Sequence record: MZ043897.1
Length of the DNA: 38,252 nucleotides
Strand: one strand, 5' to 3'
Source of the DNA: Escherichia phage E212
Part shown: one piece after another, positions 1 to 38,252 of the stretch
How positions within the stretch are numbered: position 1 is the first letter of the stretch
Layout of the letters: every line of letters starts with the position of its first letter
Notes under the pieces: model-generated
Database searches by the model: none
Told to the model about the DNA's origin: nothing
Seen by the model: only the letters and a program-made list of their open reading frames with translations
Translations under genes and position numbers: made by a program

Positions 1-489
1 TTATTTGATAAGAAGTGAAGGTTTCCCAACTTTGAGTTGAGCGCCGGGGATATTTATTCCTGCTTTTAGTTGGTGTTTGATTGCCAGTTTGTCGGCTTTA
101 ATTGTCGTTTCAAACTCAACGTATTCAGGAGGAATGGCGCTTGAGTCGATGATTTCTACAATTTCTGACGGTTTGCGGATTGTTACCTGGTGAATACCTG
201 CTCGAATATTTTTCTTGCCAACCATTTCAAGCGATGACGCTATATATGATTTGATGCTGTCAATCTTATTTTGAATTACTGCGGCTCGCTCATTCAGCGA
301 CTTTGCCTCGTCCTTGAGGCGTTCAGCATAACCAGATTCATTTTTAATAATGGCAAGAAGTTGCTCTATTTTATCGGTAAATTCTCCTTCCATGCCTTCT
401 ATTGTGTCAGCAATCATCTCTGGCTCTAAATCTGAATCCATCAGCTTTGCGTATTCATTGGCTATTTCATACAGTTTGCTCACTGGCAA
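1..489 (-). CDS. Putative DNA-end-binding host-nuclease inhibitor (Mu Gam-like / Gp157-like), recombination module
   Basis: Complete 162-aa ORF with stop at 1-3; coiled-coil-like N-terminal half and a C-terminal region resembling Gam-type end-binding proteins; start overlaps the recT 3' end on the same strand. Confidence 0.4.
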   Translation of the reverse strand: MPVSKLYEIANEYAKLMDSDLEPEMIADTIEGMEGEFTDKIEQLLAIIKNESGYAERLKDEAKSLNERAAVIQNKIDSIKSYIASSLEMVGKKNIRAGIHQVTIRKPSEIVEIIDSSAIPPEYVEFETTIKADKLAIKHQLKAGINIPGAQLKVGKPSLLIK

Positions 490-1369
490 CCTCCAGTTTC
501 GCTTTGCATTCTATGTAAATGGCTTGTACGTTCTGCTGCAATTTCATTCCAGATGTCAGGCGATATGCTTCTGCAAAATATCGCTTCAAATCATCCATGT
601 TTTCTGCCTGAGCCATTTCATCGCAAAGAAGTTGTGCTTTATCCATTATTTCCTGCTGGAGTTTCCGTTCATCTTCGCGGATATCTTCCTCTGATTTGTG
701 CGGCATAACTGGTTCCTGATGCATACCTTCATCTTCGTTAAGCAGGTGAATGGCATTATCCAGTCGCTGGGCTTTAGGCCAGTATTTGCTGGCGCGTTTA
801 ACTATTGTTTTACGCGCCATCTCTTCCCAGAATGTTTTCCACGGTCCATTCTTTGCCTTGCTCGTTGCTTCCACTGCTTTAATTTCTGCCAGACTCATTT
901 CTTCAGTCAGGTAGTCACCATCTGCTGTTTTTACCGTGCAATAACCACCAACAATAGAGCCTCGCTCTCCAAATGCGTTGTATTTGTGAGTTGGTGCTGA
1001 ATCAAGGCCATTTGATTCATAGGTGTCGTTTGAGTACACCAGTTTGCATTGCCCCCACTTAATTGAGCCTGTCGATTGCGCAAGATGAAGTAATCCCATA
1101 TAGCTGATATCAAGGCAAACCATGCCGTCGCGCGGAACTAGATAAGCAAGTTTGCTGGCCGGGTTTAAGGTGATGCCGATCGCCGCAACATTGATGATGG
1201 CGTTCTGTGCGCTGGTTGGATTTGCCAGTGCCGTTTTAGCCAGGTAATCGTTTTTCTGGAAATACTGAATTGCAAACTGGCTTTCCTTAGCCCATGTCAC
1301 CGTCTGTTCAGTCAATGCTCCGCAGAATAACTGCTCCTGCTGTTTAACGAATTCAACGATATTGCTCAT
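467..1369 (-). CDS. recT: RecT-family single-strand annealing recombinase
   Basis: 300-aa ORF; C-terminal segment GPWKTFWEEMARKTIVKRASKYWP matches the conserved RecT motif (E. coli RecT GPWVTHWEEMAKKTAIRRLFKYLP). Confidence 0.85.
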   Translation of the reverse strand: MSNIVEFVKQQEQLFCGALTEQTVTWAKESQFAIQYFQKNDYLAKTALANPTSAQNAIINVAAIGITLNPASKLAYLVPRDGMVCLDISYMGLLHLAQSTGSIKWGQCKLVYSNDTYESNGLDSAPTHKYNAFGERGSIVGGYCTVKTADGDYLTEEMSLAEIKAVEATSKAKNGPWKTFWEEMARKTIVKRASKYWPKAQRLDNAIHLLNEDEGMHQEPVMPHKSEEDIREDERKLQQEIMDKAQLLCDEMAQAENMDDLKRYFAEAYRLTSGMKLQQNVQAIYIECKAKLEVASEQTV

Positions 1370-1677
1370 GCTGCTTCTCCAAAAATGTGTCTGCGCTTGA
1401 ATATTGCGAAGGCATATTCAGCCTTAACTCTTTCGGTTATTGCATCCCAGAACCATTCAGCGGCTTTTTCCTGATAGTTACAGTCATCATCTTCCAGCCA
1501 GTCGATAGCGTCCTTAGTGTGTTCATCTGGTTTATATGAGCGAAGCATTTCGCTTATTGGGTCGCAACGTTTGCAGAGGCGATCAACTTCACTGTTGATT
1601 CGTTCGTAATCTTCATCAGTAAAACTTGCGATTATTTGCGATATTTCACGCTTATCATTCAGAGTCAGAATCATCAT
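1366..1677 (-). CDS. Hypothetical early protein (103 aa), overlaps recT start
   Basis: ORF on the same strand whose stop overlaps the recT start by 4 nt; no recognisable domain. Confidence 0.5.
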   Translation of the reverse strand: MMILTLNDKREISQIIASFTDEDYERINSEVDRLCKRCDPISEMLRSYKPDEHTKDAIDWLEDDDCNYQEKAAEWFWDAITERVKAEYAFAIFKRRHIFGEAA

Positions 1678-1762
1678 CTTTCTCCTGTTCTTTGTGCTGA
1701 TTGAGCATTTTGTTCATCTGACGAATGAATTCTTCGTCTGACCAGTTATCCGTAAAACTCAT
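1655..1762 (-). CDS. Hypothetical small acidic protein (35 aa)
   Basis: ATG at 1762 overlaps the stop of the cIII-like ORF (ATGA); reads MSFTDNWSDEEFIRQMNKMLNQHKEQEKDDDSDSE; 3' end overlaps the next ORF by 23 nt; below the ORF-track size cutoff. Confidence 0.25.
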   Translation of the reverse strand: MSFTDNWSDEEFIRQMNKMLNQHKEQEKDDDSDSE

Positions 1763-1929
1763 GGACGGCCTTGTTGTTTCAAAATATCCCAAAGCTTTTC
1801 GAGCAAACTTTTCATTCTTGGTTGTTTAAAGTCTGCTCCGGTTAAAATATTTTTTCGTGAATGCTGTACCGATAAAATCGGGTTGAAAGGGCGAACCGAT
1901 GCCGCCCCTGCAATAGCGAACTGTTGCAT
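1759..1929 (-). CDS. cIII-like small regulatory protein (tentative)
   Basis: 56-aa ORF starting MQQFAIAG (lambda CIII starts MQYAIAG) with a C-terminal SLLEKLWDILKQQG segment resembling the CIII helix; strong RBS AAGGAG 6 nt upstream; internal Met of track ORF 1759..2034. Confidence 0.4.
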   Translation of the reverse strand: MQQFAIAGAASVRPFNPILSVQHSRKNILTGADFKQPRMKSLLEKLWDILKQQGRP

Positions 1930-1995
1930 AGGATGCTCCTTCTGTTTGATTGCATAACGAAAACGCCTCGAGTGAAGCGTTATTGGTATGCATAT

Positions 1996-2019
1996 AAAAA
2001 GGCCCCCACATCGGAGGGC
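1996..2019 (-). terminator. Intrinsic terminator candidate (tL1-like) between N and the cIII-like gene
   Basis: On the minus strand GCCCUC-CGAUGU-GGGGGC (6-bp stem with one G-U pair) followed by CUUUUUAUAU. Confidence 0.45.
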
Positions 2020-2236
2020 AAAGAAGATTTCCAATAATCAGAACAAGTCGGCTCCTGTTTAGTTACGAGCGACATTGCTCCGTGTATTCACTCGTTGGAA
2101 TGAATACACAGTGCAGTGTTTATTCTGTTGTTTATGCCAAAGATAAAGGCCACTATCAGGCAGCTTTGTTGTTCTGTTTACCAAGTTCTCTGGCAATCAT
2201 TGCCGCCGCTTGAATTGTCCACACCATTGATTTTTA

Positions 2237-2323
2237 TCAATAGTCGTAGTCATACGGATAGTCCTGGTATTGTTCCATCACATCCTGAGGATGCTCTTCG
2301 AACTCTTCAAATTCTTCTTCCAT
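2237..2323 (-). CDS. Highly acidic 28-aa peptide
   Basis: ORF MEEEFEEFEEHPQDVMEQYQDYPYDYDY with a strong RBS (GAGGTGA, 4-nt spacer), directly downstream of the N-like gene; below the ORF-track cutoff. Confidence 0.3.
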   Translation of the reverse strand: MEEEFEEFEEHPQDVMEQYQDYPYDYDY

Positions 2324-2381
2324 ATCTCACCTCAAATAAGTGGTTTGCTGCCTAATTTCATTTTCTGGCGACCAACACAAG

Positions 2382-2654
2382 TCATCTTGCTGTCAGCTGT
2401 TTGGATTTCCTGTAGCCTGCCGCGTAAATGGCTACATTTGGAAGACAAGTTGAGCCTTCATATTTTCTGGTCAACGTTGTCAGTGTTATTACTTCTGCTC
2501 TCATTACTGGTTTGCGTTTGCATTGTAAGACCACTCGTGAAGGGGTTGGCCTGTGTAGCTTGTCAGAGCTGATCGCCTCCTGACTTTGCAGGTTTGCACG
2601 ACGAGCTCTACGGCGAGAAGCTGCGGTGCCTTTAAATTCTGTTTTTCTGGACAT
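2382..2654 (-). CDS. N-like transcription antiterminator (P22 gene 24-like)
   Basis: 90-aa ORF from the internal Met of track ORF 2382..2726; N-terminal arginine-rich motif (GTAASRRRARRA); C-terminal YAAGYRKSKQLTAR resembles P22 gp24; RBS GGGAGG 5 nt upstream. Confidence 0.7.
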   Translation of the reverse strand: MSRKTEFKGTAASRRRARRANLQSQEAISSDKLHRPTPSRVVLQCKRKPVMRAEVITLTTLTRKYEGSTCLPNVAIYAAGYRKSKQLTAR

Positions 2655-2679
2655 AGATTCCTCCCGAATAAACTTTGGC

Positions 2680-2727
2680 GATGCAATCTCGAAGCTCCTC
2701 CTGAGACGGTTGCTTCGGCATTGCATC
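2680..2727 (-). promoter_or_regulatory. Large imperfect inverted repeat in the N leader (candidate RNase III-type processing hairpin)
   Basis: GATGCAATCTCGAAGC ... GCTTCGGCATTGCATC, about 15-bp arms around a 16-nt loop, between the nutL-like site and the N RBS. Confidence 0.4.
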
Positions 2728-2752
2728 CCACAGCTTATATGGTTGGGTGATC

Positions 2753-2799
2753 TGGCTTTTCAGCCACGTAGTCGAGTGTTCGACGTTGTTTAAAGAGCC
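2753..2799 (-). promoter_or_regulatory. nutL candidate (boxA-like plus two hairpins, the second with a GAAAA-type loop)
   Basis: Transcript reads GGCUCUUUA-AACAAC-GUCGAACACUCGAC-UACG-UGGCUGAAAAGCCA; the same architecture recurs at the nutR candidate. Confidence 0.45.
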
Positions 2800-2844
2800 T
2801 GCCAGTCTGCTCCGTTTGGCTTACAGCGTCCTGCTGACGGTTAA

Positions 2845-2873
2845 ATAGTACGATATGTACTTTATTGGGTCAA
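2845..2873 (-). promoter_or_regulatory. pL candidate promoter
   Basis: Minus-strand TTGACC, 17-bp spacer, TACTAT, about 40 nt upstream of the boxA-like element; overlapped by a palindromic operator candidate. Confidence 0.4.
2847..2861. promoter_or_regulatory. oL operator candidate (AGTAC-N5-GTACT)
   Basis: AGTACGATATGTACT inverted repeat overlapping the pL -10 and spacer; related half-sites occur in the cI-cro intergenic region. Confidence 0.4.
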
Positions 2874-3060
2874 TACAATTTGTTCTAAAATGGGGTGATT
2901 TTTTATAACGCTTTGTATTTAATAGTGTTGTTTTTTAGCGTGGGTGTATCGCCTCGGCGATGTAAGGAGAGATCAGAATTGCGTGGTTTAGTGAGTTGTA
3001 TCTATTTATTTTTCAATAAATACATTTGGTTATGTGTCTTTAGGTGGGGGCGTGAGGCAA

Positions 3061-3086
3061 AGAAAACCCGGCTCGGTGGCCGGGTT
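3061..3086 (-). terminator. Intrinsic terminator candidate just downstream of the NYN-domain gene
   Basis: AACCCGGC/GCCGGGTT 8-bp stem with 6-nt loop; on the minus strand it is followed by UUUUCUUU. Confidence 0.45.
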
Positions 3087-3093
3087 GATGGGA

Positions 3094-3951
3094 TTATCGT
3101 TTATTTCTTTGATGTTTCTTTGCAGACTCAGCTTGAGTGTTTCCATACCTGCGTTTACCGCTATTGTTTTTTCCTCTAGGCTTGCCTTTTTTTCGATCTT
3201 CCCACCAGTCAGGTGCCGGGTCTGGCTCAACATGTAAAGCATCGGCAAGTCCTGATATCAAGCTGTATGACTGAACTCCATCAATGTGCTCTGACAGTGA
3301 TGGGGTAACATTCTGTCTTAGTGGATCAAGAATAAAATCAATACCTTTAATTCTGGCGTGTTTGGCGGCAGGCACAAAGTCTGAGTCCCCAGCAACAAGG
3401 ACAATTACATCAACAAGTTTTTCATAAGCTAAAGTCGTGATATCCATCCCTAGCTTGATATCAACTTGTTTTTGTTTGATGTCATAGTAAAAATCATCAT
3501 TTGTCAGTTCATCCCATTTTTTCGTTCCTTTCATCAGAGCATCAAGGGAGAATGTAGTTAGTTGCCATCGCTTATTATCAACAAGATTCCCTAATCTTAA
3601 GGCTGTTTTTCGAGTTTTTCTTAACTCTTCATGCAGCTCCGTTCTCAGAATATATGATTTTTCGAGTTTGAAATTCTTGCGACCAGGCGTCTTATTGCCA
3701 GGCTCAGGAAGTGGAAGGCGTGTTTGAATGTCGAGTGGTGGACAGTCATAGAAGTAAATTCTATAAAGCTCAAGCGGTTCCCTACGTTCTTGTGATTGAC
3801 GTTTTCCATTAAGATGGGAAAGAACCATTGACCATATTACTTTCATTATGCATTGCGCAGTCAGTTCATGCTCGGCGAAGTGTTTACGATGCGTAGCATG
3901 AACACGCTGCATGAAAAAACCCGCATCAATTAAAATTGCTGCTTTCTTCAT
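3094..3951 (-). CDS. NYN/LabA-like (PIN-like) domain protein with basic C-terminal tail; putative nuclease in the rexAB position
   Basis: 285-aa ORF; N-terminal AAILIDAGFF and downstream IVLVAGDSDFVPAAK motifs are typical of NYN/LabA-like domains; Lys/Arg-rich C-terminal 40 aa; immediately downstream of cI on the same strand. Confidence 0.6.
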   Translation of the reverse strand: MKKAAILIDAGFFMQRVHATHRKHFAEHELTAQCIMKVIWSMVLSHLNGKRQSQERREPLELYRIYFYDCPPLDIQTRLPLPEPGNKTPGRKNFKLEKSYILRTELHEELRKTRKTALRLGNLVDNKRWQLTTFSLDALMKGTKKWDELTNDDFYYDIKQKQVDIKLGMDITTLAYEKLVDVIVLVAGDSDFVPAAKHARIKGIDFILDPLRQNVTPSLSEHIDGVQSYSLISGLADALHVEPDPAPDWWEDRKKGKPRGKNNSGKRRYGNTQAESAKKHQRNKR

Positions 3952-3960
3952 AAGAGTCCC

Positions 3961-4022
3961 AAAAAAATAGCCCAGAGCCGTTATGCAGATATTAACAATT
4001 GTCTGCGAACGGGGCTGGGCTT
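3961..4022 (-). terminator. Long structured hairpin with U-tract between cI and the NYN gene (terminator or attenuator candidate)
   Basis: Minus-strand arms AGCCCAGCCCCGUU / AACGGCUCUGGGCU (12 pairs with a 2-nt internal loop) enclosing an inner hairpin GCAGA...UCUGC, followed by AUUUUUUU; sits 60 nt after the cI stop, and its U-tract ends 10 nt before the NYN start codon. Confidence 0.5.
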
Positions 4023-4078
4023 GGTTTAATTAATCTATGCCAAGTTGACTGTGCCGTCAACATAAAACTTACTTCCTA

Positions 4079-4738
4079 TCACCCAAACGTCTCTTCAGGC
4101 CACTGACTAGCGATAACTTTCCCCACAACGGAACAACTCTCATTGCATGGGATCATTGGGTATTGTGGGTTTAGTGGCTGTAGAAACACCTGACCGCTAT
4201 CCCTGATCAGTTTCTTGAAGGTAAACTCATCACCACCAAGTCTGGCTATACAGAAATCGCCTGGCTCAACAGCCTGCTCAGGGTCAACCAGAATTAACAT
4301 CCCGTCAGGAAAGCTGGGCTTGGATCCTGTTGGTGCGGTCATGGAATTACCTTCAACCTCAAGCCAGAATGCAGAGCCACTGGCTTTTTTGGTTGTGCTT
4401 ACCAATCTCTCCGCATCGCCTTTGGTAAAGGTTCTGAGTTCTGGAGAGAACATCCCAGCCTGAACATGAGAAAATACAGGGTACTCATATTGTTTTTTAA
4501 CTGGGGCCGATGAGTATTCGCCAACAGGTGAAAATGTCCCGTCGTGGTTGAATGATATGTTATCAATACCAAGGTATTTAAACACCACACCAATATCACT
4601 AAGAGATGGATGACGAGATCCGCGCAACCAGTGTCCAATCCCACCCTGCGTCATACCTAGCTCTTCGGCTAACTTCTCTTGAGTTATGCCGAGCTCTTTC
4701 ATTCTGGATCTAGCCAGTTCATACCATTTCATTTTCAT
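4079..4738 (-). CDS. cI: CI repressor, hybrid: novel N-terminal HTH domain fused to a lambda-cI-type C-terminal S24 (LexA-like) domain
   Basis: C-terminal about 135 aa ([13 protein letters not shown]...[12 protein letters not shown]) near-identical to lambda cI; N-terminal about 85 aa ([37 protein letters not shown]...) unrelated to lambda cI; start taken at the internal Met with RBS AAGGA. Confidence 0.9.
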
Positions 4739-4773
4739 GTCCTTATTATTACGCTCTGTACTGGAACCATCCA

Positions 4774-4820
4774 TGCACAATGTGTATTTTTGCTTGTATT
4801 TGGAAAGTACATATTGTATT
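4774..4820. promoter_or_regulatory. oR operator candidates in the cI-cro divergent region
   Basis: TGCACAATGTGTATT (4774-4788) and AGTACATATTGTATT (4806-4820) resemble the oL palindrome AGTACGATATGTACT; exact pR/pRM hexamers not resolved. Confidence 0.35.
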
Positions 4821-4848
4821 TTTTATTCGAGGTTACTATGGAGGGCAT

Positions 4849-5064
4849 ATGAGCAACCTACGAAAATATCGAGAGTCACTGAATATCTCTCAAACAACAC
4901 TTGCTAAGGCAGTTGGATGCACACAGGGAGCTATCGGACATTGGGAATCTGGTCGTCGCTTCCCAGACCTTAAAACATGCCGTGCTCTTGTTGCGTGCCT
5001 AAATAAGTTAGGCGCAAAAGTAAGTCTTGATGACGTGTTCCCGCCGGAACACAAAGCCGCTTAA
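4849..5064 (+). CDS. cro: Cro-like HTH repressor
   Basis: 71-aa ORF divergent from cI; HTH segment ISQTTLAKAVGCTQGAIGHWESG shares its type with the cI N-terminus; RBS GGAGGG. Confidence 0.8.
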   Translation: MSNLRKYRESLNISQTTLAKAVGCTQGAIGHWESGRRFPDLKTCRALVACLNKLGAKVSLDDVFPPEHKAA

Positions 5065-5074
5065 TAAGCGGAGC

Positions 5075-5120
5075 CGCTCTTTGTAACAACGGACATTCGT
5101 CCTACGTCGCTGAAAAGCGA
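5075..5120 (+). promoter_or_regulatory. nutR candidate (boxA-like CGCTCTTTG plus two hairpins, the second with a GAAAA-type loop)
   Basis: CGCUCUUUG-UAACAAC-GGACAUUCGUCC-UACG-UCGCUGAAAAGCGA; parallels the nutL candidate element for element. Confidence 0.45.
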
Positions 5121-5205
5121 GTCCCAAGATATCTGACCAACTAAGGCCATATGCGTTTCCACGCATACCTTTCAACTAACTATTCACTATTGGAAATCTT
5201 AAGAA

Positions 5206-5502
5206 ATGGAACGAACAAGTTACAGCAAACTATCACAGCGTGACGTTGATCGCGCAGAAACAGATTTACTCATCAACCTATCAACGCTTACCCAGCGCGG
5301 TCTGGCAAAGATGATTGGCTGTCATGAATCGAAGATAAGCAGAACGGACTGGAGATTTATTGCTTCGGTCTTGTGTGCTTTCGGAATGGCATCAGACATC
5401 AGTCCGATTAGCAGGGCTTTTAAGTATGCGCTTGATGAAATCACAAAGAAAAAATCCCCGGCCGCCACCGAGGATTTTAAGCAAATTGATATGCAATTCT
5501 GA
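5206..5502 (+). CDS. cII: CII-like transcriptional activator
   Basis: 98-aa ORF; C-terminus KKKSPAATEDFKQIDMQF resembles lambda CII KKRPAATERSEQIQMEF; HTH in the middle. Confidence 0.8.
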   Translation: MERTSYSKLSQRDVDRAETDLLINLSTLTQRGLAKMIGCHESKISRTDWRFIASVLCAFGMASDISPISRAFKYALDEITKKKSPAATEDFKQIDMQF

Positions 5503-5534
5503 GGGAATTACTGGATCAATCTACAGGGGTCATT

Positions 5535-6434
5535 ATGACAAATACAGCAAAAATACTCAACTTCTGCAGAGGTAACTTTGCCGAACAGGAGCGTAATGTG
5601 GCAGATCTCGATGATGGTTACGCCAGACTATCAAATATGCTGCTTGAGGCTTATTCAGGCGCAGATCTGACCAAGCGACAGTTTAAAGTGCTGCTTGCCA
5701 TTCTGCGTAAAACCTATGGGTGGAATAAACCAATGGACAGAATCACCGATTCTCAACTTAGCGAGATTACAAAGTTACCTGTCAAACGGTGCAATGAAGC
5801 CAAGTTAGAGCTCGTCAGAATGAATATTATCAAGCAGCAAGGCGGCATGTTTGGACCAAATAAAAACATCTCAGAATGGTGTATCCCTCAAAACGAGGGA
5901 AAATCCCCTAAAACGAGGGATAAAACATCCCTCAAATTGGGGGATTGCTATCCCTCAAAACAGGGGAACACAAAAGACACTAATACAAAAGAAAAAAGAA
6001 AAGATTATTCGTCAGAGAATTCTGGCGAATCCTCTGACCAGCCAGAAAACGATCTTTCTGTGGTTAAACCGGATGCTGCAATTCAGAGCGGCAGCAAGTG
6101 GGGAACAGCAGAAGACCTGACCGCCGCAGAGTGGATGTTTGACATGGTGAAGACCATCGCGCCATCAGCCAGAAAACCGAATTTTGCTGGGTGGGCTAAC
6201 GATATCCGCCTGATGCGTGAACGTGACGGACGTAACCACCGCGATATGTGTGTGCTTTTCCGCTGGGCCTGCCAGGACAACTTCTGGTCCGGTAACGTGC
6301 TGAGTCCGGCCAAACTCCGCGACAAGTGGACCCAGCTCGAAATCAACCGTAACAAGCAACAGGCAGGCGTGACAGCCAGCAAACCAAAACTCGACCTGAC
6401 AAACACTGACTGGATTTACGGGGTGGATTTATGA
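5535..6434 (+). CDS. O: Replication initiation protein O (lambda-type)
   Basis: 299-aa ORF essentially identical to lambda O (MTNTAKILNF...DWIYGVDL); contains the ori iterons. Confidence 0.95.
   Translation: MTNTAKILNFCRGNFAEQERNVADLDDGYARLSNMLLEAYSGADLTKRQFKVLLAILRKTYGWNKPMDRITDSQLSEITKLPVKRCNEAKLELVRMNIIKQQGGMFGPNKNISEWCIPQNEGKSPKTRDKTSLKLGDCYPSKQGNTKDTNTKEKRKDYSSENSGESSDQPENDLSVVKPDAAIQSGSKWGTAEDLTAAEWMFDMVKTIAPSARKPNFAGWANDIRLMRERDGRNHRDMCVLFRWACQDNFWSGNVLSPAKLRDKWTQLEINRNKQQAGVTASKPKLDLTNTDWIYGVDL
5883..6010. repeat. ori-lambda-type origin: four iterons plus AT-rich tract inside O
   Basis: Four copies of TCCCTCAAAACGAGGGA-like inverted-repeat iterons (5883-5962) followed by an A-rich stretch. 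Confidence 0.85.
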
Positions 6435-7132
6435 AAAACATCGCCGCACAGATGGTTAACTTTGACCGTGAGCAGATGCGTCGGATCGCCAACAACATGC
6501 CGGAACAGTACGACGAAAAGCCGCAGGTACAACAGGTAGCGCAGATCATCAATGGTGTGTTCAGCCAGTTACTGGCAACTTTCCCGGCGAGCCTGGCTAA
6601 CCGGGACCAGAACGAACTGAACGAAATCCGCCGCCAGTGGGTGCTGGCTTTCCGGGAAAACGGGATCACCACGATGGAACAGGTTAACGCAGGAATGCGC
6701 GTAGCCCGTCGGCAGAATCGACCATTTCTGCCATCACCCGGGCAGTTTGTTGCATGGTGCCGGGAAGAAGCATCCGTTACCGCCGGACTGCCAAACGTCA
6801 GCGAGCTGGTTGATATGGTTTACGAGTATTGCCGGAAGCGAGGCCTGTATCCGGATGCGGAGTCTTATCCGTGGAAATCAAACGCGCACTACTGGCTGGT
6901 TACCAACCTGTATCAGAACATGCGGGCCAATGCGCTTACTGATGCGGAATTACGCCGTAAGGCCGCAGATGAGCTTGTCCATATGACTGCGAGAATTAAC
7001 CGTGGTGAGGCGATCCCTGAACCAGTAAAACAACTTCCTGTCATGGGCGGTAGACCTCTAAATCGTGCACAGGCTCTGGCGAAGATCGCAGAAATCAAAG
7101 CTAAGTTCGGACTGAAAGGAGCAAGTGTATGA
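6431..7132 (+). CDS. P: Replication protein P (helicase loader, lambda-type)
   Basis: 233-aa ORF matching lambda P along its length; start overlaps the O stop. Confidence 0.95.
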   Translation: MKNIAAQMVNFDREQMRRIANNMPEQYDEKPQVQQVAQIINGVFSQLLATFPASLANRDQNELNEIRRQWVLAFRENGITTMEQVNAGMRVARRQNRPFLPSPGQFVAWCREEASVTAGLPNVSELVDMVYEYCRKRGLYPDAESYPWKSNAHYWLVTNLYQNMRANALTDAELRRKAADELVHMTARINRGEAIPEPVKQLPVMGGRPLNRAQALAKIAEIKAKFGLKGASV

Positions 7133-7419
7133 CGGGCAAAGAGGCAATTATTCATTACCTGGGGACGCATAATAGCTTCTGTGCGCCGGACGTTGCCGCG
7201 CTAACAGGCGCAACAGTAACCAGCATAAATCAGGCCGCGGCTAAAATGGCACGGGCAGGTCTTCTGGTTATCGAAGGTAAGGTCTGGCGAACGGTGTATT
7301 ACCGGTTTGCTACCAGGGAAGAACGGGAAGGAAAGATGAGCACGAACCTGATTTTTAAGGAGTGTCGCCAGAGTGCCGCGATGAAACGGGTATTGGCGGT
7401 ATATGGAGTTAAAAGATGA
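7129..7419 (+). CDS. ren: Ren protein
   Basis: 96-aa ORF matching lambda Ren (MTGKEAIIHYLGTHNSFCAPDVAALTGA...). Confidence 0.85.
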   Translation: MTGKEAIIHYLGTHNSFCAPDVAALTGATVTSINQAAAKMARAGLLVIEGKVWRTVYYRFATREEREGKMSTNLIFKECRQSAAMKRVLAVYGVKR

Positions 7420-7492
7420 CCATCTACATTACTGAGCTAATAACAGGCCTGCTGGTAATCGCAGGCCTTTTTATTTGGGGGAGAGGGAAGTC

Positions 7493-7933
7493 ATGAAAAA
7501 ACTAACCTTTGAAATTCGATCTCCAGCACATCAGCAAAACGCTATTCACGCAGTACAGCAAATCCTTCCAGACCCAACCAAACCAATCGTAGTAACCATT
7601 CAGGAGCGCAACCGCAGCTTAGACCAAAATCGGAAGCTTTGGGCTTGCCTTGGTGACGTTTCGCGTCAGGTTGAATGGCATGGTCGCTGGCTGGATGCAG
7701 AAAGCTGGAAGTGTGTGTTTACCGCAGCATTAAAGCAGCAGGATGTTGTTCCTAACCTTGCCGGGAATGGCTTTGTGGTAATAGGCCAGTCAACCAGCAG
7801 GATGCGTGTAAACGAATTTGCGGAGCTATTAGAGCTTATACAGGCATTCGGTACAGAGCGTGGCGTTAAGTGGTCAGACGAAGCGAGACTGGCTCTGGAG
7901 TGGAAAGCGAGATGGGGAGATCGGGCTGCATGA
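7493..7933 (+). CDS. ninB: NinB (Orf-family recombination protein)
   Basis: Starts MKKLTFEIRSPAHQQNAIHAVQQ..., matching lambda NinB; internal Met of track ORF 7475..7933. Confidence 0.9.
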   Translation: MKKLTFEIRSPAHQQNAIHAVQQILPDPTKPIVVTIQERNRSLDQNRKLWACLGDVSRQVEWHGRWLDAESWKCVFTAALKQQDVVPNLAGNGFVVIGQSTSRMRVNEFAELLELIQAFGTERGVKWSDEARLALEWKARWGDRAA

Positions 7934-8457
7934 CTATCAAATCAAATACGCCAGCACACGACAAGGACTGCTGGCAAACGCCGCTTTGGCTTTTTGATGC
8001 ACTGGATATTGAGTTTGGATTCTGGCTGGATTCGGCAGCGAGCGACAAAAATGCTCTGTGTGCTCACTGGCTAACTGAGGCCGACGACGCGCTCAATTCT
8101 GAGTGGGTAAGCCACGGTGCAATCTGGAATAACCCACCGTACAGCAATATCAGGCCGTGGGTGGAAAAAGCCGCTGAGCAGTGCATACAACAGCGACAGA
8201 CGGTAGTGATGCTTGTGCCAGAGGATATGTCAGTCGGATGGTTCAGCAAGGCTCTGGAGAGTGTCGACGAAGTTCGCATTATCACTGATGGACGGATTAA
8301 TTTTATCGAACCATCGACGGGGCTGGAGAAGAAGGGAAACAGCAAAGGCTCCATGCTGCTGATTTGGCGACCGTTCATCAGTCCTCGACGGATGTTTACT
8401 ACCGTATCCAAAGCGGCATTGATAGCGATCGGGCAGGGCGTCAGGAGGGCGGCATGA
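7930..8457 (+). CDS. Phage DNA N6-adenine methyltransferase (Dam-like)
   Basis: NPPY motif (WNNPPYS) and DKDCWQTP N-terminal motif typical of phage Dam-family methyltransferases; ATGA overlap with the ninB stop. Confidence 0.75.
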
Positions 8458-8630
8458 GGCGACAGCGACGAAGTTTCACCGACATCATCTGCGAAAACTG
8501 CAAATACCTTCCAACGAAACGCTCCAGAAATAAACGCAAGCCAATCCCAAAAGAATCTGACGTAAAAACCTTCAACTACACGGCTCACCTGTGGGATATC
8601 CGGTGGCTAAGACATCGTGCGAGGAAATGA
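8454..8630 (+). CDS. ninE: NinE
   Basis: [52 protein letters not shown] matches lambda NinE; RBS AGGAGGG; ATGA overlap with the Dam stop. Confidence 0.8.
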
Positions 8631-9034
8631 CAATGCTTTTAATTCAACCTGGATTTGGCCTTAGCATCAAAAAAGGACACATGTTTGGCGAGAAAGAGTC
8701 ACAACGAAAAATGGTGTCTATCCGGTTGCCATTTATCAGTATTTATTGGCTAAACAGGGAGGCAACAAATTATTGGTATACATGCGCCAGAGCAGCATTT
8801 AACGACCCTGACTGGTTTGTGAAAAACCACCATGCGGTTCGTCAGGCAAAGAGAAAGGCCAATACGACATACATGAAGGCGTATCGAAAAGCATGGAAAG
8901 AACACCGCGATCGATACCAGCAAGACATGGAAAAGCTTGAATCAGAAAACATGGAATTAAGACGAAAGCTTGGTGAAGCAAAACGAGACATTGATGCTTA
9001 CAAGCGACTTTTTAATGGTGAAAGCCATGCTTAG
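8627..9034 (+). CDS. Hypothetical nin-region protein (135 aa) with C-terminal coiled-coil
   Basis: ORF between ninE and ninF with ATGA overlap at its start; no recognisable family; lambda has no gene at this position. Confidence 0.45.
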
Positions 9035-9203
9035 CCCATCCCAAACCCTTCAATACCAGAAAGAAAGCGTCGAGCGAGCTTTAACGTGCGCTAACTGCGG
9101 TCAGAAGCTGCATGTGCTTGAAGTTCATGTGTGTGAGCACTGCTGCGCAGAACTGATGAGCGATCCGAATAGCTCAATGTACGAGGAAGAAGACGATGAA
9201 TGA
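9027..9203 (+). CDS. ninF: NinF
   Basis: [51 protein letters not shown] matches lambda NinF. Confidence 0.8.
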   Translation: MLSPSQTLQYQKESVERALTCANCGQKLHVLEVHVCEHCCAELMSDPNSSMYEEEDDE

Positions 9204-9918
9204 GTTAATAAATGGCAATGCCATCAAAATGACAAGCATTGAAATCGCTGAGTTGGTGGGTAAGCGTCATGACAATGTGAAACGTACCATCGAAACGCTG
9301 GCTAAAAATGGTGTTATCCGGCTTCCTCAAATTGAGGTTTCCGAAAGAATCAATAACTTAGGGTTCAATGTTCAGTACGAGCATTACGTCTTCGAAGGCG
9401 AACAAGGTAAGCGAGATAGTATTGTTGTTGTTGCCCAGTTGTCGCCAGAGTTCACCGCTCGCCTTGTTGACCGCTGGCGAGAGCTTGAAGAAACTGCGGC
9501 TAATATCCCCAAAACGCTACCAGAAGCGTTGCGCCTTGCTGCTGATCTTGCTGAGCAGAAAATGCAACTGGAAAACCAGCTCGCAATTGCCGCACCTAAA
9601 GTTGAGTTTGCCGATCGCGTTGGCGAGGCCAGCGGAATTTTGATTGGAAACTTTGCAAAGGTTGTTGGAATTGGTCAAAACAAACTGTTTGCGTGGATGC
9701 GCGATCACAAAATCCTTATTGCTTCAGGTTCCCGGCGCAATGTGCCAATGCAGGAATATATGGATCGCGGCTATTTCACAGTGAAAGAAACAGCGGTCAA
9801 TACAAATCACGGAATACAGATATCGTTCACCACAAAAATCACCGGGCGTGGCCAACAGTGGCTGACCAGAAAGCTGCTCGATAACGGAATGCTGAAAGTA
9901 ACAGGGGAGGCTGCTTAA
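9196..9918 (+). CDS. Antirepressor-like protein (Rha-type N-terminus, Ant/KilAC-type C-terminus; Roi-like)
   Basis: 240-aa ORF; N-terminal SIEIAELVGKRHDNVKRTIETL resembles the phage Rha/regulatory N-domain; C-terminal half resembles antirepressor domains; nin-region location as for HK022 Roi. Confidence 0.6.
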   Translation: MNELINGNAIKMTSIEIAELVGKRHDNVKRTIETLAKNGVIRLPQIEVSERINNLGFNVQYEHYVFEGEQGKRDSIVVVAQLSPEFTARLVDRWRELEETAANIPKTLPEALRLAADLAEQKMQLENQLAIAAPKVEFADRVGEASGILIGNFAKVVGIGQNKLFAWMRDHKILIASGSRRNVPMQEYMDRGYFTVKETAVNTNHGIQISFTTKITGRGQQWLTRKLLDNGMLKVTGEAA

Positions 9919-10208
9919 TGGCCAATCTACGCAAAGAAGCACGCGGCAGAGAATGTCAGGTACGTATTTACGGCGTATGCAATGGCAATCCTGAAACTAC
10001 AGTTCTGGCACATTACCGGATGGCTGGAATTTGCGGAACGGGAATGAAGCCTGACGACCTGATCGGCGCATGGGCTTGTAGCGCGTGTCACGATGAAATC
10101 GACCGACGCACCCATAATCTCGACAACAAAGACGCCAGACTTTACCACCTCGAAGGCGTGATCAGGACGCAGGCGATACTGCTGAAGGAGGGGAAGATTA
10201 AGCCATGA
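9918..10208 (+). CDS. YbcO-like (DUF1364) Cys/His-rich nin-region nuclease-like protein
   Basis: 96-aa ORF resembling DLP12 YbcO (RECQVRIYGVCNGNPETTVLAHYR...CSACHDEIDRR). Confidence 0.7.
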   Translation: MANLRKEARGRECQVRIYGVCNGNPETTVLAHYRMAGICGTGMKPDDLIGAWACSACHDEIDRRTHNLDNKDARLYHLEGVIRTQAILLKEGKIKP

Positions 10209-10567
10209 ACGAATATCAGTTTGTGCTTCCTTACCCGCCGTCGGTGAATACCTACTGGCGAAGACGGGGAAGCCAATACTACATCAGCGATAAAGGCCAG
10301 AAATACCGAAAAGACGTTCAGCAAATCATTCGCCAACTCAAGTTAGACATTTTCACCAAATCACGAGTCCGTATCAAAGTCATCGCAGACGTTCCAGACT
10401 CCCGCCGCCGCGACCTCGACAACATCCTGAAAGGTTTACTCGACTCCCTTATCCACGCCGGATTTGCGGAAGACGACGAGCAATTCGATGACATTCGCGT
10501 AATTCGTGGTGTGAAAGTACCAGGCGGAAGGCTTGGAATAAAAATCACCGAACTGGAGAACGTATGA
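10205..10567 (+). CDS. rusA: RusA-family Holliday junction resolvase
   Basis: 120-aa ORF with PYPPSVN...RRRDLDN...DD motifs matching RusA. Confidence 0.85.
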   Translation: MNEYQFVLPYPPSVNTYWRRRGSQYYISDKGQKYRKDVQQIIRQLKLDIFTKSRVRIKVIADVPDSRRRDLDNILKGLLDSLIHAGFAEDDEQFDDIRVIRGVKVPGGRLGIKITELENV

Positions 10568-10752
10568 ACGCCACAATTCAAACGATACCAGAACTTCTTA
10601 TCCAGACACGAGGCAATCAGACCGAAGTGGCGAGGAGGCTTTCCTGTGCAAGAGGAACAGTGCTCAAGTACAACAGAGACAGCAAAGGCGAGCGTCACGC
10701 AATAGTTAACGGCGTCCTGATAGTCAAACAGGGCAAGAGGGGAAGACGATGA
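10564..10752 (+). CDS. ninH: NinH
   Basis: TIPELLIQTRGNQTEVARRLSCARGTVLKY matches lambda NinH. Confidence 0.8.
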   Translation: MNATIQTIPELLIQTRGNQTEVARRLSCARGTVLKYNRDSKGERHAIVNGVLIVKQGKRGRR

Positions 10753-11372
10753 GACTCGAAAGCGTAGCTAAATTTCATTCTCCAAAAAGCCCGATGATGA
10801 GCGACTCACCACGGGCTACAGCTTCTGACTCTCTTTCCGGTACTGATGTGATGGCTGCTATGGGGATGGCGCAATCACAAGCCGGATTCGGTATGGCTGC
10901 ATTCTGCGGTAAGCATGAACTCAGCCAGAACGACAAACAAAAGGCTATCAACTATCTGATGCAATTTGCACACAAGGTATCGGGGAAATACCGTGGTGTG
11001 GCAAAGCTTGAAGGAAATACTAAGGCAAAGGTACTGCAAGTGCTCGCAACATTCGCTTATGCGGATTATTGCCGTAGTGCCGCGACGCCGGGCGCAAGAT
11101 GCAGAGATTGCCACGGTACAGGCCGTGCGGTTGATATATCAAAAACAGAGCTGTGGGGGAGAGTTGTTGAGAAAGAATGCGGAAGATGCAAAGGTGTCGG
11201 CTATTCAAGAATGCCAGCAAGCGCCGCATATCGCGCTGTAACGATGCTAATCCCAAATCTTACCCAACCAACCTGGTCACGCACTGTTAAGCCGCTGTAT
11301 GACGCTCTGGTGGTGCAATGCCACAAAGAAGAGTCAATCGCAGACAACATTTTGAATGCGGTCACACGTTAA
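10749..11372 (+). CDS. Q: Late gene antiterminator Q (lambda-type)
   Basis: 207-aa ORF essentially identical to lambda Q (MRLESVAKFHSPKSPMMSDSPRATASDSLSGTD...). Confidence 0.95.
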   Translation: MRLESVAKFHSPKSPMMSDSPRATASDSLSGTDVMAAMGMAQSQAGFGMAAFCGKHELSQNDKQKAINYLMQFAHKVSGKYRGVAKLEGNTKAKVLQVLATFAYADYCRSAATPGARCRDCHGTGRAVDISKTELWGRVVEKECGRCKGVGYSRMPASAAYRAVTMLIPNLTQPTWSRTVKPLYDALVVQCHKEESIADNILNAVTR

Positions 11373-11414
11373 CAGCATGATTGCCACGGATGGCAACATA
11401 TTAACGGCATAATA

Positions 11415-11443
11415 TTGACTTTTTGAATAAAGTTGGGTAAATT
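11415..11443 (+). promoter_or_regulatory. Late promoter pR' with overlapping qut site
   Basis: TTGACT, 17-bp spacer, TAAATT immediately downstream of Q, as in lambda. Confidence 0.8.
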
Positions 11444-11449
11444 TGACTC

Positions 11450-11642
11450 AACGATGGGTTAATTCGCTCGTTGTGGTAGTGAGATGAAAAGAGGCGGCGC
11501 TTACTACCGATTCCGCCTAGTTGGTCACTTCGACGTATCGTCTGGAACTCCAACCATCGCAGGCAGAGAGGTCTGCAAAATGCAATCCCGAAACAGTTCG
11601 CAGGTAATAGTTAGAGCCTGCATAACGGTTTCGGGATTTTTT
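11450..11642 (+). ncRNA. Short pR'-initiated leader transcript (lambda 6S RNA equivalent) ending at tR'
   Basis: About 190 nt between the pR' start and the tR' hairpin, no ORF, arrangement as in lambda. Confidence 0.55.
11587..11642 (+). terminator. tR' intrinsic terminator
   Basis: CCCGAAAC ... GTTTCGGG long hairpin followed by ATTTTTTAT. Confidence 0.8.
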
Positions 11643-12084
11643 ATATCTGCACAACAGGTAAGAGCATTGAACCCGCAGACCTCGCGGAATTGGTGAAAGG
11701 TGCCGCGCAGTGCTCTTATCGTTGTGGTGAATGCACAGGCTGATGTGTAAGGGCAAGAATCTTTCGCTGGATTCGGTGTGGCCACGTAGCCCGCTGTAGG
11801 CAGTTGCAGCAAACCGGAGATCAGCACCGGTCGCCACAATCCAAACTGAGCCGTAGCCACTGGCTATCCTGAATTCATCAGTGATAGTTACGCTGCGGCC
11901 TTCTACACATGATCTTCGTGAAAGCGGGCGGCATGAGGTTGCGCTAACAACCTCATGCCGTTTTGCCCGTGCATATCGGTCACGAACAAATCTGATTACT
12001 AAACACAGTAGCCTGGATTTGTTCTATCAGTAATCGACCTTATTCCTAATTAAATAGAGCAAATCCCCTTATTGGGGGTAAGAC

Positions 12085-12408
12085 ATGAAGATGCCAGAAA
12101 AACATGACCTGTTAGCCGCCATTCTCGCGGCAAAGGAACAAGGCATCGGGGCAATCCTTGCGTTTGCAATGGCGTACCTTCGCGGCAGATATAATGGCGG
12201 TGCGTTTACAAAAACAGTAATCGACGCAACGATGTGCGCCATTATCGCCTGGTTCATTCGTGACCTTCTCGACTTCGCCGGACTAAGTAGCAATCTCGCT
12301 TATATAACGAGCGTGTTCATCGGCTACATCGGTACTGACTCGATTGGTTCGCTTATCAAACGCTTCGCTGCTAAAAAAGCCGGAGTAGAAGATGGTGGAA
12401 ATCAATAA
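12085..12408 (+). CDS. S: Holin S (lambda-type, dual-start motif MKMPEK)
   Basis: 107-aa ORF matching lambda S107. Confidence 0.95.
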
Positions 12409-12868
12409 TCAACGTAAGGCGTTCCTCGATATGCTGGCGTGGTCAGAGGGAACTGATAACGGACGACAGAAAACCAGAAATCACGGTTATGACGTCATTG
12501 TTGGCGGAGAGCTATTCACTGATTACTCCGATCACCCTCGCAAACTTGTCACGCTAAACCCCAAACTCAAATCAACAGCAGCCGGACGTTACCAGCTTCT
12601 TTCCCGTTGGTGGGATGCTTACCGTAAGCAGCTTGGCCTGAAAGACTTCTCTCCCAAAAGCCAGGACGCTGTTGCGCTGCAGCAGATTAAGGAGCGTGGC
12701 GCTTTACCGATGATTGATCGCGGTGATATTCGTCAGGCAATCGACCGTTGCAGCAATATCTGGGCTTCACTGCCGGGGGCTGGTTATGGTCAGTTCGAGC
12801 ATAAGGCTGACAGCCTGATTGCAAAATTCAAAGAAGCTGGCGGAACGGTCAGAGAGATTGAGGTATGA
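12392..12868 (+). CDS. R: Endolysin R (lytic transglycosylase, lambda-type)
   Basis: 158-aa ORF matching lambda R. Confidence 0.95.
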
Positions 12869-13302
12869 GCAGAGTCACCGCGATTATCTCCGCTCTGGTT
12901 ATCTGCATCATCGTCTGCCTGTCGTGGGCGGTCAATCATTACCGTGATAACGCCATCGCCTATAAAGAGCAGCGCGATAAGGCCACATCCACAATCGCTG
13001 ACATGCAGAAGCGTCAACGTGATGTAGCAGAACTTGACGCCAGATACACAAAGGAGCTTGCTGATGCTAACGCGACTATCGAAAGTCTCCGTGCTGATGT
13101 TTCTGCTGGTCGTAAGCGCCTGCAAGTCGCCGCCATCTGTGCAAAGTCAACGACCGGAGCCAGCAGCATGGGCGATGGAGAAAGCCCAAGACTTACAGCA
13201 GATGCTGAACTCAATTATTACCGTCTCCGAAGTGGAATCGACAGGATAACCGCGCAGGTTAACTACCTGCAGGAGTACATCAGGACGCAATGCCTTCGAT
13301 GA
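12865..13302 (+). CDS. Rz: Rz i-spanin
   Basis: N-terminus [31 protein letters not shown] matches lambda Rz; C-terminal half diverged. Confidence 0.85.
13064..13249 (+). CDS. Rz1: Rz1 o-spanin lipoprotein embedded in the +1 frame of Rz
   Basis: [24 protein letters not shown]... signal peptide with lipobox-like VSAC and Pro-rich mature part, wholly inside Rz. Confidence 0.7.
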
Positions 13303-13475
13303 TAGCGATAATTTTACTCATCATCCTTCACATCTGGCTCTGTAGACAGGGTGATGATCACTTCTGGAGTGAATCCAGATTAAACATCTCATTGCTGATG
13401 CTTGATATTGAGCATCTGGCGCGCGGTAAGGGGCTGCGTTGAGATAAGAGCCAGTCATCAAAAACACCAGGATTT

Positions 13476-13500
13476 AGCCTCGCATTCGCGGGGCTTTTTT
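13476..13500 (+). terminator. Intrinsic terminator candidate downstream of the lysis cassette
   Basis: AGCCTCGC-ATTC-GCGGGGCT hairpin (one G-U pair) followed by TTTTTT. Confidence 0.55.
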
Positions 13501-13646
13501 ACATCTGCAGTAAACAGCGCATCGCAGCGCGTAACAATCCCGAGTCTTTCAGAAAGCTGAGCCTGAGAACTGCCGTATATGGTGGCGACCATCTCGGGGC
13601 GGCTTTTCTGTGCGAACAGGCTCATCTTTCTAAAAGGTAAGACGCT

Positions 13647-14168
13647 ATGAATATCGTTCCACTGAATTACAAAGGCGAACCTATCCGCTTCAATACGGAT
13701 GGCTGGATTAATGCCACTGATATTGCAAAACGTTTCGGGAAGCGTCTGGATCACTGGTTGTCCAACGCTGAAACTCTCGAATACGTTAGAGCTCTGGATG
13801 AGGTTTATTCAGGTGAACCATCGAAAATTCTACATACCCGTGATTCCGGGTATGTAAAAACAAGCAAGGCACGAAAGGACAGGGGAGGCGGAACATGGCT
13901 GCACCCAAAGTTATCAGTTGCCTTTGCAAGATGGTGCGATCCGAAATTCTCCGTATGGTGCGACCTGCACATTGATAGTCTGCTTCGCGGTGAACTGACT
14001 GAGCAGCAGAAATATGAGCAAGCATGTCGCATTCGCGATGACCGGAAATCAAAAGCCAGCAATGGGGCAAGAGAGATGGCTCGCTGGCGATGGGATAAGC
14101 CGGTTATTGAAGCAAATGTCGAGTACTGGCGCGAGCAACTGCAGCTGACTCTCGATATCGCGTGCTGA
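13647..14168 (+). CDS. KilA-N domain protein (moron between lysis and packaging genes)
   Basis: 173-aa ORF; N-terminal GWINATDIAKRFGKRLDHWL ... GTWLHPKLSVAFARWCDPKFSVWCD pattern typical of KilA-N domains. Confidence 0.6.
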   Translation: MNIVPLNYKGEPIRFNTDGWINATDIAKRFGKRLDHWLSNAETLEYVRALDEVYSGEPSKILHTRDSGYVKTSKARKDRGGGTWLHPKLSVAFARWCDPKFSVWCDLHIDSLLRGELTEQQKYEQACRIRDDRKSKASNGAREMARWRWDKPVIEANVEYWREQLQLTLDIAC

Positions 14169-14525
14169 TGGCAAACGCAAAACTGCGTTATCGGAAAAAT
14201 CAAAGCATTACGAGAACTGAGCAACAGCTATCCATTACAAAGCCCATCTACGGGTGGGCTTGATAATGAAACCGGAATTTATTCTGGGAAACCAGTTACG
14301 GCAGTACAGCGAAACAACCCAAGCCAGTAAGTGGGGAAATAACACTGGCAGCCACTGAAAGATGAACCTCCTGCCTTATGGCAAAAAAGATTCTTTGTGG
14401 TGGCGGACTGATGGAAAGACATCGGTTATTGCAGAGACCATTCAATGAGTGGTCTCGACAATGGCTTATACCCTACACGGGATAACTTAACTGATATCCC
14501 TTTTAACGGATAAACGGAGCCAACA

Positions 14526-14768
14526 ATGGCAGAGATTATTCCCATGACTGAAGAACAGAAATTCCAGCTAGAGATTTACAAACTGGTCATGAACCAGAAC
14601 GCAGCCGCAGAAGAAGCATTTCAGTTCATTGGCACTGACGAGCTGAAGCTTGAGCTATTCAAAATTCACTTCCAGTCAGGCGGCGCTAATTCAGATATCA
14701 CGACCCGCACAATCGAAGCGGTGCGTAAATCGAAGGAAGCGTTAGACCTGTTCACTACCGGAGCATAA
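14526..14768 (+). CDS. Hypothetical protein (80 aa) upstream of the small terminase gene
   Basis: ORF in the position P22-like genomes reserve for a small conserved ORF ahead of gene 3. Confidence 0.5.
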   Translation: MAEIIPMTEEQKFQLEIYKLVMNQNAAAEEAFQFIGTDELKLELFKIHFQSGGANSDITTRTIEAVRKSKEALDLFTTGA

Positions 14769-14847
14769 ACATGGCAACTCAAGGTTTCGACAACCCATCC
14801 AAATTCCGCGATGAATGGGATAAGCAAGCAGAAGGGAAATAATCAAT

Positions 14848-15336
14848 ATGGCAGCACCAAAGGGCAACCGATTTTGGGAGGCCCGCAGTAGTCATGGGCG
14901 AAATCCTAAATTCGAATCGCCTGAGGCGCTGTGGGCTGCTTGTTGTGAATACTTCGAGTGGGCTGATGATAACCCGCTATGGGAGGGTAAGGTATTTTCA
15001 TATCAGGGAGAAATAATTAAGGCTAATGTCCCTAAGATGCGAGCCATGACTATTTCAGGATTGTGTACCTTCCTTGATATCACCAGGCAAACATGGGGAA
15101 CCTTCCGGTCAATGGAAGGTTTTTCTGACGTCACATCACGAGCGGAAGACATCATCTACGACCAGAAATTCTCTGGCGCAGCCGCTGACCTTCTCAACGC
15201 TAACATCATCGCCCGTGATTTGGGCCTCAAAGAGCAGTCGCAAGTTGAAGACGTGACACCTGATAAGGGAGATCGCGATAAGCGGCGCTCTCGTATCAAG
15301 GAGCTATTCAACCGTGGAACTGGACGCGATTCTTGA
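14848..15336 (+). CDS. Terminase small subunit (P22 gp3-like)
   Basis: 162-aa [51 protein letters not shown]... closely matches P22 gp3. Confidence 0.85.
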
Positions 15337-16810
15337 TAACTTGAGCGACGAAGAGCAAATCGAATTGCTCGAGCTACTCGAAGAAGAAGAGAACTACCGT
15401 AACACACACCTGCTATATGAATTTACGCCATACAGCAAACAGCGTGAGTTCATCGACGCCGGGCATGACTATCCAGAGCGATGTTTTATGGCTGGTAACC
15501 AGCTTGGTAAGTCATTTACTGGTGCTGCTGAAGTCGCGTTTCACCTTACCGGGCGTTACCCGGGCACAAAAGGCTATCCTGCTGATGGTAAATATGGCGG
15601 TGAGTGGAAAGGTAAGCGTTTCTATGAGCCTGTTGTCTTCTGGATTGGCGGCGAGACAAACGAGACTGTAACCAAAACGACTCAACGCATCCTGTGTGGT
15701 CGTATCGAAGAGAATGATGAGCCAGGCTACGGTTCCATACCTAAAGAAGACATCATTAGCTGGAAGAAGTCTCCTTTCTTTCCGAACCTTGTTGATCATC
15801 TTCTGGTTAAGCATCACACGGCTGATGGCGTTGAAGATGGCATTTCAATCTGCTACTTCAAACCATACTCGCAAGGCCGCGCTCGCTGGCAGGGTGACAC
15901 AATCCACGGCGTGTGGTTTGACGAAGAGCCACCATACAGCATTTATGGCGAAGGTCTTACCCGTACCAACAAATACGGGCAATTCTCAATTCTGACGTTT
16001 ACCCCGCTGATGGGGATGTCTGACGTTGTTACCAAGTTCCTGAAGAATCCCAGCAAGTCGCAGAAAGTGGTCAACATGACCATCTATGACGCTGAGCACT
16101 ACACAGACGAACAGAAAGAGCAAATCATCGCATCCTATCCCGAGCATGAGAGAGAGGCGCGTGCTCGCGGTATTCCTACGATGGGTAGCGGTCGAATCTT
16201 CCAGATACCGGAAGAGACGATTAAGTGTCAGCCGTTCGAGTGTCCTGATCACTTCTACGTCATCAATGCAATGGACTTCGGATGGGATCACCCACAGGCA
16301 CATATCCAGCTTTGGTGGGATAAAGACGAGGACGTGATTTATCTTTCTCGCGTCTGGAAGGCCAAACAGAAGAAGGCGACAGAGGCATGGAGTGCTGTTA
16401 AAGCATGGAGCAAAAACACCCCTACGGCTTGGCCTCATGACGGGCATCAGCACGAAAAGGGAGGCGGCGCTCAGCTCAAGGAACAATACGCCGAAGCTGG
16501 GTTCGACATGTTGCCAGATCATGCAACATGGCCTGATGGAGGTAATGCGGTCGAACCCGGGATAGCAGAGATACGCGACATGATGCTCGACGGTCGTTTC
16601 AAGGTATTTAACACCTGCGAGCCATTCTTTGAAGAGTTTCGTCTGTATCACCGCGATGAGAACGGGAAGATCGTCAAGCTAAATGACGACATCCTTTCTG
16701 CTGTTCGCTATGGCTACATGATGAGGCGTTTTGCAATACAGATGCGAGACATCAAAGATCCTAAAGAGATTGATTACTCAAGCTACAACATACCTTGCGG
16801 AGTTGGATGA
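15314..16810 (+). CDS. Terminase large subunit (P22 gp2-like)
   Basis: 498-aa ORF with Walker A-like GNQLGKS; overlaps the small-subunit 3' end. Confidence 0.9.
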
Positions 16811-19011
16811 TGGCTGATGATAGAAAGATGACTGACTGGCATCGCAAGGTGCTGTGCAACTTTGATAATGCCTGGTCAGCAACGAAGGATATGCGTGAGC
16901 AGATTATTGAGGCTCAACGTTTCGTCCGGGTGTCCGGCGCACAGTGGGAAGGCAGCACAAACGCTGGTTACTCATTTGATGAAGGCAGGTTTGAGCATTA
17001 CCCGCGCTTTGAACTGAATAAGATTGCCCGTGAATGTGATCGCATCATTGGCGAGTATCGACAGAATCGCATCAGCGTTAAATTCAGGCCTAAGGACGAT
17101 AAGGCATCGGAAGCGTTAGCCGAAAAGATGAACGGCAAATTCCGCGCTGACTATCAGGAAACATCCGGTGGCGAAGCGTGTGATAACGCATTTGATGATG
17201 CTGTAACGGGCGGATTCGGTTGTTTCCGCATGTGTGCCGATTACGAAGATGAAATGGATCCGAGTAACGAGCAGCGACGCATCAGCCTTCTTCCTGTTTA
17301 CGACCCAGCGACATGCGTCTTCTTTGATCAGGACAGCAAGCAATATGACCGCTCTGATGCTATGTGGGCTATGGAAATGTTCTCCATGACGCCCAAAGCG
17401 TTCGAGGCTGAATACCCTGATTCCACCGCGGCAAGCCTTTCTCGTGATAACACTGGCACTCAATATGACTGGTCAACGCCAGATGCCATCTATGTTGGAC
17501 GCTACTACGAAGTTCGCATAGAGAAGGTGAAGATCACGGCGTGGCGCAACCCTGTTAGCGGAGAAACGGCAATCTATGATGAAGAGCAAATAAAAGATAT
17601 TGTCGACGAACTGACCGATGGTGCATTCGAACTGATTGGCGAGCGAACGGTGAAGAAGCGCCGCGTTTATTGCGGTCTTCTGTCTGGCGCTGAATGGCTG
17701 GAAGAACCGAAGCGTATTCCGGGCGAACATATTCCTCTCATCCCGGTATATGGGCGTCGCTCATTTGTTGATAATCAGGAGCGAATTGAAGGACACGCAG
17801 CAAAAGCGATGGATGCACAGCGTCTTGAGAACCTGATGGTTTCCATGATTGCAGATAACGCTACTCAGGCTGGCGGTGATGGCATTCCTGTAGTTGATGT
17901 TGACATGATTCCTGGTCCTCTCGCCACTCATTGGGCGGAGCGCAACAAAAAGCGCCCGGCGTTCCTGCCGATGGTCAGTCTGAAAAACAAAAACGGAGAT
18001 ATTACTGCGCAGGCTCAGGTCAGCAGTTATACGCCTCCGACACAAATGCCTCCAGCTCTTGCCGGGCTATTGCAGTACACCGGAACGGCTATTCAGCAAA
18101 TTACAGGTGCGTCGCAGCTTGAGAACATGCCGAGCAACGTCGCTACTGATACCGTTGATAGCATTTTTAACCGGATGGACACGCAGTCCTATATCTACAT
18201 GGACAACATGGCTAAATCTATGCGTCGCGCTGGCGTTGTGTGGCTTTCTATGGCGCGTGAAGTCTATGGCAGCGATACGCCGATGCGTATCGTTAATGAG
18301 GACGGCAGCGATGACGTGGCGCTGATGACTGGTGAAGTGGTTGACCGTCAGACAGGGCAGGTTATCGCGCTTAACGACCTTTCGCAGGGTAACTATGAAG
18401 TGACTGTCGATGTCGGTCAGTCGTTCGCTACTCGCCGTGACGCAACGGTTAAGTCGTTACTTTCCATGCTGGCACTTATCCCACCAGGAACGCCGAAGCA
18501 CGACCTTGTATCGTCGATGATTCTCGACAATATGGACGGCGAAGGGATGGACGACCTGAAAGAATACAACCGCAATCAGTTGCTTCTGTCTGGCGTTATC
18601 AAGCCGAGAACGCCTGAAGAACAGCAGATGGTTGAACAGGCGAAACAACAACAGGCCAGTCAGCCAGATCCGGCTATGGTTGCAGCGCAAGGTCAGCTTC
18701 TTGCTGGTCAGGCTGAATTGCAGAAAGCGCAGAACGAGCAGGCAGCCATTCAGGTTAAAGCATTCCAGGCACAGACGGATGCTCAGGTTGCAGCGGCAAA
18801 TGTTGTGAAAATCCTCGCATCTGCCGATAGCCAGCAAAAATCTGATATCCGTGAGGCGCTGAAACTGCTCGGACAGTTCCAGCAACAGCAAGGAGATAAT
18901 GCCCGTGCTGATGCAGAGCTTGTCCTGAAAAGTCAGGCGCAAGGCCATGCGCAGCGCATGGACATCAGCAGCATCCTGCAAAAATCAACTCAGCAACAAC
19001 CACAGCAGTAA
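16810..19011 (+). CDS. Portal protein (P22 gp1-like)
   Basis: EHIPLIPVYG core and Gln-rich C-terminal helical region (PEEQQMVEQAKQQQASQPDPAMVAAQGQLLAGQAELQKAQNEQ) match the P22 portal; start at the ATG overlapping the terminase stop (track ORF begins at an upstream TTG). Confidence 0.9.
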   Translation: MADDRKMTDWHRKVLCNFDNAWSATKDMREQIIEAQRFVRVSGAQWEGSTNAGYSFDEGRFEHYPRFELNKIARECDRIIGEYRQNRISVKFRPKDDKASEALAEKMNGKFRADYQETSGGEACDNAFDDAVTGGFGCFRMCADYEDEMDPSNEQRRISLLPVYDPATCVFFDQDSKQYDRSDAMWAMEMFSMTPKAFEAEYPDSTAASLSRDNTGTQYDWSTPDAIYVGRYYEVRIEKVKITAWRNPVSGETAIYDEEQIKDIVDELTDGAFELIGERTVKKRRVYCGLLSGAEWLEEPKRIPGEHIPLIPVYGRRSFVDNQERIEGHAAKAMDAQRLENLMVSMIADNATQAGGDGIPVVDVDMIPGPLATHWAERNKKRPAFLPMVSLKNKNGDITAQAQVSSYTPPTQMPPALAGLLQYTGTAIQQITGASQLENMPSNVATDTVDSIFNRMDTQSYIYMDNMAKSMRRAGVVWLSMAREVYGSDTPMRIVNEDGSDDVALMTGEVVDRQTGQVIALNDLSQGNYEVTVDVGQSFATRRDATVKSLLSMLALIPPGTPKHDLVSSMILDNMDGEGMDDLKEYNRNQLLLSGVIKPRTPEEQQMVEQAKQQQASQPDPAMVAAQGQLLAGQAELQKAQNEQAAIQVKAFQAQTDAQVAAANVVKILASADSQQKSDIREALKLLGQFQQQQGDNARADAELVLKSQAQGHAQRMDISSILQKSTQQQPQQ

Positions 19012-19101
19012 TTAACCCATAACGTGCAATGGCTGTCTTTATGAGGCCTGGCACCCTATTGCCTTCCGATGGGCTGAACATCGAGTAAACAGGGGTAACA
19101 A

Positions 19102-19995
19102 ATGGACCAGATGGCAGAAAACACACCAGAAGTTGAAATCGAAACCGACGCGTCAGAGCAGATTCCTGATGATGTCGAACTGGCTGAAGAAGTCGAAACA
19201 GAAGATGGCAGTGAGTCCTCCGGCAATGATGCAGAGGAAGCTACTGAAACTGATGACGACGAATCAGAACAGGAATTCTACTTTGGTGACGAAAAGCTGG
19301 ATTCGCCAACCAGCGAAGATGGCGCAGAGCATGGACTGGTAAAACACCTGCGCAAGACGATTAAAGAGAAAGACCGCGAGCTGAAAGAGCTGATGCGTCA
19401 GTCTCAGAAACCCGTCGAGCAGCAGCCGGTAATCACTCAACCACCGCGAATGCCAAAACTGGATGATGAGGACATCGGTTTCGATGAAGAAATCTACCAG
19501 CAACGCATGGCTAAGTGGGCAGAGGATAACGGCAAGTACCAGCAACAGGAGATGGCTCGCAAGCAGAAGGAGCAGGAGCTTCAGGCTGCCTATCAAGAGC
19601 GATTATCCAAATATCAGCAACGTGTTAAGGCTCTCAAGGTTCCTGGCTATCAGGAAGCAGAACAGGCCGTACTCGAGGAAATCCCCATCGAGACACAAAA
19701 CGCGATCTTGTTTGAGTCAGAGAAGCCGGAAATCGTTGTTCTGGCACTCGGCCGCAACGCTGAACTGCGCAAGCAACTGGCAGAAGCTACCAACCCCGTA
19801 GCAATTGGTCGTCTGCTGGAACGTATCGAATCGAAGGCCAGAATCATGCCAAAAGCAAAAACCACGGCAGCCACAACCCCGACAGTTAAGGGGAGCAACG
19901 GCGCAGTAATCAACAACCTCGACAAATTGAAAGCCAAGGCGCTGGAAACTGGTGACTGGACGCCGTATTTCGCCGCTAAAAAGGCAAAAAAATAA
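19102..19995 (+). CDS. Scaffolding protein (P22 gp8-like)
   Basis: 297-aa acidic, helix-rich ORF between portal and coat genes. Confidence 0.75.
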   Translation: MDQMAENTPEVEIETDASEQIPDDVELAEEVETEDGSESSGNDAEEATETDDDESEQEFYFGDEKLDSPTSEDGAEHGLVKHLRKTIKEKDRELKELMRQSQKPVEQQPVITQPPRMPKLDDEDIGFDEEIYQQRMAKWAEDNGKYQQQEMARKQKEQELQAAYQERLSKYQQRVKALKVPGYQEAEQAVLEEIPIETQNAILFESEKPEIVVLALGRNAELRKQLAEATNPVAIGRLLERIESKARIMPKAKTTAATTPTVKGSNGAVINNLDKLKAKALETGDWTPYFAAKKAKK

Positions 19996-20013
19996 CCTAT
20001 CGGAGCATTAAGC

Positions 20014-21267
20014 ATGGCTAACCAATTAGCAAAAGACCTTGAAATCATGTTCGAAAACTACGTTGAAGGCTTTGAGGCCGCCTGCGTAGTTTCCCGTAAC
20101 GCTAAAAAATTCCGTCCCGGTGATACAGCAATGCAGCGAGCAGGTGATGTTCTGTATCGTCCGCAGCATTACCACATGAACATTGAGGAAGGCCTCGATC
20201 TCAGCAGCAAAACGCCTACAGCACTGGTTCAGCGCCTTGTTCCTTCTGTGTTCAAGGAGCCGAAAAACATTCTGTACACTCTGGATGCGCGTGAAATGCG
20301 TGACCCTGAGCATAAAACTGAAGCTGGTCGCGCCGCAGGTATGCGCCTTGCTGCACAGATTGACTCTGACCTGATTTCCATGGTTACGCAGCGTGCTACT
20401 AACGTGATCACAATGTCTGACTCAACCACAGGTACACAGGGCCGTGATTTGTGGAACTGTGCGGCAGGTATTGATGCCACCATGACGGCGATTGGTGTAC
20501 CGCAGGGTATCAACCGTCGCTCTTTCTGGAACCCCTTCAACTACAAAGACCTTGCTGGCGAGCTTGGTCACCGTGCCTACGCTCAGGGCGCAACCCTGAC
20601 AGCATACGAAAAAGCGCAGATCCCTCCGGTTGCTTCCTTTGATAGCTACAAGACCGATATTTCTGGTCGATTACCGAAAGGAAGCGCTGAATCCTTGACA
20701 GTATCAGGCCAACCTGAACACAAGGTTGAAGCGAAAGATTCAAATGGTATGCCAGTTGATAACCGACAGGGGACTATTACGGTATCTGCATCTGGCTTGC
20801 AGGTTGGTGATGCGTTCACCATTGCCGGTGTGAATTCCGTACACCAGATCACAAAAGATACCACCGGGCAACCGCAGGTATTCCGTGTTCTGGCTGTTAG
20901 CGGAACTACCGTAACAATCTCTCCAAAGATTCTCCCTGTTGAAAATACCGATGTTGCGAGTCGTCCATATGCAAACGTCGATGCCAAACCGGCAGAATCA
21001 GCAGCAATCACCATTCTCAACAAGAACGCAGCACCTGCTAACCTGTTCTGGGCTGATGGTTCTGTTGAGCTGATGTACGGCAAACTAGCGTTCCCGACTG
21101 GTCAGGGTCCACAGGTAATGACAGCAACCACCGAGCAGGGCGCTACGCTGATCATGTCTTACGCCTTCGACCACATCAAAGGCGTAACCACTGCTCGTTT
21201 CACCACTCTGTACGGTTGCTCTGTACTTGTTCCTGAATATACGGGCATCGTTATTGCCGGGCAGTAA
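20014..21267 (+). CDS. Major coat protein (P22 gp5-like fold)
   Basis: 417-aa ORF following the scaffold gene; P22-like gene order. Confidence 0.8.
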   Translation: MANQLAKDLEIMFENYVEGFEAACVVSRNAKKFRPGDTAMQRAGDVLYRPQHYHMNIEEGLDLSSKTPTALVQRLVPSVFKEPKNILYTLDAREMRDPEHKTEAGRAAGMRLAAQIDSDLISMVTQRATNVITMSDSTTGTQGRDLWNCAAGIDATMTAIGVPQGINRRSFWNPFNYKDLAGELGHRAYAQGATLTAYEKAQIPPVASFDSYKTDISGRLPKGSAESLTVSGQPEHKVEAKDSNGMPVDNRQGTITVSASGLQVGDAFTIAGVNSVHQITKDTTGQPQVFRVLAVSGTTVTISPKILPVENTDVASRPYANVDAKPAESAAITILNKNAAPANLFWADGSVELMYGKLAFPTGQGPQVMTATTEQGATLIMSYAFDHIKGVTTARFTTLYGCSVLVPEYTGIVIAGQ

Positions 21268-21308
21268 TTTTGGTGGGGCTTCGGCCCCATTTTTATTGGG
21301 AGAAGACA

Positions 21309-21497
21309 ATGGCACGAACAATGCTCTATAAGCCTGGCAACATGATCACCTGTGGTCAGTTTGCTGTCGATTACATCATTGTTGATGACGAAGAAGTTAA
21401 ATCTCACCTGAAAAAAGGTTGGGTAAAAACTCCTGAAGAAACCGCAACGAAGCAAAAAGTGGCTAAGGCGGAAGAAGATGGCGAAAACGAAGGGTGA
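21309..21497 (+). CDS. Hypothetical small protein (62 aa) between coat and gp4 genes
   Basis: Internal Met of track ORF 21270..21497 with RBS GGGAGAAG; overlaps the gp4-like start by 20 nt. Confidence 0.4.
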   Translation: MARTMLYKPGNMITCGQFAVDYIIVDDEEVKSHLKKGWVKTPEETATKQKVAKAEEDGENEG

Positions 21498-21939
21498 TCT
21501 CGTTCTAAAGGCTTTACGAAAAGCCGGGCTGTATTCCAATGCCACGTTGACAGATGCCGACCCTCAGGCAATTGAAGATGCCATTAATGACCTTGAAGAC
21601 ATGATGGCAGCATGGCAGGCGAAAGGTATCGAGCTTGGATATCAGTTTGCGGATACAGAAAACGGCATCATGCCGTTACCTGACGATGATTCAGGTATCC
21701 CTGCATGGGCAAATGATGGCGTCGCTTTGAAGCTCGCTGTGCAAGTGTGCATGGATAACGTCATTCAGCCGTCGGATGCTCTCCTGACCGCTGCTGACAG
21801 TGCATATCAGACAATCTGTATCGCTTTAACCAAAATACCACCACTTGAGCGACGAAATGACATGCCTCGCGGTAGTGGTAACAAAAGCGCGTTTACGTGG
21901 AATCGGTTTTACATCGAGAAAGATGATCCGAGTACGTGA
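21478..21939 (+). CDS. Head completion / tail accessory factor (P22 gp4-like)
   Basis: N-terminus KTKGDLVLKALRKAGLYSNATLTDADPQAIEDAINDLEDMMAAW resembles P22 gp4. Confidence 0.75.
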   Translation: MAKTKGDLVLKALRKAGLYSNATLTDADPQAIEDAINDLEDMMAAWQAKGIELGYQFADTENGIMPLPDDDSGIPAWANDGVALKLAVQVCMDNVIQPSDALLTAADSAYQTICIALTKIPPLERRNDMPRGSGNKSAFTWNRFYIEKDDPST

Positions 21940-21948
21940 GGTGAATAA

Positions 21949-23367
21949 ATGCCGATTCAGCAACTTCCGCTTATGAAAGGTGTCGGCAAAGACTTCCGAA
22001 ATGCCGACTATATCGACTATCTGCCAGTGAATATGCTGGCTACACCCAAAGAAATCCTGAACAGCAGCGGATATCTTCGCTCATTCCCGGGCATTGCAAA
22101 ACGTTCTGATGTGAACGGTATATCGCGCGGCGTCGAGTACAACATGGCGCAGAATGCTGTTTATCGCGTGTGTGGTGGAAAGCTCTACAAAGGCGAAAGC
22201 GAAGTCGGTGATGTTGCCGGAAGTGGTCGTGTATCAATGGCGCATGGTCTGACATCTCAGGCTGTAGGCGTTAATGGTCAACTGGTCGAGTATCGCTATG
22301 ATGGCACGGTTAAAACCGTCTCAAACTGGCCTGCGGACAGCGGATTCACGCAGTATGAGTTAGGTTCAGTTCGCGACATTACGCGCTTACGTGGGCGTTA
22401 TGCGTGGTCAAAAGACGGAACTGATTCATGGTTTATCACTGACCTTGAAGACGAATCACATCCTGACCGTTACAGCGCACAATATCGCGCAGAATCGCAG
22501 CCGGACGGTATCATCGGCATCGGAACATGGCGAGACTTCATCGTCTGCTTTGGTTCATCGACGATTGAATATTTCTCCCTGACGGGCGCAACCACTGTTG
22601 GTGCCGCTTTATATGTCGCACAGCCATCGCTGATGGTGCAAAAAGGCATCGCCGGAACTTACTGCAAAACGCCGTTTGCTGATTCCTATGCGTTTATCAG
22701 CAATCCGGCAACAGGTGCGCCGTCTGTGTATATCATCGGCTCCGGTCAGGTATCACCAATCGCCAGCGCGAGCATTGAGAAAATACTACGCTCCTACACT
22801 GCTGATGAACTGGCTGATGGCGTGATGGAATCGCTGCGGTTTGATGCGCATGAGTTGCTGATTATCCATCTTCCGCGCCATGTACTCGTGTACGACGCAT
22901 CTTCAAGCGCCAATGGTCCGCAATGGTGTGTGCTGAAAACAGGCCTGTATGACGATGTGTACCGCGCTATCGATTTCATTTACGAAGGCAATCAGATAAC
23001 GTGCGGCGATAAGCTGGAGTCCGTGACCGGGAAATTGCAGTTCGATATCAGCAGCCAGTACGACAAGCAACAGGAACACCTTCTGTTTACTCCGTTGTTC
23101 AAAGCGGATAACGCCAGAGTTTTCGACCTTGAAGTTGAATCGTCAACTGGCGTTGCGCAGTACGCCGACCGCCTTTTTCTCTCTGCAACCACTGACGGCA
23201 TCAATTACGGACGTGAGCAGATGATTGAGCAGAATGAACCGTTCGTTTACGACAAACGCGTTTTGTGGAAGCGAGTTGGGCGCATCAGGAAAAATGTCGG
23301 CTTCAAATTGCGCGTTATTACGAAGTCACCAGTCACTCTGTCTGGCTGCCAGATAAGGATTGAGTAA
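21949..23367 (+). CDS. Tail accessory factor (P22 gp10-like)
   Basis: 472-aa ORF near-identical to P22 gp10 along its length. Confidence 0.9.
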
Positions 23368-24068
23368 TGGCTGATTCATCACTGAATGATCCTGTCGTGG
23401 TTCAGGCTACGCGCCTTGATGCTTCAATTTTGCCACGCAATATATTCAGCCAGTCTTACCTGCTGTATGTCATAAATCAGGGAGCTGATGTCGGTGCAAT
23501 TGCTGGGAAGGCAAATCAGGCTGGTCAGGGCGCTTACGATGCTCAGGTAAAAAACGATGAACAGGACGTCGAACTGGCAGATCACGACGCAAGAATCACC
23601 GCAAACACAAAAGCGATAAATCTCCTTGAGGTCAGGTTAACAACCGCCGAAGGGAAGATAGTCGTACTGCGTAGCGATGTTGATTACTTGCTGGATGAGG
23701 TTATCGATATTCAGGCGCATCTGGTCACTGTTGACCAAAGACTGGATAACGTAGAAAACGATGTCTCTGGCATTAAGAGTGATTACGTATCGAAAACCGT
23801 AACCGAATCGCAGTCTCTTGCGTCACCGCTGGATGTAAAAACATCATATTCAGTTGATGGAATTCAGGTCGTTGGAGCAAGGCAGACCGGATGGACTGCA
23901 GCCACAGGTACACCTCTTCTTGGCTCATTCAACGCTAACCAGTCATACACGGTCGGCACTACGTACACACAATCCGAAGTCGCGGCTCTCGCTACAGGTT
24001 TGCAGCAGGCGCGGCAGCGTATTCTGGCGCTTGAAACGGCACTTAGATTACATGGGCTGATTGACTGA
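23367..24068 (+). CDS. Tail needle (P22 gp26-like)
   Basis: 233-aa ORF; N- and C-terminal segments match P22 gp26. Confidence 0.85.
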
Positions 24069-24523
24069 TGATTACATTCAAACCAACGCGAAATATCGAC
24101 CTGATCGAAGCAGTCGGAAATCACCCTGACATTATTGCCGGAAGCAACAACGGTGATGGATACGACTACAAGCCTGAATGCCGTTACTTTGAGGTTAACG
24201 TGTACGGTCAGTTTGGCGGCATTGTTTACTATCAGGAGATTCAGCCGCTGACATTCGATTGCCACGCCATGTACCTGCCAGAGGTTCGTGGCTTCAGCAA
24301 GGAAATCGGGCTGGCGTTCTGGCGATACATTCTGACTAACACCACCGTTCAGTGCATCACATCGTTCGCCGCACGCAAATTCCGCCACGGGCAGATTTAC
24401 TGCGCAATGATTGGCCTTAAGCGTGTCGGAACCATCAAGAAATACTTCAAAGGCGTGGATGACGTGACTTTTTACAGCGCCACACGCGAAGAACTAATCG
24501 ACTTCCTGAATCACGGGAGATAG
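24068..24523 (+). CDS. gp14-like virion/ejection-associated protein
   Basis: 151-aa ORF in the P22 gene-14 position. Confidence 0.65.
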   Translation: MITFKPTRNIDLIEAVGNHPDIIAGSNNGDGYDYKPECRYFEVNVYGQFGGIVYYQEIQPLTFDCHAMYLPEVRGFSKEIGLAFWRYILTNTTVQCITSFAARKFRHGQIYCAMIGLKRVGTIKKYFKGVDDVTFYSATREELIDFLNHGR

Positions 24524-24525
24524 CC

Positions 24526-25218
24526 ATGTTATATGCATTTAAGCTGGGCAGAAAACTGCGCGGCGAGGAACCTTATTGCCCTGAAAAGGGTGGGAAAGGT
24601 GGCAGCTCTGATAAAAGCGCAAAGTATGCAGCAGAAGCTCAGAAGTATGCCGCAGACCTGCAAAATCAGCAGTTCAACACCATCATGAACAACCTGAAGC
24701 CGTTTACTCCTCTGGCTGATAAGTATGTCGGCAGCCTCGAGAACTTATCGTCTCTGGAGGGGCAAGGTCAGGCACTTAACCAGTATTACAACTCTCAGCA
24801 GTACAAAGATCTTGCTGGTCAGGCTCGCTATCAGAGTCTGGCGGCAGCGGAAGCAACTGGTGGATTGGGTTCCACCGCAACCAGTAATCAGTTAGCAACA
24901 ATCGCACCAACGCTTGGTCAGCAATGGCTATCTGGACAAATGAACAATTACAACAACCTGGCAAATATCGGTCTTGGCGCTCTTCAGGGACAGGCAAACG
25001 CCGGGCAAACATATGCCAACAACATGAGCCAGATTTCACAGCAAAGCGCGGCGCTGGCGGCGGCAAACGCCAACCGACCGTCAGCATTGCAGCAGGGTGT
25101 TAGTGGTGCTGCATCCGGTGCGCTTTTGGGTGGTGGCATAGCCAGTGCTCTCGAGCTATCAACTCCGTGGGGTGCTGGTATCGGTGCTGGTCTTGGTCTG
25201 CTTGGTTCACTGTTTTAA
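24526..25218 (+). CDS. Ejection (internal virion) protein, P22 gp7-like
   Basis: 230-aa ORF with low-complexity Gln/Ala/Gly-rich C-terminal half, in the gene-7 position. Confidence 0.75.
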   Translation: MLYAFKLGRKLRGEEPYCPEKGGKGGSSDKSAKYAAEAQKYAADLQNQQFNTIMNNLKPFTPLADKYVGSLENLSSLEGQGQALNQYYNSQQYKDLAGQARYQSLAAAEATGGLGSTATSNQLATIAPTLGQQWLSGQMNNYNNLANIGLGALQGQANAGQTYANNMSQISQQSAALAAANANRPSALQQGVSGAASGALLGGGIASALELSTPWGAGIGAGLGLLGSLF

Positions 25219-25228
25219 GAGGTAATCA

Positions 25229-26578
25229 ATGGCTACGTGGCAACAGGGTATTAATTCTGGTGGTTTTCTGGCTGGCATCGGTACGCAAAATGAGAATGCG
25301 CCAAAGGCAAGCGACATTAACGCAACGCTTGGTCTGATCCGCGAAAACAATGAACTGGCTCGCTCAGGTGCAAATAACGTTGGTCTGACCGCGTTACGTG
25401 GTCTGGCTGGAGTTGCTGATATTTATAAGCAGGAACAGCAACAGAAAGCGATTAGTGCGTTCAATAAGGTTCATGCTGATGCATGGGCTTCTGGTGATCC
25501 ATCGGGACTATTTAAGTTTGCCCAAGAAAATCCAGCGTTTGTTGCACAGGCACAACAGGCGTTTTCCGGTCTTAATGAACAGCAACGCAACGATATGGGC
25601 GATTTAGCCATGAGGGCTAACGTCGCTCTTTCTCAGGGACCTGAAGCCTACAGTAAATTCATTACTGATAACAAGGACAGGTTAAATCGCGTGGGGGCGA
25701 ATGCTGACTGGATGATTCAGACAGGTATCCAGAATCCAGAGCAGCTATCACACATGCTGACCACTATGACGCTAGGGGCTGTTGGTCCGGATAAAATGCT
25801 GGATTATCAGGATAAGATGGTTGGTCGCCAACTTGAGAAAGGGCGATTGGATGAAAGCATCCGTCAGGCTGACATGGAGAACGCGAGAGGATGGGCAAAT
25901 ATCCAAAACGCTCAACTAGACAGGGCTCAGCGGGCACAAATGCATAATGATAACGTAGCCCTGAAGTTGCAGGAATTAGGGATGAAACAACAGGAAAGCG
26001 GAAAGATTGACCCAAAACTTGTTCGAGATCTGAATAGTGATATTAATGGGTTCTCAAAGAATTATTCTGCAATGCGCAGTGCTTCTGACAACCTACAAGC
26101 CCTTGGGAAGCGCAACACTCCAGCCGCGCAGTTGGGAATGATTTTCAACTATATGAAATCGCTGGATCCGCAATCTGTGGTACGCGAAGGTGAGCAAGTG
26201 CAGGTAAAACGCACTGATGGAATATTCGGCACACTTGGTAACTATGTTAGCCAATTATCTAACGGCAAGATGCTGAATAATGAGCAAGTCCAAGACTTAA
26301 TCAACACCTCAAAACTGATGGCAAATACTGAAGGCGAAAAGTTTAACCAGCAAATGGATGATTATCTTTCAACTTATGGAGATTCTCTCCCCAGCGGACT
26401 AACTAAGCAATTGCAATCCAGAAAAGCCAAGCTGTATGAAGATATTCAGCAGCCTGCGCAACAACAGACACAACAAGCAACATCTGGCGGTCAAACATTT
26501 CGAGAAGGTATGACCGCGAAAAATCCTAAAACTGGTCAGAAAATTATTTACAGGAACGGACAATGGCAACCAATGTAG
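25229..26578 (+). CDS. Ejection protein, P22 gp20-like
   Basis: 449-aa ORF in the gene-20 position. Confidence 0.75.
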
Positions 26579-28686
26579 GTTTACCAGAGGGATTTGTTCT
26601 GGATGAACAGCCTGATAACTCACAGCTTCCTGATGGCTTTGTGCTTGATGCCCAACCAGAACAGCAGCAATCTCCTTTGGTTTCACCAGAGGAAAATTCC
26701 AGACAGGAAAATGTTGTTAATAATGCTAACGGTTTCGACCGTTTTATGTATGGCGTTCTCAGTGGATTGATGGATGTTGGTAAAGGTGTTGGTCTATTTC
26801 AGGATATGACACCAGAAGAGCAAGCCGCAATTCAGTCTCTACAGCAGAAGTTAGCGGCAAAACCATCAACCGCACAAGATGTTGGTGAGTTCGTTGGACA
26901 AGCAGCACCATTTGTTAGTGGTGGTGGGATTATTTCTCAGGTTCCGAAAGGGGCGGCAAGGCTGGCTGCCGCCGCAGGGCTTGGTGCTGGAGAAGGGGCT
27001 ATTGTAGCCAATGGAACAAATAGCGATGTTGCTTCTGGAGCTGCTATTGGCGCTGTGGCTGGCCCTGTAGCAGAGATTGTTGGTCCAGCTCTTGGGAAGA
27101 TTGCAGGAAAAATTAAAAATAGTGCCGGAGATATTTATCGCTCATCCGTAGGGATGGGGAGTAAATCATCTAAAGCAACGTTAAAGAAAGCTGCTGGCGC
27201 AATGGACAATAAATTTATCGGCGGCCAACGAGCTATTCAAGATTTCGCCGATGAAGTTAATCCTGATTTTAACGCGATAAATGCTATTCGTGAGCTAGAA
27301 CTGGAAAATTATGCCACTCCAGGCATGATCTCCAATAATCCTGCTGTCAGGGCTCTTGATAATGCAGTGGCAAGTCTCCCTGGAACAGAGATTAGTGAGG
27401 CGCATAAGCGTTTTATTACTGAATTAGGAAGAAAAGCTGATGAAATGATAACTTCATTTGGGGGAAGCCTTGATAAGCAACTGGTTTCTGACAGGCTTGC
27501 AGATAATTTTGATAAAACCATTTCATCATTACAAAATCAGTCAGATAACATCTACAACAAAATTGCCGAAAAGGTTCCTGTAAGAGACCGGATTGAGGCA
27601 ACTAATACATTGAATTTTTTAGAGGATTTTGCTGATGATATAGGTGGAATTGATGAATTATCTCCAATAATGAAGCGGACATTGAACCGACTTGATCCAA
27701 ACACCTTGCCAACGTATGGGCGTTTAGATCTCGCTAGAAAGCAGGTTGGACAAGCTATTGGCAAAGGCTCTGGTCCATTCAAGGATGAAGAAACAGGTGT
27801 TCTTAAAAAGTTATATGCAGCCATAACAGATGACCAACAGGCTGTCGCAGAAAAATATGGCGCAGGGGAATTATGGACGCTTGGTAAGGAGTTGGTAAAA
27901 AAACGAAAATCCATTGAAGATGATGCTGTAACCGTCTTGGGTAGAAAACTTCAGCAATCAGCAATTCCAAAAGTTGAAAGTGCTGTTGTTAATATGGCAA
28001 AAGGAAACGGTGGCGACTTTAGGCAATTAATGAAGTCGATTCCAAAGGATATGCGGCAGGAAGTTGCGCTCACCTCAATGAATAAAGCATTTACCAGCTA
28101 TGCCAAATCACCTGGTCAGCAATTAGGAGTTGATGGATTTGTAAAATGGTATAACGGAATGTCACGCAATGGGGCCAATATGAAGGCTCTCCGTGATGCT
28201 ATTGGCACAGATGCATCAAAGCGCCTTGATACGATTTATCAAGCAGCTAAGGCTATGAATAGACTCAATACTGGTAAGCAGTATGCTAGTAGTCTTGTGG
28301 ATCAGCAAGTTAATAACTTTCTGAAAGAAAAGGGTAGTCTCGCAAAAATTTATGGAATAGCCTCAAAAGCTGCTGCGGCGGAAGGTATTACAAGCTTATC
28401 TGGTCTTCCTGGTGTAGGTGCAACAGGGGTGATAACGTCAGCATTGATGTCAGGGAAAACAAGTAGGATAAAGGCTGCTGATGCTCTACTGTCTTCTCCT
28501 GAGTTTAAATCAATGCTATTTCGCCTGCAAAACGCACCAGTAGACAGAGCAGAAGTGAGACGCGCAATAGAAAGGAAACTGATGCAATCTGGGGCATTTA
28601 AGAGATGGGAGAAAACCTTATCAACAGATGAAGCAAAAACCATTGCCCGCACGGGGATTATTACATGGCTCGCTAGTGACAGTTAG
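26563..28686 (+). CDS. Ejection protein, P22 gp16-like
   Basis: 707-aa ORF in the gene-16 position; N-terminus carries a tandem [11 protein letters not shown] / [11 protein letters not shown] repeat. Confidence 0.7.
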
Positions 28687-28910
28687 TCAACTTTGGTTAT
28701 TTTGCCTTCTTTTTCTTGATGAACTTTGCATCCATCATCTTTTGATAGCCAAACTAAAAACTTTAAAACCTTAAACACAAGTACGGCTACTGCAATGAAA
28801 GCACCAATTGCAATTATTGCAAGCGAAATTATTTGCATTGGTGCTTTTAATGCAGGGAAAATAGTGTAAATGATCGCGAAAACAGTAATTATGAGGAACC
28901 ATCGCTTCAC
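28683..28910 (-). CDS. Small membrane protein (75 aa, two predicted TM helices)
   Basis: GTG start with strong RBS AAGGAGG (5-nt spacer); two hydrophobic stretches (LIITVFAIIYTIF and IISLAIIAIGAFIAVAVLVF); divergent from the Panacea gene. Confidence 0.55.
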   Translation of the reverse strand: MKRWFLIITVFAIIYTIFPALKAPMQIISLAIIAIGAFIAVAVLVFKVLKFLVWLSKDDGCKVHQEKEGKITKVD

Positions 28911-28972
28911 ACCAACCTCCTTAGTTTTGAGCAGGATACCAGATGATACTGTATTGGTGGAGTGGTGTGTGA

Positions 28973-29169
28973 AAACGTGTCAACGACAAACCATCCACAA
29001 CTTGGACGAATGATTTAGCAAAAAGTGCTATTTTTGGTGTTTAGTGTCATAGAAAAGTGAATAGCTCACTTTTCAACATTGCATGAAACTTGCAGGAAAT
29101 GTGACATTACCTTATAGGTAACTTCGGCGAAAATGCAGTAAATGTGAAACGTAATGATTTAAACGTGTC
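28973..29169. repeat. Four copies of an AAAYGTGWM motif plus a 15-bp palindrome in the divergent intergenic region
   Basis: AAACGTGTC (28973-28981 and 29161-29169), AAATGTGAC (29097-29105), AAATGTGAA (29140-29148); palindrome TTACCTTATAGGTAA (29107-29121). Confidence 0.4.
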
Positions 29170-29284
29170 GAGAAAGTGGTTGTAAGTTAGCCTCTGAAGG
29201 ATTGATGACAGCTTTGTTATGGTATTAAATGCAACTTGACACAGTTGTATACATAGCTGCGGCTATCAAGATGGAGGTATGTTT

Positions 29285-29728
29285 ATGCTCACTTGTTTTG
29301 ATGTCGCCGACTACTTCTTGGCGCATTGCGATGAAGAAAGTGGCGACATTATCTCTAACCTAAAAATTCAGAAGTTGACGTATTATGCCCAAGGGTTTTC
29401 TCTGGTTCTTCTGGGTAAACCGCTATTTAATGAGAAAATTGAAGCCTGGATGCATGGGCCAGTAGTTCCTGAATTGTATCGTAAATATAGGGACTGTGGT
29501 AACGGAGCTTTACCTGCGCCAGAAAACTTTGACGCTAAAAAATTCAGTGAAGATGAAATTGAATTGCTGGATGAGGTGTATAAAGTTTATGGTCAGTTTT
29601 CTGCCTGGAAACTGCGCAATATGACTCACGAAGAGCAGCCATGGAAAGATGCTTACATTGAGGGTGCGGTTAGCCAAGAAATCACACTTGATTCTATGAA
29701 AGGTTTTTTCAAAACGTTAATTAACTGA
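29285..29728 (+). CDS. Panacea-domain (DUF4065, GepA/SocA-like) protein; putative antitoxin or regulator
   Basis: DVADYFL...ISNLKIQKLTYYAQGFSLVLLGKPLFNEKIEAWMHGPVVPELY matches the Panacea/COG3600 signature; start at the second ATG (7 nt after GGAGG; track start is 29279). Confidence 0.7.
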   Translation: MLTCFDVADYFLAHCDEESGDIISNLKIQKLTYYAQGFSLVLLGKPLFNEKIEAWMHGPVVPELYRKYRDCGNGALPAPENFDAKKFSEDEIELLDEVYKVYGQFSAWKLRNMTHEEQPWKDAYIEGAVSQEITLDSMKGFFKTLIN

Positions 29729-29733
29729 CGTGT

Positions 29734-30156
29734 ATGTCTAGAGTTAAGGGAAGAATAAAACAGAGGGATAAAGAGAGCTCTGCTACTGTTGGCCTCTCTA
29801 TCCATCACGAATCTCATGATGTAGACAAAAGTCCGCCTGTATTTTCTCTTAGATACCTACAAAAGGGGTATTGCCTAGATTGCTGCCAAAAGCATGAAAA
29901 GGCAGCATTTGCAGATAGGCTGTTCAGGTTAAGTCAGATGTCATGGGATGAGATACGAAAATCTGATAAACACGGGCTTGGGACGGAAAAAATTGCCAGA
30001 AACGCGATAAAGGCTCCGATTCCTAAGCATGTTACTCAAGATGTGGATTTCATTGCGTTCAGATTTTGCTCTAAGGCACCTATGGTTGGTTATAAGATAG
30101 GAGCCACTTTTTATGTCTTATGGCTCGACAGGGAGTTCAAGCTATACAAGCACTAA
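29734..30156 (+). CDS. Hypothetical protein (140 aa), candidate partner or toxin of the Panacea protein
   Basis: Starts 5 nt after the Panacea stop on the same strand (likely co-translated); basic; no family recognised by eye. Confidence 0.5.
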   Translation: MSRVKGRIKQRDKESSATVGLSIHHESHDVDKSPPVFSLRYLQKGYCLDCCQKHEKAAFADRLFRLSQMSWDEIRKSDKHGLGTEKIARNAIKAPIPKHVTQDVDFIAFRFCSKAPMVGYKIGATFYVLWLDREFKLYKH

Positions 30157-30157
30157 T

Positions 30158-30184
30158 AAAACCCACCGTCAGGTGGGTTTTTTA
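30158..30184. terminator. Bidirectional intrinsic terminator between the convergent Panacea operon and ClpP-like gene
   Basis: AAAACCCACC-GTCA-GGTGGGTTTTTT, A-tract upstream and T-tract downstream. Confidence 0.7.
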
Positions 30185-30208
30185 TAAGGAGTAATCATGA
30201 TTTACCCA

Positions 30209-31250
<1,042 letters not shown>

Positions 31251-31269
31251 CAGATAACCAACGCAACGA

Positions 31270-31292
31270 CCCAGCTTCGGCTGGGTTTTTTT
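31270..31292 (+). terminator. Intrinsic terminator upstream of the tailspike gene
   Basis: CCCAGC-TTCG-GCTGGG followed by TTTTTTT. Confidence 0.75.
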
Positions 31293-31350
31293 ATGCCCAA
31301 AATTCACCGTAGCCATGCTGCGGCCATTCCTTGTATCTGGAGCAAATCAA

Positions 31351-33156
31351 ATGACAGATTCAATAAATGCCAATGTTGTAGTGAGTATGCCTTCGCAACT
31401 CTTCACTATGGCGCGTTCTTTTAAAGCCGTAGCTAATGGCAAAATTTATATCGGTAAAATTGACACTGACCCGGTAAATCCTGAAAACCAGATTCAGGTT
31501 TATGTAGAGAACGAAGACGGTTCTCACATTCCTGTTTCGCAACCAATAATCATTAACGCTGCCGGATATCCGGTATATAACGGACAGATTGCCAAATTCG
31601 TTACCGTGCAAGGCCATTCTATGGCTGTTTATGATGCGCATGGTTCGCAGCAGTTCAATTTTCCCAATGTGCTGAAGTATGATCCTGATCAGCTTCGCCA
31701 GGAAATAACATCGACTGGAGATGGAAAGGGGGCTGACATGATACCCCTAACACAAGGAGGAACAATTCAGAATGCTGTGTTCGCAGTAACACCTCAGGCT
31801 TATGGCGCAACATGCGATGGTGTGGCTGATGACTCAGATGCTGTTGAAGAAATGATGGCAGCCTATCCAAATCATTTGATTATTACAATCCCACCTGGTT
31901 CAGTGCTTACAATTAAACGAAAGCTCGTATATGGAGGTAGGCGCTTTGAGATTCGTGGATATTCTGGCGATATGACTAATAAGGTTATAGGAGCGGAGTC
32001 AAGTCAATTATATTGTGACGTTCCTGGGGACTATGCTATTCAATGCGAAAATTCGGATGTTTTTTTATCTGATGTCATTGTAAAGGGAATTCCACAGTAT
32101 GGAAACGGTACTATCGGTACGAATAAAGGAATATCGACATTAAATGGTAATATTAAAACAAACCGCACTTCTTGGCTTGGGTTTGACGTTCCATGTCAAG
32201 GTATCAATTCTTTTTACGTAACATTTATAGATACAGATTGGCTTGCAATTAAAAATGGCCCAGATATACAGCGGGCATATAACATTAAGTTTATAGGCGG
32301 AAGATCTGTTGATTTTGATACATTTTTCAAAATATCAGGCGCTGCTGGTAATGGTCCGATTAATTTTATTGCCATGGCGTTTGAACGGTGGACGAATTAC
32401 GTTGTTGGTACTGATTCTGCTGCACTTATTCGACCGCAAAATATAGCGTTTAAATTTTGTTACTTTGAAAATATGGATGACCAATCTATTTATAACGGTC
32501 TTACTGGGCGGGGCGGTGCTGCAACTCCAGGTGATGCATTTTATAAAAAGTATGCTTATGCCCGCATACTGGTCGGTACGCCAACGTCTTTCAGCATGGA
32601 CGAAACTAACACTGTATATGCTAAAGGGCTTGAAAACGGATGTATAGCAATTGATTCTTGGGGTATACGAGATCTTGTGTTCAAGCCTAAAATTGTTACT
32701 CCAGCAGACTCATGGAATAGTAACCAGAGGCCATTAAGCATGGTTAGGGCAACCTATCTTGACCATGTCGATGTTTTTAATAATAACACCTCACCAGATG
32801 GTGACTTAGGGTTTCCATTTATATCATCTGATAACTCTACACTGTTACCAACAATAAGATCAGGCGTTGGTGTATCCCATGGGAAAACAGTATTGTTTAA
32901 TGGTTTCTACAATCAGACTATAACATTCCAAGATGTTCCAGCAGGTGTCAATGTATATCAAGATATAACAACAACAGAAAAGTTAGACATGGTAAATGCA
33001 AGTGTTAAGATAACATCAAGAAGTGCAGCTTCTGCTATTGCCACAACTCAATTGCAGGTGTTATCTTCAAATAAAATTCGCGTACACATAACAAATGGTC
33101 ACAGTAACCCTGTAACATTTTCTGTGGCAATTGTAATTCCATATTTATTCAAATAA
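31351..33156 (+). CDS. Tailspike protein (P22-like head-binding N-terminal domain, divergent receptor-binding body)
   Basis: N-terminal about 110 aa ([12 protein letters not shown]...[26 protein letters not shown]...[17 protein letters not shown]...VLKYDPDQ) match the P22 tailspike head-binding domain; remainder unrelated in sequence. Confidence 0.85.
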
Positions 33157-33189
33157 TCTAAAAGCCCATTACTGAGCTTTTTTATTTTC

Positions 33190-33213
33190 AGCACACCAAT
33201 CGAGGTGTGCTTT
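33190..33213 (+). terminator. Terminator-like hairpin downstream of the tailspike gene
   Basis: AGCACACC-AATCGA-GGTGTGCT 8-bp stem followed by TTGCAAAT (weak U-tract). Confidence 0.35.
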
Positions 33214-33693
33214 GCAAATAGCTTTAACATTTCTTCTATCAGCTAATAATCAAAGGCATGAAGTCTATCATCCAAGTCTCAATCGATCGATACTTGCTAT
33301 GGTTGATGAGACAAAACTTAGACACACAAAGCTTTGCACTGGATTACTAGGTTTTGTGCTCTTCGATAGTGTTTAAGGTGGATCACTCCACCTTTTCATC
33401 AATCCAGTCCGACCATCACTGCATCATTTCTCTGCGCTTAACGTAGCGGATGCCTCACTATCACACGGTGATGGTTCATTACTGCTTTGTAGAATGGATA
33501 GAGAACTGAGGATAAAAAGATATCCCAAAACCCCAAAATCTCATCTTTAGGATTTGCAGAAAGGGAGGCGTGAACAGATACCTGCGCATGAAGACGGAAC
33601 TAGTCCAGATGTGATATTTGTGGTGATCACATACATCATTAACGATGCTCGTTATGGTGAGTTTGATGACTACCCGCTGAAGTGAAAATTGTG

Positions 33694-33992
33694 TTGTGTA
33701 CCAAATTGCGTACCAAACTAAAATCACAAATCATGAAACCCTTGTTCATGGCGGTTCTCAGGGGCGTTTCGCGTAATCGTGAAAGAGGAAGGTAGGTTGT
33801 TTATCTGTGTCTGTCATTGTCTAGCATTGTCCACTGTAGTTAATTAACTGTCTGTTATAACTCGAAAAACAACCATTTTTTCACCTGAGTATGTCTACGA
33901 ACGTCAAATATAGTTGTTTACTGTGCGCTGTTGTCCATGTGATATTGTGTACCAGATGTGTACCAAACTATTATTTCTGAGCGTACCAAATA
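33694..33992. other. attP-like region: arm-type direct repeats (GTACCARAY, five copies) flanking a candidate core with a 12-bp perfect palindrome
   Basis: Repeats at 33698, 33710, 33949, 33960 and 33983; palindrome AGTTAATTAACT at 33838-33849; immediately upstream of int. Confidence 0.5.
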
Positions 33993-33998
33993 TTATTT

Positions 33999-35177
33999 AT
34001 GGCTATAAGCGACACAAAACTGCGTACTATTTATGGTAAACCATATTCGGGCCCACAAGAAGTGGCTGATGCCGATGGCCTCAGCGTACGAATTTCACCG
34101 AAGGGTGTCATCCAGTTCCAGTACCGCTATCGCTGGCATGGCAAGCCTAATCGACTTGGGCTTGGTCGATACCCATCCCTGTCTTTGAAGGATGCCAGAC
34201 AGATCACTGCTGACTTGCGAAAGCTCTATTTCTCAGGAACGGATCCACGCACCTATTTTGAAGAGAAGGTGGAGAACTCCATGACGGTCGCTCAGTGTCT
34301 CGACTACTGGTTCGACAACTACGTCTCTACAACTCTCAGAGAAAAGACCCAGGCACTTTACCGATCAACGGTTATGAAGCGCATGCATGACGCCTTTCCT
34401 AATCGTCCGGCATCTTCTATCACGGTTAAGCAATGGGTTGACCTGCTTACCGAAGAAGAAAGAGATAATCCACGCCGAGCAAGGCAGGTGCTAAGTCAAC
34501 TAAGATCAGCAATAAGTTGGTGCATGCGGCGTCAGTTGATAGATAGTTGCGCAATTATGAGCATCCAACCAAGGGACTTCGGCTCCCGCGCTGAGGTAGG
34601 GGATCGGGTACTGTCGTATCACGAACTGGCTAAGATTTGGCTTGCTATTGAAAGAAGCCGTGCGTCTACGTCAAATAAGCTCCTTCATCAGATGCTTATG
34701 CTGTGGGGGGCGAGGCTCTCAGAGCTTAGGCTGGCAACAAAGACAGAATTTGACCTGCTGGACAACGTATGGACCGTACCGAAAGAGCATAGCAAGATGG
34801 GTAATGTTATCCGCCGTCCAATCTTCGAACAAATTAAGCCTTTTCTCGAAAAGGCCATGACAACGTACAATGATGTTCTTTTCCCTGGAGAAGACATAAA
34901 CAAACCGATCAGCATCGCTGCAGCCAACCGATTCGTAAATAGAATAAGGGGAGGGATGGATCTGGGTTACTGGCGAACACATGATTTCAGAAGAACGCTT
35001 GTTACACGTCTGTCCGAGATGAATGTCGAGCCTCATGTTACTGAGCGAATGCTCGGTCATGAACTTGGCGGGATAATGTCCGTGTACAATAAACACGACT
35101 GGATAGAGGCTCAGCGCAAAGCGTATGAGCTTCACGCTGATAAATTGTTCTGGCACATCAGGAGCATTTCTGATTAA
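33999..35177 (+). CDS. int: Tyrosine integrase, P4-type (N-terminal arm-binding domain)
   Basis: N-terminus SDTKLRTIYGKPYSGPQEVADADGLSVRISPKGVIQFQYRYRWHGKPNRLGLGRYPSLSLKDARQ typical of P4-like integrase arm-binding domains; C-terminal catalytic region with HDFRRT and a conserved Tyr. Confidence 0.85.
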   Translation: MAISDTKLRTIYGKPYSGPQEVADADGLSVRISPKGVIQFQYRYRWHGKPNRLGLGRYPSLSLKDARQITADLRKLYFSGTDPRTYFEEKVENSMTVAQCLDYWFDNYVSTTLREKTQALYRSTVMKRMHDAFPNRPASSITVKQWVDLLTEEERDNPRRARQVLSQLRSAISWCMRRQLIDSCAIMSIQPRDFGSRAEVGDRVLSYHELAKIWLAIERSRASTSNKLLHQMLMLWGARLSELRLATKTEFDLLDNVWTVPKEHSKMGNVIRRPIFEQIKPFLEKAMTTYNDVLFPGEDINKPISIAAANRFVNRIRGGMDLGYWRTHDFRRTLVTRLSEMNVEPHVTERMLGHELGGIMSVYNKHDWIEAQRKAYELHADKLFWHIRSISD

Positions 35178-35349
35178 CGCCACCGTTAAGAATCCACCCT
35201 TCAACAGCTTCACGAAGGTATGATTTGGGGTGGGTTCTGACTGGCTTCGGAAATCCGTGCCGTTTGGTATAGTTCCAGATTGTCTGACGTGATGAAACAC
35301 CGAGCTTGTTCATCACTTCTTTCTCAGGAATCAGGCTGGTATCGGTCAT
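35158..35349 (-). CDS. AlpA/Xis-like small HTH protein (putative excisionase or regulator)
   Basis: 63-aa ORF; KEVMNKLGVSSRQTIWNYTKRHGFPKPV...EAVEGWI matches the AlpA-family pattern; RBS GGAG; 3' end overlaps the int 3' end by 20 nt. Confidence 0.6.
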   Translation of the reverse strand: MTDTSLIPEKEVMNKLGVSSRQTIWNYTKRHGFPKPVRTHPKSYLREAVEGWILNGGVNQKCS

Positions 35350-35428
35350 CTTAATTCTCCAGGCAAAAATAAACCGCCATACAGCGGCTCTATCAGATAT
35401 GAACAGGCCTCATCGAGTGTGAGGCGGG

Positions 35429-35773
35429 TTAGTCCTTGCGTAGCTCGCTGATTCTTCTGTAAGTCTCTGGTGCTTTGTTCCCGTACGTCTTCATTTCAGA
35501 CTTCAACAGAGCAACGAGTGAATCCCATTCGTTGAGGATTCCTTTGAATGCCGGAACGCGCTTTGCAACCTTGTCGAATGAATCTCTGATTTCTGGAATC
35601 TGCTCAACAAGTGCAACGCATCGCCGGAAATCGGCTGCGTCATGTGGAGCGCCGAAGTGATGACCATAGATATTCTTTTTCAGTCCACACGCGATTGAGG
35701 CAAGAGTTGCGCTACTGATGCCGACATCGCCAGTTGATTGCCATTTCAAAACCTTCATAGCCAAATCTGACAT
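35429..35773 (-). CDS. Hypothetical early protein (114 aa)
   Basis: Start at the internal Met with RBS GGAG; an alternative upstream ATG at 35800 overlaps the stop of the preceding small ORF. Confidence 0.5.
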   Translation of the reverse strand: MSDLAMKVLKWQSTGDVGISSATLASIACGLKKNIYGHHFGAPHDAADFRRCVALVEQIPEIRDSFDKVAKRVPAFKGILNEWDSLVALLKSEMKTYGNKAPETYRRISELRKD

Positions 35774-35799
35774 TTCTTGTCTCCAATAAAAAACCGCCA

Positions 35800-35967
35800 T
35801 CAGGCGTCTTGGTGTTCTTTCAGTTCTTCAATTCGAATATTGGTTACGTCTGCATGCGCTATCTGCGCCCATATCATCCAGTGGTTATAGCAGTCGTTGA
35901 TGTCCTCTGCTTCGATAACCCTGTCGAATGGCTCTCCATTCCATTCACCTGTGACTCGGAAGTGCAT
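35800..35967 (-). CDS. Hypothetical small protein (55 aa)
   Basis: ORF MHFRVTGEWNGEPFDRVIEAEDINDCYNHW... with RBS GGAG 7 nt upstream. Confidence 0.4.
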   Translation of the reverse strand: MHFRVTGEWNGEPFDRVIEAEDINDCYNHWMIWAQIAHADVTNIRIEELKEHQDA

Positions 35968-35980
35968 TTATCATCTCCAT

Positions 35981-36003
35981 AAAACAAAACTCGCCGTAGC
36001 GAG
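35981..36003 (-). terminator. Intercistronic terminator-like hairpin in the leftward early operon
   Basis: Minus strand CUCGC-UACG-GCGAG followed by UUUUGUUUU. Confidence 0.4.
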
Positions 36004-36068
36004 TTCAGATAAAAGAAATCCCCGCGAGTGCGAGGATTGTTAGTTGCGCTCTGCTGCTGCCTTAGCCA

Positions 36069-36155
36069 TTACCATATCCACCAAACTTCACCAGACATGA
36101 TTCTCGCAATCACTATCATCACCAAAGTGATAATCACAACTTTAACTGGCGGCAT
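36069..36155 (-). CDS. 28-aa hydrophobic peptide (putative small membrane peptide)
   Basis: MPPVKVVIITLVMIVIARIMSGEVWWIW; its ATG overlaps the stop of the upstream 232-aa ORF (TGATG); below the ORF-track cutoff. Confidence 0.3.
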   Translation of the reverse strand: MPPVKVVIITLVMIVIARIMSGEVWWIW

Positions 36156-36853
36156 CATTCACCATCCTGCTGCGGTTCTGCTGGATATGCTTTTCTCATC
36201 CAATGCGTGGCGTCATGAATAACGAACTGATATTCATCATCAGTAAACATCGAGCCATCCCACTGTAGCCCGTCAATAACGCCTCTGGATGGAGAGAATA
36301 CCCAGATATCGAAATCGTATTTCTCCGGCATTCGCTCACTACAGCTTATCCAGCCATCCGGAGTTACCGGAGAATTGCCATTTACCAAGTCAGCTCGAAC
36401 ATATAGCGTGTCATCATGGTGCTGATTGTGGCTGCACCACGTTAATTCGCTTAACTCGCCATCTTCTGGCCATACTCCAGCTGTTTGCAGCCAGATATGG
36501 GCTGGCGCATCTTGGCAAGGTGTATTAACTGGCAACTTGTAAGTTTGGCTTACAGGTTGGCTACCCTGAAGCATGGCAGCGTGGCAGGCATCCTCTACGC
36601 CCTTTACTGCATCTGCGCAGTAGTTATAGCGATTGCATTCCACTAACTTCTGCTTGAGATTTTCAATTGCTTGCGCGACATCAGCCTGTATTTCCGGAAA
36701 TGGCGGTTCTGCCCGGCCTTTCCAGCCTTCCCACATGGCAGCCATCATCACGAACCAAGCGTTTCCACAGCCATCTTTTTTGTTATCAAAGAACCAGTCA
36801 GCGAACTCTAGGCTCATGCCATTTTGTTCTGCTATTTCATATCGATTATCCAT
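36155..36853 (-). CDS. Hypothetical early protein (232 aa)
   Basis: Long ORF in the leftward operon; Trp/Cys-rich; start overlaps the stop of the upstream ORF. Confidence 0.55.
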   Translation of the reverse strand: MDNRYEIAEQNGMSLEFADWFFDNKKDGCGNAWFVMMAAMWEGWKGRAEPPFPEIQADVAQAIENLKQKLVECNRYNYCADAVKGVEDACHAAMLQGSQPVSQTYKLPVNTPCQDAPAHIWLQTAGVWPEDGELSELTWCSHNQHHDDTLYVRADLVNGNSPVTPDGWISCSERMPEKYDFDIWVFSPSRGVIDGLQWDGSMFTDDEYQFVIHDATHWMRKAYPAEPQQDGE

Positions 36854-37307
36854 TGTTCTCCTCCTTGTTTAGCATGGCGGCGCGGCAGGCGTTCCATATT
36901 TCGGCAGCAATATCGCGCTCGCTATCGGTTAATTTGTACGTGGAAACATAGCCAGAGAGCATTTCTACGTTTTCCGGAGTTGCTTCTTCCGGCACTACCG
37001 GCGCTGGCAAGGCAGCGTGATAGTAGAGTGGCATAGTTTTGTACAGTGGTTCGCCAGGACTTCCGTCAACCTGATTCCATTCTTCAACCCAGGCATCAAC
37101 AACCGCTTTGCTGGTTGATACATGTTCTTCTGAATCTACATTTTGTCCTGATATACAGAACATAACTGCCTCTGCTTCCAGCGATTCCAGAGCAATTCGT
37201 GCCAGTTCTTCCGCTTCTTCTGCTGGCAGTACAACGTTGCTACCAGGTCCGTATGTTTCGCGCCACTGCTTGATTGTCAGCAGTCGCTCTTTGGTAATAG
37301 TGGTCAT
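36846..37307 (-). CDS. Hypothetical early protein (153 aa)
   Basis: ORF with ATGA-type overlap to the upstream gene; acidic. Confidence 0.5.
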   Translation of the reverse strand: MTTITKERLLTIKQWRETYGPGSNVVLPAEEAEELARIALESLEAEAVMFCISGQNVDSEEHVSTSKAVVDAWVEEWNQVDGSPGEPLYKTMPLYYHAALPAPVVPEEATPENVEMLSGYVSTYKLTDSERDIAAEIWNACRAAMLNKEENNG

Positions 37308-37513
37308 TTGTTAATCCTCAAAACTTTATGCCCGGGCGCAAAAGCACGCGTTTTGTCTTTGCTTATTCGCCAGCCATCCTTGCGCGCCTCTTTTGCACAG
37401 CCAGCCCATGACGTACCGATATATTCACCGAAGTCTGGCGTTTGATATTTACCATTTGTACACTGGCGACAATCACAGTAGAGATGCATGGTGTAACTTG
37501 CGGCAATAGCCAT
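37304..37513 (-). CDS. Hypothetical small Cys-containing protein (69 aa)
   Basis: ORF with a CDCRQC cluster; tightly packed between neighbours. Confidence 0.45.
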   Translation of the reverse strand: MAIAASYTMHLYCDCRQCTNGKYQTPDFGEYIGTSWAGCAKEARKDGWRISKDKTRAFAPGHKVLRINK

Positions 37514-37514
37514 A

Positions 37515-38111
37515 TCACTCTCCTTTGATGCGAATGCCAGCGTCAGACATCATATGCAGATACTCAACTGCATCCTGAACCCATTGACCGCCAATCCCGT
37601 AATAGCGATGCGTAATGATGTCGATAGTTACTAACGGGTCTTGTTCGATTAACTTCCGCAGAAACTCTTCCAGGTCACCAGTGCAGTGCTTGATGACAGG
37701 AGTTTTCCCAGGATGGCGAACAACAAGAAACTGATTTCCGACTTCACGGACTTCGTTGCTTTCCAGTTCTGCAATGCGCTTTTTTGCTGCTTCCAGTTCA
37801 TCCAGTAATTCCAGCACGGTAGCCGGATTAGCCTTGGCAACAAAATCCCGGACTGGCTTACAATCAATCTCCGCAATGGGTTGATACGATGTGTAGCCAT
37901 GCTGTCTTGTATAGCTACCGTGACGAATAACGAAAAAATCACCATTTATTTTTTTAGCCTGCCACTTATCTTCACCGGCTTTCTCTGCCTTTTCACGCAG
38001 TGCCTGATAGTCAATCTTGTTCACTTTCTTCTGCGGAGAACTTACCGAAAAGTGATACTTCGGCTCTTGTCCAGCGTCTTCCACGAAGTCGGCTAACAAT
38101 GTCAGCGCCAA
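37515..38111 (-). CDS. Hypothetical early protein with central coiled-coil (Ea22-like?)
   Basis: 198-aa ORF; segment ATVLELLDELEAAKKRIAELE resembles the coiled-coil motif of Ea22-like prophage proteins; the true start may be the GTG at 38023. Confidence 0.45.
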   Translation of the reverse strand: MALTLLADFVEDAGQEPKYHFSVSSPQKKVNKIDYQALREKAEKAGEDKWQAKKINGDFFVIRHGSYTRQHGYTSYQPIAEIDCKPVRDFVAKANPATVLELLDELEAAKKRIAELESNEVREVGNQFLVVRHPGKTPVIKHCTGDLEEFLRKLIEQDPLVTIDIITHRYYGIGGQWVQDAVEYLHMMSDAGIRIKGE

Positions 38112-38241
38112 TCCTTGTTGCTTTCGCCATTACTGCTTTTTCAGTCCTTTCCAGTTTTTCAGCGATAACTTCAACTGGCATTGTCGCCGCTACTTCGCGC
38201 AAGAAATCGACTTCCCATTTCTCCCATGGAGTCTTTTTCAT
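38011..38241 (-). CDS. Hypothetical small protein (76 aa)
   Basis: ORF overlapping the annotated 5' end of the next gene by 100 nt; which of the two is real there is unresolved. Confidence 0.35.
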   Translation of the reverse strand: MKKTPWEKWEVDFLREVAATMPVEVIAEKLERTEKAVMAKATRIGADIVSRLRGRRWTRAEVSLFGKFSAEESEQD

Positions 38242-38252
38242 AGTCGATACCG

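What the first reader, a model, noticed from the sequence alone, without database searches (positions are those of the whole stretch)
1..1762. RecT recombination module without a recognisable exonuclease partner
Four to five ORFs are chained by overlapping stop/start codons (35 aa, 103 aa, RecT, Gam-like 162 aa). No RecE or lambda-Exo-like nuclease is adjacent on either side, including across the wrap-around. The flanking small proteins may supply anti-RecBCD or accessory functions, or the exonuclease is absent.
Basis: partly seen in the sequence, partly recalled or inferred. Interest (0 to 1): 0.4.

Follow-up and report, generated by a model that had tools for sequence, protein, structure and literature searches.

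The report
Known nuclease-less RecT phage recombination module
This is the ordinary, already catalogued recombination cassette of HK140-type lambdoid E. coli phages, in which a RecT annealing protein is paired with a Mu-Gam-like DNA-end protector instead of an exonuclease.

Summary
On the minus strand, cIII, a 35-aa ORF, a 103-aa ORF, RecT (PF03837) and a Sipho_Gp157 protein are chained by overlapping stops and starts. No lambda-Exo/YqaJ or RecE/DUF3799 nuclease was detected in the early regions of the window, including across the wrap-around, which is real.

It is not new. The module is 92.9% identical in DNA to phage HK140 and occurs in 264 of 5,426 complete E. coli genomes. Zheng et al. 2025 (PMC12315714) describe HK140 as carrying this RecT type with MuGam, no nuclease and no SSB. 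They also report that 84 of 246 lambdoid Rec modules lack a nuclease.

- The RecT C-terminal ~80 residues switch with the downstream partner. RecTs followed by Gp157 share one tail. Same-core RecTs followed by lambda Exo carry the Bet-type Exo-binding tail.
- The 103-aa ORF sits in the slot held by lambda Gam or phi80 GamL in sister modules. It also heads RecT+Exo and RecE modules elsewhere.
- The next ORF across the wrap belongs to the P22 Abc1 family and is truncated here by a 1.1-kb deletion.

Verdict: real, ordinary, already known.

The parts
1759..1929 (-). cIII gene, the upstream neighbour. Its TGA stop overlaps the ATG of the 35-aa ORF.
   Evidence: phrog_550 'CIII anti-termination' E=1e-22. 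Annotated as cIII in HK140. ATGA overlap read.
1655..1762 (-). 35-aa ORF, a possible Arf-like recombination cofactor. Not annotated by PGAP or in HK140.
   Evidence: phrog_17766 E=1e-15. 38% identity over 21 aa to P22 Arf around the shared motif SDEEFI, pairwise E=0.002. A homologue sits at the same position in L010.
1366..1677 (-). 103-aa all-helical protein, translationally coupled to RecT by an ATGA overlap. It occupies the Gam/GamL slot of the module; its function is unproven.
   Evidence: phrog_3486 E=4e-59, no Pfam hit. The AF2 model has four helices, pLDDT 75. In sister modules the same slot holds lambda Gam or phi80 GamL. The family also heads RecT+Exo, RecE+RecT and RecE-like+SSB-like modules (SSB-like per Zheng et al.).
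719..1369 (-). RecT annealing core, residues 1-217.
   Evidence: PF03837 E=3e-33 over residues 31-214. phrog_148 E=3e-91. PDB LiRecT 7UB2 E=7e-5. 57% identity to the phi80 Rec core.
470..718 (-). RecT C-terminal domain, residues 218-300. It is partner-specific and is inferred to be the Gp157-interaction domain.
   Evidence: Conserved at 49-96% in about 20 RecTs that are followed by Gp157. Replaced by a lambda Bet-type tail (51-74% identical to Bet 180-261) in phi80, ENT47670 and Midgardsormr38, where lambda-Exo-type nucleases follow.
1..483 (-). Sipho_Gp157 protein, a Mu-Gam-like putative dsDNA-end binder and RecBCD blocker. It stands where an exonuclease would be.
   Evidence: PF05565 E=2e-37; phrog_253 'Mu Gam-like end protection' E=2e-53. 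hhalign to a Mu Gam profile E=9e-4 with collinear C-terminal domains. AF2 model: long helices plus a small beta domain, pLDDT 80. The HK140 orthologue is classed as MuGam in PMC12315714.
38011..38241 (-). P22 Abc1-family ('D5-like') ORF directly downstream of Gp157 across the wrap-around. It is 76 aa here instead of 104.
   Evidence: phrog_323 E=2e-16. P22 Abc1 hits the same PHROG at E=1e-23 and Mu gp9 at E=5e-29. Identical to HK140 gp39 for its first 72 residues. A 1,110-bp deletion relative to ETEC1747 removes its 3' end.
7475..7933 (+). NinB (Orf-family recombination mediator) in the nin region, not adjacent to the module.
   Evidence: PF05772 E=1e-54.
9918..10567 (+). YbcO putative nuclease (9918-10208) and RusA Holliday-junction resolvase (10205-10567). 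These are junction-processing functions, not resection exonucleases.
   Evidence: PF07102 E=2e-44. PF05866 E=6e-17.

Best explanation
This is the homologous-recombination (Rec) module of the early-left (pL) operon of a P22/HK620-like lambdoid E. coli phage, of the HK140 sequence type. Its parts are an SSAP (RecT), a Mu-Gam-like protein (Sipho_Gp157) and small accessory proteins: an Arf-like 35-aa ORF, a 103-aa ORF in the Gam slot, and a truncated Abc1-family ORF. It has no phage-encoded exonuclease and no SSB.

Shown here:
- the gene identities;
- the translational coupling;
- the absence of a detectable nuclease;
- conservation of the RecT-Gp157 pair across enterobacterial genera.

Inferred mechanism:
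- Gp157 dimers bind the ends of linear phage DNA, that is, the injected terminally redundant genome and rolling-circle tails. There they exclude RecBCD, as Mu Gam does.
- RecT is recruited through its module-specific C-terminal domain. It anneals complementary single strands to circularise the genome and support recombination-dependent replication.
- The single-stranded DNA comes from host functions or replication intermediates, not from a dedicated phage exonuclease. P22 (Erf + Abc) and HK620 also lack a phage nuclease.
- NinB, YbcO and RusA elsewhere in the genome provide mediator and junction-resolution steps.
For: Identities:
- RecT PF03837, Gp157 PF05565 and phrog_253.

Same module elsewhere:
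- 92-100% DNA identity in viable phages HK140, mEpX1, Gally and Kapi1, and in 264 E. coli genomes.

Literature (PMC12315714):
- HK140 = SAP-4 with MuGam, no nuclease, no SSB.
- 84 of 246 Rec modules lack a nuclease.
- The P22 functional class (anti-RecBCD + SAP only) has 46 members.
- P22 and HK620 modules encode no nuclease.

Conservation:
- Of 18 enterobacterial-type Gp157 loci that retain upstream sequence, 17 have a RecT ORF directly upstream, usually overlapping Gp157. One of these has an HNH gene inserted between the two, and in L024 the RecT ORF ends early. In the 18th locus an IS transposase sits there.

No nuclease:
- Pfam scans of window ORFs.
- phmmer at E<=1 against 1,736 ORFs from the window and 25 loci.
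- Pfam scans of the large neighbouring ORFs.

Gp157 and Mu Gam:
- hhalign E=9e-4 over the C-terminal domain.
- 3 of 21 members touch PF07352.
- An Abc1/gp9-family gene neighbours both Mu gam and this gene.

RecT tail and partner:
- Strict co-variation of the RecT C-terminal domain with the downstream partner.
- The Bet tail is the known Exo-binding domain (PMC6393309).

Chi sites:
- None in the window, in line with anti-RecBCD-encoding phages (Table 1).
Against: - The tail-partner correlation could reflect simple linkage, because the two coding regions abut.
- If Gp157 blocks all end-processing, as Mu Gam does, the source of single strands for RecT is unexplained.
- The Abc1-family gene is truncated in this window, so this copy of the module may be partly impaired.
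- Zero Chi sites is not statistically meaningful; about 0.5 per strand is expected.
Confidence: 0.8

Rival explanations
1. Gp157 is itself a very divergent PD-(D/E)XK-type exonuclease. On this view the module is a conventional SSAP + exonuclease pair in disguise.
For: - The secondary-structure order in the AF2 model (long helix, three strands, further strands, helix, strands) loosely recalls the alpha-beta-beta-beta-alpha-beta nuclease core.
- Foldseek against BFVD gave weak matches: a PD-(D/E)XK domain protein of Tsukamurella phage TIN4 (E=0.02), and YqaJ/COG5377 and RecB-like exonucleases (E=0.6-0.8).
- Gp157 occupies the gene position that Exo holds in phi80, ENT47670 and Midgardsormr38.
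Against: - In 143 diverse family members the only positions conserved at 90% or more are L4, K38, Y80, K132, G142 and G147. There is no invariant acidic catalytic pair.
- No Pfam nuclease family is hit.
- The best remote relative is non-catalytic Mu Gam.
- The Foldseek nuclease hits are not significant.
- At 160 aa, more than half of it coiled coil, the protein is small for such a nuclease.
Confidence: 0.05
2. The exonuclease has simply been lost. The window would then be a decaying prophage whose recombination module is a non-functional remnant.
For: - The window carries a 1,110-bp deletion relative to the ETEC1747 prophage that truncates the Abc1-family gene.
- A ral pseudogene is annotated in the near-identical prophage.
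Against: - The same nuclease-less arrangement is present in phages isolated as viable particles: HK140, mEpX1, Kapi1, Gally, Dewey and Louie.
- It is present in about 20 loci from more than 10 enterobacterial genera, mostly with intact, overlapping reading frames.
- Protein identity is maintained at 57-96%.
- RecT carries a dedicated non-Bet C-terminal domain rather than an orphaned Exo-binding one.
Confidence: 0.05
3. The module redirects a host nuclease, as P22 Abc2 does, rather than merely excluding it. The 103-aa protein or the Abc1-family protein would convert RecBCD, or recruit RecJ or ExoI, into the resection activity that feeds RecT. Gp157 would play a secondary protective role.
For: - The phage backbone is P22-like, and P22 uses Erf + Abc1/Abc2 with no phage nuclease.
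- An Abc1-family gene is present.
- The 103-aa gene is translationally coupled to RecT and travels with several SSAP and nuclease combinations.
Against: - No Abc2 homologue (phrog_656) is present. The 103-aa protein shows no similarity to Abc1, Abc2 or Arf.
- In sister modules the 103-aa slot is filled by lambda Gam or GamL, which inhibit RecBCD rather than reprogramme it.
- The Abc1-family gene is truncated here.
Confidence: 0.1

Closest known systems
Rec module of phages HK140 and mEpX1 (SAP type 4 + MuGam, no nuclease, no SSB; Zheng et al. 2025, PMC12315714)
   Same: Same genes in the same order: cIII, 103-aa, RecT, Gp157, D5/Abc1-like. 92.6-92.9% DNA identity over window 1-2100. The 103-aa protein is 99% identical.
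   Different: RecT core 85% and C-terminal domain 96% identical to HK140. The window's Abc1-family gene is truncated to 76 aa by a 1.1-kb deletion.
P22 recombination region (arf-erf-abc1-abc2)
   Same: Same operon position between cIII/kil and the ea genes. No phage exonuclease. SSAP plus anti-RecBCD logic. An Abc1-family gene and a weakly Arf-like small ORF are shared.
   Different: The SSAP is RecT rather than Erf. The anti-RecBCD component is a Mu-Gam-like end binder rather than the RecC-binding Abc2. There is no Abc2 homologue.
Lambda Red (gam-bet-exo) and phi80 (gamL-rec-exo)
   Same: Same gene order: small protein, SSAP, partner. The phi80 Rec core is 57% identical to the window RecT.
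   Different: The third gene there is a YqaJ-type exonuclease, and the SSAP carries the Bet-type Exo-binding C-terminal domain. Here the third gene is Gp157 and the C-terminal domain is unrelated.
Phage Mu gp9-Gam pair
   Same: A Gam-like protein sits next to an Abc1/D5-like (phrog_323) small protein. Inferred end protection against RecBCD.
   Different: Mu has no SSAP next to Gam. Gp157 is a separate Pfam family (PF05565 versus PF07352) with only a remote sequence link. Gene order is reversed (gp9 upstream of gam).
Gp157/Gam-like genes next to erf or sak4 in Firmicutes phages (PMC8093625)
   Same: The same Gp157 family, adjacent to a recombinase, in modules that often lack an exonuclease.
   Different: There it lies upstream of Erf or Sak4, with an SSB. 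Here it lies downstream of RecT, overlapping its stop codon, with no SSB.

Membership tests
RecT/Redbeta SSAP family (PF03837) | RecT domain scoring above the Pfam gathering threshold | tested here: met
   115.4 bits against a cutoff of 24, E=3e-33, residues 31-214. phrog_148 E=3e-91. LiRecT 7UB2 E=7e-5.
RecT/Redbeta SSAP family (PF03837) | ATP-independent single-strand annealing activity | not testable with these tools
   Needs biochemistry or an oligo-recombineering assay.
SynExo two-component recombinase (lambda Red, RecET) | An adjacent 5'-3' exonuclease of the YqaJ/lambda Exo or RecE/DUF3799 type | tested here: not met
   No such domain by Pfam in the early-region ORFs scanned. No phmmer hit at E<=1 to lambda Exo, phi80 Exo or SEN22 DUF3799 in any window ORF of 50 aa or more.
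SynExo two-component recombinase (lambda Red, RecET) | SSAP C-terminal domain of the Exo-binding (Bet) type | tested here: not met
   Window RecT residues 218-300 have no similarity to Bet 180-261. Same-core RecTs that are paired with Exo do.
P22-type functional class of lambdoid Rec modules (anti-RecBCD + SAP, no nuclease, no SSB; Zheng et al. 2025) | SAP present, anti-RecBCD-type gene present, nuclease and SSB absent, located mid early-left operon | tested here: met
   Gene map. Class definition and the HK140 example. No SSB family was hit in any scan.
Sipho_Gp157 (PF05565) | Full-length match above the gathering threshold | tested here: met
   129 bits against a cutoff of 28.6, profile positions 1-162 of 162. 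The family has 11,843 representative clusters at E<=0.001.
Mu Gam / Ku-like end-binding proteins (PF07352) | Detectable homology to Mu Gam | tested here: inconclusive
   hhalign between a 143-sequence Gp157 profile and a Mu Gam profile: E=9e-4, probability 22%, collinear C-terminal domains with shared motifs. 3 of 21 members hit PF07352 at E about 0.009. A profile search of PDB sequences and fold searches did not recover Gam 2P2U.
Mu Gam / Ku-like end-binding proteins (PF07352) | Dimer that binds dsDNA ends and blocks RecBCD and other exonucleases | not testable with these tools
   Needs EMSA, nuclease-protection or T4 gene 2 mutant plating assays.
P22 Abc1 family (phrog_323) | Match to the family profile, and a position beside the SSAP/Gam gene | tested here: met
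   Window 76-aa ORF E=2e-16, P22 Abc1 E=1e-23, Mu gp9 E=5e-29, all to phrog_323. The window copy lacks about 28 C-terminal residues.
Lambda Gam / phi80 GamL RecBCD inhibitors (considered for the 103-aa ORF) | Sequence homology to Gam or GamL, including the N-terminal MNAY..DRIE motif that links Gam to GamL | tested here: not met
   No Pfam hit. hhalign E=0.004-0.025 with probability below 10%, over a 24-residue motif only. The N-terminal motif is absent. One HMM hit to a Gam-like ORF at E=2e-4, not reciprocated.
Lambda Gam / phi80 GamL RecBCD inhibitors (considered for the 103-aa ORF) | First gene of the Rec module, immediately upstream of the SSAP | tested here: met
   Among RecT-Gp157 loci this slot is filled by Gam (4 genome loci plus phage Dewey), by GamL (5 loci) or by the 103-aa family (6 loci plus this window and the HK140-type phages), never two at once. 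The 103-aa family has the same position in ENT47670, Midgardsormr38, phiEt88 and SEN22.

The most novel reading that the evidence does not exclude
Two linked ideas remain open.

(1) In this module a Ku/Mu-Gam-like end binder (Gp157) has physically replaced the exonuclease as RecT's docking partner. The RecT C-terminal domain would bind Gp157 in the way the Bet C-terminal domain binds lambda Exo, loading the annealase at protected DNA ends.

(2) The 103-aa protein (phrog_3486) is an unrecognised third type of Gam-like host-nuclease inhibitor. If so, HK140-type modules carry two anti-RecBCD proteins, and SEN22-, phiEt88- and ENT47670-type modules, which show no recognised anti-RecBCD gene, in fact have one.
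Probability: 0.3. Interest if true: 0.45.

Novelty: already known. Interest (0 to 1): 0.15.

Why it matters
The finding itself adds little. Nuclease-less SSAP modules are a documented and common class in lambdoid phages, and this sequence type (HK140) is named in the literature.

It has modest value for recombineering and phage biology. The partner-specific RecT C-terminal domain and the interchangeable Gam / GamL / 103-aa slot give concrete, testable handles. They bear on how SSAPs are matched to their partners and on how many distinct RecBCD countermeasures exist.

Such end-binding proteins are also reported to sensitise phages to the Gabija defence system (PMC12407980). This gives Gp157-type genes some relevance to phage-defence interplay.

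Tried and rejected
- The afdb50 fold library was unavailable.
- The homologue search with Mu Gam returned only relatives at 72% identity or more. The Mu Gam profile therefore stayed shallow, which limited hhalign.
- The 103-aa protein has no significant PDB sequence hits. It has no similarity to P22 Abc1, Abc2 or Arf. Its homologue set is narrow, 27 clusters.
- The alignment-mode Pfam survey of 57 neighbouring large ORFs showed only 25 of 43 families, so it cannot exclude a nuclease on its own. It was supplemented by a 10-protein scan and by phmmer.
- The supplementary tables of PMC12315714 are not held, so the authors' assignment for the 103-aa gene could not be checked.
- The idea that the NYN-domain ORF (3094-3951) is the missing nuclease was rejected. 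It lies in the cI-proximal rexAB/moron slot, not in the Rec module. NYN domains are, from general knowledge, associated with ribonucleases.
Full report
**What is in the window**

The window is a circularly permuted genome of a P22/HK620-like lambdoid E. coli phage. It has P22-type gp3 small terminase, portal, coat and gp10 genes, a lambda-type cI/cro/cII/O/P region, and an integrase with an AlpA-type excisionase.

The finding lies in the early-left (pL) operon, on the minus strand. In transcription order the genes are:
- N (2382-2726);
- cIII (1759-1929);
- a 35-aa ORF (1655-1762);
- a 103-aa ORF (1366-1677);
- RecT (467-1369);
- a Sipho_Gp157 protein (1-483);
- then, across the window boundary, a 76-aa ORF (38011-38241), an Ea22-family gene, several small ORFs, a DUF551 protein, xis and int.

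The boundary is an arbitrary cut. Window 38025-38252 joined to 1-600 aligns as one 100%-identical block to a prophage integrated next to sbcB in E. coli ETEC1747. The 11-nt spacer after the Gp157 stop equals that of phage HK140.

**The observation**

- ATGA overlaps at cIII/35-aa and at 103-aa/RecT;
- a 23-nt overlap at 35-aa/103-aa;
- a 17-nt overlap between the RecT stop and the most plausible Gp157 start, a GTG at 483 that lies 6 nt after GGAGG and gives 160 aa.

All four ORFs match protein families:

| ORF | Match |
|---|---|
| RecT | PF03837, E=3e-33 |
| Gp157 | PF05565, E=2e-37; phrog_253 'Mu Gam-like end protection', E=2e-53 |
| 103-aa | phrog_3486, E=4e-59 |
| 35-aa | phrog_17766, E=1e-15 |

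**Is there a hidden exonuclease?**

None was found.
- Pfam scans of 30 ORFs covering both early operons and the lysis region found no YqaJ, RecE, DUF3799 or PDDEXK domain. The only nuclease-type genes are YbcO and RusA in the nin region, plus NinB.
- phmmer with lambda Exo, phi80 Exo and the RecE-like DUF3799 nuclease of SEN22 found nothing at E<=1. The target set was 1,736 ORFs of 50 aa or more, from both strands of the window and 25 related loci.
- The 103-aa ORF models as four helices (pLDDT 75), so it cannot be a PD-(D/E)XK or DnaQ nuclease.
- Gp157 models as long helices (residues 3-88) plus a small beta domain (pLDDT 80).
- In an alignment of 143 diverse Gp157 family members, the only positions conserved at 90% or more are L4, K38, Y80, K132, G142 and G147. 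There is no conserved acidic catalytic pair.
- Weak Foldseek matches of the Gp157 model to phage PD-(D/E)XK or YqaJ proteins (E=0.02-0.8) are not significant.

**What Gp157 is**

It belongs to a very large family, with 11,843 clusters at 50% identity. In Firmicutes phages the family sits next to erf or sak4 recombinases (PMC8093625).

Its link to Mu Gam is remote but consistent:
- hhalign between deep Gp157 and Mu Gam profiles gives E=9e-4 over collinear C-terminal domains. Shared motifs are G-x5-R-x-PS-x2-V-x-I, (D/N)K-x-AI and G-x3-G-x3-K-x-G.
- 3 of 21 close relatives touch PF07352.
- The gene next to Mu gam (gp9), P22 abc1 and the ORF next to this Gp157 all belong to phrog_323.
- PDB sequence and fold searches did not recover Gam 2P2U.

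Membership in the Mu Gam family therefore stays inconclusive. Functional analogy is the working inference.

**It is already known**

Window 1-2100 is 92.9% identical to HK140 and 92.6% identical to mEpX1. It is 99.9% identical to phage EC.P3 over 93% of that stretch. The full module occurs in 264 of 5,426 complete E. coli genomes.

Zheng, Casjens, Davidson, Amundsen and Smith (Genome Res 2025, PMC12315714) analysed 325 lambdoid genomes. [quoted passage not shown] MuGam (HK140)'. They also report:
- 84 of 246 Rec modules lack a nuclease gene;
- the class with anti-RecBCD plus SAP only, whose prototype is P22, has 46 members;
- P22 and HK620 modules encode no nuclease.

**Conservation**

A scan of one genome per species found 25 Gp157 loci.
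- Twenty are enterobacterial-type sequences, and 18 of those retain sequence upstream of Gp157.
- In 17 of the 18 a RecT ORF lies directly upstream, usually overlapping the Gp157 start. One of these, in Erwinia dacicola, has an HNH gene inserted between the two, and in L024 the RecT ORF ends early (256 aa).
- In the remaining locus an IS transposase sits where RecT would be.
- Pfam scans of the larger neighbouring ORFs found methylases, Ea22, DUF551, ParA-like proteins, repressors and integrases, but no resection nuclease. One search displayed only 25 of 43 families.
- Five Dialister loci carry a distant Gp157 (35% identity) in a different context.

**Addition 1: the RecT C-terminal domain tracks the partner**

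The window RecT core (residues 1-217) is 72-96% identical in the intact Gp157-linked RecTs. It is 48-57% identical to the RecTs of phi80, ENT47670 and Midgardsormr38.

The last ~80 residues behave differently:
- About 20 RecTs followed by Gp157 (phages and genome loci) share the window-type tail, at 49-96% identity.
- The three same-core RecTs followed by a lambda-Exo-type nuclease instead carry a tail 51-74% identical to lambda Bet residues 180-261.

That Bet domain is the one crystallised bound to lambda Exo (PMC6393309). Identity of the tail to the window correlates with identity of Gp157 (r=0.79), more than core identity does (r=0.61; 13 loci).

The inference is that the tail is the Gp157-docking domain. 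Because the two coding regions abut, simple linkage remains an alternative. Zheng et al. flagged such partner-domain shuffling as likely but did not analyse it.

**Addition 2: the 103-aa ORF sits in the Gam slot**

Among RecT-Gp157 modules, the gene immediately upstream of RecT is one of three alternatives, never two together:
- a lambda Gam homologue (L006, L011, L013, L024 and phage Dewey; E=1e-31 to 1e-60);
- a phi80 GamL homologue (L007, L014, L019, L021, L025; E=1e-28 to 1e-50);
- a member of the 103-aa family (window, HK140, L008, L010, L012, L017, L018, L022).

The 103-aa family also opens modules of other composition:
- 103-aa, RecT, Exo in ENT47670 and Midgardsormr38;
- 103-aa, RecE-like, RecT in phiEt88;
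- 103-aa, RecE-like, SSB-like in SEN22, which shares the same flanking genes as the window and so represents a cassette swap.

Sequence evidence for homology to Gam is weak:
- hhalign E=0.004 over a 24-residue motif, DDDxx(F/Y)QE(R/K)AAE;
- one HMM hit to a Gam-like ORF at E=2e-4;
- no reciprocal hit;
- no N-terminal MNAY..DRIE motif.

The 103-aa ORF is therefore a positional analogue of Gam/GamL. It is not a demonstrated member of that family.

**Addition 3: accessory genes**

- The 76-aa ORF after Gp157 is a P22 Abc1-family protein (phrog_323). It is identical to HK140 gp39 for 72 residues.
- It is cut short by a 1,110-bp deletion relative to ETEC1747. The deletion also removes a DUF2737 pseudogene, an HNH endonuclease gene and a small ORF.
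- The 35-aa ORF resembles P22 Arf only weakly.

**Likely mechanism (inferred)**

Headful-packaged, terminally redundant DNA must circularise by recombination.
- Gp157 is proposed to cap the ends of linear DNA and exclude RecBCD.
- RecT, tethered by its C-terminal domain, would anneal exposed complementary strands.
- The single strands would come from host activities or replication intermediates.
- NinB, YbcO and RusA would handle mediator and junction-resolution steps.

The window has no Chi site on either strand. This agrees with the pattern for phages that encode anti-RecBCD proteins, but it is not significant at this genome size (Table 1).

**Verdict**

It is ordinary and already described. 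The residual novelty lies in the two testable inferences above: the partner-specific RecT tail and the 103-aa protein as a Gam analogue.

Noticed in passing
window 3094-3951 (-): A 285-aa NYN-domain protein (PF01936 E=7e-9; phrog_5783 E=1e-119, function unknown) lies between N and cI. This is the slot where lambda carries rexAB and other phages carry exclusion morons. It may be a prophage-expressed defence or exclusion gene.
   Followed up: partly
window 38025-38028 junction; L001 5663-6772: The window lacks 1,110 bp that are present in the otherwise near-identical ETEC1747 prophage. The deletion truncates the Abc1-family gene and removes a DUF2737 pseudogene, an HNH endonuclease gene and a small ORF. 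The two flanking alignments overlap by 4 bp.
   Followed up: yes
L004 1483-2326 (phage Mu gp9 and gam): Mu gp9, the gene immediately upstream of gam, belongs to the same PHROG (phrog_323) as P22 Abc1 and the ORF next to Gp157 here. Pairing of an Abc1-like protein with a Gam-like protein therefore recurs in unrelated phages.
   Followed up: partly
L008 5537-6004 (Candidatus Erwinia dacicola); phage Louie (H12): In L008 an HNH endonuclease gene is inserted exactly between RecT and Gp157, overlapping both, which looks like a homing-type insertion into the conserved junction. In Louie an HNH gene is annotated within the matched module region, but its exact position was not checked.
   Followed up: no
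L003 3614-5312 (Salmonella phage SEN22): SEN22 has the same flanks (the 103-aa gene at 95% protein identity, and the D5/Abc1-like gene). RecT+Gp157 is replaced there by a DUF3799 RecE-like nuclease and a 189-aa protein of unknown family (phrog_11517), which Zheng et al. class as SSB-like. This is a clean cassette swap.
   Followed up: partly
L009, L012, L018: Short contigs (1.9-5 kb) filed under Actinomycetes, Micromonospora and Streptomyces carry this enterobacterial-type RecT-Gp157 module at about 70% protein identity. They are probably assembly contamination.
   Followed up: no
L015 5103-5942; L024 5115-5885: In Pseudenterobacter timonensis an IS (rve) transposase sits where RecT should be. 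In Escherichia sp. ESNIH1 the RecT ORF ends early (256 aa) and lacks the C-terminal domain. Both look like decayed copies.
   Followed up: partly
whole window: There are no Chi (GCTGGTGG) sites on either strand; about 0.5 per strand would be expected from base composition.
   Followed up: yes
L026-L030 (Dialister spp.): Distant Gp157 homologues (35% identity) lie upstream of conserved 362-aa, 161-aa and 684-aa ORFs. This is a different, uncharacterised module context.
   Followed up: no

What the first reader, a model, noticed from the sequence alone, without database searches (positions are those of the whole stretch)
2654..2873. N leader with nutL-like element, large inverted-repeat hairpin and pL candidate
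Upstream of the N-like gene are a TTGACC-17-TACTAT promoter candidate, a boxA-like GGCTCTTTA, two hairpins (the second with a CUGAAAAGC loop) and a 15-bp-arm inverted repeat just before the RBS. This reproduces the lambda leader architecture (nutL, RNase III site, N) with different sequences.
Basis: partly seen in the sequence, partly recalled or inferred. Interest (0 to 1): 0.4.

Follow-up and report, generated by a model that had tools for sequence, protein, structure and literature searches.

The report
Phage pL promoter, nutL and N leader
This is the ordinary early-left control region of a lambda-like prophage (repressor-controlled promoter, N-utilisation site and structured leader in front of the N antiterminator gene), nearly identical to a region already annotated in Shiga-toxin phages and present in about one in seven complete E. 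coli genomes.

Summary

On the minus strand, from upstream to downstream:
- Promoter pL: TTGACC, 17 nt, TACTAT (2873-2845), overlapped by repressor operators that recur at OR.
- A transcript start at about 2838, inferred from homology to lambda pL +1.
- nutL: boxA 2799-2791, spacer hairpin 2784-2771, boxB 2766-2753.
- A 26-bp imperfect stem (2737-2669) that ends 3 nt before the Shine-Dalgarno sequence.
- The N gene (2654-2382), which matches Pfam N_peptide at E 2e-32.

A twin nutR lies after cro (5075-5120). It carries compensatory changes in both hairpins.

The region is about 95% identical to phage VT2-Sakai, whose GenBank record annotates pL, three operators, nutL and N at the same positions. 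The spacer hairpin matches the H-19B type of nut site.

The large stem is the positional and partly sequence homologue of the lambda N-leader stem that RNase III processes. Its base is conserved in nine other lambdoid leaders compared, with compensatory changes at 10 of 18 pairs. RNase III cleavage itself was not tested.

Two minor points may be less well described:
- boxB here is a true 4-nt GNRA tetraloop (GAAA), not the usual pentaloop, and this tracks a particular arginine-rich motif in N.
- A small alternative hairpin may compete with the base of the large stem.

Interest is low.

The parts
2904..2920 (-). Operator OL3 (AAATACAAAGCGTTATA)
   Evidence: Homologous to a 'putative operator' annotated in VT2-Sakai, mapped through alignment A1. 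Its half-sites are AATAC and ATAAC.
2871..2887 (-). Operator OL2, overlapping the -35 hexamer
   Evidence: Mapped from the VT2-Sakai annotation. Dyad AATACAATTTGTTCT at 2872-2886. It matches the OR region at 4806-4820 (I11).
2846..2862 (-). Operator OL1, overlapping the -10 hexamer
   Evidence: Perfect dyad AGTACGATATGTACT at 2847-2861. It is 86% complementary to OR at 4804-4825 (I1). VT2-Sakai annotates an operator here.
2845..2873 (-). Promoter pL: -35 TTGACC (2873-2868), 17-nt spacer, -10 TACTAT (2850-2845)
   Evidence: Found by the consensus scan with 9 of 12 matches. Homologous to the annotated 'putative major leftward promoter' of VT2-Sakai.
2838..2838 (-). Inferred transcription start (G, where lambda and most relatives have A)
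   Evidence: The lambda pL transcript starts ATCAGCAGGACGC, 6 nt after the -10 hexamer (the HK106 and HK544 records mark the same base). The window has GTCAGCAGGACGC at the same spacing. In 80 IMG/VR relatives, homology between phages of different immunity types begins exactly here. This position is inferred, not mapped.
2791..2799 (-). nutL boxA (GGCUCUUUA)
   Evidence: The sequence GCTCTTTAA matches 9 of 9 core positions of the published boxA consensus GYTCTTTAANA (PMC5725501). It lies inside the nutL annotated for VT2-Sakai.
2771..2784 (-). nutL spacer hairpin (GUCGA-ACAC-UCGAC)
   Evidence: Folds at -4.3 kcal/mol. Only its loop varies among close relatives. The stem is replaced by GGAC/GUCC in nutR and by GAUUC/GAAUC in H-19B-type nutL, so 4 of 5 pairs show compensatory change.
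2753..2766 (-). nutL boxB (UGGCU-GAAA-AGCCA), the predicted binding site for the arginine-rich motif of N
   Evidence: Folds at -6.3 kcal/mol. It is invariant in 37 distinct leader variants. Stem pairs 1 and 2 covary across nutL and nutR sites and across phages. The loop is GAAA or GCAA, both GNRA, in phages with a matching N motif.
2728..2742 (-). Weak alternative hairpin (CCAUA-UAAGC-UGUGG) that would tie up the start of the large stem's 5' arm
   Evidence: It appears in the local minimum-energy fold of all ten leaders. In this window it is marginal: -4.0 kcal/mol, z = -0.1. Covariation is weak. This part is speculative.
2669..2737 (-). Large imperfect leader stem (26 bp), candidate RNase III substrate and ribosome-binding-site gate
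   Evidence: Inverted repeat I7. Energy -31.1 kcal/mol, z = -5.1. The basal 18 pairs are conserved in ten lambdoid leaders including lambda: 95% of cells paired, 10 of 18 pairs compensatory, 0 of 500 shuffles as good. All variable positions among close relatives are unpaired or give wobble pairs.
2660..2665 (-). Shine-Dalgarno sequence GGGAGG, 5 nt before the AUG
   Evidence: Read directly from the sequence. Conserved in relatives.
2382..2654 (-). N antiterminator gene (90 aa; arginine-rich motif KGTAASRRRARRANLQ near the N-terminus)
   Evidence: Pfam PF25694 N_peptide, E 2.2e-32, 112 bits, residues 1-90. It is 97.8% identical to VT2-Sakai N.
5075..5120 (+). nutR: boxA CGCUCUUUG (5075-5083), spacer hairpin GGAC-AUUC-GUCC (5091-5102), boxB UCGCU-GAAA-AGCGA (5107-5120)
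   Evidence: Lies just after the cro stop codon. It is 90% complementary to the + strand of nutL (I2). It folds into two hairpins. The spacer is identical to the H-19B nutR spacer recovered from oligo RS663.
1962..2019 (-). Two terminator-like hairpins with U-tracts downstream of N, candidate tL terminators that N-modified polymerase would read through
   Evidence: Found by the consensus scan. Their function is inferred.
3065..3086 (-). Terminator-like hairpin upstream of pL, which would end the cI/NYN transcript before pL
   Evidence: Found by the consensus scan: 8 pairs, 6 of them G-C, then a T-run. VT2-Sakai, HK620 and HK106 annotate an equivalent terminator (tIMM) at this place.

Best explanation
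The region is the early-left control region of a lambdoid prophage of the VT2-Sakai N type. The proposed mechanism has four steps.

1. When the CI repressor leaves operators OL1-OL3, host sigma-70 RNA polymerase starts at pL, with +1 at about 2838.
2. The nascent RNA carries nutL. boxA can recruit NusB and S10. The spacer with its small hairpin is the NusA and Rho contact region in the related phage H-19B. The boxB hairpin, with a GAAA tetraloop closed by U-A, binds the arginine-rich N-terminus of N.
3. The N-Nus complex stays tethered to the polymerase and makes it resistant to terminators downstream of N, such as the hairpins at 2019-1962. This turns on the recombination genes and other delayed-early left genes. 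The same happens rightward at nutR (5075-5120).
4. Between nutL and the N start codon, a 26-bp imperfect stem ends 3 nt before the Shine-Dalgarno sequence. By homology with lambda, it limits ribosome access, supports N-nutL autorepression of N translation, and is cut by RNase III, which relieves that limit.

Shown here: the anatomy, gene family membership, homology to annotated records, and covariation that supports all three stems. Inferred: every biochemical step.
For: - **Gene context.** The order is RecT, N, NYN, cI, cro, cII, O, P. N matches Pfam N_peptide at E 2e-32.
- **Prior annotation.** The region is 94.6% identical to VT2-Sakai, with pL, three operators, nutL and N annotated at homologous positions.
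- **Operators.** The operator dyads overlap the -10 and -35 hexamers and recur at OR (I1 and I11).
- **Transcript start.** The leader begins with lambda's pL +1 sequence, (A/G)TCAGCAGGACGC, at the same distance from the -10 hexamer. In relatives with at least six unrelated promoter/operator modules, including a lambda-like one, similarity starts exactly at this base.
- **nutR twin.** It has compensatory stem changes. Across 6 distinct nut sites, 96.7% of cells are paired, 6 of 10 pairs have double changes, and slid controls pair at 25-45%.
- **Link to H-19B.** The H-19B nutR spacer is identical, and that site is described as having 'two hairpins' bound by N, NusA and Rho (PMC3526286).
- **N motif and boxB loop co-vary.** RRRxRRAxLQ goes with GAAA or GCAA. 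RRRERLKAKAL (H-19B type) and P22's TRRHERRRKLAIER go with GACAA.
- **Large stem.** z = -5.1. The same basal architecture ends 17-23 nt before the AUG in lambda, HK106, BP-4795, g341c, SPN9CC, Ecl_MII_001, HK620, P22 and 75/02. 95% of cells are paired, 10 of 18 pairs are compensatory, and 0 of 500 shuffles do as well.
- **Lambda precedent.** N is translationally repressed through nutL and the intervening leader is 'highly structured' (PMC5725501). The titles of Kameyama 1991 and Wilson 2002 are cited; their content I give from memory.
- **P22 evidence of processing.** A 96-nt RNA made of the homologous leader hairpin accumulates in P22-infected cells (PMC13397905).
Against: - No transcript, cleavage or antitermination data exist for this exact sequence.
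- The promoter match is only 9 of 12, and on its own it is at chance level.
- boxA may be dispensable, as reported for H-19B (Neely and Friedman 2000, from memory).
- boxB has a 4-nt loop instead of the 5-nt loop of the studied systems.
- In isolation, nutL folds best with boxA paired to the 3' half of boxB (-14.9 kcal/mol). That fold would compete with boxB.
- The stem alignments for searches were registered by hand, which favours the proposed structures.
- The RNase III claim rests on homology of position and shape only.
Confidence: 0.88

Rival explanations
1. The promoter, nutL and N assignments are right, but the large stem is not an RNase III site. It would act only as a structural element, for example by gating translation directly, stabilising the N mRNA, or compacting the nutL-to-SD distance for N autorepression.
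For: RNase III cleavage was not tested. The stem here (69 nt) is much shorter than lambda's (119 nt) and lacks lambda's apical domain. PMC5725501 explains N autorepression by RNA looping in which the structured leader merely compacts the loop.
Against: The 26-bp imperfect helix exceeds the roughly two helical turns that RNase III needs (general knowledge). Its basal helix is homologous to that of the lambda stem, which is reported to be processed (from memory: Kameyama 1991). A leader-hairpin fragment accumulates in P22 infection.
Confidence: 0.25
2. N starts at the upstream in-frame ATG at 2726, giving a 114-aa protein as annotated in AP005153.1. The 'hairpin' would then be coding sequence rather than leader.
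For: The frame is open from 2726. The Stx1 phage record annotates the long form. The upstream ATG stays in frame in 36 of 37 distinct variants. Lambda's RefSeq record has the same kind of long annotation.
Against: - There is no Shine-Dalgarno sequence before 2726, whereas GGGAGG lies 5 nt before 2654.
- The Pfam model aligns from residue 1 of the 90-aa form.
- Homologues begin MTRRTQFKG and align to MSRKTEFKG, directly after the same stem and SD.
- Substitutions in 2737-2669 follow the RNA structure: they fall at unpaired or wobble positions. The segment covaries as a helix.
- In one variant the -72 ATG falls out of frame with the N start.
- In phage 75/02 that ATG is GTG.
Confidence: 0.04
3. 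The motifs are chance matches, and the N gene is transcribed from elsewhere, for example by read-through from the cI/NYN transcript.
For: Each short motif is individually at chance frequency.
Against: - A terminator-like hairpin (3086-3065) separates the upstream operon from pL.
- The operators overlap the hexamers and recur at OR.
- The mosaic boundary sits at +1.
- There is a nutR twin.
- The same elements are annotated in several related records.
Confidence: 0.02

Closest known systems
pL-OL-nutL-N region of Stx2 phage VT2-Sakai (Sp5), GenBank AP000422.1, and many Stx1/Stx2 phages
   Same: The sequence is about 95% identical over 770 nt and N is 97.8% identical. The promoter hexamers, boxA, boxB, the large stem and the SD are the same. 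The record annotates pL, three operators, nutL and N.
   Different: There are a few substitutions in the operators and the early leader. The spacer-hairpin loop is ACAC here against CUC there. The gene upstream of pL differs: an NYN-domain protein here, as in Escherichia phage 2B8.
H-19B N / nut system (Neely and Friedman 1998, 2000; Sen laboratory work, PMC3526286)
   Same: The nut site has a hairpin in the spacer between boxA and boxB. The nutR spacer GGACAUUCGUCCUACG is identical. The boxB stem CGCU/AGCG is the same. The N C-terminus ...YAAGYRKSKQLTAR is shared.
   Different: N is only about 40% identical and is 90 aa against 127 aa. The boxB loop is GAAA (4 nt) here and GACAA (5 nt) in H-19B. 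The nutL spacer stem is GUCGA/UCGAC here and GAUUC/GAAUC there. This nutL has a near-consensus boxA, which H-19B-type nutL lacks.
Lambda pL-nutL-rIII-N leader (Franklin 1985; Kameyama 1991; Wilson 1997, 2002; content from memory, titles seen)
   Same: The order of elements is the same. The first 13 transcribed bases are the same. The basal helix of the large stem (CUUUGG...CCAAAG with a 1-nt 3' bulge) is homologous and is placed just before the SD.
   Different: The operators, N protein family branch and boxB sequence are different, and a spacer hairpin is present here. The stem is half as long (69 nt against 119 nt) and the leader is 184 nt against 223 nt.
P22 gene 24 / nutL
   Same: The early leader is shared (AUCAGCAGGACGCUGG.AGCCAAACGGA...). 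boxA is GCUCUUUAA. The N C-terminal 24 residues are 75% identical. The large stem lies before the SD.
   Different: The P22 boxB is GCGCU-GACAA-AGCGC. There is no spacer hairpin. The arginine-rich motif differs.

Membership tests
Lambdoid N / nut processive antitermination system | A small basic N protein with an N-terminal arginine-rich motif, encoded first in the pL operon | tested here: met
   Pfam PF25694 N_peptide at E 2.2e-32 over the full length. The motif SRRRARRA is at residues 13-20. It is the first gene after pL.
Lambdoid N / nut processive antitermination system | nut sites (boxA, spacer, boxB hairpin) in both early transcripts: upstream of N and downstream of cro | tested here: met
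   nutL at 2799-2753 and nutR at 5075-5120. The stems covary: 96.7% of cells paired, against 25-45% in slid controls.
Lambdoid N / nut processive antitermination system | A boxB loop that adopts a GNRA-type fold closed by a U-A pair. In lambda and P22 this is a GNRNA or GACAA pentaloop with one base extruded. | tested here: inconclusive
   The U-A closing pair and a GNRA sequence (GAAA; GCAA in phage 75/02) are present, but the loop has 4 nt, not 5. The lambda requirement is taken from PMC12027372. The fold and N binding cannot be tested here.
Lambdoid N / nut processive antitermination system | N- and Nus-dependent read-through of downstream terminators | not testable with these tools
   Only candidate terminators were found, at 2019-2002 and 1981-1962 on the minus strand.
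H-19B-type nut site | A dyad symmetry (hairpin) within the spacer between boxA and boxB | tested here: met
   Hairpins at 2784-2771 and 5091-5102. The nutR spacer is identical to H-19B oligo RS663. [quoted passage not shown]
H-19B-type nut site | boxB CGCU-GACAA-AGCG recognised by the 127-aa H-19B N | tested here: not met
   The loop is GAAA, and N is 90 aa and about 40% identical. It is a sister specificity class, not the same one.
Lambda-type repressor-controlled early promoter (pL/OL) | A sigma-70 promoter overlapped by multiple dyad operators that recur at OR next to cI and cro | tested here: met
   (I1, I11). The homologous operators are annotated in VT2-Sakai. cI and cro were identified by Pfam.
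Lambda N-leader RNase III-processed stem | A long imperfect helix (over 20 bp) between nutL and the N ribosome-binding site, with its base adjacent to the SD | tested here: met
   26 bp at 2737-2669, with the SD at 2665-2660. The basal helix is homologous in lambda and eight other leaders, with 10 of 18 pairs compensatory.
Lambda N-leader RNase III-processed stem | Cleavage by RNase III and rnc-dependent N translation | not testable with these tools
   No data exist for this sequence. The only indirect hint is the P22B leader-hairpin fragment in P22 infection.

The most novel reading that the evidence does not exclude
This N/nut pair may be a distinct and uncharacterised specificity class. In it boxB is a true 4-nt GNRA tetraloop (GAAA or GCAA) with no extruded base, read by an N motif of the form RRRxRRAxLQ. 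Since the extruded loop base of lambda boxB is thought to contribute to the NusA-containing complex (from memory: Chattopadhyay 1995, Legault 1998), this class could assemble its antitermination complex differently. It could also discriminate against the GACAA pentaloop of the co-resident H-19B/933W-type Stx phages. In addition, a small hairpin that competes with the base of the large stem might act as a switch for exposure of the ribosome-binding site.
Probability: 0.25. Interest if true: 0.35.

Novelty: already known. Interest (0 to 1): 0.12.

Why it matters
It matters little for discovery. This is the textbook lambdoid early-left control region, in the version carried by the Sakai Stx2 phage and by about 14% of complete E. 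coli genomes.

Its practical value is for annotation:
- It fixes the N start at 2654 rather than the upstream ATG used in some records.
- It places pL, OL1-3, nutL and nutR in this prophage.
- It shows that the large leader stem is conserved by covariation across lambda, P22, phage 21, and H-19B-type and Sakai-type phages.

Because N drives early gene expression, and indirectly Stx production, in related phages, the tetraloop boxB class could be of modest interest to people who study antitermination specificity among co-resident Stx prophages.

Tried and rejected
- **Rfam.** A scan of 2000-5600 at E <= 1 gave only a spurious lncRNA hit. There is no curated family for nut sites or the N leader.
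- **PDB.** A sequence search with N found nothing.
- **The search for related loci with N.** It returned only relatives at 97-100% identity, which showed neutral variation but not deep covariation. I therefore fetched named phages with tblastn.
- **MAFFT alignment of natural nut sites.** It was not structure-consistent. I replaced it with hand-registered stems. The same was done for the large stem and the small hairpin. This biases the counts toward the proposed structures; the slid controls partly compensate.
- **Papers.** Neely and Friedman 2000, Wilson 1997 and Wilson 2002 are not held. A full-text search for the boxB sequence found nothing relevant.
- **Terminator reading of the spacer hairpin.** The + strand 'terminator-like' hit at 2771-2784 is just the reverse complement of the spacer hairpin. 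I rejected it.
- **boxA-boxB alternative pairing as a conserved switch.** I rejected it. boxA variants (UGCU, AGCU) and relatives that lack boxA show no matching change in boxB.

Full report
**Context**

The window is the early region of a lambda-like prophage. On the minus strand lie RecT (467-1369), N (2382-2654), an NYN-domain gene (3094-3951) and a cI-type repressor (4079-4735). On the plus strand lie cro (4849-5064), cII, O and P. The finding (2654-2873) is the stretch between the N start codon and the -35 hexamer of the leftward promoter.

**Checking the observation**

Reading the minus strand confirms every element:
- TTGACC (2873-2868), a 17-nt spacer, and TACTAT (2850-2845).
- GGCTCTTTA (2799-2791).
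- Hairpin GUCGA-ACAC-UCGAC (2784-2771).
- Hairpin UGGCU-GAAA-AGCCA (2766-2753).
- An inverted repeat with 16-nt arms at 2727-2712 and 2695-2680, with 14 of 16 positions complementary (I7).
- GGGAGG (2665-2660), 5 nt before the ATG at 2654.

Two descriptions need correction. The 'CUGAAAAGC loop' is really a 4-nt GAAA loop closed by U-A and C-G pairs. The '15-bp arms' are part of a longer imperfect stem of 26 bp at 2737-2669, with energy -31.1 kcal/mol, z = -5.1, and 0 of 200 shuffles folding as well.

The short motifs are not individually above chance. The case rests on arrangement and comparison.

**What it is**

- The downstream gene is a true N antiterminator (Pfam N_peptide, E 2.2e-32, full length).
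- An 801-nt query spanning the region matches 327 phage records. Most are Stx-converting phages. Over 770 nt it is 94.6% identical to VT2-Sakai.
- The VT2-Sakai record AP000422.1 annotates a terminator for the pRM transcript, three operators, the 'putative major leftward promoter', 'putative N-utilization leftward' and N. In alignment these fall on window 2904-2920, 2871-2887, 2846-2862, 2845-2873, about 2799-2758, and 2654 onward.
- The operators are dyads (AGTACGATATGTACT at 2847-2861) that overlap both promoter hexamers and recur next to cI and cro at 4804-4825 (I1 and I11).
- The leader alone is found at 90% identity or more in 763 of 5426 complete E. coli genomes.

**Transcription start**

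Lambda's pL transcript begins ATCAGCAGGACGC, 6 nt after its -10 hexamer. The GenBank records for HK106, HK544 and phage 21 mark the equivalent base. The window has GTCAGCAGGACGC at the same spacing, which puts +1 at 2838.

In 80 IMG/VR relatives of this N gene, the sequence upstream of that base falls into at least six unrelated promoter/operator types, one of them lambda-like. Everything downstream of it is nearly invariant. The immunity-module boundary therefore coincides with +1. This is what is expected for pL in mosaic lambdoid genomes.

**The nut sites**

A second site lies just after cro:
- boxA CGCUCUUUG (5075-5083).
- Hairpin GGAC-AUUC-GUCC (5091-5102).
- boxB UCGCU-GAAA-AGCGA (5107-5120) (I2, 49).

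Relative to nutL, the boxB stem has a G-C to C-G swap and the spacer stem is entirely different, yet still self-complementary.

Oligonucleotides published for H-19B nutR (PMC3526286, supplement) show an identical spacer hairpin and the same boxB stem, but a GACAA loop. [quoted passage not shown]

I registered the stems of six distinct nut sites by hand (window, 75/02, g341c, Ecl_MII_001, HK106/BP-4795, SPN9CC). 96.7% of cells pair, 6 of 10 pairs have changes on both sides, and slid controls pair at 25-45%.

The boxB loop tracks the arginine-rich motif of N:
- RRRARRANLQ, RRRAHRAELQ and RRRERRAALQ go with GAAA or GCAA.
- RRRERLKAKAL (H-19B type) and P22's TRRHERRRKLAIER go with GACAA.

boxA matches the core of the published consensus GYTCTTTAANA (PMC5725501).

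**The large stem**

I extracted leaders from lambda, HK106, BP-4795, g341c, SPN9CC, Ecl_MII_001, HK620, P22 and phage 75/02. Each has the same basal architecture:
- 5' ...CUUUGG followed by 8 nt.
- An apical domain of variable length (29 to 123 nt between the conserved arm segments).
- 8 nt, a 1-nt bulge, and CCAAAG... on the 3' side, ending 17-23 nt before the AUG.

On hand-registered arms, 95% of cells pair, 10 of 18 pairs show compensatory changes, 0 of 500 shuffles do as well, and slid controls pair at 32-41%. Phages 21, Sf6, HK544 and HF4s fold the same way.

Among 25 ungapped close variants of the window's leader, all 11 variable positions in 2737-2669 are unpaired or give wobble pairs.

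The stem is therefore the homologue of lambda's N-leader stem. That stem is reported to be cut by RNase III, to hinder ribosome binding, and to take part in N's translational autorepression. The content of Kameyama 1991 and Wilson 1997 and 2002 is from my memory. Their existence and the autorepression summary are documented.

In P22-infected cells, a 96-nt RNA corresponding to most of the homologous hairpin accumulates (PMC13397905). This fits with the leader being processed in a relative.

Cleavage of this particular RNA by RNase III remains an inference.

**Start codon**

Some records annotate a 114-aa N from the in-frame ATG at 2726. The evidence favours 2654:
- The strong SD before 2654.
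- The Pfam alignment from residue 1.
- The N-termini of homologues.
- Evolution of 2737-2669 that follows RNA structure rather than codons.

**Mechanism**

The mechanism is inferred from the family.
1. When repressor is lost, pL fires.
2. nutL RNA assembles N with NusA, and possibly with NusB and S10 at boxA, on the elongating polymerase.
3. The modified polymerase reads through the terminator-like hairpins 360-420 nt beyond N (2019-2002 and 1981-1962) into the recombination genes.
4. nutR does the same rightward.
5. The large stem and RNase III tune N translation.

**Novelty**

The element is already known. The same region is annotated in GenBank for VT2-Sakai, HK620, HK106 and phage 21. The conserved 'form' of lambda, 21 and P22 leaders was described decades ago (Franklin 1985, from memory).

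Two small points may be less well described:
- boxB is a true GNRA tetraloop rather than a pentaloop. The lambda requirement for GNRNA and a U-A closing pair is in PMC12027372.
- A small hairpin can pair an upstream CCAAAG-like segment with the first bases of the large stem's 5' arm. It appears in all leaders examined. It is weak in this window (-4.0 kcal/mol, z = -0.1) and only weakly supported by covariation.

**Verdict**

The element is an ordinary, already annotated one, and interest is low.

Noticed in passing
window 2753-2766 (-) and 5107-5120 (+); L085 591-604; L087 about 4928-4941: boxB is a 4-nt GNRA tetraloop (GAAA; GCAA in Shigella phage 75/02) instead of the 5-nt loop of lambda, P22 and H-19B. 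The loop type co-varies with the N arginine-rich motif: RRRxRRAxLQ goes with the tetraloop, and RRRERLKAKAL (H-19B type) or P22's TRRHERRRKLAIER goes with GACAA.
   Followed up: partly
window 2728-2742 (-); the same position in L083, L084, L086-L089, L090, L092, L093: A short segment upstream of the large leader stem (about CCAAAG; CCAUA here) can pair with the first 5-7 nt of the stem's 5' arm. This forms a small hairpin that is mutually exclusive with the base of the large stem. It is seen in all lambdoid N leaders examined, with compensatory changes in P22 and in the Sakai-type majority. It is strong in phage 21 (-9.3 kcal/mol) but marginal in this window.
   Followed up: partly
window 2751-2800 (-): Folded alone, nutL prefers a structure in which boxA (GGCU.CUUU) pairs with the loop and 3' half of boxB (-14.9 kcal/mol, against about -10.6 for the two hairpins). 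nutR has the same potential (CGCU with AGCG). Relatives with other boxA variants, or with no boxA, show no matching change, so it is probably incidental.
   Followed up: partly
window 2838 (-) and upstream; L003-L082: The mosaic boundary between immunity modules sits exactly at the pL transcription start. At least six unrelated promoter/operator types, including a lambda-like one, are joined to the same leader.
   Followed up: yes
window 3094-3951 (-): A 285-aa NYN-domain protein (a predicted RNase-like fold; Pfam E 7e-9) occupies the slot between cI and pL where lambda carries rexA and rexB. It is shared with Escherichia phage 2B8 but not with VT2-Sakai. It may be a lysogen-expressed exclusion or defence gene.
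   Followed up: no
window 2726 (-); AP005153.1, NC_001416.1 and BP-4795 records: Several public records annotate N from an upstream in-frame ATG that lies inside the leader stem (114 aa here, 133 aa in lambda RefSeq, 149 aa in BP-4795). The comparative evidence favours the short form that starts after the SD.
   Followed up: yes
window 1962-2019 (-): Two tandem terminator-like hairpins with U-tracts lie 360-420 nt downstream of the N stop codon. They are candidate tL terminators for N to override.
   Followed up: no
window 5057-5071: The palindrome CCGCTTAATAAGCGG spans the cro stop codon, immediately upstream of the nutR boxA. The scan flagged it as terminator-like on the minus strand.
   Followed up: no

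What the first reader, a model, noticed from the sequence alone, without database searches (positions are those of the whole stretch)
3061..4022. The NYN gene is bracketed by hairpin-plus-U-tract elements on both sides
Sixty nt after the cI stop lies a long nested hairpin (about 12 pairs with a 2-nt internal loop, enclosing an inner GCAGA/UCUGC stem) followed by AUUUUUUU, and its U-tract ends only 10 nt before the NYN start codon. A second hairpin with a U-tract (3061-3086) follows the NYN stop. If the upstream element terminates, the gene is not simply co-transcribed with cI as rexAB is in lambda. It would then need a promoter overlapping the hairpin or conditional read-through, which would suit a toxic effector kept silent in the lysogen.
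Basis: seen in the sequence. Interest (0 to 1): 0.55.

Follow-up and report, generated by a model that had tools for sequence, protein, structure and literature searches.

The report
Conserved leader RNA gating prophage nuclease
The hairpin in front of this prophage's NYN nuclease gene is a conserved ~65-nt leader RNA with its own predicted promoter; it is related to phage lambda's late terminator tR', travels with NYN genes in many bacteria, and probably gates and restrains a toxic RNase.

Summary
The downstream one (3057-3086) is an ordinary terminator. The upstream one is more than that. A sigma70-like promoter (TTGACG-17-TAGATT, 4060-4032) sits just before it, so the hairpin would be the whole 5' leader (about 4025-3961) of the NYN transcript. 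Promoter, hairpin/U-tract, NYN and terminator move together as a cassette between phage backbones. A covariance model finds exactly one copy, always ending a few nt to a few tens of nt before the start codon, in 71 of 79 viral NYN loci. Twelve of 17 base pairs show compensatory changes. The hairpin stays 89-96% identical across genera in which NYN synonymous sites are saturated. More distant NYN genes (Pseudomonas to Coriobacteriia) carry comparable promoter-hairpin leaders. Rfam has no family for it. The same model hits a second copy in the window, which is phage lambda's tR' (6S RNA terminator). Two virulent Chaseviridae phages carry the RNA alone, in place of a tRNA-like gene. Best reading: a terminator-gated nuclease module whose leader RNA also partners with NYN, like AbiF/RCd22. 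The trans role is inferred, not shown.

The parts
4079..4738 (-). cI-type repressor gene (HTH_3 + Peptidase_S24). Its last 18 nt travel with the cassette.
   Evidence: ORF and Pfam results. The start at 4738 is read from the sequence (AAGGA SD followed by ATG).
3013..4097 (-). Extent of the NYN cassette shared at 99.4% identity with Stx2a-converting phages that have a different repressor.
   Evidence: query 704-1788 of window:2800-4800:-. Searches give the arrangement in the Stx2a phage: cI, DUF3024, then a relic of the window-type cI 3' end followed by the cassette.
4045..4060 (-). Inverted repeat TTGAC-N6-GTCAA overlapping the -35 hexamer; a possible operator.
   Evidence: Sequence. The same perfect repeat is found in L006, L007, L019, L105 and L107. 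Its function is unknown.
4032..4060 (-). Predicted sigma70 promoter: -35 TTGACG (4060-4055), 17-nt spacer, -10 TAGATT (4037-4032). Predicted +1 at about 4025.
   Evidence: Positional conservation in relatives: 20 of 31 distinct loci have a match of at least 9/12, against 4.5% of shuffles, and the -10 ends 8-16 nt before the stem.
3961..4025 (-). Predicted ~65-nt leader RNA: a 4-nt 5' tail, a three-tier hairpin (4021-3969) and AUUUUUUU (3968-3961). It is an intrinsic terminator of the tR' family.
   Evidence: fold. (covariation in 12 of 17 pairs; 97.6% of cells paired). (model R1, 82.8 bits here). (89-96% identity across genera).
3957..3960 (-). Weak Shine-Dalgarno sequence (GGGA) immediately after the U-tract.
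   Evidence: Sequence. A UGGA/GGGA motif sits at the same place in enterobacterial relatives.
3094..3951 (-). NYN-domain nuclease gene (285 aa) with a basic C-terminal tail.
   Evidence: Pfam PF01936; PHROG 5783. Invariant acidic residues D9, D69, D164, D170, D189, D191. AF2 model with pLDDT 87; best PDB match is the Marf1 NYN domain.
3057..3086 (-). Ordinary intrinsic terminator that closes the cassette (8-bp GC stem plus UUUUCUUU).
   Evidence: A terminator is present at this place in other enterobacterial cassettes, but with unrelated sequences.
2845..2873 (-). PL-like promoter upstream of the N gene (2382-2726); it marks the left edge of the slot.
   Evidence: TTGACC-17-TACTAT. N_peptide Pfam hit.
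11580..11646 (+). Second member of the same hairpin family in the window. It is the phage lambda tR' terminator (3' end of 6S RNA), downstream of Q.
   Evidence: Model R1: 60.3 bits, E 1.4e-13. Window 11570-11650 is 100% identical to lambda J02459 44707-44787. It lies between Q and S and is annotated as a terminator in phage O276. Fold: -26.9 kcal/mol, z = -6.0.

Best explanation
The NYN gene is part of a self-contained, mobile four-part cassette (a moron): a sigma70 promoter, a ~65-nt leader that is nothing but a conserved long hairpin plus U-tract, the NYN RNase gene, and an ordinary terminator. The leader hairpin is an efficient intrinsic terminator of the lambda tR' family. It stops transcripts coming from cI (PRM/PRE) and transcripts from the cassette's own promoter. 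The cell would therefore accumulate the short leader RNA and make NYN mRNA only by rare read-through. The primary sequence of the hairpin, including its 12-nt loop, is held almost constant while everything around it drifts, and NYN genes keep such a leader across distant bacteria. I therefore infer that the RNA is also the specific ligand of the NYN protein and restrains it in cis (attenuation) and in trans (antitoxin-like), as the RCd22 RNA does for AbiF. Shown here: the structure, covariation, sequence conservation, fixed position, a conserved promoter-like site, cassette mobility, and homology to tR'. Inferred: actual termination, the TSS, RNA-protein binding, NYN toxicity, and a role in defence.
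For: Fold and significance. Promoter: with conservation of TTGAC and of spacing to the stem in 20 of 31 distinct loci against 4.5% of shuffles. The upstream neighbour is on the opposite strand in several loci, so an own promoter is needed there. Model R1 finds exactly one hit per locus, always directly upstream of the start (ending about 8-10 nt before it in most loci, up to about 33 nt), in 71 of 79 viral NYN loci, with no other hit at E <= 1e-4 in 431 kb. All 9 metagenome hits have NYN downstream. Covariation: 12 of 17 pairs compensatory, 97.6% of cells paired against 25-44% when the partners are slid. The hairpin is 89-96% identical in Proteus, Tatumella, Yersinia, Photorhabdus and Xenorhabdus elements, where NYN synonymous third positions are 37-49% identical and the 60 nt upstream are 56-61% identical. 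Comparable promoter-hairpin-U-tract leaders occur before NYN homologues down to 34% identity. The cassette sits in four different slots. It is homologous to a terminator with an in-vivo product (bioRxiv 10.1101/2024.10.31.621285). The experimentally studied precedent has the same layout (PMC12373285). Copies of the RNA alone occur in virulent phages, bounded by the predicted +1 and the U-tract.
Against: No transcript ends, termination efficiency, RNA-protein binding or toxicity have been measured for any member. The cis-only reading explains most of the data equally well. Some lineages (Marinomonas, some Coriobacteriia, Rhodanobacter) have weak or no U-tracts, so termination is not universal. 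Homology between the enterobacterial/Pseudomonas class and the more distant classes is not demonstrated, since R1 gives only weak scores there. High hairpin identity could partly reflect recent horizontal spread of the 62-nt unit, which does move (L156, Chaseviridae). Orphan copies are few. The window's own phage carries both NYN and a tR' copy, which complicates any simple inhibitor or target story. PADLOC has no confident match, so a defence role is unproven.
Confidence: 0.45

Rival explanations
1. Cis-only attenuator. The hairpin is a promoter-proximal terminator that merely sets a very low constitutive NYN level and insulates the gene from cI transcription. The terminated RNA is a by-product with no function of its own.
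For: The layout of promoter, hairpin/U-tract, SD and gene. Homology to a genuine terminator. The RCd22 terminator alone lowers abiF expression 17-fold. No trans target or binding has been shown.
Against: A generic terminator needs only a GC stem and a U-tract. Here the 12-nt loop and the internal loops are conserved while synonymous sites are saturated. Lineages with poor U-tracts still keep the hairpin. The RNA alone has been captured by virulent phages exactly from the predicted +1 to the U-tract.
Confidence: 0.25
2. The hairpin is the substrate of NYN. The nuclease recognises and cuts this stem-loop. On its own leader this gives negative feedback, comparable to Regnase-1 (own knowledge). 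On the tR'-bearing late leader of superinfecting lambda-like phages it gives exclusion.
For: NYN domains are RNases, and the best structural match is Marf1. The same hairpin family sits in the late-operon leader of lambda-type phages. The cI-PL slot is the classical place for exclusion genes (own knowledge: rexAB, nun).
Against: The window phage itself carries a tR' copy. Phage L156 uses the exact NYN-type variant as its tR', and two virulent phages acquired it, which would be self-harming if the hairpin were a target. Distant NYN classes have their own hairpins with no known phage counterpart.
Confidence: 0.15
3. A trans-acting, Hfq-dependent base-pairing sRNA with host or phage mRNA targets, like StxS or PreS. 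Its linkage to NYN is incidental.
For: A terminator hairpin with a long U-tail is a typical Hfq module. Lambda 6S RNA, which ends in the homologous hairpin, is Hfq-bound (bioRxiv 10.1101/2024.10.31.621285). The loop sequence is conserved.
Against: Linkage to NYN is strict. Only 4 nt are single-stranded at the 5' end. The loop complement finds no site beyond chance in the window. The RNA classes change together with the NYN clades in unrelated hosts.
Confidence: 0.07
4. Nothing special: two ordinary terminators that happen to flank a moron. The upstream one is simply the cI terminator.
For: Morons commonly carry terminators. The downstream hairpin is of this ordinary kind.
Against: There is a promoter-like site between the cI stop and the hairpin. 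The hairpin follows NYN into slots with no cI. It is far more conserved than its flanks.
Confidence: 0.05

Closest known systems
Phage lambda tR' terminator (3' hairpin of lambda 6S RNA)
   Same: Homologous sequence and structure: a three-tier hairpin with the core GUUCGCAG..AAU.GUUA....CUGCAUAACGG followed by a U-tract. Model R1, built without it, scores it 60 bits, and it is 68% identical over 53 nt. Both are promoter-proximal gates in front of downstream genes. Both would yield a short terminated RNA.
   Different: tR' ends a 194-nt leader from PR' and is read through by Q-modified polymerase. The NYN leader starts about 4 nt before the hairpin, and no antiterminator is known for it. In tR' the 2x2 internal loop is closed into a continuous 11-bp stem. 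The downstream genes are lysis and morphogenesis genes, not NYN.
AbiF / RCd22 (abiF-motif RNA) of a Clostridioides difficile prophage, PMC12373285
   Same: Prophage-borne. The order is housekeeping-sigma promoter, conserved structured RNA, Rho-independent terminator, RBS, toxic RNA-targeting protein. The short RNA dominates and the toxin is made by read-through. The RNA motif is conserved upstream of the protein family in many bacteria.
   Different: The toxin is of the Abi_2/AbiD-F family, not NYN. RCd22 has two abiF hairpins plus a separate terminator, whereas here a single hairpin is itself the terminator. Rfam's abiF motif does not match. For AbiF, binding and neutralisation were shown experimentally; here nothing has been tested.
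Type III toxin-antitoxin systems (ToxIN, CptIN, TenpIN)
   Same: An RNA gene and an endoribonuclease gene share one promoter and are separated by a terminator that sets their ratio. They are often phage-defence modules. Phages can escape by acquiring the RNA (own knowledge: Blower et al. 2012).
   Different: There are no tandem repeats, no ToxN-like toxin fold (Pfam reports NYN only), and no evidence of toxin-mediated processing.
Lysogen-expressed exclusion genes in the cI-PL slot (lambda rexAB, HK022 nun, BTP1 bstA) and morons in general
   Same: The same genomic slot between the repressor and PL/N. It is an accessory gene with its own terminator that moves between backbones.
   Different: rexAB is co-transcribed with cI from PRM (own knowledge). 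Here a terminator and a separate promoter intervene. The cassette also occupies Q-proximal and integrase-proximal slots.

Membership tests
Intrinsic (Rho-independent) terminator | Stable GC-rich hairpin immediately followed by a U-tract | tested here: met
   Upstream: -25 kcal/mol with AUUUUUUU. Downstream: -14.5 kcal/mol with UUUUCUUU.
Intrinsic (Rho-independent) terminator | RNA 3' ends in the U-tract in vivo or in vitro | not testable with these tools
   Support is indirect only. The homologue tR' gives the 194-nt lambda 6S RNA (bioRxiv 10.1101/2024.10.31.621285; PMC7547250).
   NYN leader 82.8 bits; lambda tR' copy 60.3 bits with E 1.4e-13, although the model was built without it.
Moron (autonomous accessory transcription unit in a phage) | Own promoter and own terminator flanking an accessory gene | tested here: met
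   Predicted promoter. Terminator. Neither is verified experimentally.
Moron (autonomous accessory transcription unit in a phage) | The same unit is present in different backbones and slots and absent from close relatives | tested here: met
   Stx2a phages share only 3013-4097. The unit lies after DUF3024 there, and in Q-proximal, holin-proximal and integrase-proximal slots elsewhere. Lambda has rexAB instead (own knowledge).
Type III toxin-antitoxin system | RNA gene upstream of the toxin gene, one promoter, terminator between them | tested here: met
   (architecture predicted, not mapped).
Type III toxin-antitoxin system | Antitoxin RNA made of tandem repeats processed by the toxin | tested here: not met
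   No tandem repeat in 2900-4200. The leader is a single hairpin.
Type III toxin-antitoxin system | Toxin of the ToxN/AbiQ, CptN or TenpN families | tested here: not met
   Pfam reports only NYN. PADLOC gives only weak HEC-09 and NYN hits.
Type III toxin-antitoxin system | The RNA binds and neutralises the toxin; the toxin is growth-inhibitory | not testable with these tools
   Needs expression and binding experiments.
abiF-motif RNA / any Rfam family | Match to the curated covariance model | tested here: not met
   No Rfam 15 family hits the element in the window or in 12 distant loci.
Riboswitch or classical attenuator | Alternative antiterminator structure competing with the terminator | tested here: not met
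   The leader from the predicted +1 (4025) is only a 4-nt tail plus the hairpin. Longer transcripts keep the same hairpin in the MFE and centroid folds. Pairing between the 5' tail and the SD is no better than in shuffles.
NYN-domain nuclease (PF01936) | Profile match above the curated cut-off, conserved acidic residues, PIN-like fold | tested here: met
   36.8 bits against 24.2. Invariant Asp residues. AF2 model with best PDB match Marf1 NYN, E 1.4e-3, TM 0.68 on the target.

The most novel reading that the evidence does not exclude
The leader hairpin is an RNA antitoxin or inhibitor of the NYN RNase, and phages use stand-alone copies of it as anti-defence decoys. Such copies would be the tR' hairpin that ends the constitutive lambda 6S RNA (an abundant RNA with no assigned function for about 50 years), the NYN-type tR' of phage L156, and the copy that replaced a tRNA-like gene in virulent Carltongylesvirus phages. 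That would define a new RNA-regulated nuclease defence family with thousands of members, and would give lambda 6S RNA a function.
Probability: 0.15. Interest if true: 0.85.

Novelty: new variant of a known kind. Interest (0 to 1): 0.7.

Why it matters
This NYN family is large: 7035 protein clusters match it at E <= 0.001, it is common in prophages, and it has no assigned role. If its conserved leader RNA both gates and restrains the nuclease, this would be an undescribed RNA-plus-nuclease module built like type III toxin-antitoxin systems and AbiF/RCd22. It would sit in the classical exclusion slot next to cI. The RNA is absent from Rfam. Its kinship with lambda tR' ties a textbook terminator, and the still function-less lambda 6S RNA, to an accessory nuclease system. 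The precise capture of the RNA by virulent phages points to a testable counter-defence. Every step can be tested with simple genetics in E. coli.

Tried and rejected
1. Rfam 15 was searched on the window (2700-5300 and 11350-11750) and on 12 distant loci. Nothing matched the element.
2. PADLOC gave only weak HEC-09 (2e-4) and NYN (1.4e-3) hits. NCBIfam was below its cut-off. The PHROG hit has unknown function.
3. The idea that the 5' tail (CCA) pairs with the SD (UGG) after read-through was dropped. The mean duplex energy is -2.0 kcal/mol against -2.2 for shuffled tails over 20 distinct leaders.
4. A trans target complementary to the apical loop was sought within the phage. There were 3 matches with up to 2 mismatches, which is within chance.
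5. No tandem repeats of the ToxI type were found.
6. Known EHEC sRNAs were checked. The Tree et al. 2014 EcOnc table has no entry in Sp1, and AgvB/AsxR lie at PR' moron sites and are unrelated. A full-text search for the hairpin sequence found no paper. Literature searches combining NYN with prophage or defence terms found nothing relevant.
7. I tested whether the promoter and hairpin of the L094-type phages are PR'/tR' themselves. They are not: Q has its own terminator, and a separate PR'/tR'-like region follows the cassette.
8. A PDB search by sequence profile gave no hit.
10. The supplements of Sy et al. 2020 (TSS and Term-seq tables) are not held, so the Sp1 locus could not be checked.
11. 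MAFFT/RNAalifold on the distant RNA classes recovers only the outer stems. I therefore claim a shared architecture there, not proven homology.
Full report
**Observation**

The window is a lambda-like phage. On the - strand the order is cro/PRM, cI (4738-4079; HTH plus Peptidase_S24), a 127-nt spacer, an NYN-domain gene (3951-3094; PF01936), a spacer, a PL-like promoter (2873-2845) and N (2726-2382).

- The upstream hairpin spans 4021-3969. It has a 7-bp stem, a 2x2 loop, a 5-bp stem, a 1x2 loop, a 5-bp stem and a 12-nt apical loop. AUUUUUUU follows at 3968-3961, and 9 nt separate it from the ATG. The 65-nt RNA folds at -25.0 kcal/mol with z = -5.7.
- The downstream hairpin spans 3086-3065 and is followed by UUUUCUUU. 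It folds at -14.5 kcal/mol with z = -3.3, and the terminator scan also calls it.

**A promoter in front of the hairpin**

The consensus scan finds TTGACG-17-TAGATT at 4060-4032, between the cI stop and the hairpin. The predicted +1 is about 4025, four nt before the stem. The hairpin would therefore be essentially the entire 5' leader.

This is not peculiar to the window. Among 31 distinct NYN loci, 20 have a match of at least 9/12 within 50 nt upstream of the stem, against 4.5% of shuffles. TTGAC is present in 68% of them against 5%. The -10 hexamer ends 8-16 nt before the stem. In several loci the upstream neighbour lies on the other strand (a holin, a BamD-like gene, an FRG protein, DUF6124). 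There the unit must have its own promoter, and the hairpin cannot be another gene's terminator.

**The hairpin belongs to NYN**

NYN homologues were collected from one-genome-per-species contigs (36 loci, 86-30% identity), from IMG/VR (527 confirmed, 79 fetched) and from a protein search (7035 clusters).

- An alignment of 16 enterobacterial, Pseudomonas and related leaders gives a 17-bp consensus with compensatory changes in 12 pairs. In this alignment 95.6% of cells are paired, against 27-44% when the 3' partners are slid.
- A covariance model (R1) finds exactly one hit per locus, always directly upstream of the NYN start (ending about 8-10 nt before it in most loci, up to about 33 nt), in 71 of 79 viral loci. 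There is no other hit at E <= 1e-4 in 431 kb. On that set of 22 distinct sequences, 97.6% of cells are paired and 12 pairs are compensatory.
- All nine metagenome matches to the core have NYN downstream.
- The remaining loci, from Rhizobiaceae, Lysobacteraceae, Methylococcaceae, Moraxella, Pasteurellaceae, Marinomonas, Vibrio and Coriobacteriia, carry their own long irregular hairpins, mostly with a U-tract, at the same place. Rhodanobacter copies have only a simple GC hairpin. I claim a shared architecture for these classes; homology to class 1 is not demonstrated.

The primary sequence is also strongly constrained. Against the window, the 53-nt hairpin is 89-96% identical in elements from Proteus, Tatumella, Yersinia, Photorhabdus and Xenorhabdus. 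In the same elements, NYN third codon positions at identical residues are 37-49% identical, and the 60 nt upstream are 56-61% identical. A generic terminator would not keep its loop and internal loops in this way.

**A mobile cassette**

Stx2a-converting phages share only 4097-3013 with the window (99.4% identity). There the unit sits after a different repressor and a DUF3024 gene. It still carries an 18-nt relic of the window-type cI 3' end.

Elsewhere the same four parts lie in other slots:

- after an S24 repressor (Proteus phage Brookers, L088);
- between Q with its terminator and a separate PR'/tR'-like region (L094 type);
- between a lambda-type Q and the holin, in antisense orientation (L075/76 type);
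- beside integrases or chromosomal genes.

The downstream terminator is present in the enterobacterial cassettes, but its sequence is unrelated from case to case. It is ordinary.

Among complete E. coli genomes, 74 of 5426 carry the whole cassette. About 210 more, mostly O157:H7, keep the promoter, the hairpin and the 5' half of NYN in the CP-933H remnant.

**Kinship with lambda tR'**

R1 also hits window 11580-11646 on the + strand (60.3 bits, E 1.4e-13). That stretch is 100% identical to lambda 44707-44787, which lies between Q and S and is annotated as a terminator in phage O276. It is tR', the 3' hairpin of lambda 6S RNA.

That RNA is 194 nt long, is seen in both lysogenic and lytic cells, and is Hfq-bound. 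[quoted passage not shown]

It occurs in only two contexts: directly upstream of NYN (43 matches), or downstream of a lambda-type Q (66 matches, plus some of the 8 others, which look like tR' copies in truncated contexts). One Enterobacter-like phage (L156) uses the exact NYN-type variant as its tR', followed by tRNA-Arg.

The homology gives indirect experimental support that the NYN leader terminates transcription. To my knowledge this link has not been described; that rests on my own knowledge and the negative searches.

**Copies of the RNA alone in virulent phages**

Two Carltongylesvirus (Chaseviridae) phages, BSBP01 and 2KOFFS, carry the 62-nt element at 98% identity and have no NYN gene. 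Relatives such as GJ1, SA91KD and EcoM1 have a 92-95-nt tRNA-like gene at exactly that spot. The shared segment runs from ACCAAG, which is window 4025 and the predicted +1, to the U-tract.

A Pseudomonas-type copy without NYN lies in an unverified 6.3-kb faecal phage scaffold.

**The protein**

The acidic residues expected of an NYN/PIN-like active site are invariant. The AF2 model is confident (pLDDT 87) and its best PDB match is the Marf1 NYN RNase. No solved relative is found by sequence. The protein ends in a basic tail. Nothing is known about its activity.

**Mechanism**

Shown here: the structure, covariation, sequence constraint, fixed position, a conserved promoter-like site, mobility of the cassette, and homology to tR'.

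Inferred: transcripts from cI and from the cassette promoter mostly end at 3961-3966. This would give a ~65-nt RNA in excess and a trickle of NYN mRNA. I further infer that the RNA is the specific ligand of NYN and restrains it in cis and in trans.

The closest studied case is AbiF/RCd22 in a C. difficile prophage. Its layout is SigA promoter, RNA with conserved hairpins, terminator, RBS and toxin. The short RNA dominates, removing the RNA raises toxin mRNA 17-fold, and the RNA binds and neutralises the toxin in cis and in trans (PMC12373285).

The module fails two defining features of type III toxin-antitoxin systems: repeated RNA units and a ToxN-type toxin. It is therefore not a member of that family, only built like it.

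**Rivals**

- A cis-only attenuator.
- The hairpin as a substrate of NYN, giving self-feedback and exclusion of lambda-like phages through their tR' leader. This is disfavoured because phages, including this one, carry or acquire the hairpin.
- An Hfq-dependent sRNA unrelated to NYN.
- Two unremarkable terminators.

**Verdict**

It needs correcting, because the promoter lies upstream of the hairpin rather than overlapping it. The element turns out to be an unannotated, conserved RNA partner of a large nuclease family, with an unexpected relative in lambda tR'. Function remains untested, and the decisive experiments are straightforward.

Noticed in passing
window 11580-11646 (+): A second member of the hairpin family lies in the same phage. 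It is identical to the lambda tR' / 6S RNA terminator downstream of Q and is 68% identical to the NYN leader hairpin.
   Followed up: yes
window 4045-4060 (-): A perfect inverted repeat TTGAC-N6-GTCAA overlaps the -35 hexamer of the cassette promoter. The same repeat recurs in Tatumella, Yersinia, a Lysobacteraceae locus and two Pseudomonas-type loci (L006, L007, L019, L105, L107). It may be an operator; no binding protein is known.
   Followed up: partly
L002 3001-3062; L004 3-63; compare L163 1026-1120 and L162 1195-1286: In virulent Carltongylesvirus phages the 62-nt hairpin exactly replaces an odd 92-95-nt tRNA-like gene. That gene is annotated tRNA-Arg with an intron, while ARAGORN calls it Ser or Leu. 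Its own role is unexplained.
   Followed up: partly
L156 3560-3699: An Enterobacter-like lambdoid phage has a Q-like gene, a lambda-6S-like leader, the NYN-type hairpin in the tR' position, and then tRNA-Arg(TCT) 2 nt later.
   Followed up: partly
L256 5248-5589 (-): In Stx2a phage EH0505 a DUF3024 gene sits between cI and the NYN cassette. The same record holds a second hairpin copy (L256 1556-1622), about 700 nt upstream of a second N gene, with no ORF of at least 90 aa (so no intact NYN) between them.
   Followed up: partly
L005 3501-3967 (EDL933 CP-933H): About 210 complete E. coli genomes, mostly O157:H7, keep the promoter, the hairpin and a truncated 129-aa NYN at ~100% identity in a decayed prophage. 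This is a convenient place to look for the leader RNA in published EHEC RNA-seq data.
   Followed up: partly
L259 80-148 (-) (MT838212, unverified scaffold): A Pseudomonas-type hairpin (97% identical to L011) with a U-tract is followed by a gene that does not resemble NYN over the 26 codons available before the contig ends. There is no NYN in the 6.3-kb scaffold.
   Followed up: partly
L010 2057-2246 (-): A C4 antisense RNA and its a1/b1 target (P1/P7-type immunity; Rfam 80.5 and 38.3 bits) lie just upstream of the Pseudomonas NYN cassette, so that copy sits beside another phage immunity system.
   Followed up: no
L022, L024, L025, L026 (Coriobacteriia), about 40-55 nt upstream of the main hairpin: In some Coriobacteriia the promoter lies farther upstream and an extra small hairpin precedes the main one, so the leader there would be about 100 nt with two hairpins. 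The apical loop GAUAAG on a CCGC/GCGG stem is nearly invariant.
   Followed up: no
L030, L019, L040 leaders: Several distant leaders have AGUA or UGUAC opposite GAA in the internal loop next to the outer stem. This resembles a loop-E / sarcin-ricin motif, but the flanking pairs do not fit well.
   Followed up: no

Follow-up and report, generated by a model that had tools for sequence, protein, structure and literature searches.

A self-contained cassette of a structured terminator leader and an NYN-domain gene in the rexAB position of Escherichia phage E212

Which genes can stand in for rexAB beside the repressor of a lambdoid phage, and how are they controlled? RexAB was the first abortive-infection system to be described and is still poorly understood, and the slot between cI and N is its historical home. 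The cI-N region is a recognised mosaic hotspot in which both RexAB and BstA occur: the slot with RexAB in lambda holds BstA in phage BTP1 (PMC8585504). We have analysed a stretch of 38,252 nucleotides from Escherichia phage E212 (MZ043897.1), called here the window. All of it matches Escherichia phage EC.P3, and it is a mosaic of P22-like morphogenesis genes and lambda-like regulatory regions. An earlier note on this DNA had singled out an ORF of 285 amino acids, directly downstream of cI and on the same strand, as an NYN/LabA-type nuclease gene in the rexAB slot, a single-gene candidate for superinfection exclusion or abortive infection.

The cassette in the rexAB position and its protein

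The ORF does lie immediately after the repressor gene. It spans 3094..3951 (minus strand) and has an ATG start; the product is 285 amino acids long. Directly upstream is cI (HTH and S24 domains in Pfam; 4079..4780, minus strand), whose C-terminal domain is identical to that of lambda-type cI. Together with its leader the ORF forms a replaceable moron cassette (3091..4077, minus strand), flanked by DNA that is common to phages with other cargo, and the 127-nt spacer between cI and the ATG is part of it. Comparison with a Stx1 phage, ev017 and 2G7b puts the breakpoints at ~3086-3090 and 4078-4081; between window-type flanks these phages carry ORF b63, a DUF1828 pair and a 283-aa protein, respectively. 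The cassette has a GC content of 0.38-0.41, against 0.43-0.48 in the flanks, and no meaningful repeats flank it. The same cassette is found in E. coli prophages whose cI is 98% identical to lambda cI. Their match to lambda breaks off at 35826, where rexB has its stop codon, and is taken up again at 37223, 4 nt before that of cI. By exact allelic replacement, the 988-bp cassette thus stands where lambda has rexB, rexA and the spacer between cI and rexA (lambda 35827-37222), between cI and OL/PL, as the earlier note had supposed from position. We detected no homology to RexA or RexB: there is a single ORF, and its Pfam and PHROG matches are NYN and PHROG 5783 only. On the other side of the cassette, a terminator found by scan (3065..3086, minus strand; fold -14.5 kcal/mol) is common to lambda, where it stands just after rexB and is tIMM-like. 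Window positions 2967-3086 are 88% identical to lambda 35708-35826, and by this alignment the terminator belongs to the lambda-like conserved flank, outside the cassette. Further along the minus strand come a PL-like promoter (2845..2873, promoter scan) and then the N gene (2382..2726; N peptide Pfam, 1.5e-32). RefSeq phage records already label the gene 'NYN domain-containing protein', and its fold is known; the exact equivalence of the cassette to rexAB appears to be new.

The protein is a predicted metal-dependent endoribonuclease. The motifs on which the NYN/LabA assignment had been based, AAILIDAGFF (residues 4-13) and IVLVAGDSDFVPAAK (residues 183-197), hold up well: the Pfam NYN profile (PF01936) reaches 36.8 bits, above its gathering score of 24.2, with only residues 158-205 aligned, and the profile search and structure prediction run here both recover an NYN/PIN-like fold. 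The AlphaFold2 model, built with 34 homologues as input (pLDDT 87.5, pTM 0.79), is confident except for residues 51-54 and the tail, and has the predicted three-layer NYN/PIN-like architecture. A PDB search at E <= 1 returned no sequence relative. Compared with known NYN/LabA structures (Marf1 NYN, 5yaa; VPA0982, 2qip; the CRISPR-associated NYN), the window protein has ~100 extra structured residues between the N-terminal strand and the GDSDF region, and an invariant H222-x-D224. The acidic metal-binding set, with an Asp after strand 1, a D..D helix and GDxD, appears intact in the sequence. Because D9, D69, D164, D170, D189, D191, H222 and D224 are invariant in the 34 homologues, the protein is likely to be an active enzyme. 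From the fold and these conserved residues we infer a Mg2+/Mn2+-dependent endoribonuclease of the NYN (PIN-like) class, and RNase activity would be expected by analogy with the family, since the NYN enzymes characterised so far are metal-dependent endonucleases of ssRNA (PMC11346440).

An exhaustive profile search (E <= 1e-30) gathered 422 clusters of this family at 50% identity, nearly all of them single-domain proteins of 210-290 aa, with a WW motif and a disordered basic tail in the enteric members. The basic tail to which the earlier note had drawn attention is real in the window protein, where the last 38 residues hold 14 K/R and 4 D/E; it is no feature of the family, being variable in sequence, missing in many members and predicted to be disordered. 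The protein matches PHROG 5783 ('unknown function') over its full length (1.5e-119). The NCBIfam NYN family TIGR00288 reaches 29.6 bits, far under its equivalog cut-off of 178.45. PADLOC-DB v2 gives no significant full-length match, and its weak partial matches, HEC-09 (2e-4) and NYN PDLC01154 (1.4e-3), cover ~45 residues of the catalytic core. The earlier failure to match the gene to a named defence system thus persists with PADLOC and PHROG.

A structured terminator leader upstream of the NYN gene

The spacer between cI and the ATG, 127 nt long, is densely organised. A consensus scan places a sigma-70 promoter at 4032..4060 (minus strand), with a -35 TTGACG (4060-4055), a 17-nt spacer and a -10 TAGATT (4037-4032). 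Transcription is predicted to start near 4025, ~4 nt ahead of a 53-nt leader RNA hairpin (3969..4021, minus strand) made of P1 (7 bp), an internal loop, P2 (5 bp), a bulge, P3 (5 bp) and a 12-nt loop. Its MFE is -25 kcal/mol (z -5.56), and none of 200 shuffles was equally stable. A U7 tract (3961..3967, minus strand) ends the intrinsic terminator 10 nt ahead of the ATG at 3951, and a weak SD, GGGA, lies at 3960-3957. A simple terminator scanner misses this hairpin, and that of tR' described below, as it allows loops of 3-8 nt only. The leader is a single hairpin, and no tandem repeats were found at 2700-4200. Sequence inspection gave no acceptable -35/-10 combination between hairpin and ATG, and across the loci the 8-27 nt from T-run to ATG are too short to hold a further promoter. 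Pairing of the hairpin loop with codons 5-9 of the NYN mRNA was considered and rejected, the cognate duplex energy (-4.6) being no better than the non-cognate one (-4.05) and the ranks scattered. The -35 is also covered by a palindrome, TTGACGGCACAGTCAA (4045..4060), a possible operator. TTGAC-N6/8/9-GTCAA, with at most one mismatch, occurs in ~17 of 30 loci and in 48 of 2000 shuffled upstream regions, and a Shewanella locus likewise has a TTGAC...GTCAA palindrome.

This organisation is not peculiar to E212. We extracted the upstream regions of 79 viral loci with proteins 100-40% identical to the window protein, and in 47 of 47 distinct upstream sequences a hairpin and a T-run end shortly ahead of the start codon. 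A conserved structured leader RNA thus always accompanies the gene, and the description of the locus as a 'single-gene' unit has to be abandoned. In the proteobacterial groups a near-consensus promoter stands ahead of the hairpin, at the same distance in all of them. The succession of promoter, hairpin, T-run and ORF is found in enteric, Pasteurellaceae-like and Pseudomonas-like groups, in Shewanella and in Burkholderia, Streptococcus and Dorea phages. It recurs with proteins as little as 40% identical, across several phyla and in several slots of mobile elements. The promoters themselves vary. Streptococcus phage Javan85 has TTGACA-17-TAAAAT at the same position, the Dorea phage a TATAAT-type -10, also at the same position, and one clade (L074-L090) another promoter type in the same place. 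A clade at 40-43% identity has a TAnnTTTG-like motif and a longer hairpin with its own covariation; from this motif and its gut-metagenome source we take it to be putative Bacteroidota. Among six unselected distant representatives of the family, five carry a two-tier hairpin of -21 to -34 kcal/mol, with the T-run 6-27 nt before the ATG. Altogether, three unrelated types of hairpin sequence share the design. A covariance model also found the leader blind in a plasmid/ICE-like locus of P. aeruginosa, at 58 bits.

Several features of the leader are those of a structured RNA. Eighteen distinct leaders align almost without gaps; in this alignment standard pairs make up 97.1% of the cells, compared with 83.8% in shuffles and 25-44% when partners are slid, and compensatory double changes are present at 12 of the 17 pairs. 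RNAalifold arrives independently at the same three-helix fold. That G-U pairs are confined to the gene-sense strand speaks for RNA and against a DNA cruciform. There is little or no variation in the loop, A...UUA, or at a bulged C. As judged by alignment, the hairpin is also conserved more than the coding sequence: in the P22-like Proteus phage Brookers the protein is 74% and the CDS 67% identical, and 53 of the 57 bases of the hairpin region are identical, with a C-G pair swapped to U-A. Rfam 15 gave the leader no match at E <= 10 beyond noise and, at gathering scores, no family for the whole window, 10 loci or any leader variant. The leader of prophage Sp1 of O157 Sakai (301817-301892, minus strand) is absent from the Hfq-bound sRNAs in Table S2 of PMC4104026. 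This absence carries no weight, because by the criterion given in PMC7547250 the list is confined to peaks lying >100 nt away from any gene. A literature search, with thin coverage of subscription journals, found no description of the NYN family or its leader. As a covarying RNA that goes with an NYN gene and is absent from Rfam, the leader appears to be new.

Identical NYN proteins are encoded by 48 Stx2a-converting phages and by phages 2B8, ev099 and EC.P3, and 74 of 5426 complete E. coli genomes contain at least 80% of the cassette. In ~200 further E. coli genomes, mostly O157:H7, the leader is present with a truncated gene in prophage Sp1/CP-933H. Decay has occurred independently, with the leader intact each time, in O157 Sp1, in an AU5Stx1-like locus (L099) and in GPEC1042. 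The upstream gene is a cI-type S24/HTH repressor, of several families, in 16 of 30 distinct cases. Elsewhere NYN loci adjoin integrases or serine recombinases (phiE202, Javan85, Shewanella) or toxin-antitoxin pairs (phiE202; HigBA in Pseudomonas), and one locus is directly upstream of the CRISPR-Cas genes csy1-3. To judge from these neighbours, NYN loci are accessory positions of mobile elements, of the kind that hold defence and addiction genes.

Kinship of the leader with the late terminator tR'

The leader has a relative inside the same genome. The covariance model R1 matches the window over its full length once more, on the plus strand at 11575-11650 (E 2e-14, 58.2 bits); this locus is outside its training set. 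It makes an identical match in lambda at 44712-44787. In the window the hairpin (11585-11637) and its T-run form the late terminator tR' (11585..11643, plus strand), at which the short PR' transcript ends. Before it lies Q (10749-11372), and after it come holin S (12085-12408) and the endolysin and Rz genes. From the position of the PR'-type promoter (11415-11443 in the window, 44552-44580 in lambda) the T-run ends ~194 nt after the predicted start, which we take to be the length of lambda 6S RNA, itself ending at tR'. NYN leaders score 65-89 bits with R1 and lambda tR' 58 bits; AgvB, AsxR, the late region of Stx2 phage Sp5 and other terminators, used as controls, score 19 bits or less, so the 'anti-sRNAs' AgvB and AsxR are ruled out as members of the hairpin family. 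The NYN leader and the 3' hairpin of tR'/6S RNA have in common the core GUUCGCAG..AAU.GUUA..CUGCAUAACGG, the three-helix shape and the U-tract. They differ in setting, tR' closing a PR' transcript of 194 nt and standing before the lysis genes where the leader stands before NYN. This kinship appears to be a new observation.

A pattern scan over viral contigs yielded 120 loci, 89 of the nearly invariant tR' type in a lambda late context and 28 of the NYN-leader type followed by NYN. In L115 a tR'-type hairpin is followed by tRNA genes, and in L182 an NYN-type hairpin occupies the late-terminator position ahead of tRNA, holin and endolysin. In L099 the leader is intact and the NYN gene has decayed by a T6-to-T5 frameshift and a deletion. 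In a group at 57% identity (L040) the whole cassette lies between Q and holin, facing against late transcription. The Q-holin slot is the stx position in Stx phages. This second insertion slot helps to explain how hairpins may have been exchanged between NYN and late contexts. Since NYN leaders are diverse whereas tR' is nearly clonal over its 89 loci, we infer, from sequence diversity and nothing firmer, that the NYN context is the older one. That lambda tR' is the relic of a deleted NYN gene was not supported, as hmmsearch found nothing in the six frames of 11631-12100; an old deletion may still lie behind it. Nor does each NYN phage have a late terminator that matches its own leader: this is ruled out by Brookers, which has the NYN-linked copy only, and by the mismatch of Sp5.

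Possible functions of the cassette

Starting from the anatomy and borders of the cassette, the conserved and covarying leader and the NYN fold with its intact acidic set, as established by sequence comparison and prediction, the reading that we favour, at a little short of even chances, is that of an autonomous moron whose NYN RNase is toxic and serves to exclude phages, with a terminator-hairpin leader that holds it in check and perhaps neutralises it directly. The near-consensus sigma-70 promoter would fire ~4 nt ahead of the three-helix hairpin and U7; the hairpin would act as an intrinsic terminator and, given the layout, most transcripts would end as a leader RNA of ~64 nt. The NYN ORF and its weak ribosome-binding site would be present only on read-through transcripts, which would stop at the tIMM-like terminator. 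Because the leader leaves no space for a competing antiterminator structure, read-through would either leak at a steady rate or depend on a trans-acting factor. Design and context suggest that the RNase would be harmful if over-made. The leader would hold its level low by attenuation and might also bind and neutralise it, as toxI does with ToxN and RCd22 with AbiF. Infection by a second phage would then upset the balance, through loss of the short-lived RNA or through more read-through; RNA would be cleaved, the incoming phage would be excluded or aborted, and the lysogen would gain. Protection of the lysogen against other phages is what design and context point to, and a role in exclusion or abortive infection fits the places where such cassettes are found: lysogeny modules, the Q-S moron slot, and the neighbourhood of TA pairs, integrases and CRISPR-Cas. 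An intact leader next to independently decayed alleles is the pattern expected from a toxin/antidote pair. The leader may bind the protein, as its design, its conservation beyond the stem and its retention in decayed alleles suggest; the use of the same hairpin as a plain late terminator argues against it.

Known systems offer partial parallels. Lambda RexA/RexB occupy the same slot, from the cI stop codon to the tIMM region, and are likewise prophage cargo beside the repressor. They are unrelated to NYN in sequence or fold, form a pair of sensor and membrane protein where the cassette encodes one nuclease, and are co-transcribed with cI, in contrast to a cassette with its own promoter and leader terminator. 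Type III TA systems (ToxIN, CptIN, TenpIN), abortive-infection modules borne by mobile elements (PMC8860590), have the same order of promoter, RNA, intrinsic terminator and endoribonuclease gene, an order that puts the RNA in excess over the nuclease. However, their toxins have the ToxN/CptN/TenpN fold, not NYN, and their RNAs are tandem processed repeats, whereas here a single hairpin is itself the terminator. The closest published functional analogue is AbiF (Abi_2)-RCd22 of a C. difficile prophage, where a structured ncRNA upstream of the toxic AbiF acts on it in two ways, reducing its expression through termination and neutralising the protein by binding to it directly (PMC12373285). AbiF is an HEPN-like Abi_2 protein, not NYN, and the RNA motifs differ. 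By analogy the cassette may work like a type III TA or AbiF-RCd22 module; a different toxin fold and the lack of repeats keep it from being a member of either. BstA-aba of BTP1 is also a single protein gene directly downstream of the repressor, coding for an abortive-infection protein, and a short cis element in the 5' part of that gene confers self-immunity (PMC8585504). BstA is not an NYN protein, however, and aba is apparently DNA-based and overlaps the gene start, unlike the NYN leader with its RNA-type covariation and G-U pairs.

Other explanations have to be weighed against exclusion by a leader-controlled RNase. It is possible, if somewhat unlikely, that the cassette is a plain insulated moron, whose tR'-family terminator ends the upstream transcript and throttles a constitutive promoter with no trans-acting or protein-binding role for the RNA, NYN being made at a low steady level whatever its function. 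The same hairpin family does work as lambda tR' with no NYN gene, an NYN-type hairpin serves in the late-terminator position of L182, the loop nucleotides conserved in NYN leaders are conserved in tR' too, and antitoxin-like repeats are absent. Insulation alone, however, accounts poorly for a promoter placed directly before a terminator, with no room for an alternative structure, in each of three promoter dialects; the design is also kept where no upstream operon needs terminating, it recurs with three unrelated hairpin sequence types, and the hairpin is conserved beyond the protein-coding sequence. A bolder idea, to which we give perhaps one chance in five, makes the terminator-hairpin RNA a specific partner of the NYN RNase (antidote, sensor or substrate mimic), with tR'/6S in the same family and the whole a widespread undescribed module.

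We consider it rather improbable that NYN is an RNA-processing or regulatory factor serving its carrier element instead of an anti-phage effector, for example by trimming or destroying tR'-type short transcripts or late-leader RNA, or by modulating host mRNAs in lysogeny. Regulation is the role proposed for LabA-like proteins. The window phage has both the leader and a tR', which in lambda too is of the same RNA family, PR'-tR' short RNAs can be functional sRNAs (StxS, PMC7547250), and a CRISPR-associated NYN acts in RNA maturation (PMC11346440). Yet the P22-like Proteus phage has the NYN leader and no related late terminator, and the NYN-carrying Stx2a phages presumably have late regions like that of Sp5, which, scored in place of the carriers themselves, stays at 19 bits or less. 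NYN is moreover dispensable, since other cargo fills the slot in phages of the same immunity and many alleles have decayed, and it also occurs on plasmid/ICE-like DNA and beside CRISPR-Cas, where there is no phage late operon. Less probable still is a rexAB-like arrangement, in which NYN would be the second cistron of the PRM/PRE-cI transcript and be expressed in proportion to cI. The gene is on the same strand, 127 nt after cI and in the exact rexAB position, and some read-through from PRM is likely. The -25 kcal/mol hairpin (z -5.6) and U7 separate cI from the ATG, however, the cassette has a promoter of its own, and the same design is found in slots unrelated to cI; with hairpin, U7 terminator and promoter in place, NYN is therefore not merely riding the cI transcript.

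Read as an autonomous, leader-controlled exclusion module, the NYN cassette would be a tractable one-protein alternative to RexAB, swapped at the same junctions in the same genetic background. Given its occurrence in Stx2a phages and O157:H7, it could affect phage traffic among pathogenic E. coli. Its leader is an unannotated structured RNA with strong covariation, of at least three sequence types and spread over several phyla, and direct control of the nuclease by it would bring the NYN/PIN-like fold under the RNA-antitoxin principle. The apparent homology to tR' is unexpected for so well-studied an element and yields a concrete hypothesis on 6S RNA, whose function in lambda is, to our knowledge, still unknown. 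Should the hairpin RNA be a specific partner of the nuclease, either NYN would recognise lambdoid late-leader hairpins or tR' would descend from such a cassette, and immunity of the RNA-antitoxin type would gain a new toxin fold and a new RNA class.

Cargo of the cI-OL slot and other settings of the cassette

Compared with the same-slot phages L001, L002 and L003, the NYN cassette of the window (3091-4077) is one of several different cargos set between identical junctions, and the cI-OL slot is a cargo hotspot. Alternative cargos there include a DUF1828 gene together with one for a 185-aa protein in ev017, a 283-aa unknown protein in 2G7b, and the 173-aa ORF b63 in a Stx1 phage. Elsewhere in the window, a 195-aa ORF of the nin region (7870-8457, plus strand) carries an NPPY motif (IWNNPPYS) that is typical of N6-adenine DNA methyltransferases.

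The cassette is also found in other settings. In one group of loci, at 57% protein identity, complete cassettes lie between the antiterminator gene Q and the holin gene S, in an orientation that opposes late transcription (L040-L050, L068, L081 and L085; for example L040 2919-3864); Stx phages have stx at this site. A distant family member (L222 2501-5714), itself preceded by a hairpin and T-run of like kind, stands directly 5' of type I-F csy1-csy2-csy3, which is a defence-locus context.

Decayed alleles

An intact leader (87.7 bits) followed by a 129-aa N-terminal fragment of the NYN protein persists in about 200 complete E. coli genomes, most of them O157:H7. In O157:H7 Sakai, this remnant with its leader (NC_002695 301423-301939; ECs_0273) belongs to prophage Sp1, and it recurs at loci L010 and L093; remnants of this type sit downstream of a lambda-type cI, and the prophage that carries them is defective and adjoins thrW/proA. 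The AU5Stx1-like allele (L099) has T5 where the window has T6, and is thereby frameshifted, besides bearing an internal deletion; in GPEC1042 the gene is likewise split. The T6 homopolymer, at 3914-3919 of the window, occupies codons 11-13 (GFF) near the start of the ORF, and may be a slippage-prone site of NYN inactivation.

Promoter palindrome and further leader types

At window 4045-4060 the promoter of the cassette shares its -35 with a palindrome, TTGAC-N6(8/9)-GTCAA. This palindrome occurs on the cassette -35 in about 17 of 30 loci, versus 2.4% of shuffled upstream regions, and many loci (e.g. L071, L069, L219, L029 and L040) hold a TTGAC palindrome at the equivalent position. This candidate operator could serve autoregulation.

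Non-enteric leaders (L006 of phiE202, L007 of Javan85, L008 of a Dorea phage, L222 and L225-L227) share a second hairpin type, 20-80 nt 5' of the NYN start. Its outer part is a G/C helix around an internal loop, with (A/G)GUA on the 5' side and GAA(A/C) on the 3' side, while its inner helix is capped by an AUAAUCC-like loop of about 7 nt. The internal loop would fit AGUA/GAA, the loop-E/sarcin-ricin bulged-G consensus. A third and longer type lies about 40-130 nt 5' of the NYN homologue in the clade at 40-43% protein identity (L074-L090), and had no match in Rfam. It has two conserved helices, with compensatory changes in four pairs of the leader alignment, and internal loops of symmetric CNAC type; the motifs GAAAGC and AUAAUGG are also present, and the inner hairpin varies.

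Leader hairpins and the late terminator

With the covariance model of the NYN leader hairpins, lambda's late terminator tR' (NC_001416 44721-44781) scores 58 bits, against at most 19 for other terminators; by this model, the leader hairpins and tR' form one family. The counterpart of lambda tR' in the window lies at 11585-11643 (plus strand), and the tR' sequence is almost unchanged across 89 viral loci. In lambda, tR' is the 3' hairpin of 6S RNA. Another phage has a hairpin of the NYN-leader type at the late-terminator position, without an NYN gene (L182 3555-3630) and with tRNA, holin, endolysin and Rz genes downstream, which suggests that hairpins have been exchanged between NYN-leader and late-terminator contexts.

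Follow-up and report, generated by a model that had tools for sequence, protein, structure and literature searches.

Known immunity types of lambdoid phages

In the laboratory imm hybrids lambda imm434 and lambda imm21 the repressor head is swapped as a unit together with its matching Cro and operators, and the oligomerisation/cleavage domain is kept. Smith et al. 2012 named the repressor variant cI2c and its partner cro4, the lambda repressor being CI2a; according to this work lambda CI has the carboxy terminus of cI2c but a unique amino terminus, which implies a different DNA binding, and the cI of VT2-Sakai has a premature stop (PMC3430580). Another natural pair of repressors with the same tail and different heads is formed by cI1b of 933W and cI1a of BP-4795 (PMC3430580). 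Many O157:H7 Stx2a prophages, among them Sakai Sp5 and those of the PA series, have the cI2c immunity type. In GenBank AP005153, the record of the Stx1-converting phage of O157:H7 Morioka, six 'putative operators' are annotated, half of them at pL and half in the cI-cro gap. A 2023 EMSA study reported apparent KD values of 3.7-6.4 uM for lambda CI on VT2-Sakai operator sequences versus 0.21-0.35 uM on lambda OL1/OR1, which is a 10-30 times weaker binding than on its own sites (PMC10742460). In the literature searched, footprinting, EMSA or immunity data on the cI2c repressor itself did not turn up, and its operators remain 'putative'. The papers of the Koudelka group that were found concern the repressors of 933W and BAA2326, not cI2c.

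The window, which is the whole stretch of 38,252 nucleotides analysed here, contains a region which we regard, with a probability of roughly 90%, as a lambdoid/P22-like primary immunity module (cI, PRM/OR1-3/PR, cro, OL1-3/pL) of the cI2c/cro4 type.

The repressor gene

The repressor gene and its two parts are the following:

4079..4738, minus strand: cI repressor gene, 219 aa from the ATG at 4738 (ORF list, Pfam and PDB match)
4490..4738, minus strand: cI head domain and first part of the linker, codons 1-83, non-lambda (22% amino acid and 40% nucleotide identity to lambda)
4072..4489, minus strand: lambda-homologous DNA segment, running from codon 84 to codon 219 and the stop codon and extending some 7 nt further (global DNA alignment and codon comparison)

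The cI frame given by the ORF program (4079..4780, minus strand) reaches to a TTG at 4780. This start is disfavoured, because the extension would overlap operator sites and because shorter starts are annotated in homologues. The likely start is the ATG at 4738 (219 aa), the alternative being the ATG at 4732 (217 aa); the latter has an AAGGA 7 nt away and is the start annotated for the 217 aa protein of Nil2.

In the protein Pfam recognizes an HTH_3 domain (residues 11-58, 1.9e-10) and a Peptidase_S24 domain (residues 87-209, 1.5e-28), and the top PDB sequence match is the full-length lambda repressor 3bdn (E 2.5e-95). The recognition helix region comprises residues 30-40, of which 30-37 read TQGGIGHW. 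Two acidic residues of the head, E21 and E25, align with the positive-control residues E34 and D38 of lambda. By alignment, the cleavage site Ala94-Gly95 corresponds to lambda A111-G112, Ser132 to lambda S149 and Lys175 to lambda K192. With an HTH_3 head, an S24 tail with the Ser/Lys dyad and the Ala-Gly site, the protein has the domain content of a LexA/CI-type autocleaving phage repressor and is predicted to be one. RecA-stimulated self-cleavage and operator binding may be expected of it from a tail that is 98.5% identical to that of lambda.

The repressor could be defective as in the prophage VT2-Sakai, the region then being a decaying remnant. The stop in the VT2-Sakai cI (PMC3430580), which we confirmed at codon 31, and the exchange D121G (lambda D138), which is private to the window repressor, would fit such a decay. 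However, the window cI frame is uninterrupted from start to stop, every catalytic and cleavage residue is present, and the P22-like genome in which the gene lies is complete, its early and late genes being intact, which makes decay improbable.

The junction with lambda cI

Residues 84-219 of cI align without gaps to residues 101-236 of lambda cI, with 134/136 amino acids and 390/411 nucleotides (95%) identical. The original prediction of a repressor C-terminal part almost identical to lambda cI thus holds, with the split corrected to 83 + 136 amino acids. Of the codon differences between the two tails 18 are synonymous and two are non-synonymous, the latter being W129L and D138G when numbered as in lambda. 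Upstream of codon 84 the nucleotide identity to lambda is 20-37% per ten codons, which is the random level, and this continues through to the start; in the first ten-codon block upstream of the junction 10/30 nucleotides are identical. The lambda homology starts exactly at the TAT codon of Y84 (lambda Y101) in the linker, so that the switch takes place inside one codon, and it fades about 7-10 nt beyond the cI stop codon. In a global DNA alignment against the lambda rexA-cro interval the homology is confined to about 4072-4489 of the window. The junction had been predicted inside the cI linker, and the alignment to lambda cI places it there, at lambda residue 100/101 in the inter-domain linker, upstream of the retained Ala111-Gly112 cleavage site.

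The head shares 18/83 aligned residues (22%) with the lambda head, and its helix reads QGGIGHWLR versus QSGVGALFN in lambda. Both heads are nevertheless of the HTH_3 fold, and the phmmer match to the lambda repressor head (1lli, E 4.5e-4) is significant, though weak. Head, Cro and operators had all been described as unrelated to lambda; this is correct for Cro and the operators, but the head is a distant relative.

It might be argued that the tail identity is due to strong purifying selection or convergence and not to recombination, as the dN/dS of the tail is very low (two non-synonymous versus 18 synonymous codon differences). Selection at the protein level is however unable to preserve synonymous sites, and in the tail 95% of the nucleotides and 79% of the four-fold degenerate sites are identical to lambda, compared to 40% of the nucleotides in the head. 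Moreover, the change takes place inside one codon and the homology extends a few bases past the stop into non-coding DNA. Such a reading is hardly credible.

The tail exchange is old and did not happen in this phage; 13/61 four-fold degenerate sites differ from lambda. Almost all changes are synonymous, which points to strong selection on the tail domain. In the cI2c phages without the gene that lies downstream of cI in the window (the NYN gene described below), the megablast alignments begin at query positions 179-182, i.e. window positions 4078-4081. The downstream edge of the cassette coincides with the cI stop codon, for the lambda homology as well as for these phages. The near-identity of the two tails is best explained by a DNA cassette that was exchanged long ago through homologous recombination, one of its edges being the start of the conserved YEYP motif in the linker and the other the stop codon of cI.

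Cro and the neighbouring genes

The genes around the repressor gene are:

2382..2726, minus strand: N-type antiterminator gene, first of the pL operon (Pfam N_peptide, 2.2e-32)
3094..3951, minus strand: NYN-domain cargo gene between the cI stop and OL (Pfam NYN, 6.8e-9; PHROG 5783, no function assigned)
4849..5064, plus strand: cro, 71 aa, all-helical and of HTH_3 type (Pfam HTH_3, 4.2e-12)
5206..5502, plus strand: cII-type activator gene (Pfam Phage_CII, 6.3e-32)

The gene order is N, pL/OL, cargo, cI, OR, cro, cII, O, P. cI and cro are divergent, with a gap of 110 bp that contains three dyad sites, and three more are found at pL. This layout, with divergent cI and cro, a tripartite OR and an OL at pL, is that of a lambdoid bistable switch.

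Cro carries TQGAIGHW at residues 25-32. The resemblance between the HTH motif of the repressor, TQGGIGHW, and that of Cro had been noticed before and is borne out over the whole domain, with 35% identity between the head of cI and Cro across 62 aa (E 9e-13). No BLASTP alignment of Cro with lambda Cro was obtained at E <= 100, and the two differ in fold family. The window Cro has about 50% identity to the solved chain 28tn_A and 100% to the Cro proteins of VT2-Sakai and the Stx1 phage.

The NYN gene is flanked by promoter-like and terminator-like sites, occupies the slot of lambda rexAB and lies outside the switch proper. An assignment of its product to a defence system was considered and dropped, the PADLOC matches being weak (HEC-09, 2e-4; NYN, 1.4e-3).

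A scan of the whole window at the Rfam gathering threshold gave zero hits. The late region of the window is that of P22-like podoviruses (EC.P3, with 100% over its part, CUS-3, Kapi1 and phiv205-1), and PHROG matches were obtained for RecT, CIII, Ren, Q, tailspike and integrase. The window is thus a P22-like podovirus and not a Stx phage.

Promoters and operators

Three promoters can be assigned to the region:

2845..2873, minus strand: pL promoter, TTGACC, 17-bp spacer, TACTAT; sigma-70-like, 9/12 consensus positions in the promoter scan
4745..4773, minus strand: predicted PRM, -35 TGGATG (4773-4768), 17-bp spacer, -10 AATAAT (4750-4745)
4794..4822, plus strand: predicted PR, -35 TTGTAT (4794-4799), 17-bp spacer, -10 TATTTT (4817-4822)

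The consensus promoter scan that detected pL missed PR and PRM, which are both weak matches, PR being below the threshold. They were placed by eye and from the annotation of AP005153. The start of PRM would lie at about 4738, the A of the ATG, which would result in a leaderless cI mRNA like that of lambda.

Six putative operators were found:

2846..2862, unstranded: OL1, TAGTACGATATGTACTT; exact match to a 'putative operator' of AP005153, leave-one-out rank 3, overlaps the pL -10
2871..2887, unstranded: OL2, CAATACAATTTGTTCTA; exact match to a 'putative operator' of AP005153, leave-one-out rank 4, overlaps the pL -35
2904..2920, unstranded: OL3, TATAACGCTTTGTATTT; one base off the AP005153 site, leave-one-out rank 6
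4747..4763, unstranded: OR3, TATTACGCTCTGTACTG; exact match to a 'putative operator' of AP005153, leave-one-out rank 6, overlaps the predicted PRM -10 and the start region
4773..4789, unstranded: OR2, ATGCACAATGTGTATTT; exact match to a 'putative operator' of AP005153, leave-one-out rank 8, adjoins the PRM -35
4805..4821, unstranded: OR1, AAGTACATATTGTATTT; exact match to a 'putative operator' of AP005153, leave-one-out rank 1, spans the spacer and -10 of the predicted PR

All of them are 17-bp dyads with the consensus A(A/G)TAC(A/G)-N3-TGTA(C/T)T. For their ranking a symmetric 17-bp matrix was built from the other five sites and scored over 38,236 window positions. Each putative operator ranks between 1st and 8th of these positions, and with a matrix of all six sites they take the first six places, well ahead of every other position. 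The six operators form one family.

An AGTAC-N5-GTAYT repeat had been proposed for both the pL and the pR side. It is indeed present with one site each, near pL at 2847-2861, where it is palindromic and so hit on either strand, and near pR at 4806-4820, and at no other position in 38 kb, which gives three strand hits versus 0.05 expected. The exact pattern fits however only the best two of the six operators, as the consensus is looser. A looser core, TACRNNNYGTA, was rejected as weakly discriminating, with five hits versus 1.0 expected and two of them outside the operators; the 17-bp matrix is far better.

The conservation of the operators was analysed in 80 IMG/VR loci encoding this head domain, which contain 28 distinct variants of the cI-cro intergenic region. 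The number of variants differing from the window per column is 0.92 in the operators versus 3.50 outside, a comparison of related sequences which is supportive but no formal test. Within the operators most of the variation sits in the central spacer.

No lambda-like operator could be identified in OL or OR, the best match having at least 7/17 mismatches in OR and at least 6/17 in OL. OR1-3 and OL1-2 of the window are identical to the published VT2-SA oligonucleotides (PMC10742460), and the weak binding of lambda CI to VT2-Sakai operators reported with these fits heteroimmunity. By its head with the recognition helix, its operators and its Cro, the region would fall outside the lambda immunity group.

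The spacing is 32 bp for OR1-OR2, 26 bp for OR2-OR3, 25 bp for OL1-OL2 and 33 bp for OL2-OL3. Lambda operator spacings are 24/23 and 24/20 bp, unlike the 32/26 (OR) and 25/33 (OL) found here, and a lambda-like pairwise cooperativity at OR1-OR2 can therefore not be assumed. The predicted PRM start is about 43 bp downstream of the OR2 centre. OL and OR are about 1.96 kb apart in the window, and in phages sharing this repressor the distance lies between about 0.9 and 2.5 kb.

Distribution of the cassette

A megablast search with positions 3900-5250 against phage records revealed about 97-98% identity across cI-OR-cro-cII to phage 2B8 and to many Stx phages, among them VT2-Sakai, 1717, 2851, YYZ-2008, Nil2, Stx1/Stx2-II (Morioka) and the Stx2a WGPS/F series. 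The match to phage 2B8 extends over 100% of the query and takes in the gene downstream of cI; in 56 phage records the coverage is at least 80%. The cI head is 100% identical in 2B8 and in the O157:H7 Stx2a phages of the PA series, 98.8% identical in VT2-Sakai and 51-52% identical in the Salmonella phages epsilon34 and 103203_sal5. The non-lambda part, 4480-4860, was found in 776 of 5,426 complete E. coli genomes (14%). In the 80 IMG/VR loci all 75 full-length cI proteins (75/75) have 219 aa, a lambda-like tail and at most six differences from the window; of the remaining ones, one frame stops early at 119 aa and four extend beyond the end of their contig.

Judged from these comparisons, the switch of the window belongs to the known cI2c/cro4 immunity type of VT2-Sakai and Nil2. 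The module itself is already known: VT2-Sakai was sequenced in 1999, the relation of head and tail has been published (PMC3430580) and the operators are annotated in AP005153. The original prediction of a new immunity specificity is hence right in so far as the specificity should differ from that of lambda, whose operators are at least 6/17 mismatches away, but it is not new.

This also bears on the idea that a novel specificity was made recently in this phage by a foreign DNA-binding domain recombining onto a lambda cI tail. The sharp edges of the lambda homology, codon 84 on one side and the stop codon on the other, speak for such a fusion, as do a head, Cro and operators which are not those of lambda. 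Against it stand the occurrence of the same architecture in the 56 phage records, in the 776 E. coli genomes and in every full-length IMG/VR cI, its earlier description in VT2-Sakai, and the four-fold sites in the tail, which argue for an old exchange. A recent origin in this phage is very improbable.

The backgrounds in which the cassette is found comprise the P22-like podovirus of the window, the Traversvirus Stx phages VT2-Sakai, Nil2 and the Stx1 phage, and the non-Stx coliphages 2B8 and ev017, which we take to be lambda-like siphoviruses. The same immunity cassette thus circulates across several phage genome backgrounds.

History of the head and tail pairing

The P22-like Salmonella phage epsilon34 encodes a full-length homologue of the repressor, gp46, whose head is 47-51% and whose tail is 79% identical to the window protein. 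Its Cro, gp47, is homologous to the window Cro, and the core of its operators, ATAC(A/G)-N3-TGTAT, is related to that of the window operators. Its recognition helix TKGAVSHWLNG and the outer half-site positions of its operators differ from those of the window, and for this reason the specificity of epsilon34 is probably distinct. As epsilon34 has a full-length homologue with the same head and tail families at deeper divergence, the pairing of this head with this tail is old. The reading of the region as a lambda tail fused to a foreign head can for the same reason not be upheld, since lambda could equally be the recipient.

Recombination is required because the trees of heads and tails conflict. 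The closest relative of the lambda head is found in the P13374/TL-2011c repressor (head 56-62%), which has a more distant tail (63-65%), and epsilon34 joins the head family of the window to a tail that is 79-81% identical to those of both window and lambda. In addition, the linker is unbroken across the junction between window (PVKKQ|YEYP) and epsilon34 (PVKPQ|FEYP). The head of the epsilon34/VT2-Sakai type together with this tail would then be the ancestral pairing, and lambda cI a recombinant that captured the tail. Counted as a single event, the simplest would be that the lambda lineage acquired a tail of the epsilon34/cI2c family and not the reverse. However, the comparison comprises four lineages, the heads of lambda and P13374 likewise align continuously up to the junction, and repeated exchanges could produce an identical pattern. 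The four-fold sites differ by 54-80% in all deep comparisons (window-epsilon34 and lambda-P13374), which is near saturation and gives no polarity. Lambda as the recipient is therefore a tentative suggestion, somewhat less probable than its alternatives taken together.

A model for the switch

The region most likely forms a lambda-style bistable switch with a non-lambda specificity. Its steps are drawn from lambda biology as worked out by Ptashne and colleagues and from the 98.5% identical tail. Repressor dimers would bind the putative 17-bp operators (OL1/OL2 and OR1/OR2) through the non-lambda HTH head and thereby shut off pL and PR. The lambda-identical tail would provide dimerisation as well as pairwise and long-range OL-OR cooperativity, with a loop of about 1.96 kb, and the repressor at OR2 probably activates PRM via the conserved acidic residues E21 and E25. 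Activated RecA (RecA*) would prompt the self-cleavage at Ala94-Gly95 by Ser132/Lys175, which would make the prophage SOS-inducible. Cro, whose recognition helix differs from that of the repressor at one of eight motif positions, would bind the same operators with opposite preference. The phage is predicted to be heteroimmune to lambda and homoimmune to phages of the VT2-Sakai type.

As the tail is that of lambda but the operator spacing differs and the OL-OR distance varies, another cooperative pairing (OR2-OR3) or a stronger self-repression of PRM may operate. This is rather unlikely, and it is a separate matter from the question whether lambda cI is a recombinant that captured its tail. If true, the altered pairing would set a lower repressor level and an easier induction in the commonest immunity type of O157:H7 Stx2a prophages. 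Because the tail domain is that of lambda, the repressor is a natural domain swap, which could be used to separate the contributions of tail and operator layout to lambda cooperativity and to the induction threshold. Apart from that the module adds little, being an example of textbook-style domain-level mosaicism in lambdoid repressors and an already catalogued immunity type.

Comparison with known systems

The Stx phages of the VT2-Sakai/Nil2 type have the same head (98.8-100%), the same Cro (100%) and the same operators (five of six exact to AP005153, OL3 one base off). In VT2-Sakai, however, the cI gene has a nonsense codon, whereas the window cI is intact and carries its private exchange. 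The Stx phages also differ downstream of cI, where they carry the 173-aa orf22/b63 and the window its NYN-domain gene.

Lambda shares with the window the linker from Y101 on, the C-terminal domain with the cleavage site and the Ser/Lys dyad, the tripartite operators and the gene order N-OL-(cargo)-cI-OR-cro-cII-O-P. In contrast to lambda, the window repressor has no N-terminal arm and is 18 residues shorter, rexAB is absent from the window, and the operator consensus is of the AGTACA-N3-TGTACT type, unlike that of lambda. The 933W/BP-4795 pair and the imm hybrids follow the same principle with other sequences; the unit exchanged here has one limit within the cI linker and the other at the stop codon of cI.

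Genome background

The sequence is the almost complete genome of a P22-like podovirus. Its closest relatives are the phages EC.P3, CUS-3, Kapi1 and phiv205-1, and recT, cIII, N, O/P, ren, Q, the tailspike gene and an integrase gene are among the genes it carries. Neither the window genes that were checked nor the names given to features in the phages that match best include an stx-related product, so that an immunity cassette of the VT2-Sakai type is not limited to Stx phages.

The cargo slot downstream of cI

Between OL1, the first putative left operator site, and the stop codon of cI (2863-4078 in the window) lies a hot-swap cargo slot. In the 75 IMG/VR loci which encode a full-length cI of the window type, this interval either is empty, as in six loci where it measures 137 bp, or holds an ORF of 94-348 aa, with no fewer than 15 unrelated ORFs represented. 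Due to this variable content OL and OR lie at different distances from each other across the loci, roughly 0.9 kb at the least and 2.5 kb at the most, while the repressor is essentially invariant. In lambda the corresponding slot holds rexAB, whereas in the window the following features are found:

3094-3951, minus strand: gene for a 285-aa NYN-domain protein (Pfam NYN, 6.8e-9; PHROG 5783, no function assigned)
4032-4060, minus strand: promoter-like site flanking the NYN gene
3065-3086, minus strand: terminator-like hairpin flanking the NYN gene

The NYN gene occupies only one of the 75 cargo slots, and it is also carried by phage 2B8. PADLOC gave only weak matches for the protein (HEC-09, NYN). 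It may be expressed in the lysogen and serve a nuclease-type defence or exclusion function.

Other genes in the window

Three further genes are listed here:

7870-8457: DNA methyltransferase gene, adjoining the anti-repressor homologue
9196-9918, plus strand: Ant-type anti-repressor homologue in the nin region (PHROG 63, 1.2e-99)
30209-30745, minus strand: 178-aa ORF with similarity to ClpP/SppA-like 'head maturation protease'

The protease-like ORF is located just upstream of the tailspike gene on the opposite strand, and not within the head gene cluster. If the anti-repressor acts on the S24 repressor, this would provide a second induction route or a means of cross-talk between prophages. 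The 178-aa ORF may be a further cargo gene.

Cro and the repressor copies

Cro (4849-5064, plus strand) matches the solved chain 28tn_A, an 82-aa 'lambda repressor-like protein', with an E value of 4.5e-17 and about 50% identity, so a structural template is available for this Cro family.

In the window cI, codon 121 (4376-4378), which corresponds to lambda D138, carries a private exchange of Asp to Gly. Among the 75 full-length genes from IMG/VR, Asp is present at this residue in 58, whose sole difference from the lambda tail is W129L; one of the 75 has a tail 100% identical to that of lambda. The window cI is intact, in contrast to that of VT2-Sakai (AP000363), in which Gln codon 31 is changed to a stop within the recognition-helix motif (TQGG to T*GG). 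This reading confirms the premature stop stated by Smith et al. 2012 (PMC3430580).

Operator spacing

The putative right operator sites are OR1 (4805-4821), OR2 (4773-4789) and OR3 (4747-4763), and the putative left sites are OL1 (2846-2862), OL2 (2871-2887) and OL3 (2904-2920). The right sites are spaced, centre to centre, by 32 bp (OR1-OR2) and 26 bp (OR2-OR3), the left sites by 25 bp (OL1-OL2) and 33 bp (OL2-OL3). The closer-set pair is O1-O2 at the left operator and O2-O3 at the right. The cooperativity domain of the lambda repressor is the same as that of the window repressor, and the lambda operators are spaced by 24/23 and 24/20 bp.

What the first reader, a model, noticed from the sequence alone, without database searches (positions are those of the whole stretch)
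5056..5120. nutR candidate mirrors nutL element for element
After cro come a palindrome across the stop codon (CCGCTTAATAAGCGG), boxA-like CGCTCTTTG, spacer TAACAAC, hairpin GGACAUUCGUCC, UACG, and hairpin UCGCUGAAAAGCGA. The nutL side has the same order with UGGCUGAAAAGCCA. The shared CUGAAAAGC hairpin is the likely boxB, and the additional hairpin between boxA and boxB is unusual.
Basis: seen in the sequence. Interest (0 to 1): 0.4.

Follow-up and report, generated by a model that had tools for sequence, protein, structure and literature searches.

The report
Known nutR antitermination site, Stx-phage type
The stretch after cro is a genuine N-utilisation (nutR) RNA site of the H-19B/VT2-Sakai family of lambdoid phages, and its extra hairpin between boxA and boxB is a conserved, already described hallmark of that family, not a new feature.

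Summary
nutR reads boxA CGCTCTTTG (5075-5083), TAACAAC, hairpin GGAC-ATTC-GTCC (5091-5102), TACG, then hairpin TCGCT-GAAA-AGCGA (5107-5120). nutL on the minus strand (2798-2753) has the same order downstream of pL and upstream of an N gene (Pfam N_peptide).

The nutR sequence is identical to the stretch annotated "putative N-utilization rightward" in phage VT2-Sakai. It differs from the experimentally used H-19B nutR mainly in boxA and in one boxB loop base.

Across 221 related loci the plan ACAAY-hairpin-UACG-boxB recurs. In 39 distinct sequences, 100% of the scored base pairs form and 6 of 9 pairs show compensatory changes. The boxB loop tracks the N arginine-rich motif with no mixing: GAAA with ...RRRxRRAxLQ, GACAA with ...RRRERLKAKALA. 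This identifies the second hairpin as boxB.

The first hairpin keeps its stem but not its loop, which fits a passive spacer-shortening "reducer". The palindrome over the cro stop codon belongs to one cro allele, not to nut.

Verdict: real, correctly interpreted, already known. The only mild curiosities are a true GNRA tetraloop boxB and a predicted competing boxA:boxB fold.

The parts
5075..5083 (+). nutR boxA (CGCUCUUUG). With the following UAACAAC it resembles the rrn boxA-spacer UGCUCUUUAACAAU.
   Evidence: The lambda and rrn boxA sequences are taken from PMC2724277.
5084..5090 (+). Single-stranded 5' flank of the spacer (UAACAAC). The ACAAY core is nearly invariant across the family.
   Evidence: A14, A16 and A17 invariant, C15 nearly so.
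5091..5102 (+). nutR spacer hairpin GGAC-AUUC-GUCC, the H-19B-type 'reducer'. It is identical to the hairpin in H-19B nutR.
   Evidence: helix 1: 3 of 4 pairs with compensatory changes, 100% of cells paired.
5103..5106 (+). Invariant UACG linker between the two hairpins.
   Evidence: T31, A32, C33 and G34 invariant in 34 distinct sites.
5107..5120 (+). nutR boxB: 5-bp stem UCGCU/AGCGA closing a GAAA tetraloop on a U-A pair.
   Evidence: helix 2: 3 of 5 pairs compensatory; loop type tracks the N ARM.
5121..5205 (+). tR1 region between nutR and cII. It differs at 2 positions from the H-19B nutR/tR1 Rho-dependent terminator and includes the hairpin AUGCGU-UUCC-ACGCAU.
   Evidence: VT2-Sakai annotation 'putative rho dependent terminator'; PMC1950744.
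2785..2798 (-). nutL boxA plus ACAAC flank (GCUCUUUAAACAAC).
2771..2784 (-). nutL spacer hairpin GUCGA-ACAC-UCGAC. Its sequence differs from the nutR hairpin but the fold is the same.
2767..2770 (-). nutL UACG linker.
2753..2766 (-). nutL boxB UGGCU-GAAA-AGCCA.
2845..2873 (-). pL-like promoter TTGACC-17-TACTAT, which would transcribe nutL and N.
   Evidence: The equivalent stretch in VT2-Sakai is annotated 'putative major leftward promoter'.
2382..2654 (-). N antiterminator gene (90 aa) with arginine-rich motif GTAASRRRARRANLQ.
   Evidence: PF25694 N_peptide, E = 2e-32; phrog_271; 42% identity to H-19B N.
4849..5064 (+). cro gene. nutR lies 10 nt past its stop codon.
5057..5071 (+). Palindrome over the cro stop codon. 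It is a feature of this cro allele, not of the nut module.
   Evidence: the same nut module follows other cro ends that lack it; variants within this allele show no compensatory change.

Best explanation
Positions 5075-5120 (+) and 2798-2753 (-) encode the nutR and nutL RNA sites of an H-19B/VT2-Sakai-type N antitermination system.

Inferred mechanism, by homology:
- Transcripts from pR (through cro) and from pL carry boxA, a short single-stranded ACAAC flank, a small hairpin, an invariant UACG, and boxB.
- NusA joins through N and the single-stranded spacer flanks. NusB/S10 can bind the consensus-like boxA.
- The RNA-tethered complex makes RNA polymerase resistant to the Rho-dependent tR1 just downstream (5121-5205) and to terminators beyond N on the left.
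- The extra hairpin acts structurally. By pairing 12-14 nt it shortens the effective boxA-boxB spacer and juxtaposes the conserved ACAAY and UACG flanks (the 'reducer' idea).

Shown here: location, fold, covariation, co-variation of the N motif with the boxB loop, and identity to annotated and experimentally used sites.

Inferred: binding partners and read-through.
For: Context:
- The order N, nutL, pL, cI, cro, nutR, cII, O, P is established by Pfam and PHROG hits and a pL-like promoter.
- The nutR sequence is identical to the stretch annotated 'putative N-utilization rightward' in VT2-Sakai, and nutL matches 'putative N-utilization leftward'.

Link to an experimental system:
- nutR-tR1 aligns with H-19B nutR/tR1. 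The differences are in boxA, one boxB loop base and two tR1 positions.
- H-19B nutR/tR1 is an experimentally used N-dependent, Rho-dependent system. It has 'two hairpins'; N plus NusA protect the spacer and boxB, and Rho footprints on the spacer (PMC3526286; PMC1950744).

Comparative evidence from 221 loci:
- 55 distinct nut variants all read ACAAY-hairpin-UACG-boxB.
- On 39 distinct sequences, 100% of cells pair and 6 of 9 pairs have double changes. The covariation score is 0.479 against 0.108 in shuffles (0 of 500 reach it), and slid controls collapse.
- G.U wobbles occur in both helices, which points to RNA-level pairing.
- The boxB loop type co-varies with the N motif in about 200 loci without exception, and is the same at nutL and nutR of one phage.
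- Spacer-hairpin loops differ between nutL and nutR (AUUC against ACAC) and vary freely.
Against: - No binding or read-through data exist for this exact N/boxB pair. The VT2-Sakai annotation says 'putative'.
- The hairpin scan required perfect hairpins, and the alignment was fitted to the structure by a model whose seeds included three trimmed nutL sequences. Pairing percentages therefore lean towards the structure.
- The 'reducer' function comes from my memory of the abstract of Neely & Friedman 2000 (Mol Microbiol 38:1074). The paper could not be opened here.
- For isolated 50-nt RNAs of this class, the predicted minimum-energy fold is a competitor in which boxA pairs with the 3' half of boxB, not the two-hairpin form.
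- One related contig (L076) pairs this N with a lambda-type nutR.
Confidence: 0.88

Rival explanations
1. The first hairpin is itself a sequence-specific protein-binding site (a second boxB-like element, or a dedicated NusA or host-factor site), not a passive structural spacer.
For: It is always present and always sits exactly between ACAAY and UACG. In H-19B the spacer region is protected by N plus NusA and by Rho (PMC3526286).
Against: Its loop and stem sequences differ between nutL and nutR of the same phage and vary widely across loci (AUUC, ACAC, CUC, ACUC, GAAUAU, AGUGAU, and others), while only pairing is kept. One protein could not read all of these by sequence. From memory, Neely & Friedman 2000 report that deleting the dyad has little effect.
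Confidence: 0.08
2. The nut RNA of this short-N class is a two-state switch. boxA pairs with the 3' half of boxB, with the spacer hairpin at the apex, so boxB and boxA are mutually masked until N (or NusB/S10) captures one of them. This would couple the two binding events.
For: The competitor is the predicted minimum-energy fold for both nutL (-14.9 against -12.2 kcal/mol) and nutR (-11.9 against -11.1). The first boxA base (C in nutR, G in nutL) changes together with the opposing boxB 3'-arm base (G, C).
Against: The energy gaps are small, and co-transcriptional folding favours local hairpins. The competitor is absent in the g341c class and in H-19B nutR. Other variants break the first pair without compensation. 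Because the boxA core GCUCUUU is complementary to AAAAGC, which is the invariant boxB loop plus 3' arm, the pairing may be an automatic by-product. Only one covarying event supports it.
Confidence: 0.07
3. The hairpins are not antitermination signals. They serve tR1/Rho loading, cro mRNA 3'-end stability, or act as DNA-level palindromes for a DNA-binding protein.
For: nutR overlaps the rut region of tR1 in H-19B, and Rho footprints on the spacer (PMC3526286). The stop-codon palindrome looks like a weak terminator on the minus strand.
Against: The same module occurs downstream of pL, where there is no cro and no tR1. Its orientation always follows transcription. G.U wobble pairs would be mismatches in DNA. 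The loop type tracks the N arginine-rich motif.
Confidence: 0.03

Closest known systems
H-19B nutR and nutL (Neely & Friedman 2000; used by the Sen laboratory, PMC3526286, PMC4499122, PMC1950744)
   Same: The architecture is the same: (boxA)-ACAAY-hairpin-UACG-boxB. The nutR spacer hairpin GGACAUUCGUCC, the UACG linker and the boxB stem UCGCU/AGCGA are identical, and tR1 is nearly identical. The N proteins belong to the same Pfam family, PF25694.
   Different: The boxB loop is GAAA here and GACAA in H-19B. The N motif is ...ASRRRARRANLQ here and ...SRSRRRERLKAKALA in H-19B. N is 90 aa here and 127 aa in H-19B; the window protein lacks a central block. Here both nut sites carry a consensus-like boxA, whereas H-19B nutL has none and its nutR boxA is degenerate.
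VT2-Sakai / Stx-phage 'putative N-utilization rightward/leftward' features (GenBank AP000422)
   Same: nutR is identical base for base. nutL is identical except for the spacer-hairpin loop (CUC there, ACAC here). The N type is the same.
   Different: There is essentially no difference in nut. The genes between N and cI differ: here a NYN-domain ORF.
Phage lambda nutR/nutL
   Same: Same position after cro and after pL. Same order boxA-spacer-boxB. 5-bp boxB stem closed by U-A with a purine-rich G-A-A-A loop. Rho-dependent tR1 downstream (PMC2724277; PMC12027372).
   Different: Lambda has an unstructured 8-9 nt spacer and a GNRNA pentaloop with one extruded base. Here the spacer is 23-24 nt and contains a hairpin, and the loop is a true 4-nt GAAA. 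Lambda N belongs to a different Pfam family (PF11438).
P22 boxB and phi21 boxB (solved N-peptide complexes)
   Same: They are ARM-peptide/hairpin recognition modules whose loops mimic a GNRA fold. The P22 loop GACAA equals that of the H-19B class (PMC12550061).
   Different: Those loops are penta- or hexaloops with looped-out bases. As far as I know (my knowledge; not checked here), no spacer hairpin has been described for them.
E. coli rrn antiterminator boxA-spacer (UGCUCUUUAACAAUUUA)
   Same: The window's GCUCUUUAAACAAC (nutL) and GCUCUUUGUAACAAC (nutR) resemble the rrn boxA plus its ACAAU spacer, which binds NusA-SKK (PMC2724277).
   Different: rrn needs no N protein, and its boxB lies upstream of boxA.

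Membership tests
Lambdoid N-utilisation (nut) site | Lies in the early pL and pR transcripts, downstream of the promoter (after cro on the right) and upstream of the first terminators | tested here: met
   The pL-like promoter at 2873-2845(-) precedes nutL. nutR starts 10 nt after the cro stop and precedes tR1 and cII. The equivalent features are annotated in VT2-Sakai.
Lambdoid N-utilisation (nut) site | boxA close to CGCUCUU(U)A | tested here: met
   nutR has CGCUCUUUG and nutL has GGCUCUUUA. The reference sequences come from PMC2724277.
Lambdoid N-utilisation (nut) site | boxB: short stem-loop with a purine-rich GNRA-like loop, the same loop at nutL and nutR | tested here: met
   Both sites have a 5-bp stem with a GAAA loop. 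The stem shows compensatory changes across 39 distinct sequences.
Lambdoid N-utilisation (nut) site | [quoted passage not shown] | tested here: met
   The ORF at 2382-2654(-) matches PF25694 at E = 2e-32 and carries the motif SRRRARR. The ARM class co-varies with the boxB loop.
Lambdoid N-utilisation (nut) site | N binds boxB RNA and confers terminator read-through | not testable with these tools
   This needs a binding assay or a reporter assay. Data exist only for the H-19B relative (PMC3526286).
H-19B-type nut ('reducer' spacer hairpin) | Dyad symmetry forming a stem-loop inside the boxA-boxB spacer | tested here: met
   GGAC-AUUC-GUCC in nutR and GUCGA-ACAC-UCGAC in nutL. The nutR hairpin is identical to that of H-19B. 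Three of 4 pairs are compensatory.
H-19B-type nut ('reducer' spacer hairpin) | Conserved single-stranded flanks (ACAAY 5', UACG 3') on either side of the hairpin | tested here: met
   These columns are invariant or nearly invariant in 34 distinct sites and in all 55 variants.
H-19B-type nut ('reducer' spacer hairpin) | Pairing, not sequence, matters. One-arm mutations inactivate, compensatory changes restore, and deletion is tolerated. | not testable with these tools
   The natural variation is consistent with this: stems covary and loops vary freely. The genetic test is recalled from the abstract of Neely & Friedman 2000, which is not held here.
H-19B-type nut ('reducer' spacer hairpin) | Independence from boxA, NusB and S10 | not testable with these tools
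   Unlike H-19B, both nut sites here keep a consensus-like boxA, so this property may not carry over.
Rfam RNA families | Match to a curated covariance model | tested here: not met
   No nut or boxB family matched 2300-5600 even at E <= 10. The five weak matches listed lie outside both nut sites, and none reached its family's gathering score.

The most novel reading that the evidence does not exclude
In the short-N (VT2-Sakai-type) class, boxB is a genuine GNRA tetraloop with no extruded base, recognised by a distinct arginine-rich motif (RRRxRRAxLQ). In addition, the nut RNA may toggle between the two-hairpin form and a fold in which boxA is paired to the 3' half of boxB. In that case N binding would unmask boxA for NusB/S10, making an N-gated assembly switch. 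The evidence here does not exclude this. The competitor is the predicted minimum-energy fold at both nut sites, and one boxA/boxB base pair covaries between nutL and nutR.
Probability: 0.1. Interest if true: 0.45.

Novelty: already known. Interest (0 to 1): 0.18.

Why it matters
It matters little for discovery. The site is identical to one annotated in a public Stx-phage record, and the extra hairpin is the documented hallmark of H-19B-type nut sites.

It is useful for annotation. It fixes the early regulatory map of this phage (pL-nutL-N and pR-cro-nutR-tR1-cII), which in Stx phages controls the cascade leading to late-gene and toxin expression.

The by-products are modestly useful to specialists in N/boxB recognition:
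- a strict pairing of boxB loop type (GAAA or GACAA) with N arginine-rich-motif type over about 200 loci;
- the finding that only the short-N class keeps boxA at both nut sites.

Tried and rejected
- Rfam scan of 2300-5600 at a permissive threshold: nothing relevant.
- PDB sequence search with N: no hit.
- Neely & Friedman 2000, Plunkett 1999 and Gottesman & Weisberg 2004 could not be opened. Several literature searches for a text description of the 'reducer', or for 933W-type nut experiments, returned nothing useful.
- A genome-contig scan with an N alignment gave only 5 loci.
- A plain MAFFT alignment of nut variants lost the structural register. I built a covariance model instead, from equal-length seeds, three of them nutL sites trimmed by one outer base pair.
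- Stop-codon palindrome as part of nut: rejected. The same nut module follows at least three other cro 3' ends that lack it. Variants within this cro allele show a wobble or a mismatch but no compensatory change. nutL has no counterpart.
- First hairpin as boxB: rejected. Its loop differs between nutL and nutR and does not track the N motif.
- Missing nutR in some loci as evidence of mismatch: rejected for nearly all, because those contigs are truncated. Only L076 is a true mismatch.

Full report
**What is in the sequence**

The window is a lambdoid phage early region. A 601-base stretch around cro is 100% identical to Escherichia phage EC.P3 and 97-98% identical to many Stx-converting phages, including 1717, VT2-Sakai and Stx2 II.

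ORF and family searches give the following order:

| Feature | Coordinates | Evidence |
|---|---|---|
| N | 2382-2654 (-) | PF25694 N_peptide, E = 2e-32 |
| NYN-domain ORF | 3094-3951 (-) | PF01936 |
| cI | 4079-4738 (-) | HTH plus Peptidase_S24 |
| cro | 4849-5064 (+) | HTH |
| cII | 5206-5502 (+) | Phage_CII |
| O and P | from 5535 (+) | Phage_rep_O, Phage_lambda_P |

A pL-like promoter (TTGACC-17-TACTAT) lies at 2873-2845 on the minus strand.

**Check of the observation**

- The palindrome CCGCTTAATAAGCGG is at 5057-5071 and straddles the cro stop codon at 5062-5064.
- nutR reads CGCTCTTTG (5075-5083), TAACAAC (5084-5090), GGAC-ATTC-GTCC (5091-5102), TACG (5103-5106) and TCGCT-GAAA-AGCGA (5107-5120).
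- On the minus strand, downstream of pL and about 100 nt upstream of N, nutL reads GCTCTTTAA-ACAAC (2798-2785), GTCGA-ACAC-TCGAC (2784-2771), TACG (2770-2767) and TGGCT-GAAA-AGCCA (2766-2753).

These matches are not chance. The 18-nt TACG-plus-boxB pattern occurs twice against 0.01 expected. Each two-hairpin module folds as drawn, with z = -3.4 and -4.5 and 0 of 200 shuffles as stable. The stop-codon palindrome has no counterpart at nutL.

**Is it known?**

The GenBank record of VT2-Sakai annotates 'putative N-utilization rightward' and 'leftward', together with pL, pR, operators and a 'putative rho dependent terminator'.
- The annotated nutR sequence is identical to the window's.
- nutL differs only in the loop of the first hairpin, CUC against ACAC.

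Phage H-19B (AF034975) has CGCTATTTT-CACAAT-GGACATTCGTCC-TACG-TCGCTGACAAAGCGA after cro. Upstream of N it has ACAAC-GATTC-GAATAT-GAATC-TACG-GCGCTGACAAAGCGC. The plan is therefore the same, the nutR spacer hairpin is the same, and tR1 is nearly the same.

H-19B nutR/tR1 is a standard experimental system.
- PMC3526286 states that the site has 'two hairpins'.
- In that paper N plus NusA/NusG protect the spacer and boxB but not boxA. Rho alone footprints on the spacer, and ARM mutations (12-RSRRRER-18) abolish antitermination.
- PMC1950744 describes H-19B nutR/TR1 as a Rho-dependent terminator that behaves like lambda's.

From my own memory of its abstract, Neely & Friedman (Mol Microbiol 2000, 38:1074) reported the following. 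The paper is cited in PMC3526286 but is not held here.
- H-19B nut spacers carry dyad symmetries absent from other nut sites.
- Breaking one arm inactivates the site, compensatory changes restore it, and deletion is tolerated. They named the stem-loop a 'reducer'.
- H-19B N needs NusA but not NusB, S10 or boxA.

**Comparative evidence gathered here**

I fetched 221 loci that encode N relatives.

A scan anchored on TACG and requiring two flanking hairpins found 55 distinct nut variants. All read (boxA or not)-ACAAY-hairpin(4-6 bp)-UACG-boxB (5 bp; loop GAAA or GACAA).
- Spacer stems include GGAC/GUCC, GGGC/GCCC, GGCC/GGCC, GUCGA/UCGAC, GGUGA/UCACC and GAUUC(R)/(U)GAAUC.
- The spacer loops are unrelated to each other.
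- boxB stems include UCGCU/AGCGA, UGGCU/AGCCA, CGGCU/AGCCG, AGGCU/AGCCU, GCGCU/AGCGC, UAGCU/AGCUA and UGGCC/GGCCA.

That scan required perfect hairpins, so I also built a covariance model. Three of its 14 seeds were nutL sites trimmed by one outer base pair to keep the register. I searched 39 sources with it.
- The window has exactly two hits: nutR at 60.4 bits and nutL at 44.1 bits.
- No source has more than one hit per transcription direction.

Pair counts on the resulting alignment of 39 distinct sequences:
- 100% of 324 cells form standard pairs, against 77% in shuffles.
- 6 of 9 pairs show changes on both sides, three in each helix.
- The covariation score is 0.479 against 0.108 in shuffles (0 of 500 reach it).
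- Sliding the 3' partner by 1-3 columns drops the paired cells to 16-54% and the covariation score to 0.05 or less.
- The alignment is fitted to the structure, which inflates the pairing percentage, but the compensatory changes are real sequence differences.
- G.U wobbles in both helices argue for RNA-level rather than DNA-level pairing.

**Which hairpin is boxB?**

The second hairpin is boxB, for three reasons.
- Its loop is the same at nutL and nutR of a phage, whereas the first hairpin's loop is not.
- Its core CU-GAAA-AG resembles lambda boxB (GCCCUGAAAAAGGGC; PMC2724277) minus one A, and it keeps the closing U-A pair that lambda N needs (PMC12027372).
- In about 200 loci the loop type follows the N arginine-rich motif without exception. 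Motifs of the type ...(A/S)(S/G)RRR(A/E)RRA(N/A)LQ go with GAAA at both sites. Motifs of the type ...SRSRRRERLKAKALA (H-19B type) go with GACAA at both sites.

**Role of the first hairpin**

Only its pairing and its exact position between ACAAY and UACG are conserved. This is what a passive structural element would show, and it agrees with the 'reducer' proposal.

With the hairpin closed, the single-stranded spacer is UAACAAC plus UACG, 11 nt in all. This is close to lambda's 8-9 nt spacer, which binds NusA (PMC2724277).

The conserved ACAAY also continues the resemblance of the window's boxA to the rrn boxA-spacer UGCUCUUUAACAAU.

**Mechanism proposed**

The steps below are inferred by homology unless marked otherwise.
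- The nascent pR and pL transcripts fold into the two hairpins.
- N binds the boxB GAAA loop and the closing U-A pair.
- NusA binds N and the spacer flanks. NusB/S10 may bind boxA, which here is consensus-like at both sites. That is unlike H-19B and the g341c class, whose nutL has no boxA.
- The RNA-tethered complex carries polymerase through tR1 (5121-5205) into cII, O and P.
- On the left it carries polymerase through terminator-like sites at 2164-2149, 2019-2002 and 1981-1962 on the minus strand.
- Occupancy of the spacer also competes with Rho loading, as shown for H-19B in PMC3526286.

**The stop-codon palindrome**

The same nut module, starting at CCGCTCTTTG, follows at least three other cro 3' ends that lack any palindrome (...GCATAAGTAACC......GCCGCCTAAGCAGTA..., and others). 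Within the palindrome-bearing allele the variants CTGCTT and CTGCGT show a wobble or a mismatch but no compensation.

The palindrome is therefore a property of this cro allele and not a nut element. Its weak terminator-like appearance on the minus strand is probably incidental.

**Things that do not fit perfectly**

- For isolated RNAs of about 50 nt of the window's class, the predicted minimum-energy fold pairs boxA (GGCU.CUUU or CGCU.CUUU) with the loop and 3' arm of boxB, leaving the spacer hairpin at the apex. The energies are -14.9 against -12.2 kcal/mol for nutL and -11.9 against -11.1 for nutR.
- The first boxA base and the opposing boxB base change together between nutR and nutL.
- However, the competitor is absent in other classes, and some variants break it. 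It also follows almost automatically from boxA GCUCUUU being complementary to the invariant AAAAGC. I treat it as a low-probability switch hypothesis.
- One contig (L076) combines this N and nutL with lambda cro, nutR and cII. This is a natural N/nutR mismatch, or a sign of cross-recognition of GAAAA.

**Verdict**

The finding is accurate and correctly interpreted, but it describes an already annotated site and an already characterised kind of site. Interest is low.

The residual novelty is small: a true GNRA tetraloop boxB paired with its own motif class, boxA retained at both sites only in the short-N class, and a possible competing fold. All of it is untested.

Noticed in passing
window 3094-3951 (-), terminator 3086-3065 (-): A 285-aa NYN-domain ORF (PF01936, E = 7e-9; phrog_5783, function unknown) occupies the 'moron' slot between pL/N and cI, where VT2-Sakai carries other genes. 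It is followed by a strong intrinsic terminator. It may be an accessory or defence gene expressed from the prophage.
   Followed up: partly
window 5451-5560 (-): A promoter-like site (5560-5532) and a 12-bp-stem terminator (5478-5451) lie antisense to the 3' end of cII. This is the layout of lambda's oop antisense RNA.
   Followed up: no
window about 2676-2730 (-): A long, nearly perfect hairpin (GAUGCAAUGCCGAAGC...GCUUCGAGAUUGCAUC) lies in the N leader between nutL and the N Shine-Dalgarno sequence. It recalls the RNase III-processed hairpin of the lambda N leader. The 201-nt leader folds at z = -3.7.
   Followed up: no
window 2753-2799 (-) and 5074-5120 (+): A predicted competing fold pairs boxA with the loop and 3' arm of boxB, with the spacer hairpin at the apex. 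It is the minimum-energy structure for both nut sites of this N class. One pair covaries between nutL and nutR. It is not conserved in other classes.
   Followed up: partly
L076 (IMGVR_UViG_2531839234_000006), N at 3877-4146; lambda nutR on the opposite strand: This contig carries the window-type N and nutL (GAAA boxB) but lambda-type cro, nutR (GCCCUGAAAAAGGGC) and cII. It is either a natural N/nutR mismatch or evidence that this N tolerates the lambda pentaloop.
   Followed up: partly
L115, L118, L119, L121, L122, L124, about 100-150 nt upstream of N: This sub-class has the N motif ...TSRARRRERLKAKALA. Its nutL keeps ACAAC-hairpin-UACG, but the second hairpin reads GCUCCGUCAACGAGC (4-bp stem, non-GNRA-looking loop). 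Its nutR boxB is UCGCU-GACAA-GGCGA with a U.G closing pair.
   Followed up: no
window 2382-2654 (-) compared with L003 2241-2624 (-): The window's N is 90 aa and lacks a central block of about 37 aa that is present in H-19B N (127 aa). It keeps the ARM, the EAISSxxLHRPTxSR block and the C-terminal CLPNVAxYAAGYRKSKQLTAR. Only this short-N class has a consensus-like boxA at both nut sites.
   Followed up: partly
L086 (JAJXBQ010000280.1): A 3.5-kb contig binned as a Segatella copri MAG encodes an N protein 100% identical to the window's. It is probably coliphage DNA mis-binned into a Bacteroidota genome.
   Followed up: no
window 5057-5071: Read on the minus strand, the cro stop-codon palindrome scores as a weak terminator-like site (CCGCTTATTAAGCGG followed by CTTTGTGTTC). 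In the plus-strand fold its flank ACAAAG pairs with the CUUUGU of boxA. It is specific to this cro allele.
   Followed up: partly

Follow-up and report, generated by a model that had tools for sequence, protein, structure and literature searches.

The DNA analyzed here (the window) is a 38,252-nt stretch from Escherichia phage E212 (MZ043897.1), and all positions are given in window coordinates. The window appears to hold the genome of a P22-like (Lederbergvirus-type) coliphage, complete or nearly so, and is related to EC.P3, CUS-3, and Kapi1; positions 9507 to 25000 are 100% identical to Escherichia phage EC.P3, and the early region shows mosaicism with CUS-3, Kapi1, Dewey, and Louie. The genes surrounding the ORF under study lie on one strand in the order O, P, a ren-like ORF, a hairpin (7445 to 7468), NinB, Dam, NinE, the ORF, NinF, a Roi-like gene, YbcO, RusA, NinH, and Q. 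Most neighboring genes have overlapping stop and start codons (ATGA or ATGCTTAG), a packing typical of the nin region (PMC8022706). By position, the ORF belongs to such a region: it is located between O/P/ren and Q, is encoded on the same strand, and is tightly packed against its neighbors. A family member with only 21% identity likewise is found between the replication genes and Q. The features at the locus are as follows.

8454 to 8630, plus strand: ninE, 58 aa (PF05322 NinE, E 1.3e-42), with an ATGA overlap with the Dam stop codon at 8454 to 8457
8621 to 8625, plus strand: Shine-Dalgarno-like GAGGA in the end of ninE, read from the sequence; GAGGAAATGACAATG is likewise found ahead of P22 ninX and of the homologue in HK630
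8627 to 8635, plus strand: left mosaic junction ATGACAATG, spanning the ninE stop and the two possible start codons, from the DNA alignment of the window, P22, and HK630
8633 to 9034, plus strand: orphan nin-region coding sequence, 133 aa plus TAG (135 aa if counted from 8627), from the PHROG_1511 match, conservation, and dN/dS
9027 to 9034, plus strand: right mosaic junction ATGCTTAG, containing the ninF start codon and the TAG of the ORF, from the DNA alignment with P22
9027 to 9203, plus strand: ninF, 58 aa (PF05810, E 1.8e-12; phrog_672, E 1.7e-37)

The initial annotation had described a 135-aa ORF between ninE and ninF that is coupled to ninE by an ATGA and ends just past the ninF start. 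These coordinates were all confirmed, and the Pfam matches listed above bear out the identity of both flanking genes. On the plus strand, the frame runs from an ATG at 8627 to 8629 to a TAG at 9032 to 9034 (135 codons plus stop). The ATG overlaps the ninE stop codon (TGA, 8628 to 8630), and at the other end the ninF ATG at 9027 creates an 8-nt overlap with the end of the ORF. Further inspection of the frame revealed a second in-frame ATG at 8633, from which a protein of 133 aa would be made. Although the frame stands as it was first given, its start probably does not, and judging from the sequence we consider ATG 8633 to be the likelier start codon. This preference is based on three observations: the GAGGA lies 7 to 8 nt before ATG 8633 but only 1 to 2 nt before ATG 8627; PHROG_1511 aligns to residues 3 to 135 (numbered from 8627), covering profile positions 1 to 133 of 133; and homologues in the databases, including members that are only 20 to 25% identical, are about 133 aa long and start with MLLIQ or MIIIQ, i.e., M-[ILV]-[ILV]-[ILV]. 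Protein residues are numbered from ATG 8633 throughout. The ORF is closely coupled to ninE with either start, and the ATGA overlap is consistent with the translational coupling first proposed; given this position, translation of the ORF would be coupled to that of ninE and would most likely begin at ATG 8633.

Between the ren-like ORF (7129 to 7419) and ninB (7475 to 7933), the plus strand contains a GC-rich hairpin with a T-run after it (AGGCCTGC...GCAGGCCT TTTTATTT; 7445 to 7468). This is where tR2 lies in lambda, and the genes downstream of it, including the ORF, should therefore need N antitermination. No promoter-like site was found on the plus strand between 7000 and 11400. From its position downstream of the tR2-like hairpin, the ORF would be transcribed as a delayed-early gene of the N-antiterminated pR (early-right) operon.

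Several neighbors are of note in their own right. The ren-like ORF, which follows gene P on the plus strand and encodes 96 aa, has no Pfam match at an E value of ≤1e-3 and sits where H-19B annotates ren. Between ninB and ninE, the plus strand encodes a Dam-family N6-adenine methyltransferase (7930 to 8457; PF05869, E 2e-64), with ATGA-type overlaps at about 7930 to 7933 and at 8454 to 8457. Homologues of the ORF are found near a Dam gene also in a Flyfo siphovirus, in PY54, and in a metagenomic contig (L008); the association is not obligatory, as HK630 and Salmonella phages carry the ORF without it. Between ninF and YbcO/RusA, the plus strand encodes a 240-aa antirepressor-like protein with Rha and KilAC domains (9196 to 9918; PF09669 and PF03374; phrog_63), the H-19B counterpart of which is annotated as Roi (similar to HK022 Roi). 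This Roi-like gene is another optional cassette of the nin region.

The initial annotation stated that lambda has no gene at the position of the ORF. This is correct: a GTGA overlap joins lambda ninE directly to ninF, with no gene between them, and homology between lambda and the window stops at GCGAGGAAA and resumes inside ninF. The slot is not, however, empty in all lambdoid phages. In P22 it is occupied by ninX, at exactly the same junctions. The DNA of the window, HK630, and P22 is identical through the GAGGAAATGACAATG at the end of ninE; the window and HK630 then part from P22, identity with P22 ending directly after the left junction (8627 to 8635), and all three converge exactly at ATGCTTAGCCC, the start of ninF. 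The alignments show a self-contained mosaic cassette that is exchanged at the ninE/ninF junction.

NinX (PF10765) resembles the ORF product in occupying the slot between ninE and ninF, in having identical flanking junctions (GAGGAAATGACAATG and ATGCTTAGCCC) and the same translational coupling, in its similar length (112 aa versus 133 aa), and in lacking an assigned function. It differs in being much commoner, with 653 phage records, Vibrio phages included, compared with 57 for the ORF; in the same collection, NinE is found in 425 records and NinF in 220. We considered whether the two proteins are homologous and rejected this idea: BLASTP returned no alignment between them, hhalign gave a probability of 0.25%, and PF10765 matches P22 NinX (E 4e-31) and has no match in the ORF product. 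These comparisons indicate that the ORF and ninX are alternative, unrelated cassettes for one slot defined by recombination.

The nin gene pool comprises 30 to 50 nonessential, tightly packed genes, about 10 of which are found in each phage (PMC5630979, PMC8022706). These genes are dispensable in the laboratory (PMC8022706, PMC5630979, PMC10695390, the last of which contains CRISPRi data for lambda). Several of their products act on DNA, NinB as a recombination mediator and NinG and RusA as nucleases that cut junctions (PMC8022706). NinB/Orf, NinG/Rap, RusA, NinH, NinE, and NinF share with the ORF an operon, ATGA-type packing, mosaic inheritance, and laboratory dispensability (the last by extension in the case of the ORF), but none is homologous to it. 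Given that lambda and P22 are without the gene, that frameshifted copies occur, and that nin genes generally are nonessential, the ORF would be expected to be dispensable for plaque formation, and we infer that it is one of the nonessential accessory genes that make up the nin pool of lambdoid phages.

The ORF product gave a full-length match to PHROG_1511, a family of unknown function (E 1.6e-86, 288 bits). The protein is found in 57 phage records, which include lambdoid and Stx phages of E. coli, P22-like phages of Salmonella, and Yersinia phage PY54, and the DNA is found in 52 phage records at 80 to 100% identity. Many Shiga-toxin-converting phages carry it. Homologues also are present in prophages of Klebsiella, Citrobacter, and Salmonella, and 392 of 5,426 complete E. 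coli genomes (about 7%) are carriers. The PHROG_1511 homologues in VT1-Sakai (H0039), HK630 (HK630_055), HK629, mEpX2, the Stx1 and Stx2 phages, and PY54 (ORF53) represent the same gene, the window protein having identities of 97 to 100% to the E. coli phage copies, 83 to 87% to those of the Salmonella P22-like phages, and 47% to that of PY54. The gene thus is already catalogued, as a hypothetical protein, in VT1-Sakai, HK629, HK630, mEpX2, and hundreds of E. coli genomes. A scan of genome contigs returned two loci only, and when 1.8 billion cluster representatives were searched exhaustively by HMM, only 59 relatives were returned, all of about 125 to 140 aa and of the same architecture and none of them annotated.

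The initial annotation regarded the ORF as expressed rather than spurious and proposed that occurrence in other lambdoid nin regions and conservation of the frame should be examined. The gene was found in other nin regions, e.g., that of HK630, and in phages and prophages of E. coli, Salmonella, Klebsiella, Citrobacter, and Yersinia its frame has stayed whole and is subject to purifying selection. Pairwise Nei-Gojobori comparisons with HK630, with Salmonella SI8 and SE10, and with CMS-2020a gave dN/dS values of 0.06 to 0.16 at dS values of 0.65 to 2.2, and both halves of the protein behaved alike. PY54, with its saturated synonymous sites, also has an open frame, as do relatives of about 20% identity detected by HMM. 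Within the ORF there is no Rfam family and there are no notable repeats, palindromes, hairpins, promoters, or terminators. That the ORF is spurious, or is DNA kept for a noncoding reason (a terminator, an RNA, or a recombination linker), has nothing in its favor beyond the fact that neither lambda nor the old H-19B annotation has the gene, and against the low dN/dS at saturated synonymous sites, the open frame in distant relatives, the lack of noncoding signals, and the confident AlphaFold2 (AF2) fold described below, its probability is negligible; the selection analysis rules it out. On the strength of these comparisons, we are highly confident that the ORF is a genuine cassette gene, allelic to ninX and maintained under strong purifying selection.

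A few copies are frameshifted or chimeric. By tblastn, the ORF is split into two pieces by a frameshift in H-19B (L004, AF034975; 3001 to 3406), AU5Stx1, P0061, and P0078, and this probably explains why it is missing from the annotation of the classic H-19B nin-region record. In one chimera (P0074), the N terminus of a CII-family protein is joined to half of the ORF (97% identity), and in another (P0087), N-terminal motifs of a C5 cytosine methyltransferase are joined to the zipper of a PY54-type homologue. Both chimeras probably are products of deletion or recombination in defective prophages or are assembly artifacts. Occasional broken copies are expected for a dispensable prophage gene.

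The structure of the ORF product was predicted with AF2 from a 49-sequence alignment (model m502ec5a5c37d; mean pLDDT, 87). The model contains strands at residues 2 to 6, 11 to 16, 26 to 31, and 35 to 40, a helix at 42 to 56, a short helix at 59 to 65, and a long helix at 67 to 132 (pLDDT, 94 to 98). It is a monomer model with a pTM of 0.45, so the orientation of the N-terminal domain relative to the long helix is not fixed. Three regions were distinguished.

8633 to 8830, plus strand: N-terminal globular beta/alpha domain, residues 1 to 66 (AF2 pLDDT of about 80 to 87), with a turn/helix D-P-x-W-x-x-x-N at 58 to 65
8831 to 8893, plus strand: basic helix, residues 67 to 87, from column statistics, a charge table, and the continuous AF2 helix
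8894 to 9013, plus strand: leucine zipper, residues 88 to 127, from heptads over 38 nonredundant members (AF2 pLDDT of 94 to 98)

The initial annotation labeled the whole product a coiled coil. The label is appropriate for the C-terminal half, with its single long helix and regular a/d heptads, but the N-terminal half forms a small domain of beta/alpha type. G19, D58, W61, and N65 are conserved in at least 90% of members, and the last three lie in the D-P-x-W-x-x-x-N motif. The N-terminal domain has no Pfam match, and a profile search of the PDB with this domain alone gave nothing below an E value of 0.1. In the basic helix, R70, K73 to K75, K79, and R81 are conserved, as is an Ala face at 72/76/80, in a stretch of the form V69-R-x-A-K-K-K-A-x-x-K-A-R. 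The net charge of residues 67 to 87 is +7 in the window protein, and the family median is +5. The pI is about 9.9 for the window product and has a family median of 9.6, with the charge concentrated in residues 67 to 87 and a neutral zipper. The zipper comprises 5 to 6 heptads with a positions at 92/99/106/113/120 and d positions, which mostly are Leu, at 88/95/102/109/116/123. It contains the motif E105-N106-x-x-L109-R110 (g-a-..-d-e), which places an Asn at an a position. E-N-x-x-L-R is present in about two-thirds of members, at 105 to 110 in the clade of the window protein and one heptad later in distant members, so that the Asn is at a-106 or a-113. By the general rules for coiled coils, an a-position Asn flanked by Glu at g and Arg at e favors an in-register parallel dimer. 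From the model and the conservation in the family, the ORF product probably is a small basic leucine-zipper dimer.

Homology and structure searches gave no annotated family, in agreement with the first reading, in which no function was assigned. Scans of the ORF product and 49 family members against Pfam, NCBIfam, and PADLOC returned only subthreshold coiled-coil noise; among the PADLOC-DB defense models and curated NCBIfam entries, nothing was significant (best E value, 7e-4 or weaker, far below the cutoffs). Profile searches of the PDB with the whole family gave nothing below an E value of 0.1. Literature searches found no study of the ORF. We considered and rejected a conserved partner gene, as the neighbors of distant homologues share no similarity. 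One of these homologues (P0092, about 25% identical) is encoded at 5001 to 5402 of a 400-kb metagenomic contig (L019, ENA ERZ27315289) among small ORFs, with CYTH-domain and Cpn10/GroES genes nearby; the contig possibly represents a phage of very large size or a prophage-bearing chromosome.

Some UniProt and NCBI records of the family carry the automatic name BZIP domain-containing protein, and the ORF product was compared with eukaryotic bZIP proteins (GCN4, C/EBP, and Jun/Fos). Like these, it has a basic helix that continues into a five-heptad Leu zipper with an a-position Asn and g/e charges, all within the single long AF2 helix, and a parallel dimer is predicted. When the C-terminal half was scanned in isolation, bZIP_1 (PF00170) aligned in register over positions 7 to 60 of 64 with an E value of 0.049, at 14.2 bits versus a gathering threshold of 27.6, and bZIP_2 (PF07716) scored 11.0 bits versus a threshold of 22.3. 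The subthreshold bZIP_1 match is confined to the E. coli subclade; no bZIP match was found in seven other family members or in the full-length scans, and other coiled-coil families score as well as or better than bZIP_1. C/EBP chains are among the weak PDB matches. In hhalign comparisons with six bZIP domains, which serve as supporting evidence only, the zipper alone aligned (residues 89 to 124; probability, 80%), Asn on Asn, and the basic region was left unaligned. The window protein has an N77-x7-R85 pair 10 residues before a d position, as in GCN4. Neither residue is conserved, position 77 being mostly E/K/T and position 85 mostly E/R/K across 38 nonredundant members, and, as read from the sequence, the PROSITE-style bZIP basic signature fails at Y80 and M81. 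The ORF product differs further from bZIP proteins in its extra N-terminal domain and its phage origin.

With respect to function, we tentatively favor a model in which the ORF product is a zipper homodimer that binds nucleic acid via its basic helices, a reading drawn from the structural model, family conservation, charge distribution, and geometry. The zipper would form an in-register parallel homodimer; the two basic helices emerging from it would grip nucleic acid with a bZIP-like geometry; the N-terminal domains would cap the complex and either add specificity or bind a second ligand; and the protein would modulate a DNA transaction in lytic growth, as its nin neighbors NinB, RusA/NinG, and NinH do. 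The long helix predicted at a pLDDT of >90, the conservation of the heptads and basic patch over 38 members, and the high median pI with its charge in residues 67 to 87 are consistent with this proposal, as is the resemblance of the zipper to bZIP (the Asn-on-Asn alignment, the subthreshold bZIP_1 match, the weak C/EBP matches, and the automatic names). Against it, the family shows no significant homology to DNA binders, the bZIP_1 score is about half of its threshold and limited to one subclade, the basic region did not align in hhalign, and the N77-x7-R85 pair is not kept. Moreover, 13 of 49 members have a charge of less than +3 in the basic segment, and many proteins that do not bind DNA also have a basic helix and a coiled coil. 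The window protein also has two repulsive g-e' pairs (D98/E103 and K112/K117), which make homodimerization less than certain. The vicinity of the gene yielded no candidate palindromic target site.

The main rival to the nucleic-acid-binding dimer is that the ORF product is a protein-binding accessory factor in host takeover or antidefense. The zipper then would serve only to dimerize, and the N-terminal domain, with or without the basic helix, would bind a host protein rather than nucleic acid; the target would be a component of a defense system or a replication or recombination factor that is inhibited or redirected. The best-conserved residues (G19, D58, W61, and N65) belong to the N-terminal domain and not to the basic helix, which argues for this reading. 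Also in its favor are the sporadic, cassette-like distribution of the gene (57/425 NinE-bearing phage records) and its exchangeability with the unrelated NinX or with nothing, the occurrence of distant homologues without a conserved neighbor in arrays of small early genes of no assigned function, and the laboratory dispensability of nin genes (PMC5630979, PMC10695390). On the other hand, the PADLOC matches are coiled-coil noise only, no partner is known, and a pI that is high throughout the family, together with an Ala-faced basic patch adjoining the zipper, would be more usual in a protein that binds nucleic acid. We regard a protein-binding role as possible, if rather unlikely.

A cytoskeletal, division, or membrane coiled coil of the GpsB/DivIVA/ZapB or spanin type, which would perturb host division or the envelope, is suggested by weak matches to GpsB, DivIVA, YabA, and LysB-type coiled coils. 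All of these are subthreshold and reflect generic coiled coil only, the sequence has no signal peptide, lipobox, or transmembrane segment, and the gene is found in an early operon and not in a lysis cassette. Such a role is very improbable. Still less credible is that the protein regulates promoters of the phage or host as a true bZIP family member, whether gained by horizontal transfer or related through ancient descent. The automatic names, the in-register bZIP_1 alignment, the C/EBP chains among the weak PDB matches, and the GCN4-like spacing of N77 and R85 speak for membership. Against it, the score reaches only half of the Pfam gathering threshold, coiled-coil families equal or exceed it, members outside the E. 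coli clade have no bZIP match, N77 and R85 are variable, hhalign covers the zipper only, and the basic signature is broken at Y80 and M81. In addition, bZIP domains do not have a structured beta/alpha domain directly N-terminal to the basic region. We therefore rejected true bZIP membership, and the likeness is an analogy at most. By this analogy, the ORF product may work like a bZIP protein, yet it is not one. A more specific version of the nucleic-acid-binding dimer, in which the protein would be a phage-born bZIP analogue whose parallel Asn zipper sets two basic helices on DNA beneath a cap formed by a previously undescribed beta/alpha domain, appears rather unlikely.

Taken as a whole, the analysis supports the first reading of the ORF, although what was read is an ordinary orphan gene, one that already has been catalogued. 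What is added to the existing annotation is a corrected start codon, a demonstration that selection on the gene is purifying, its precise status as an allele of ninX, and the structural hypothesis of a basic leucine-zipper dimer with a novel N-terminal domain. The ORF is one of many uncharacterized passengers of the nin region, and knowledge of its function would contribute modestly to an understanding of the early lytic phase in prophages of medical relevance. If the bZIP-like reading is true, a basic-helix/leucine-zipper DNA binder and a new small fold would have arisen outside eukaryotes. A bZIP analogue of this kind would represent a new class of small DNA-binding or regulatory proteins of prokaryotic viruses that act in lambdoid lytic development, including that of the Shiga-toxin phages.
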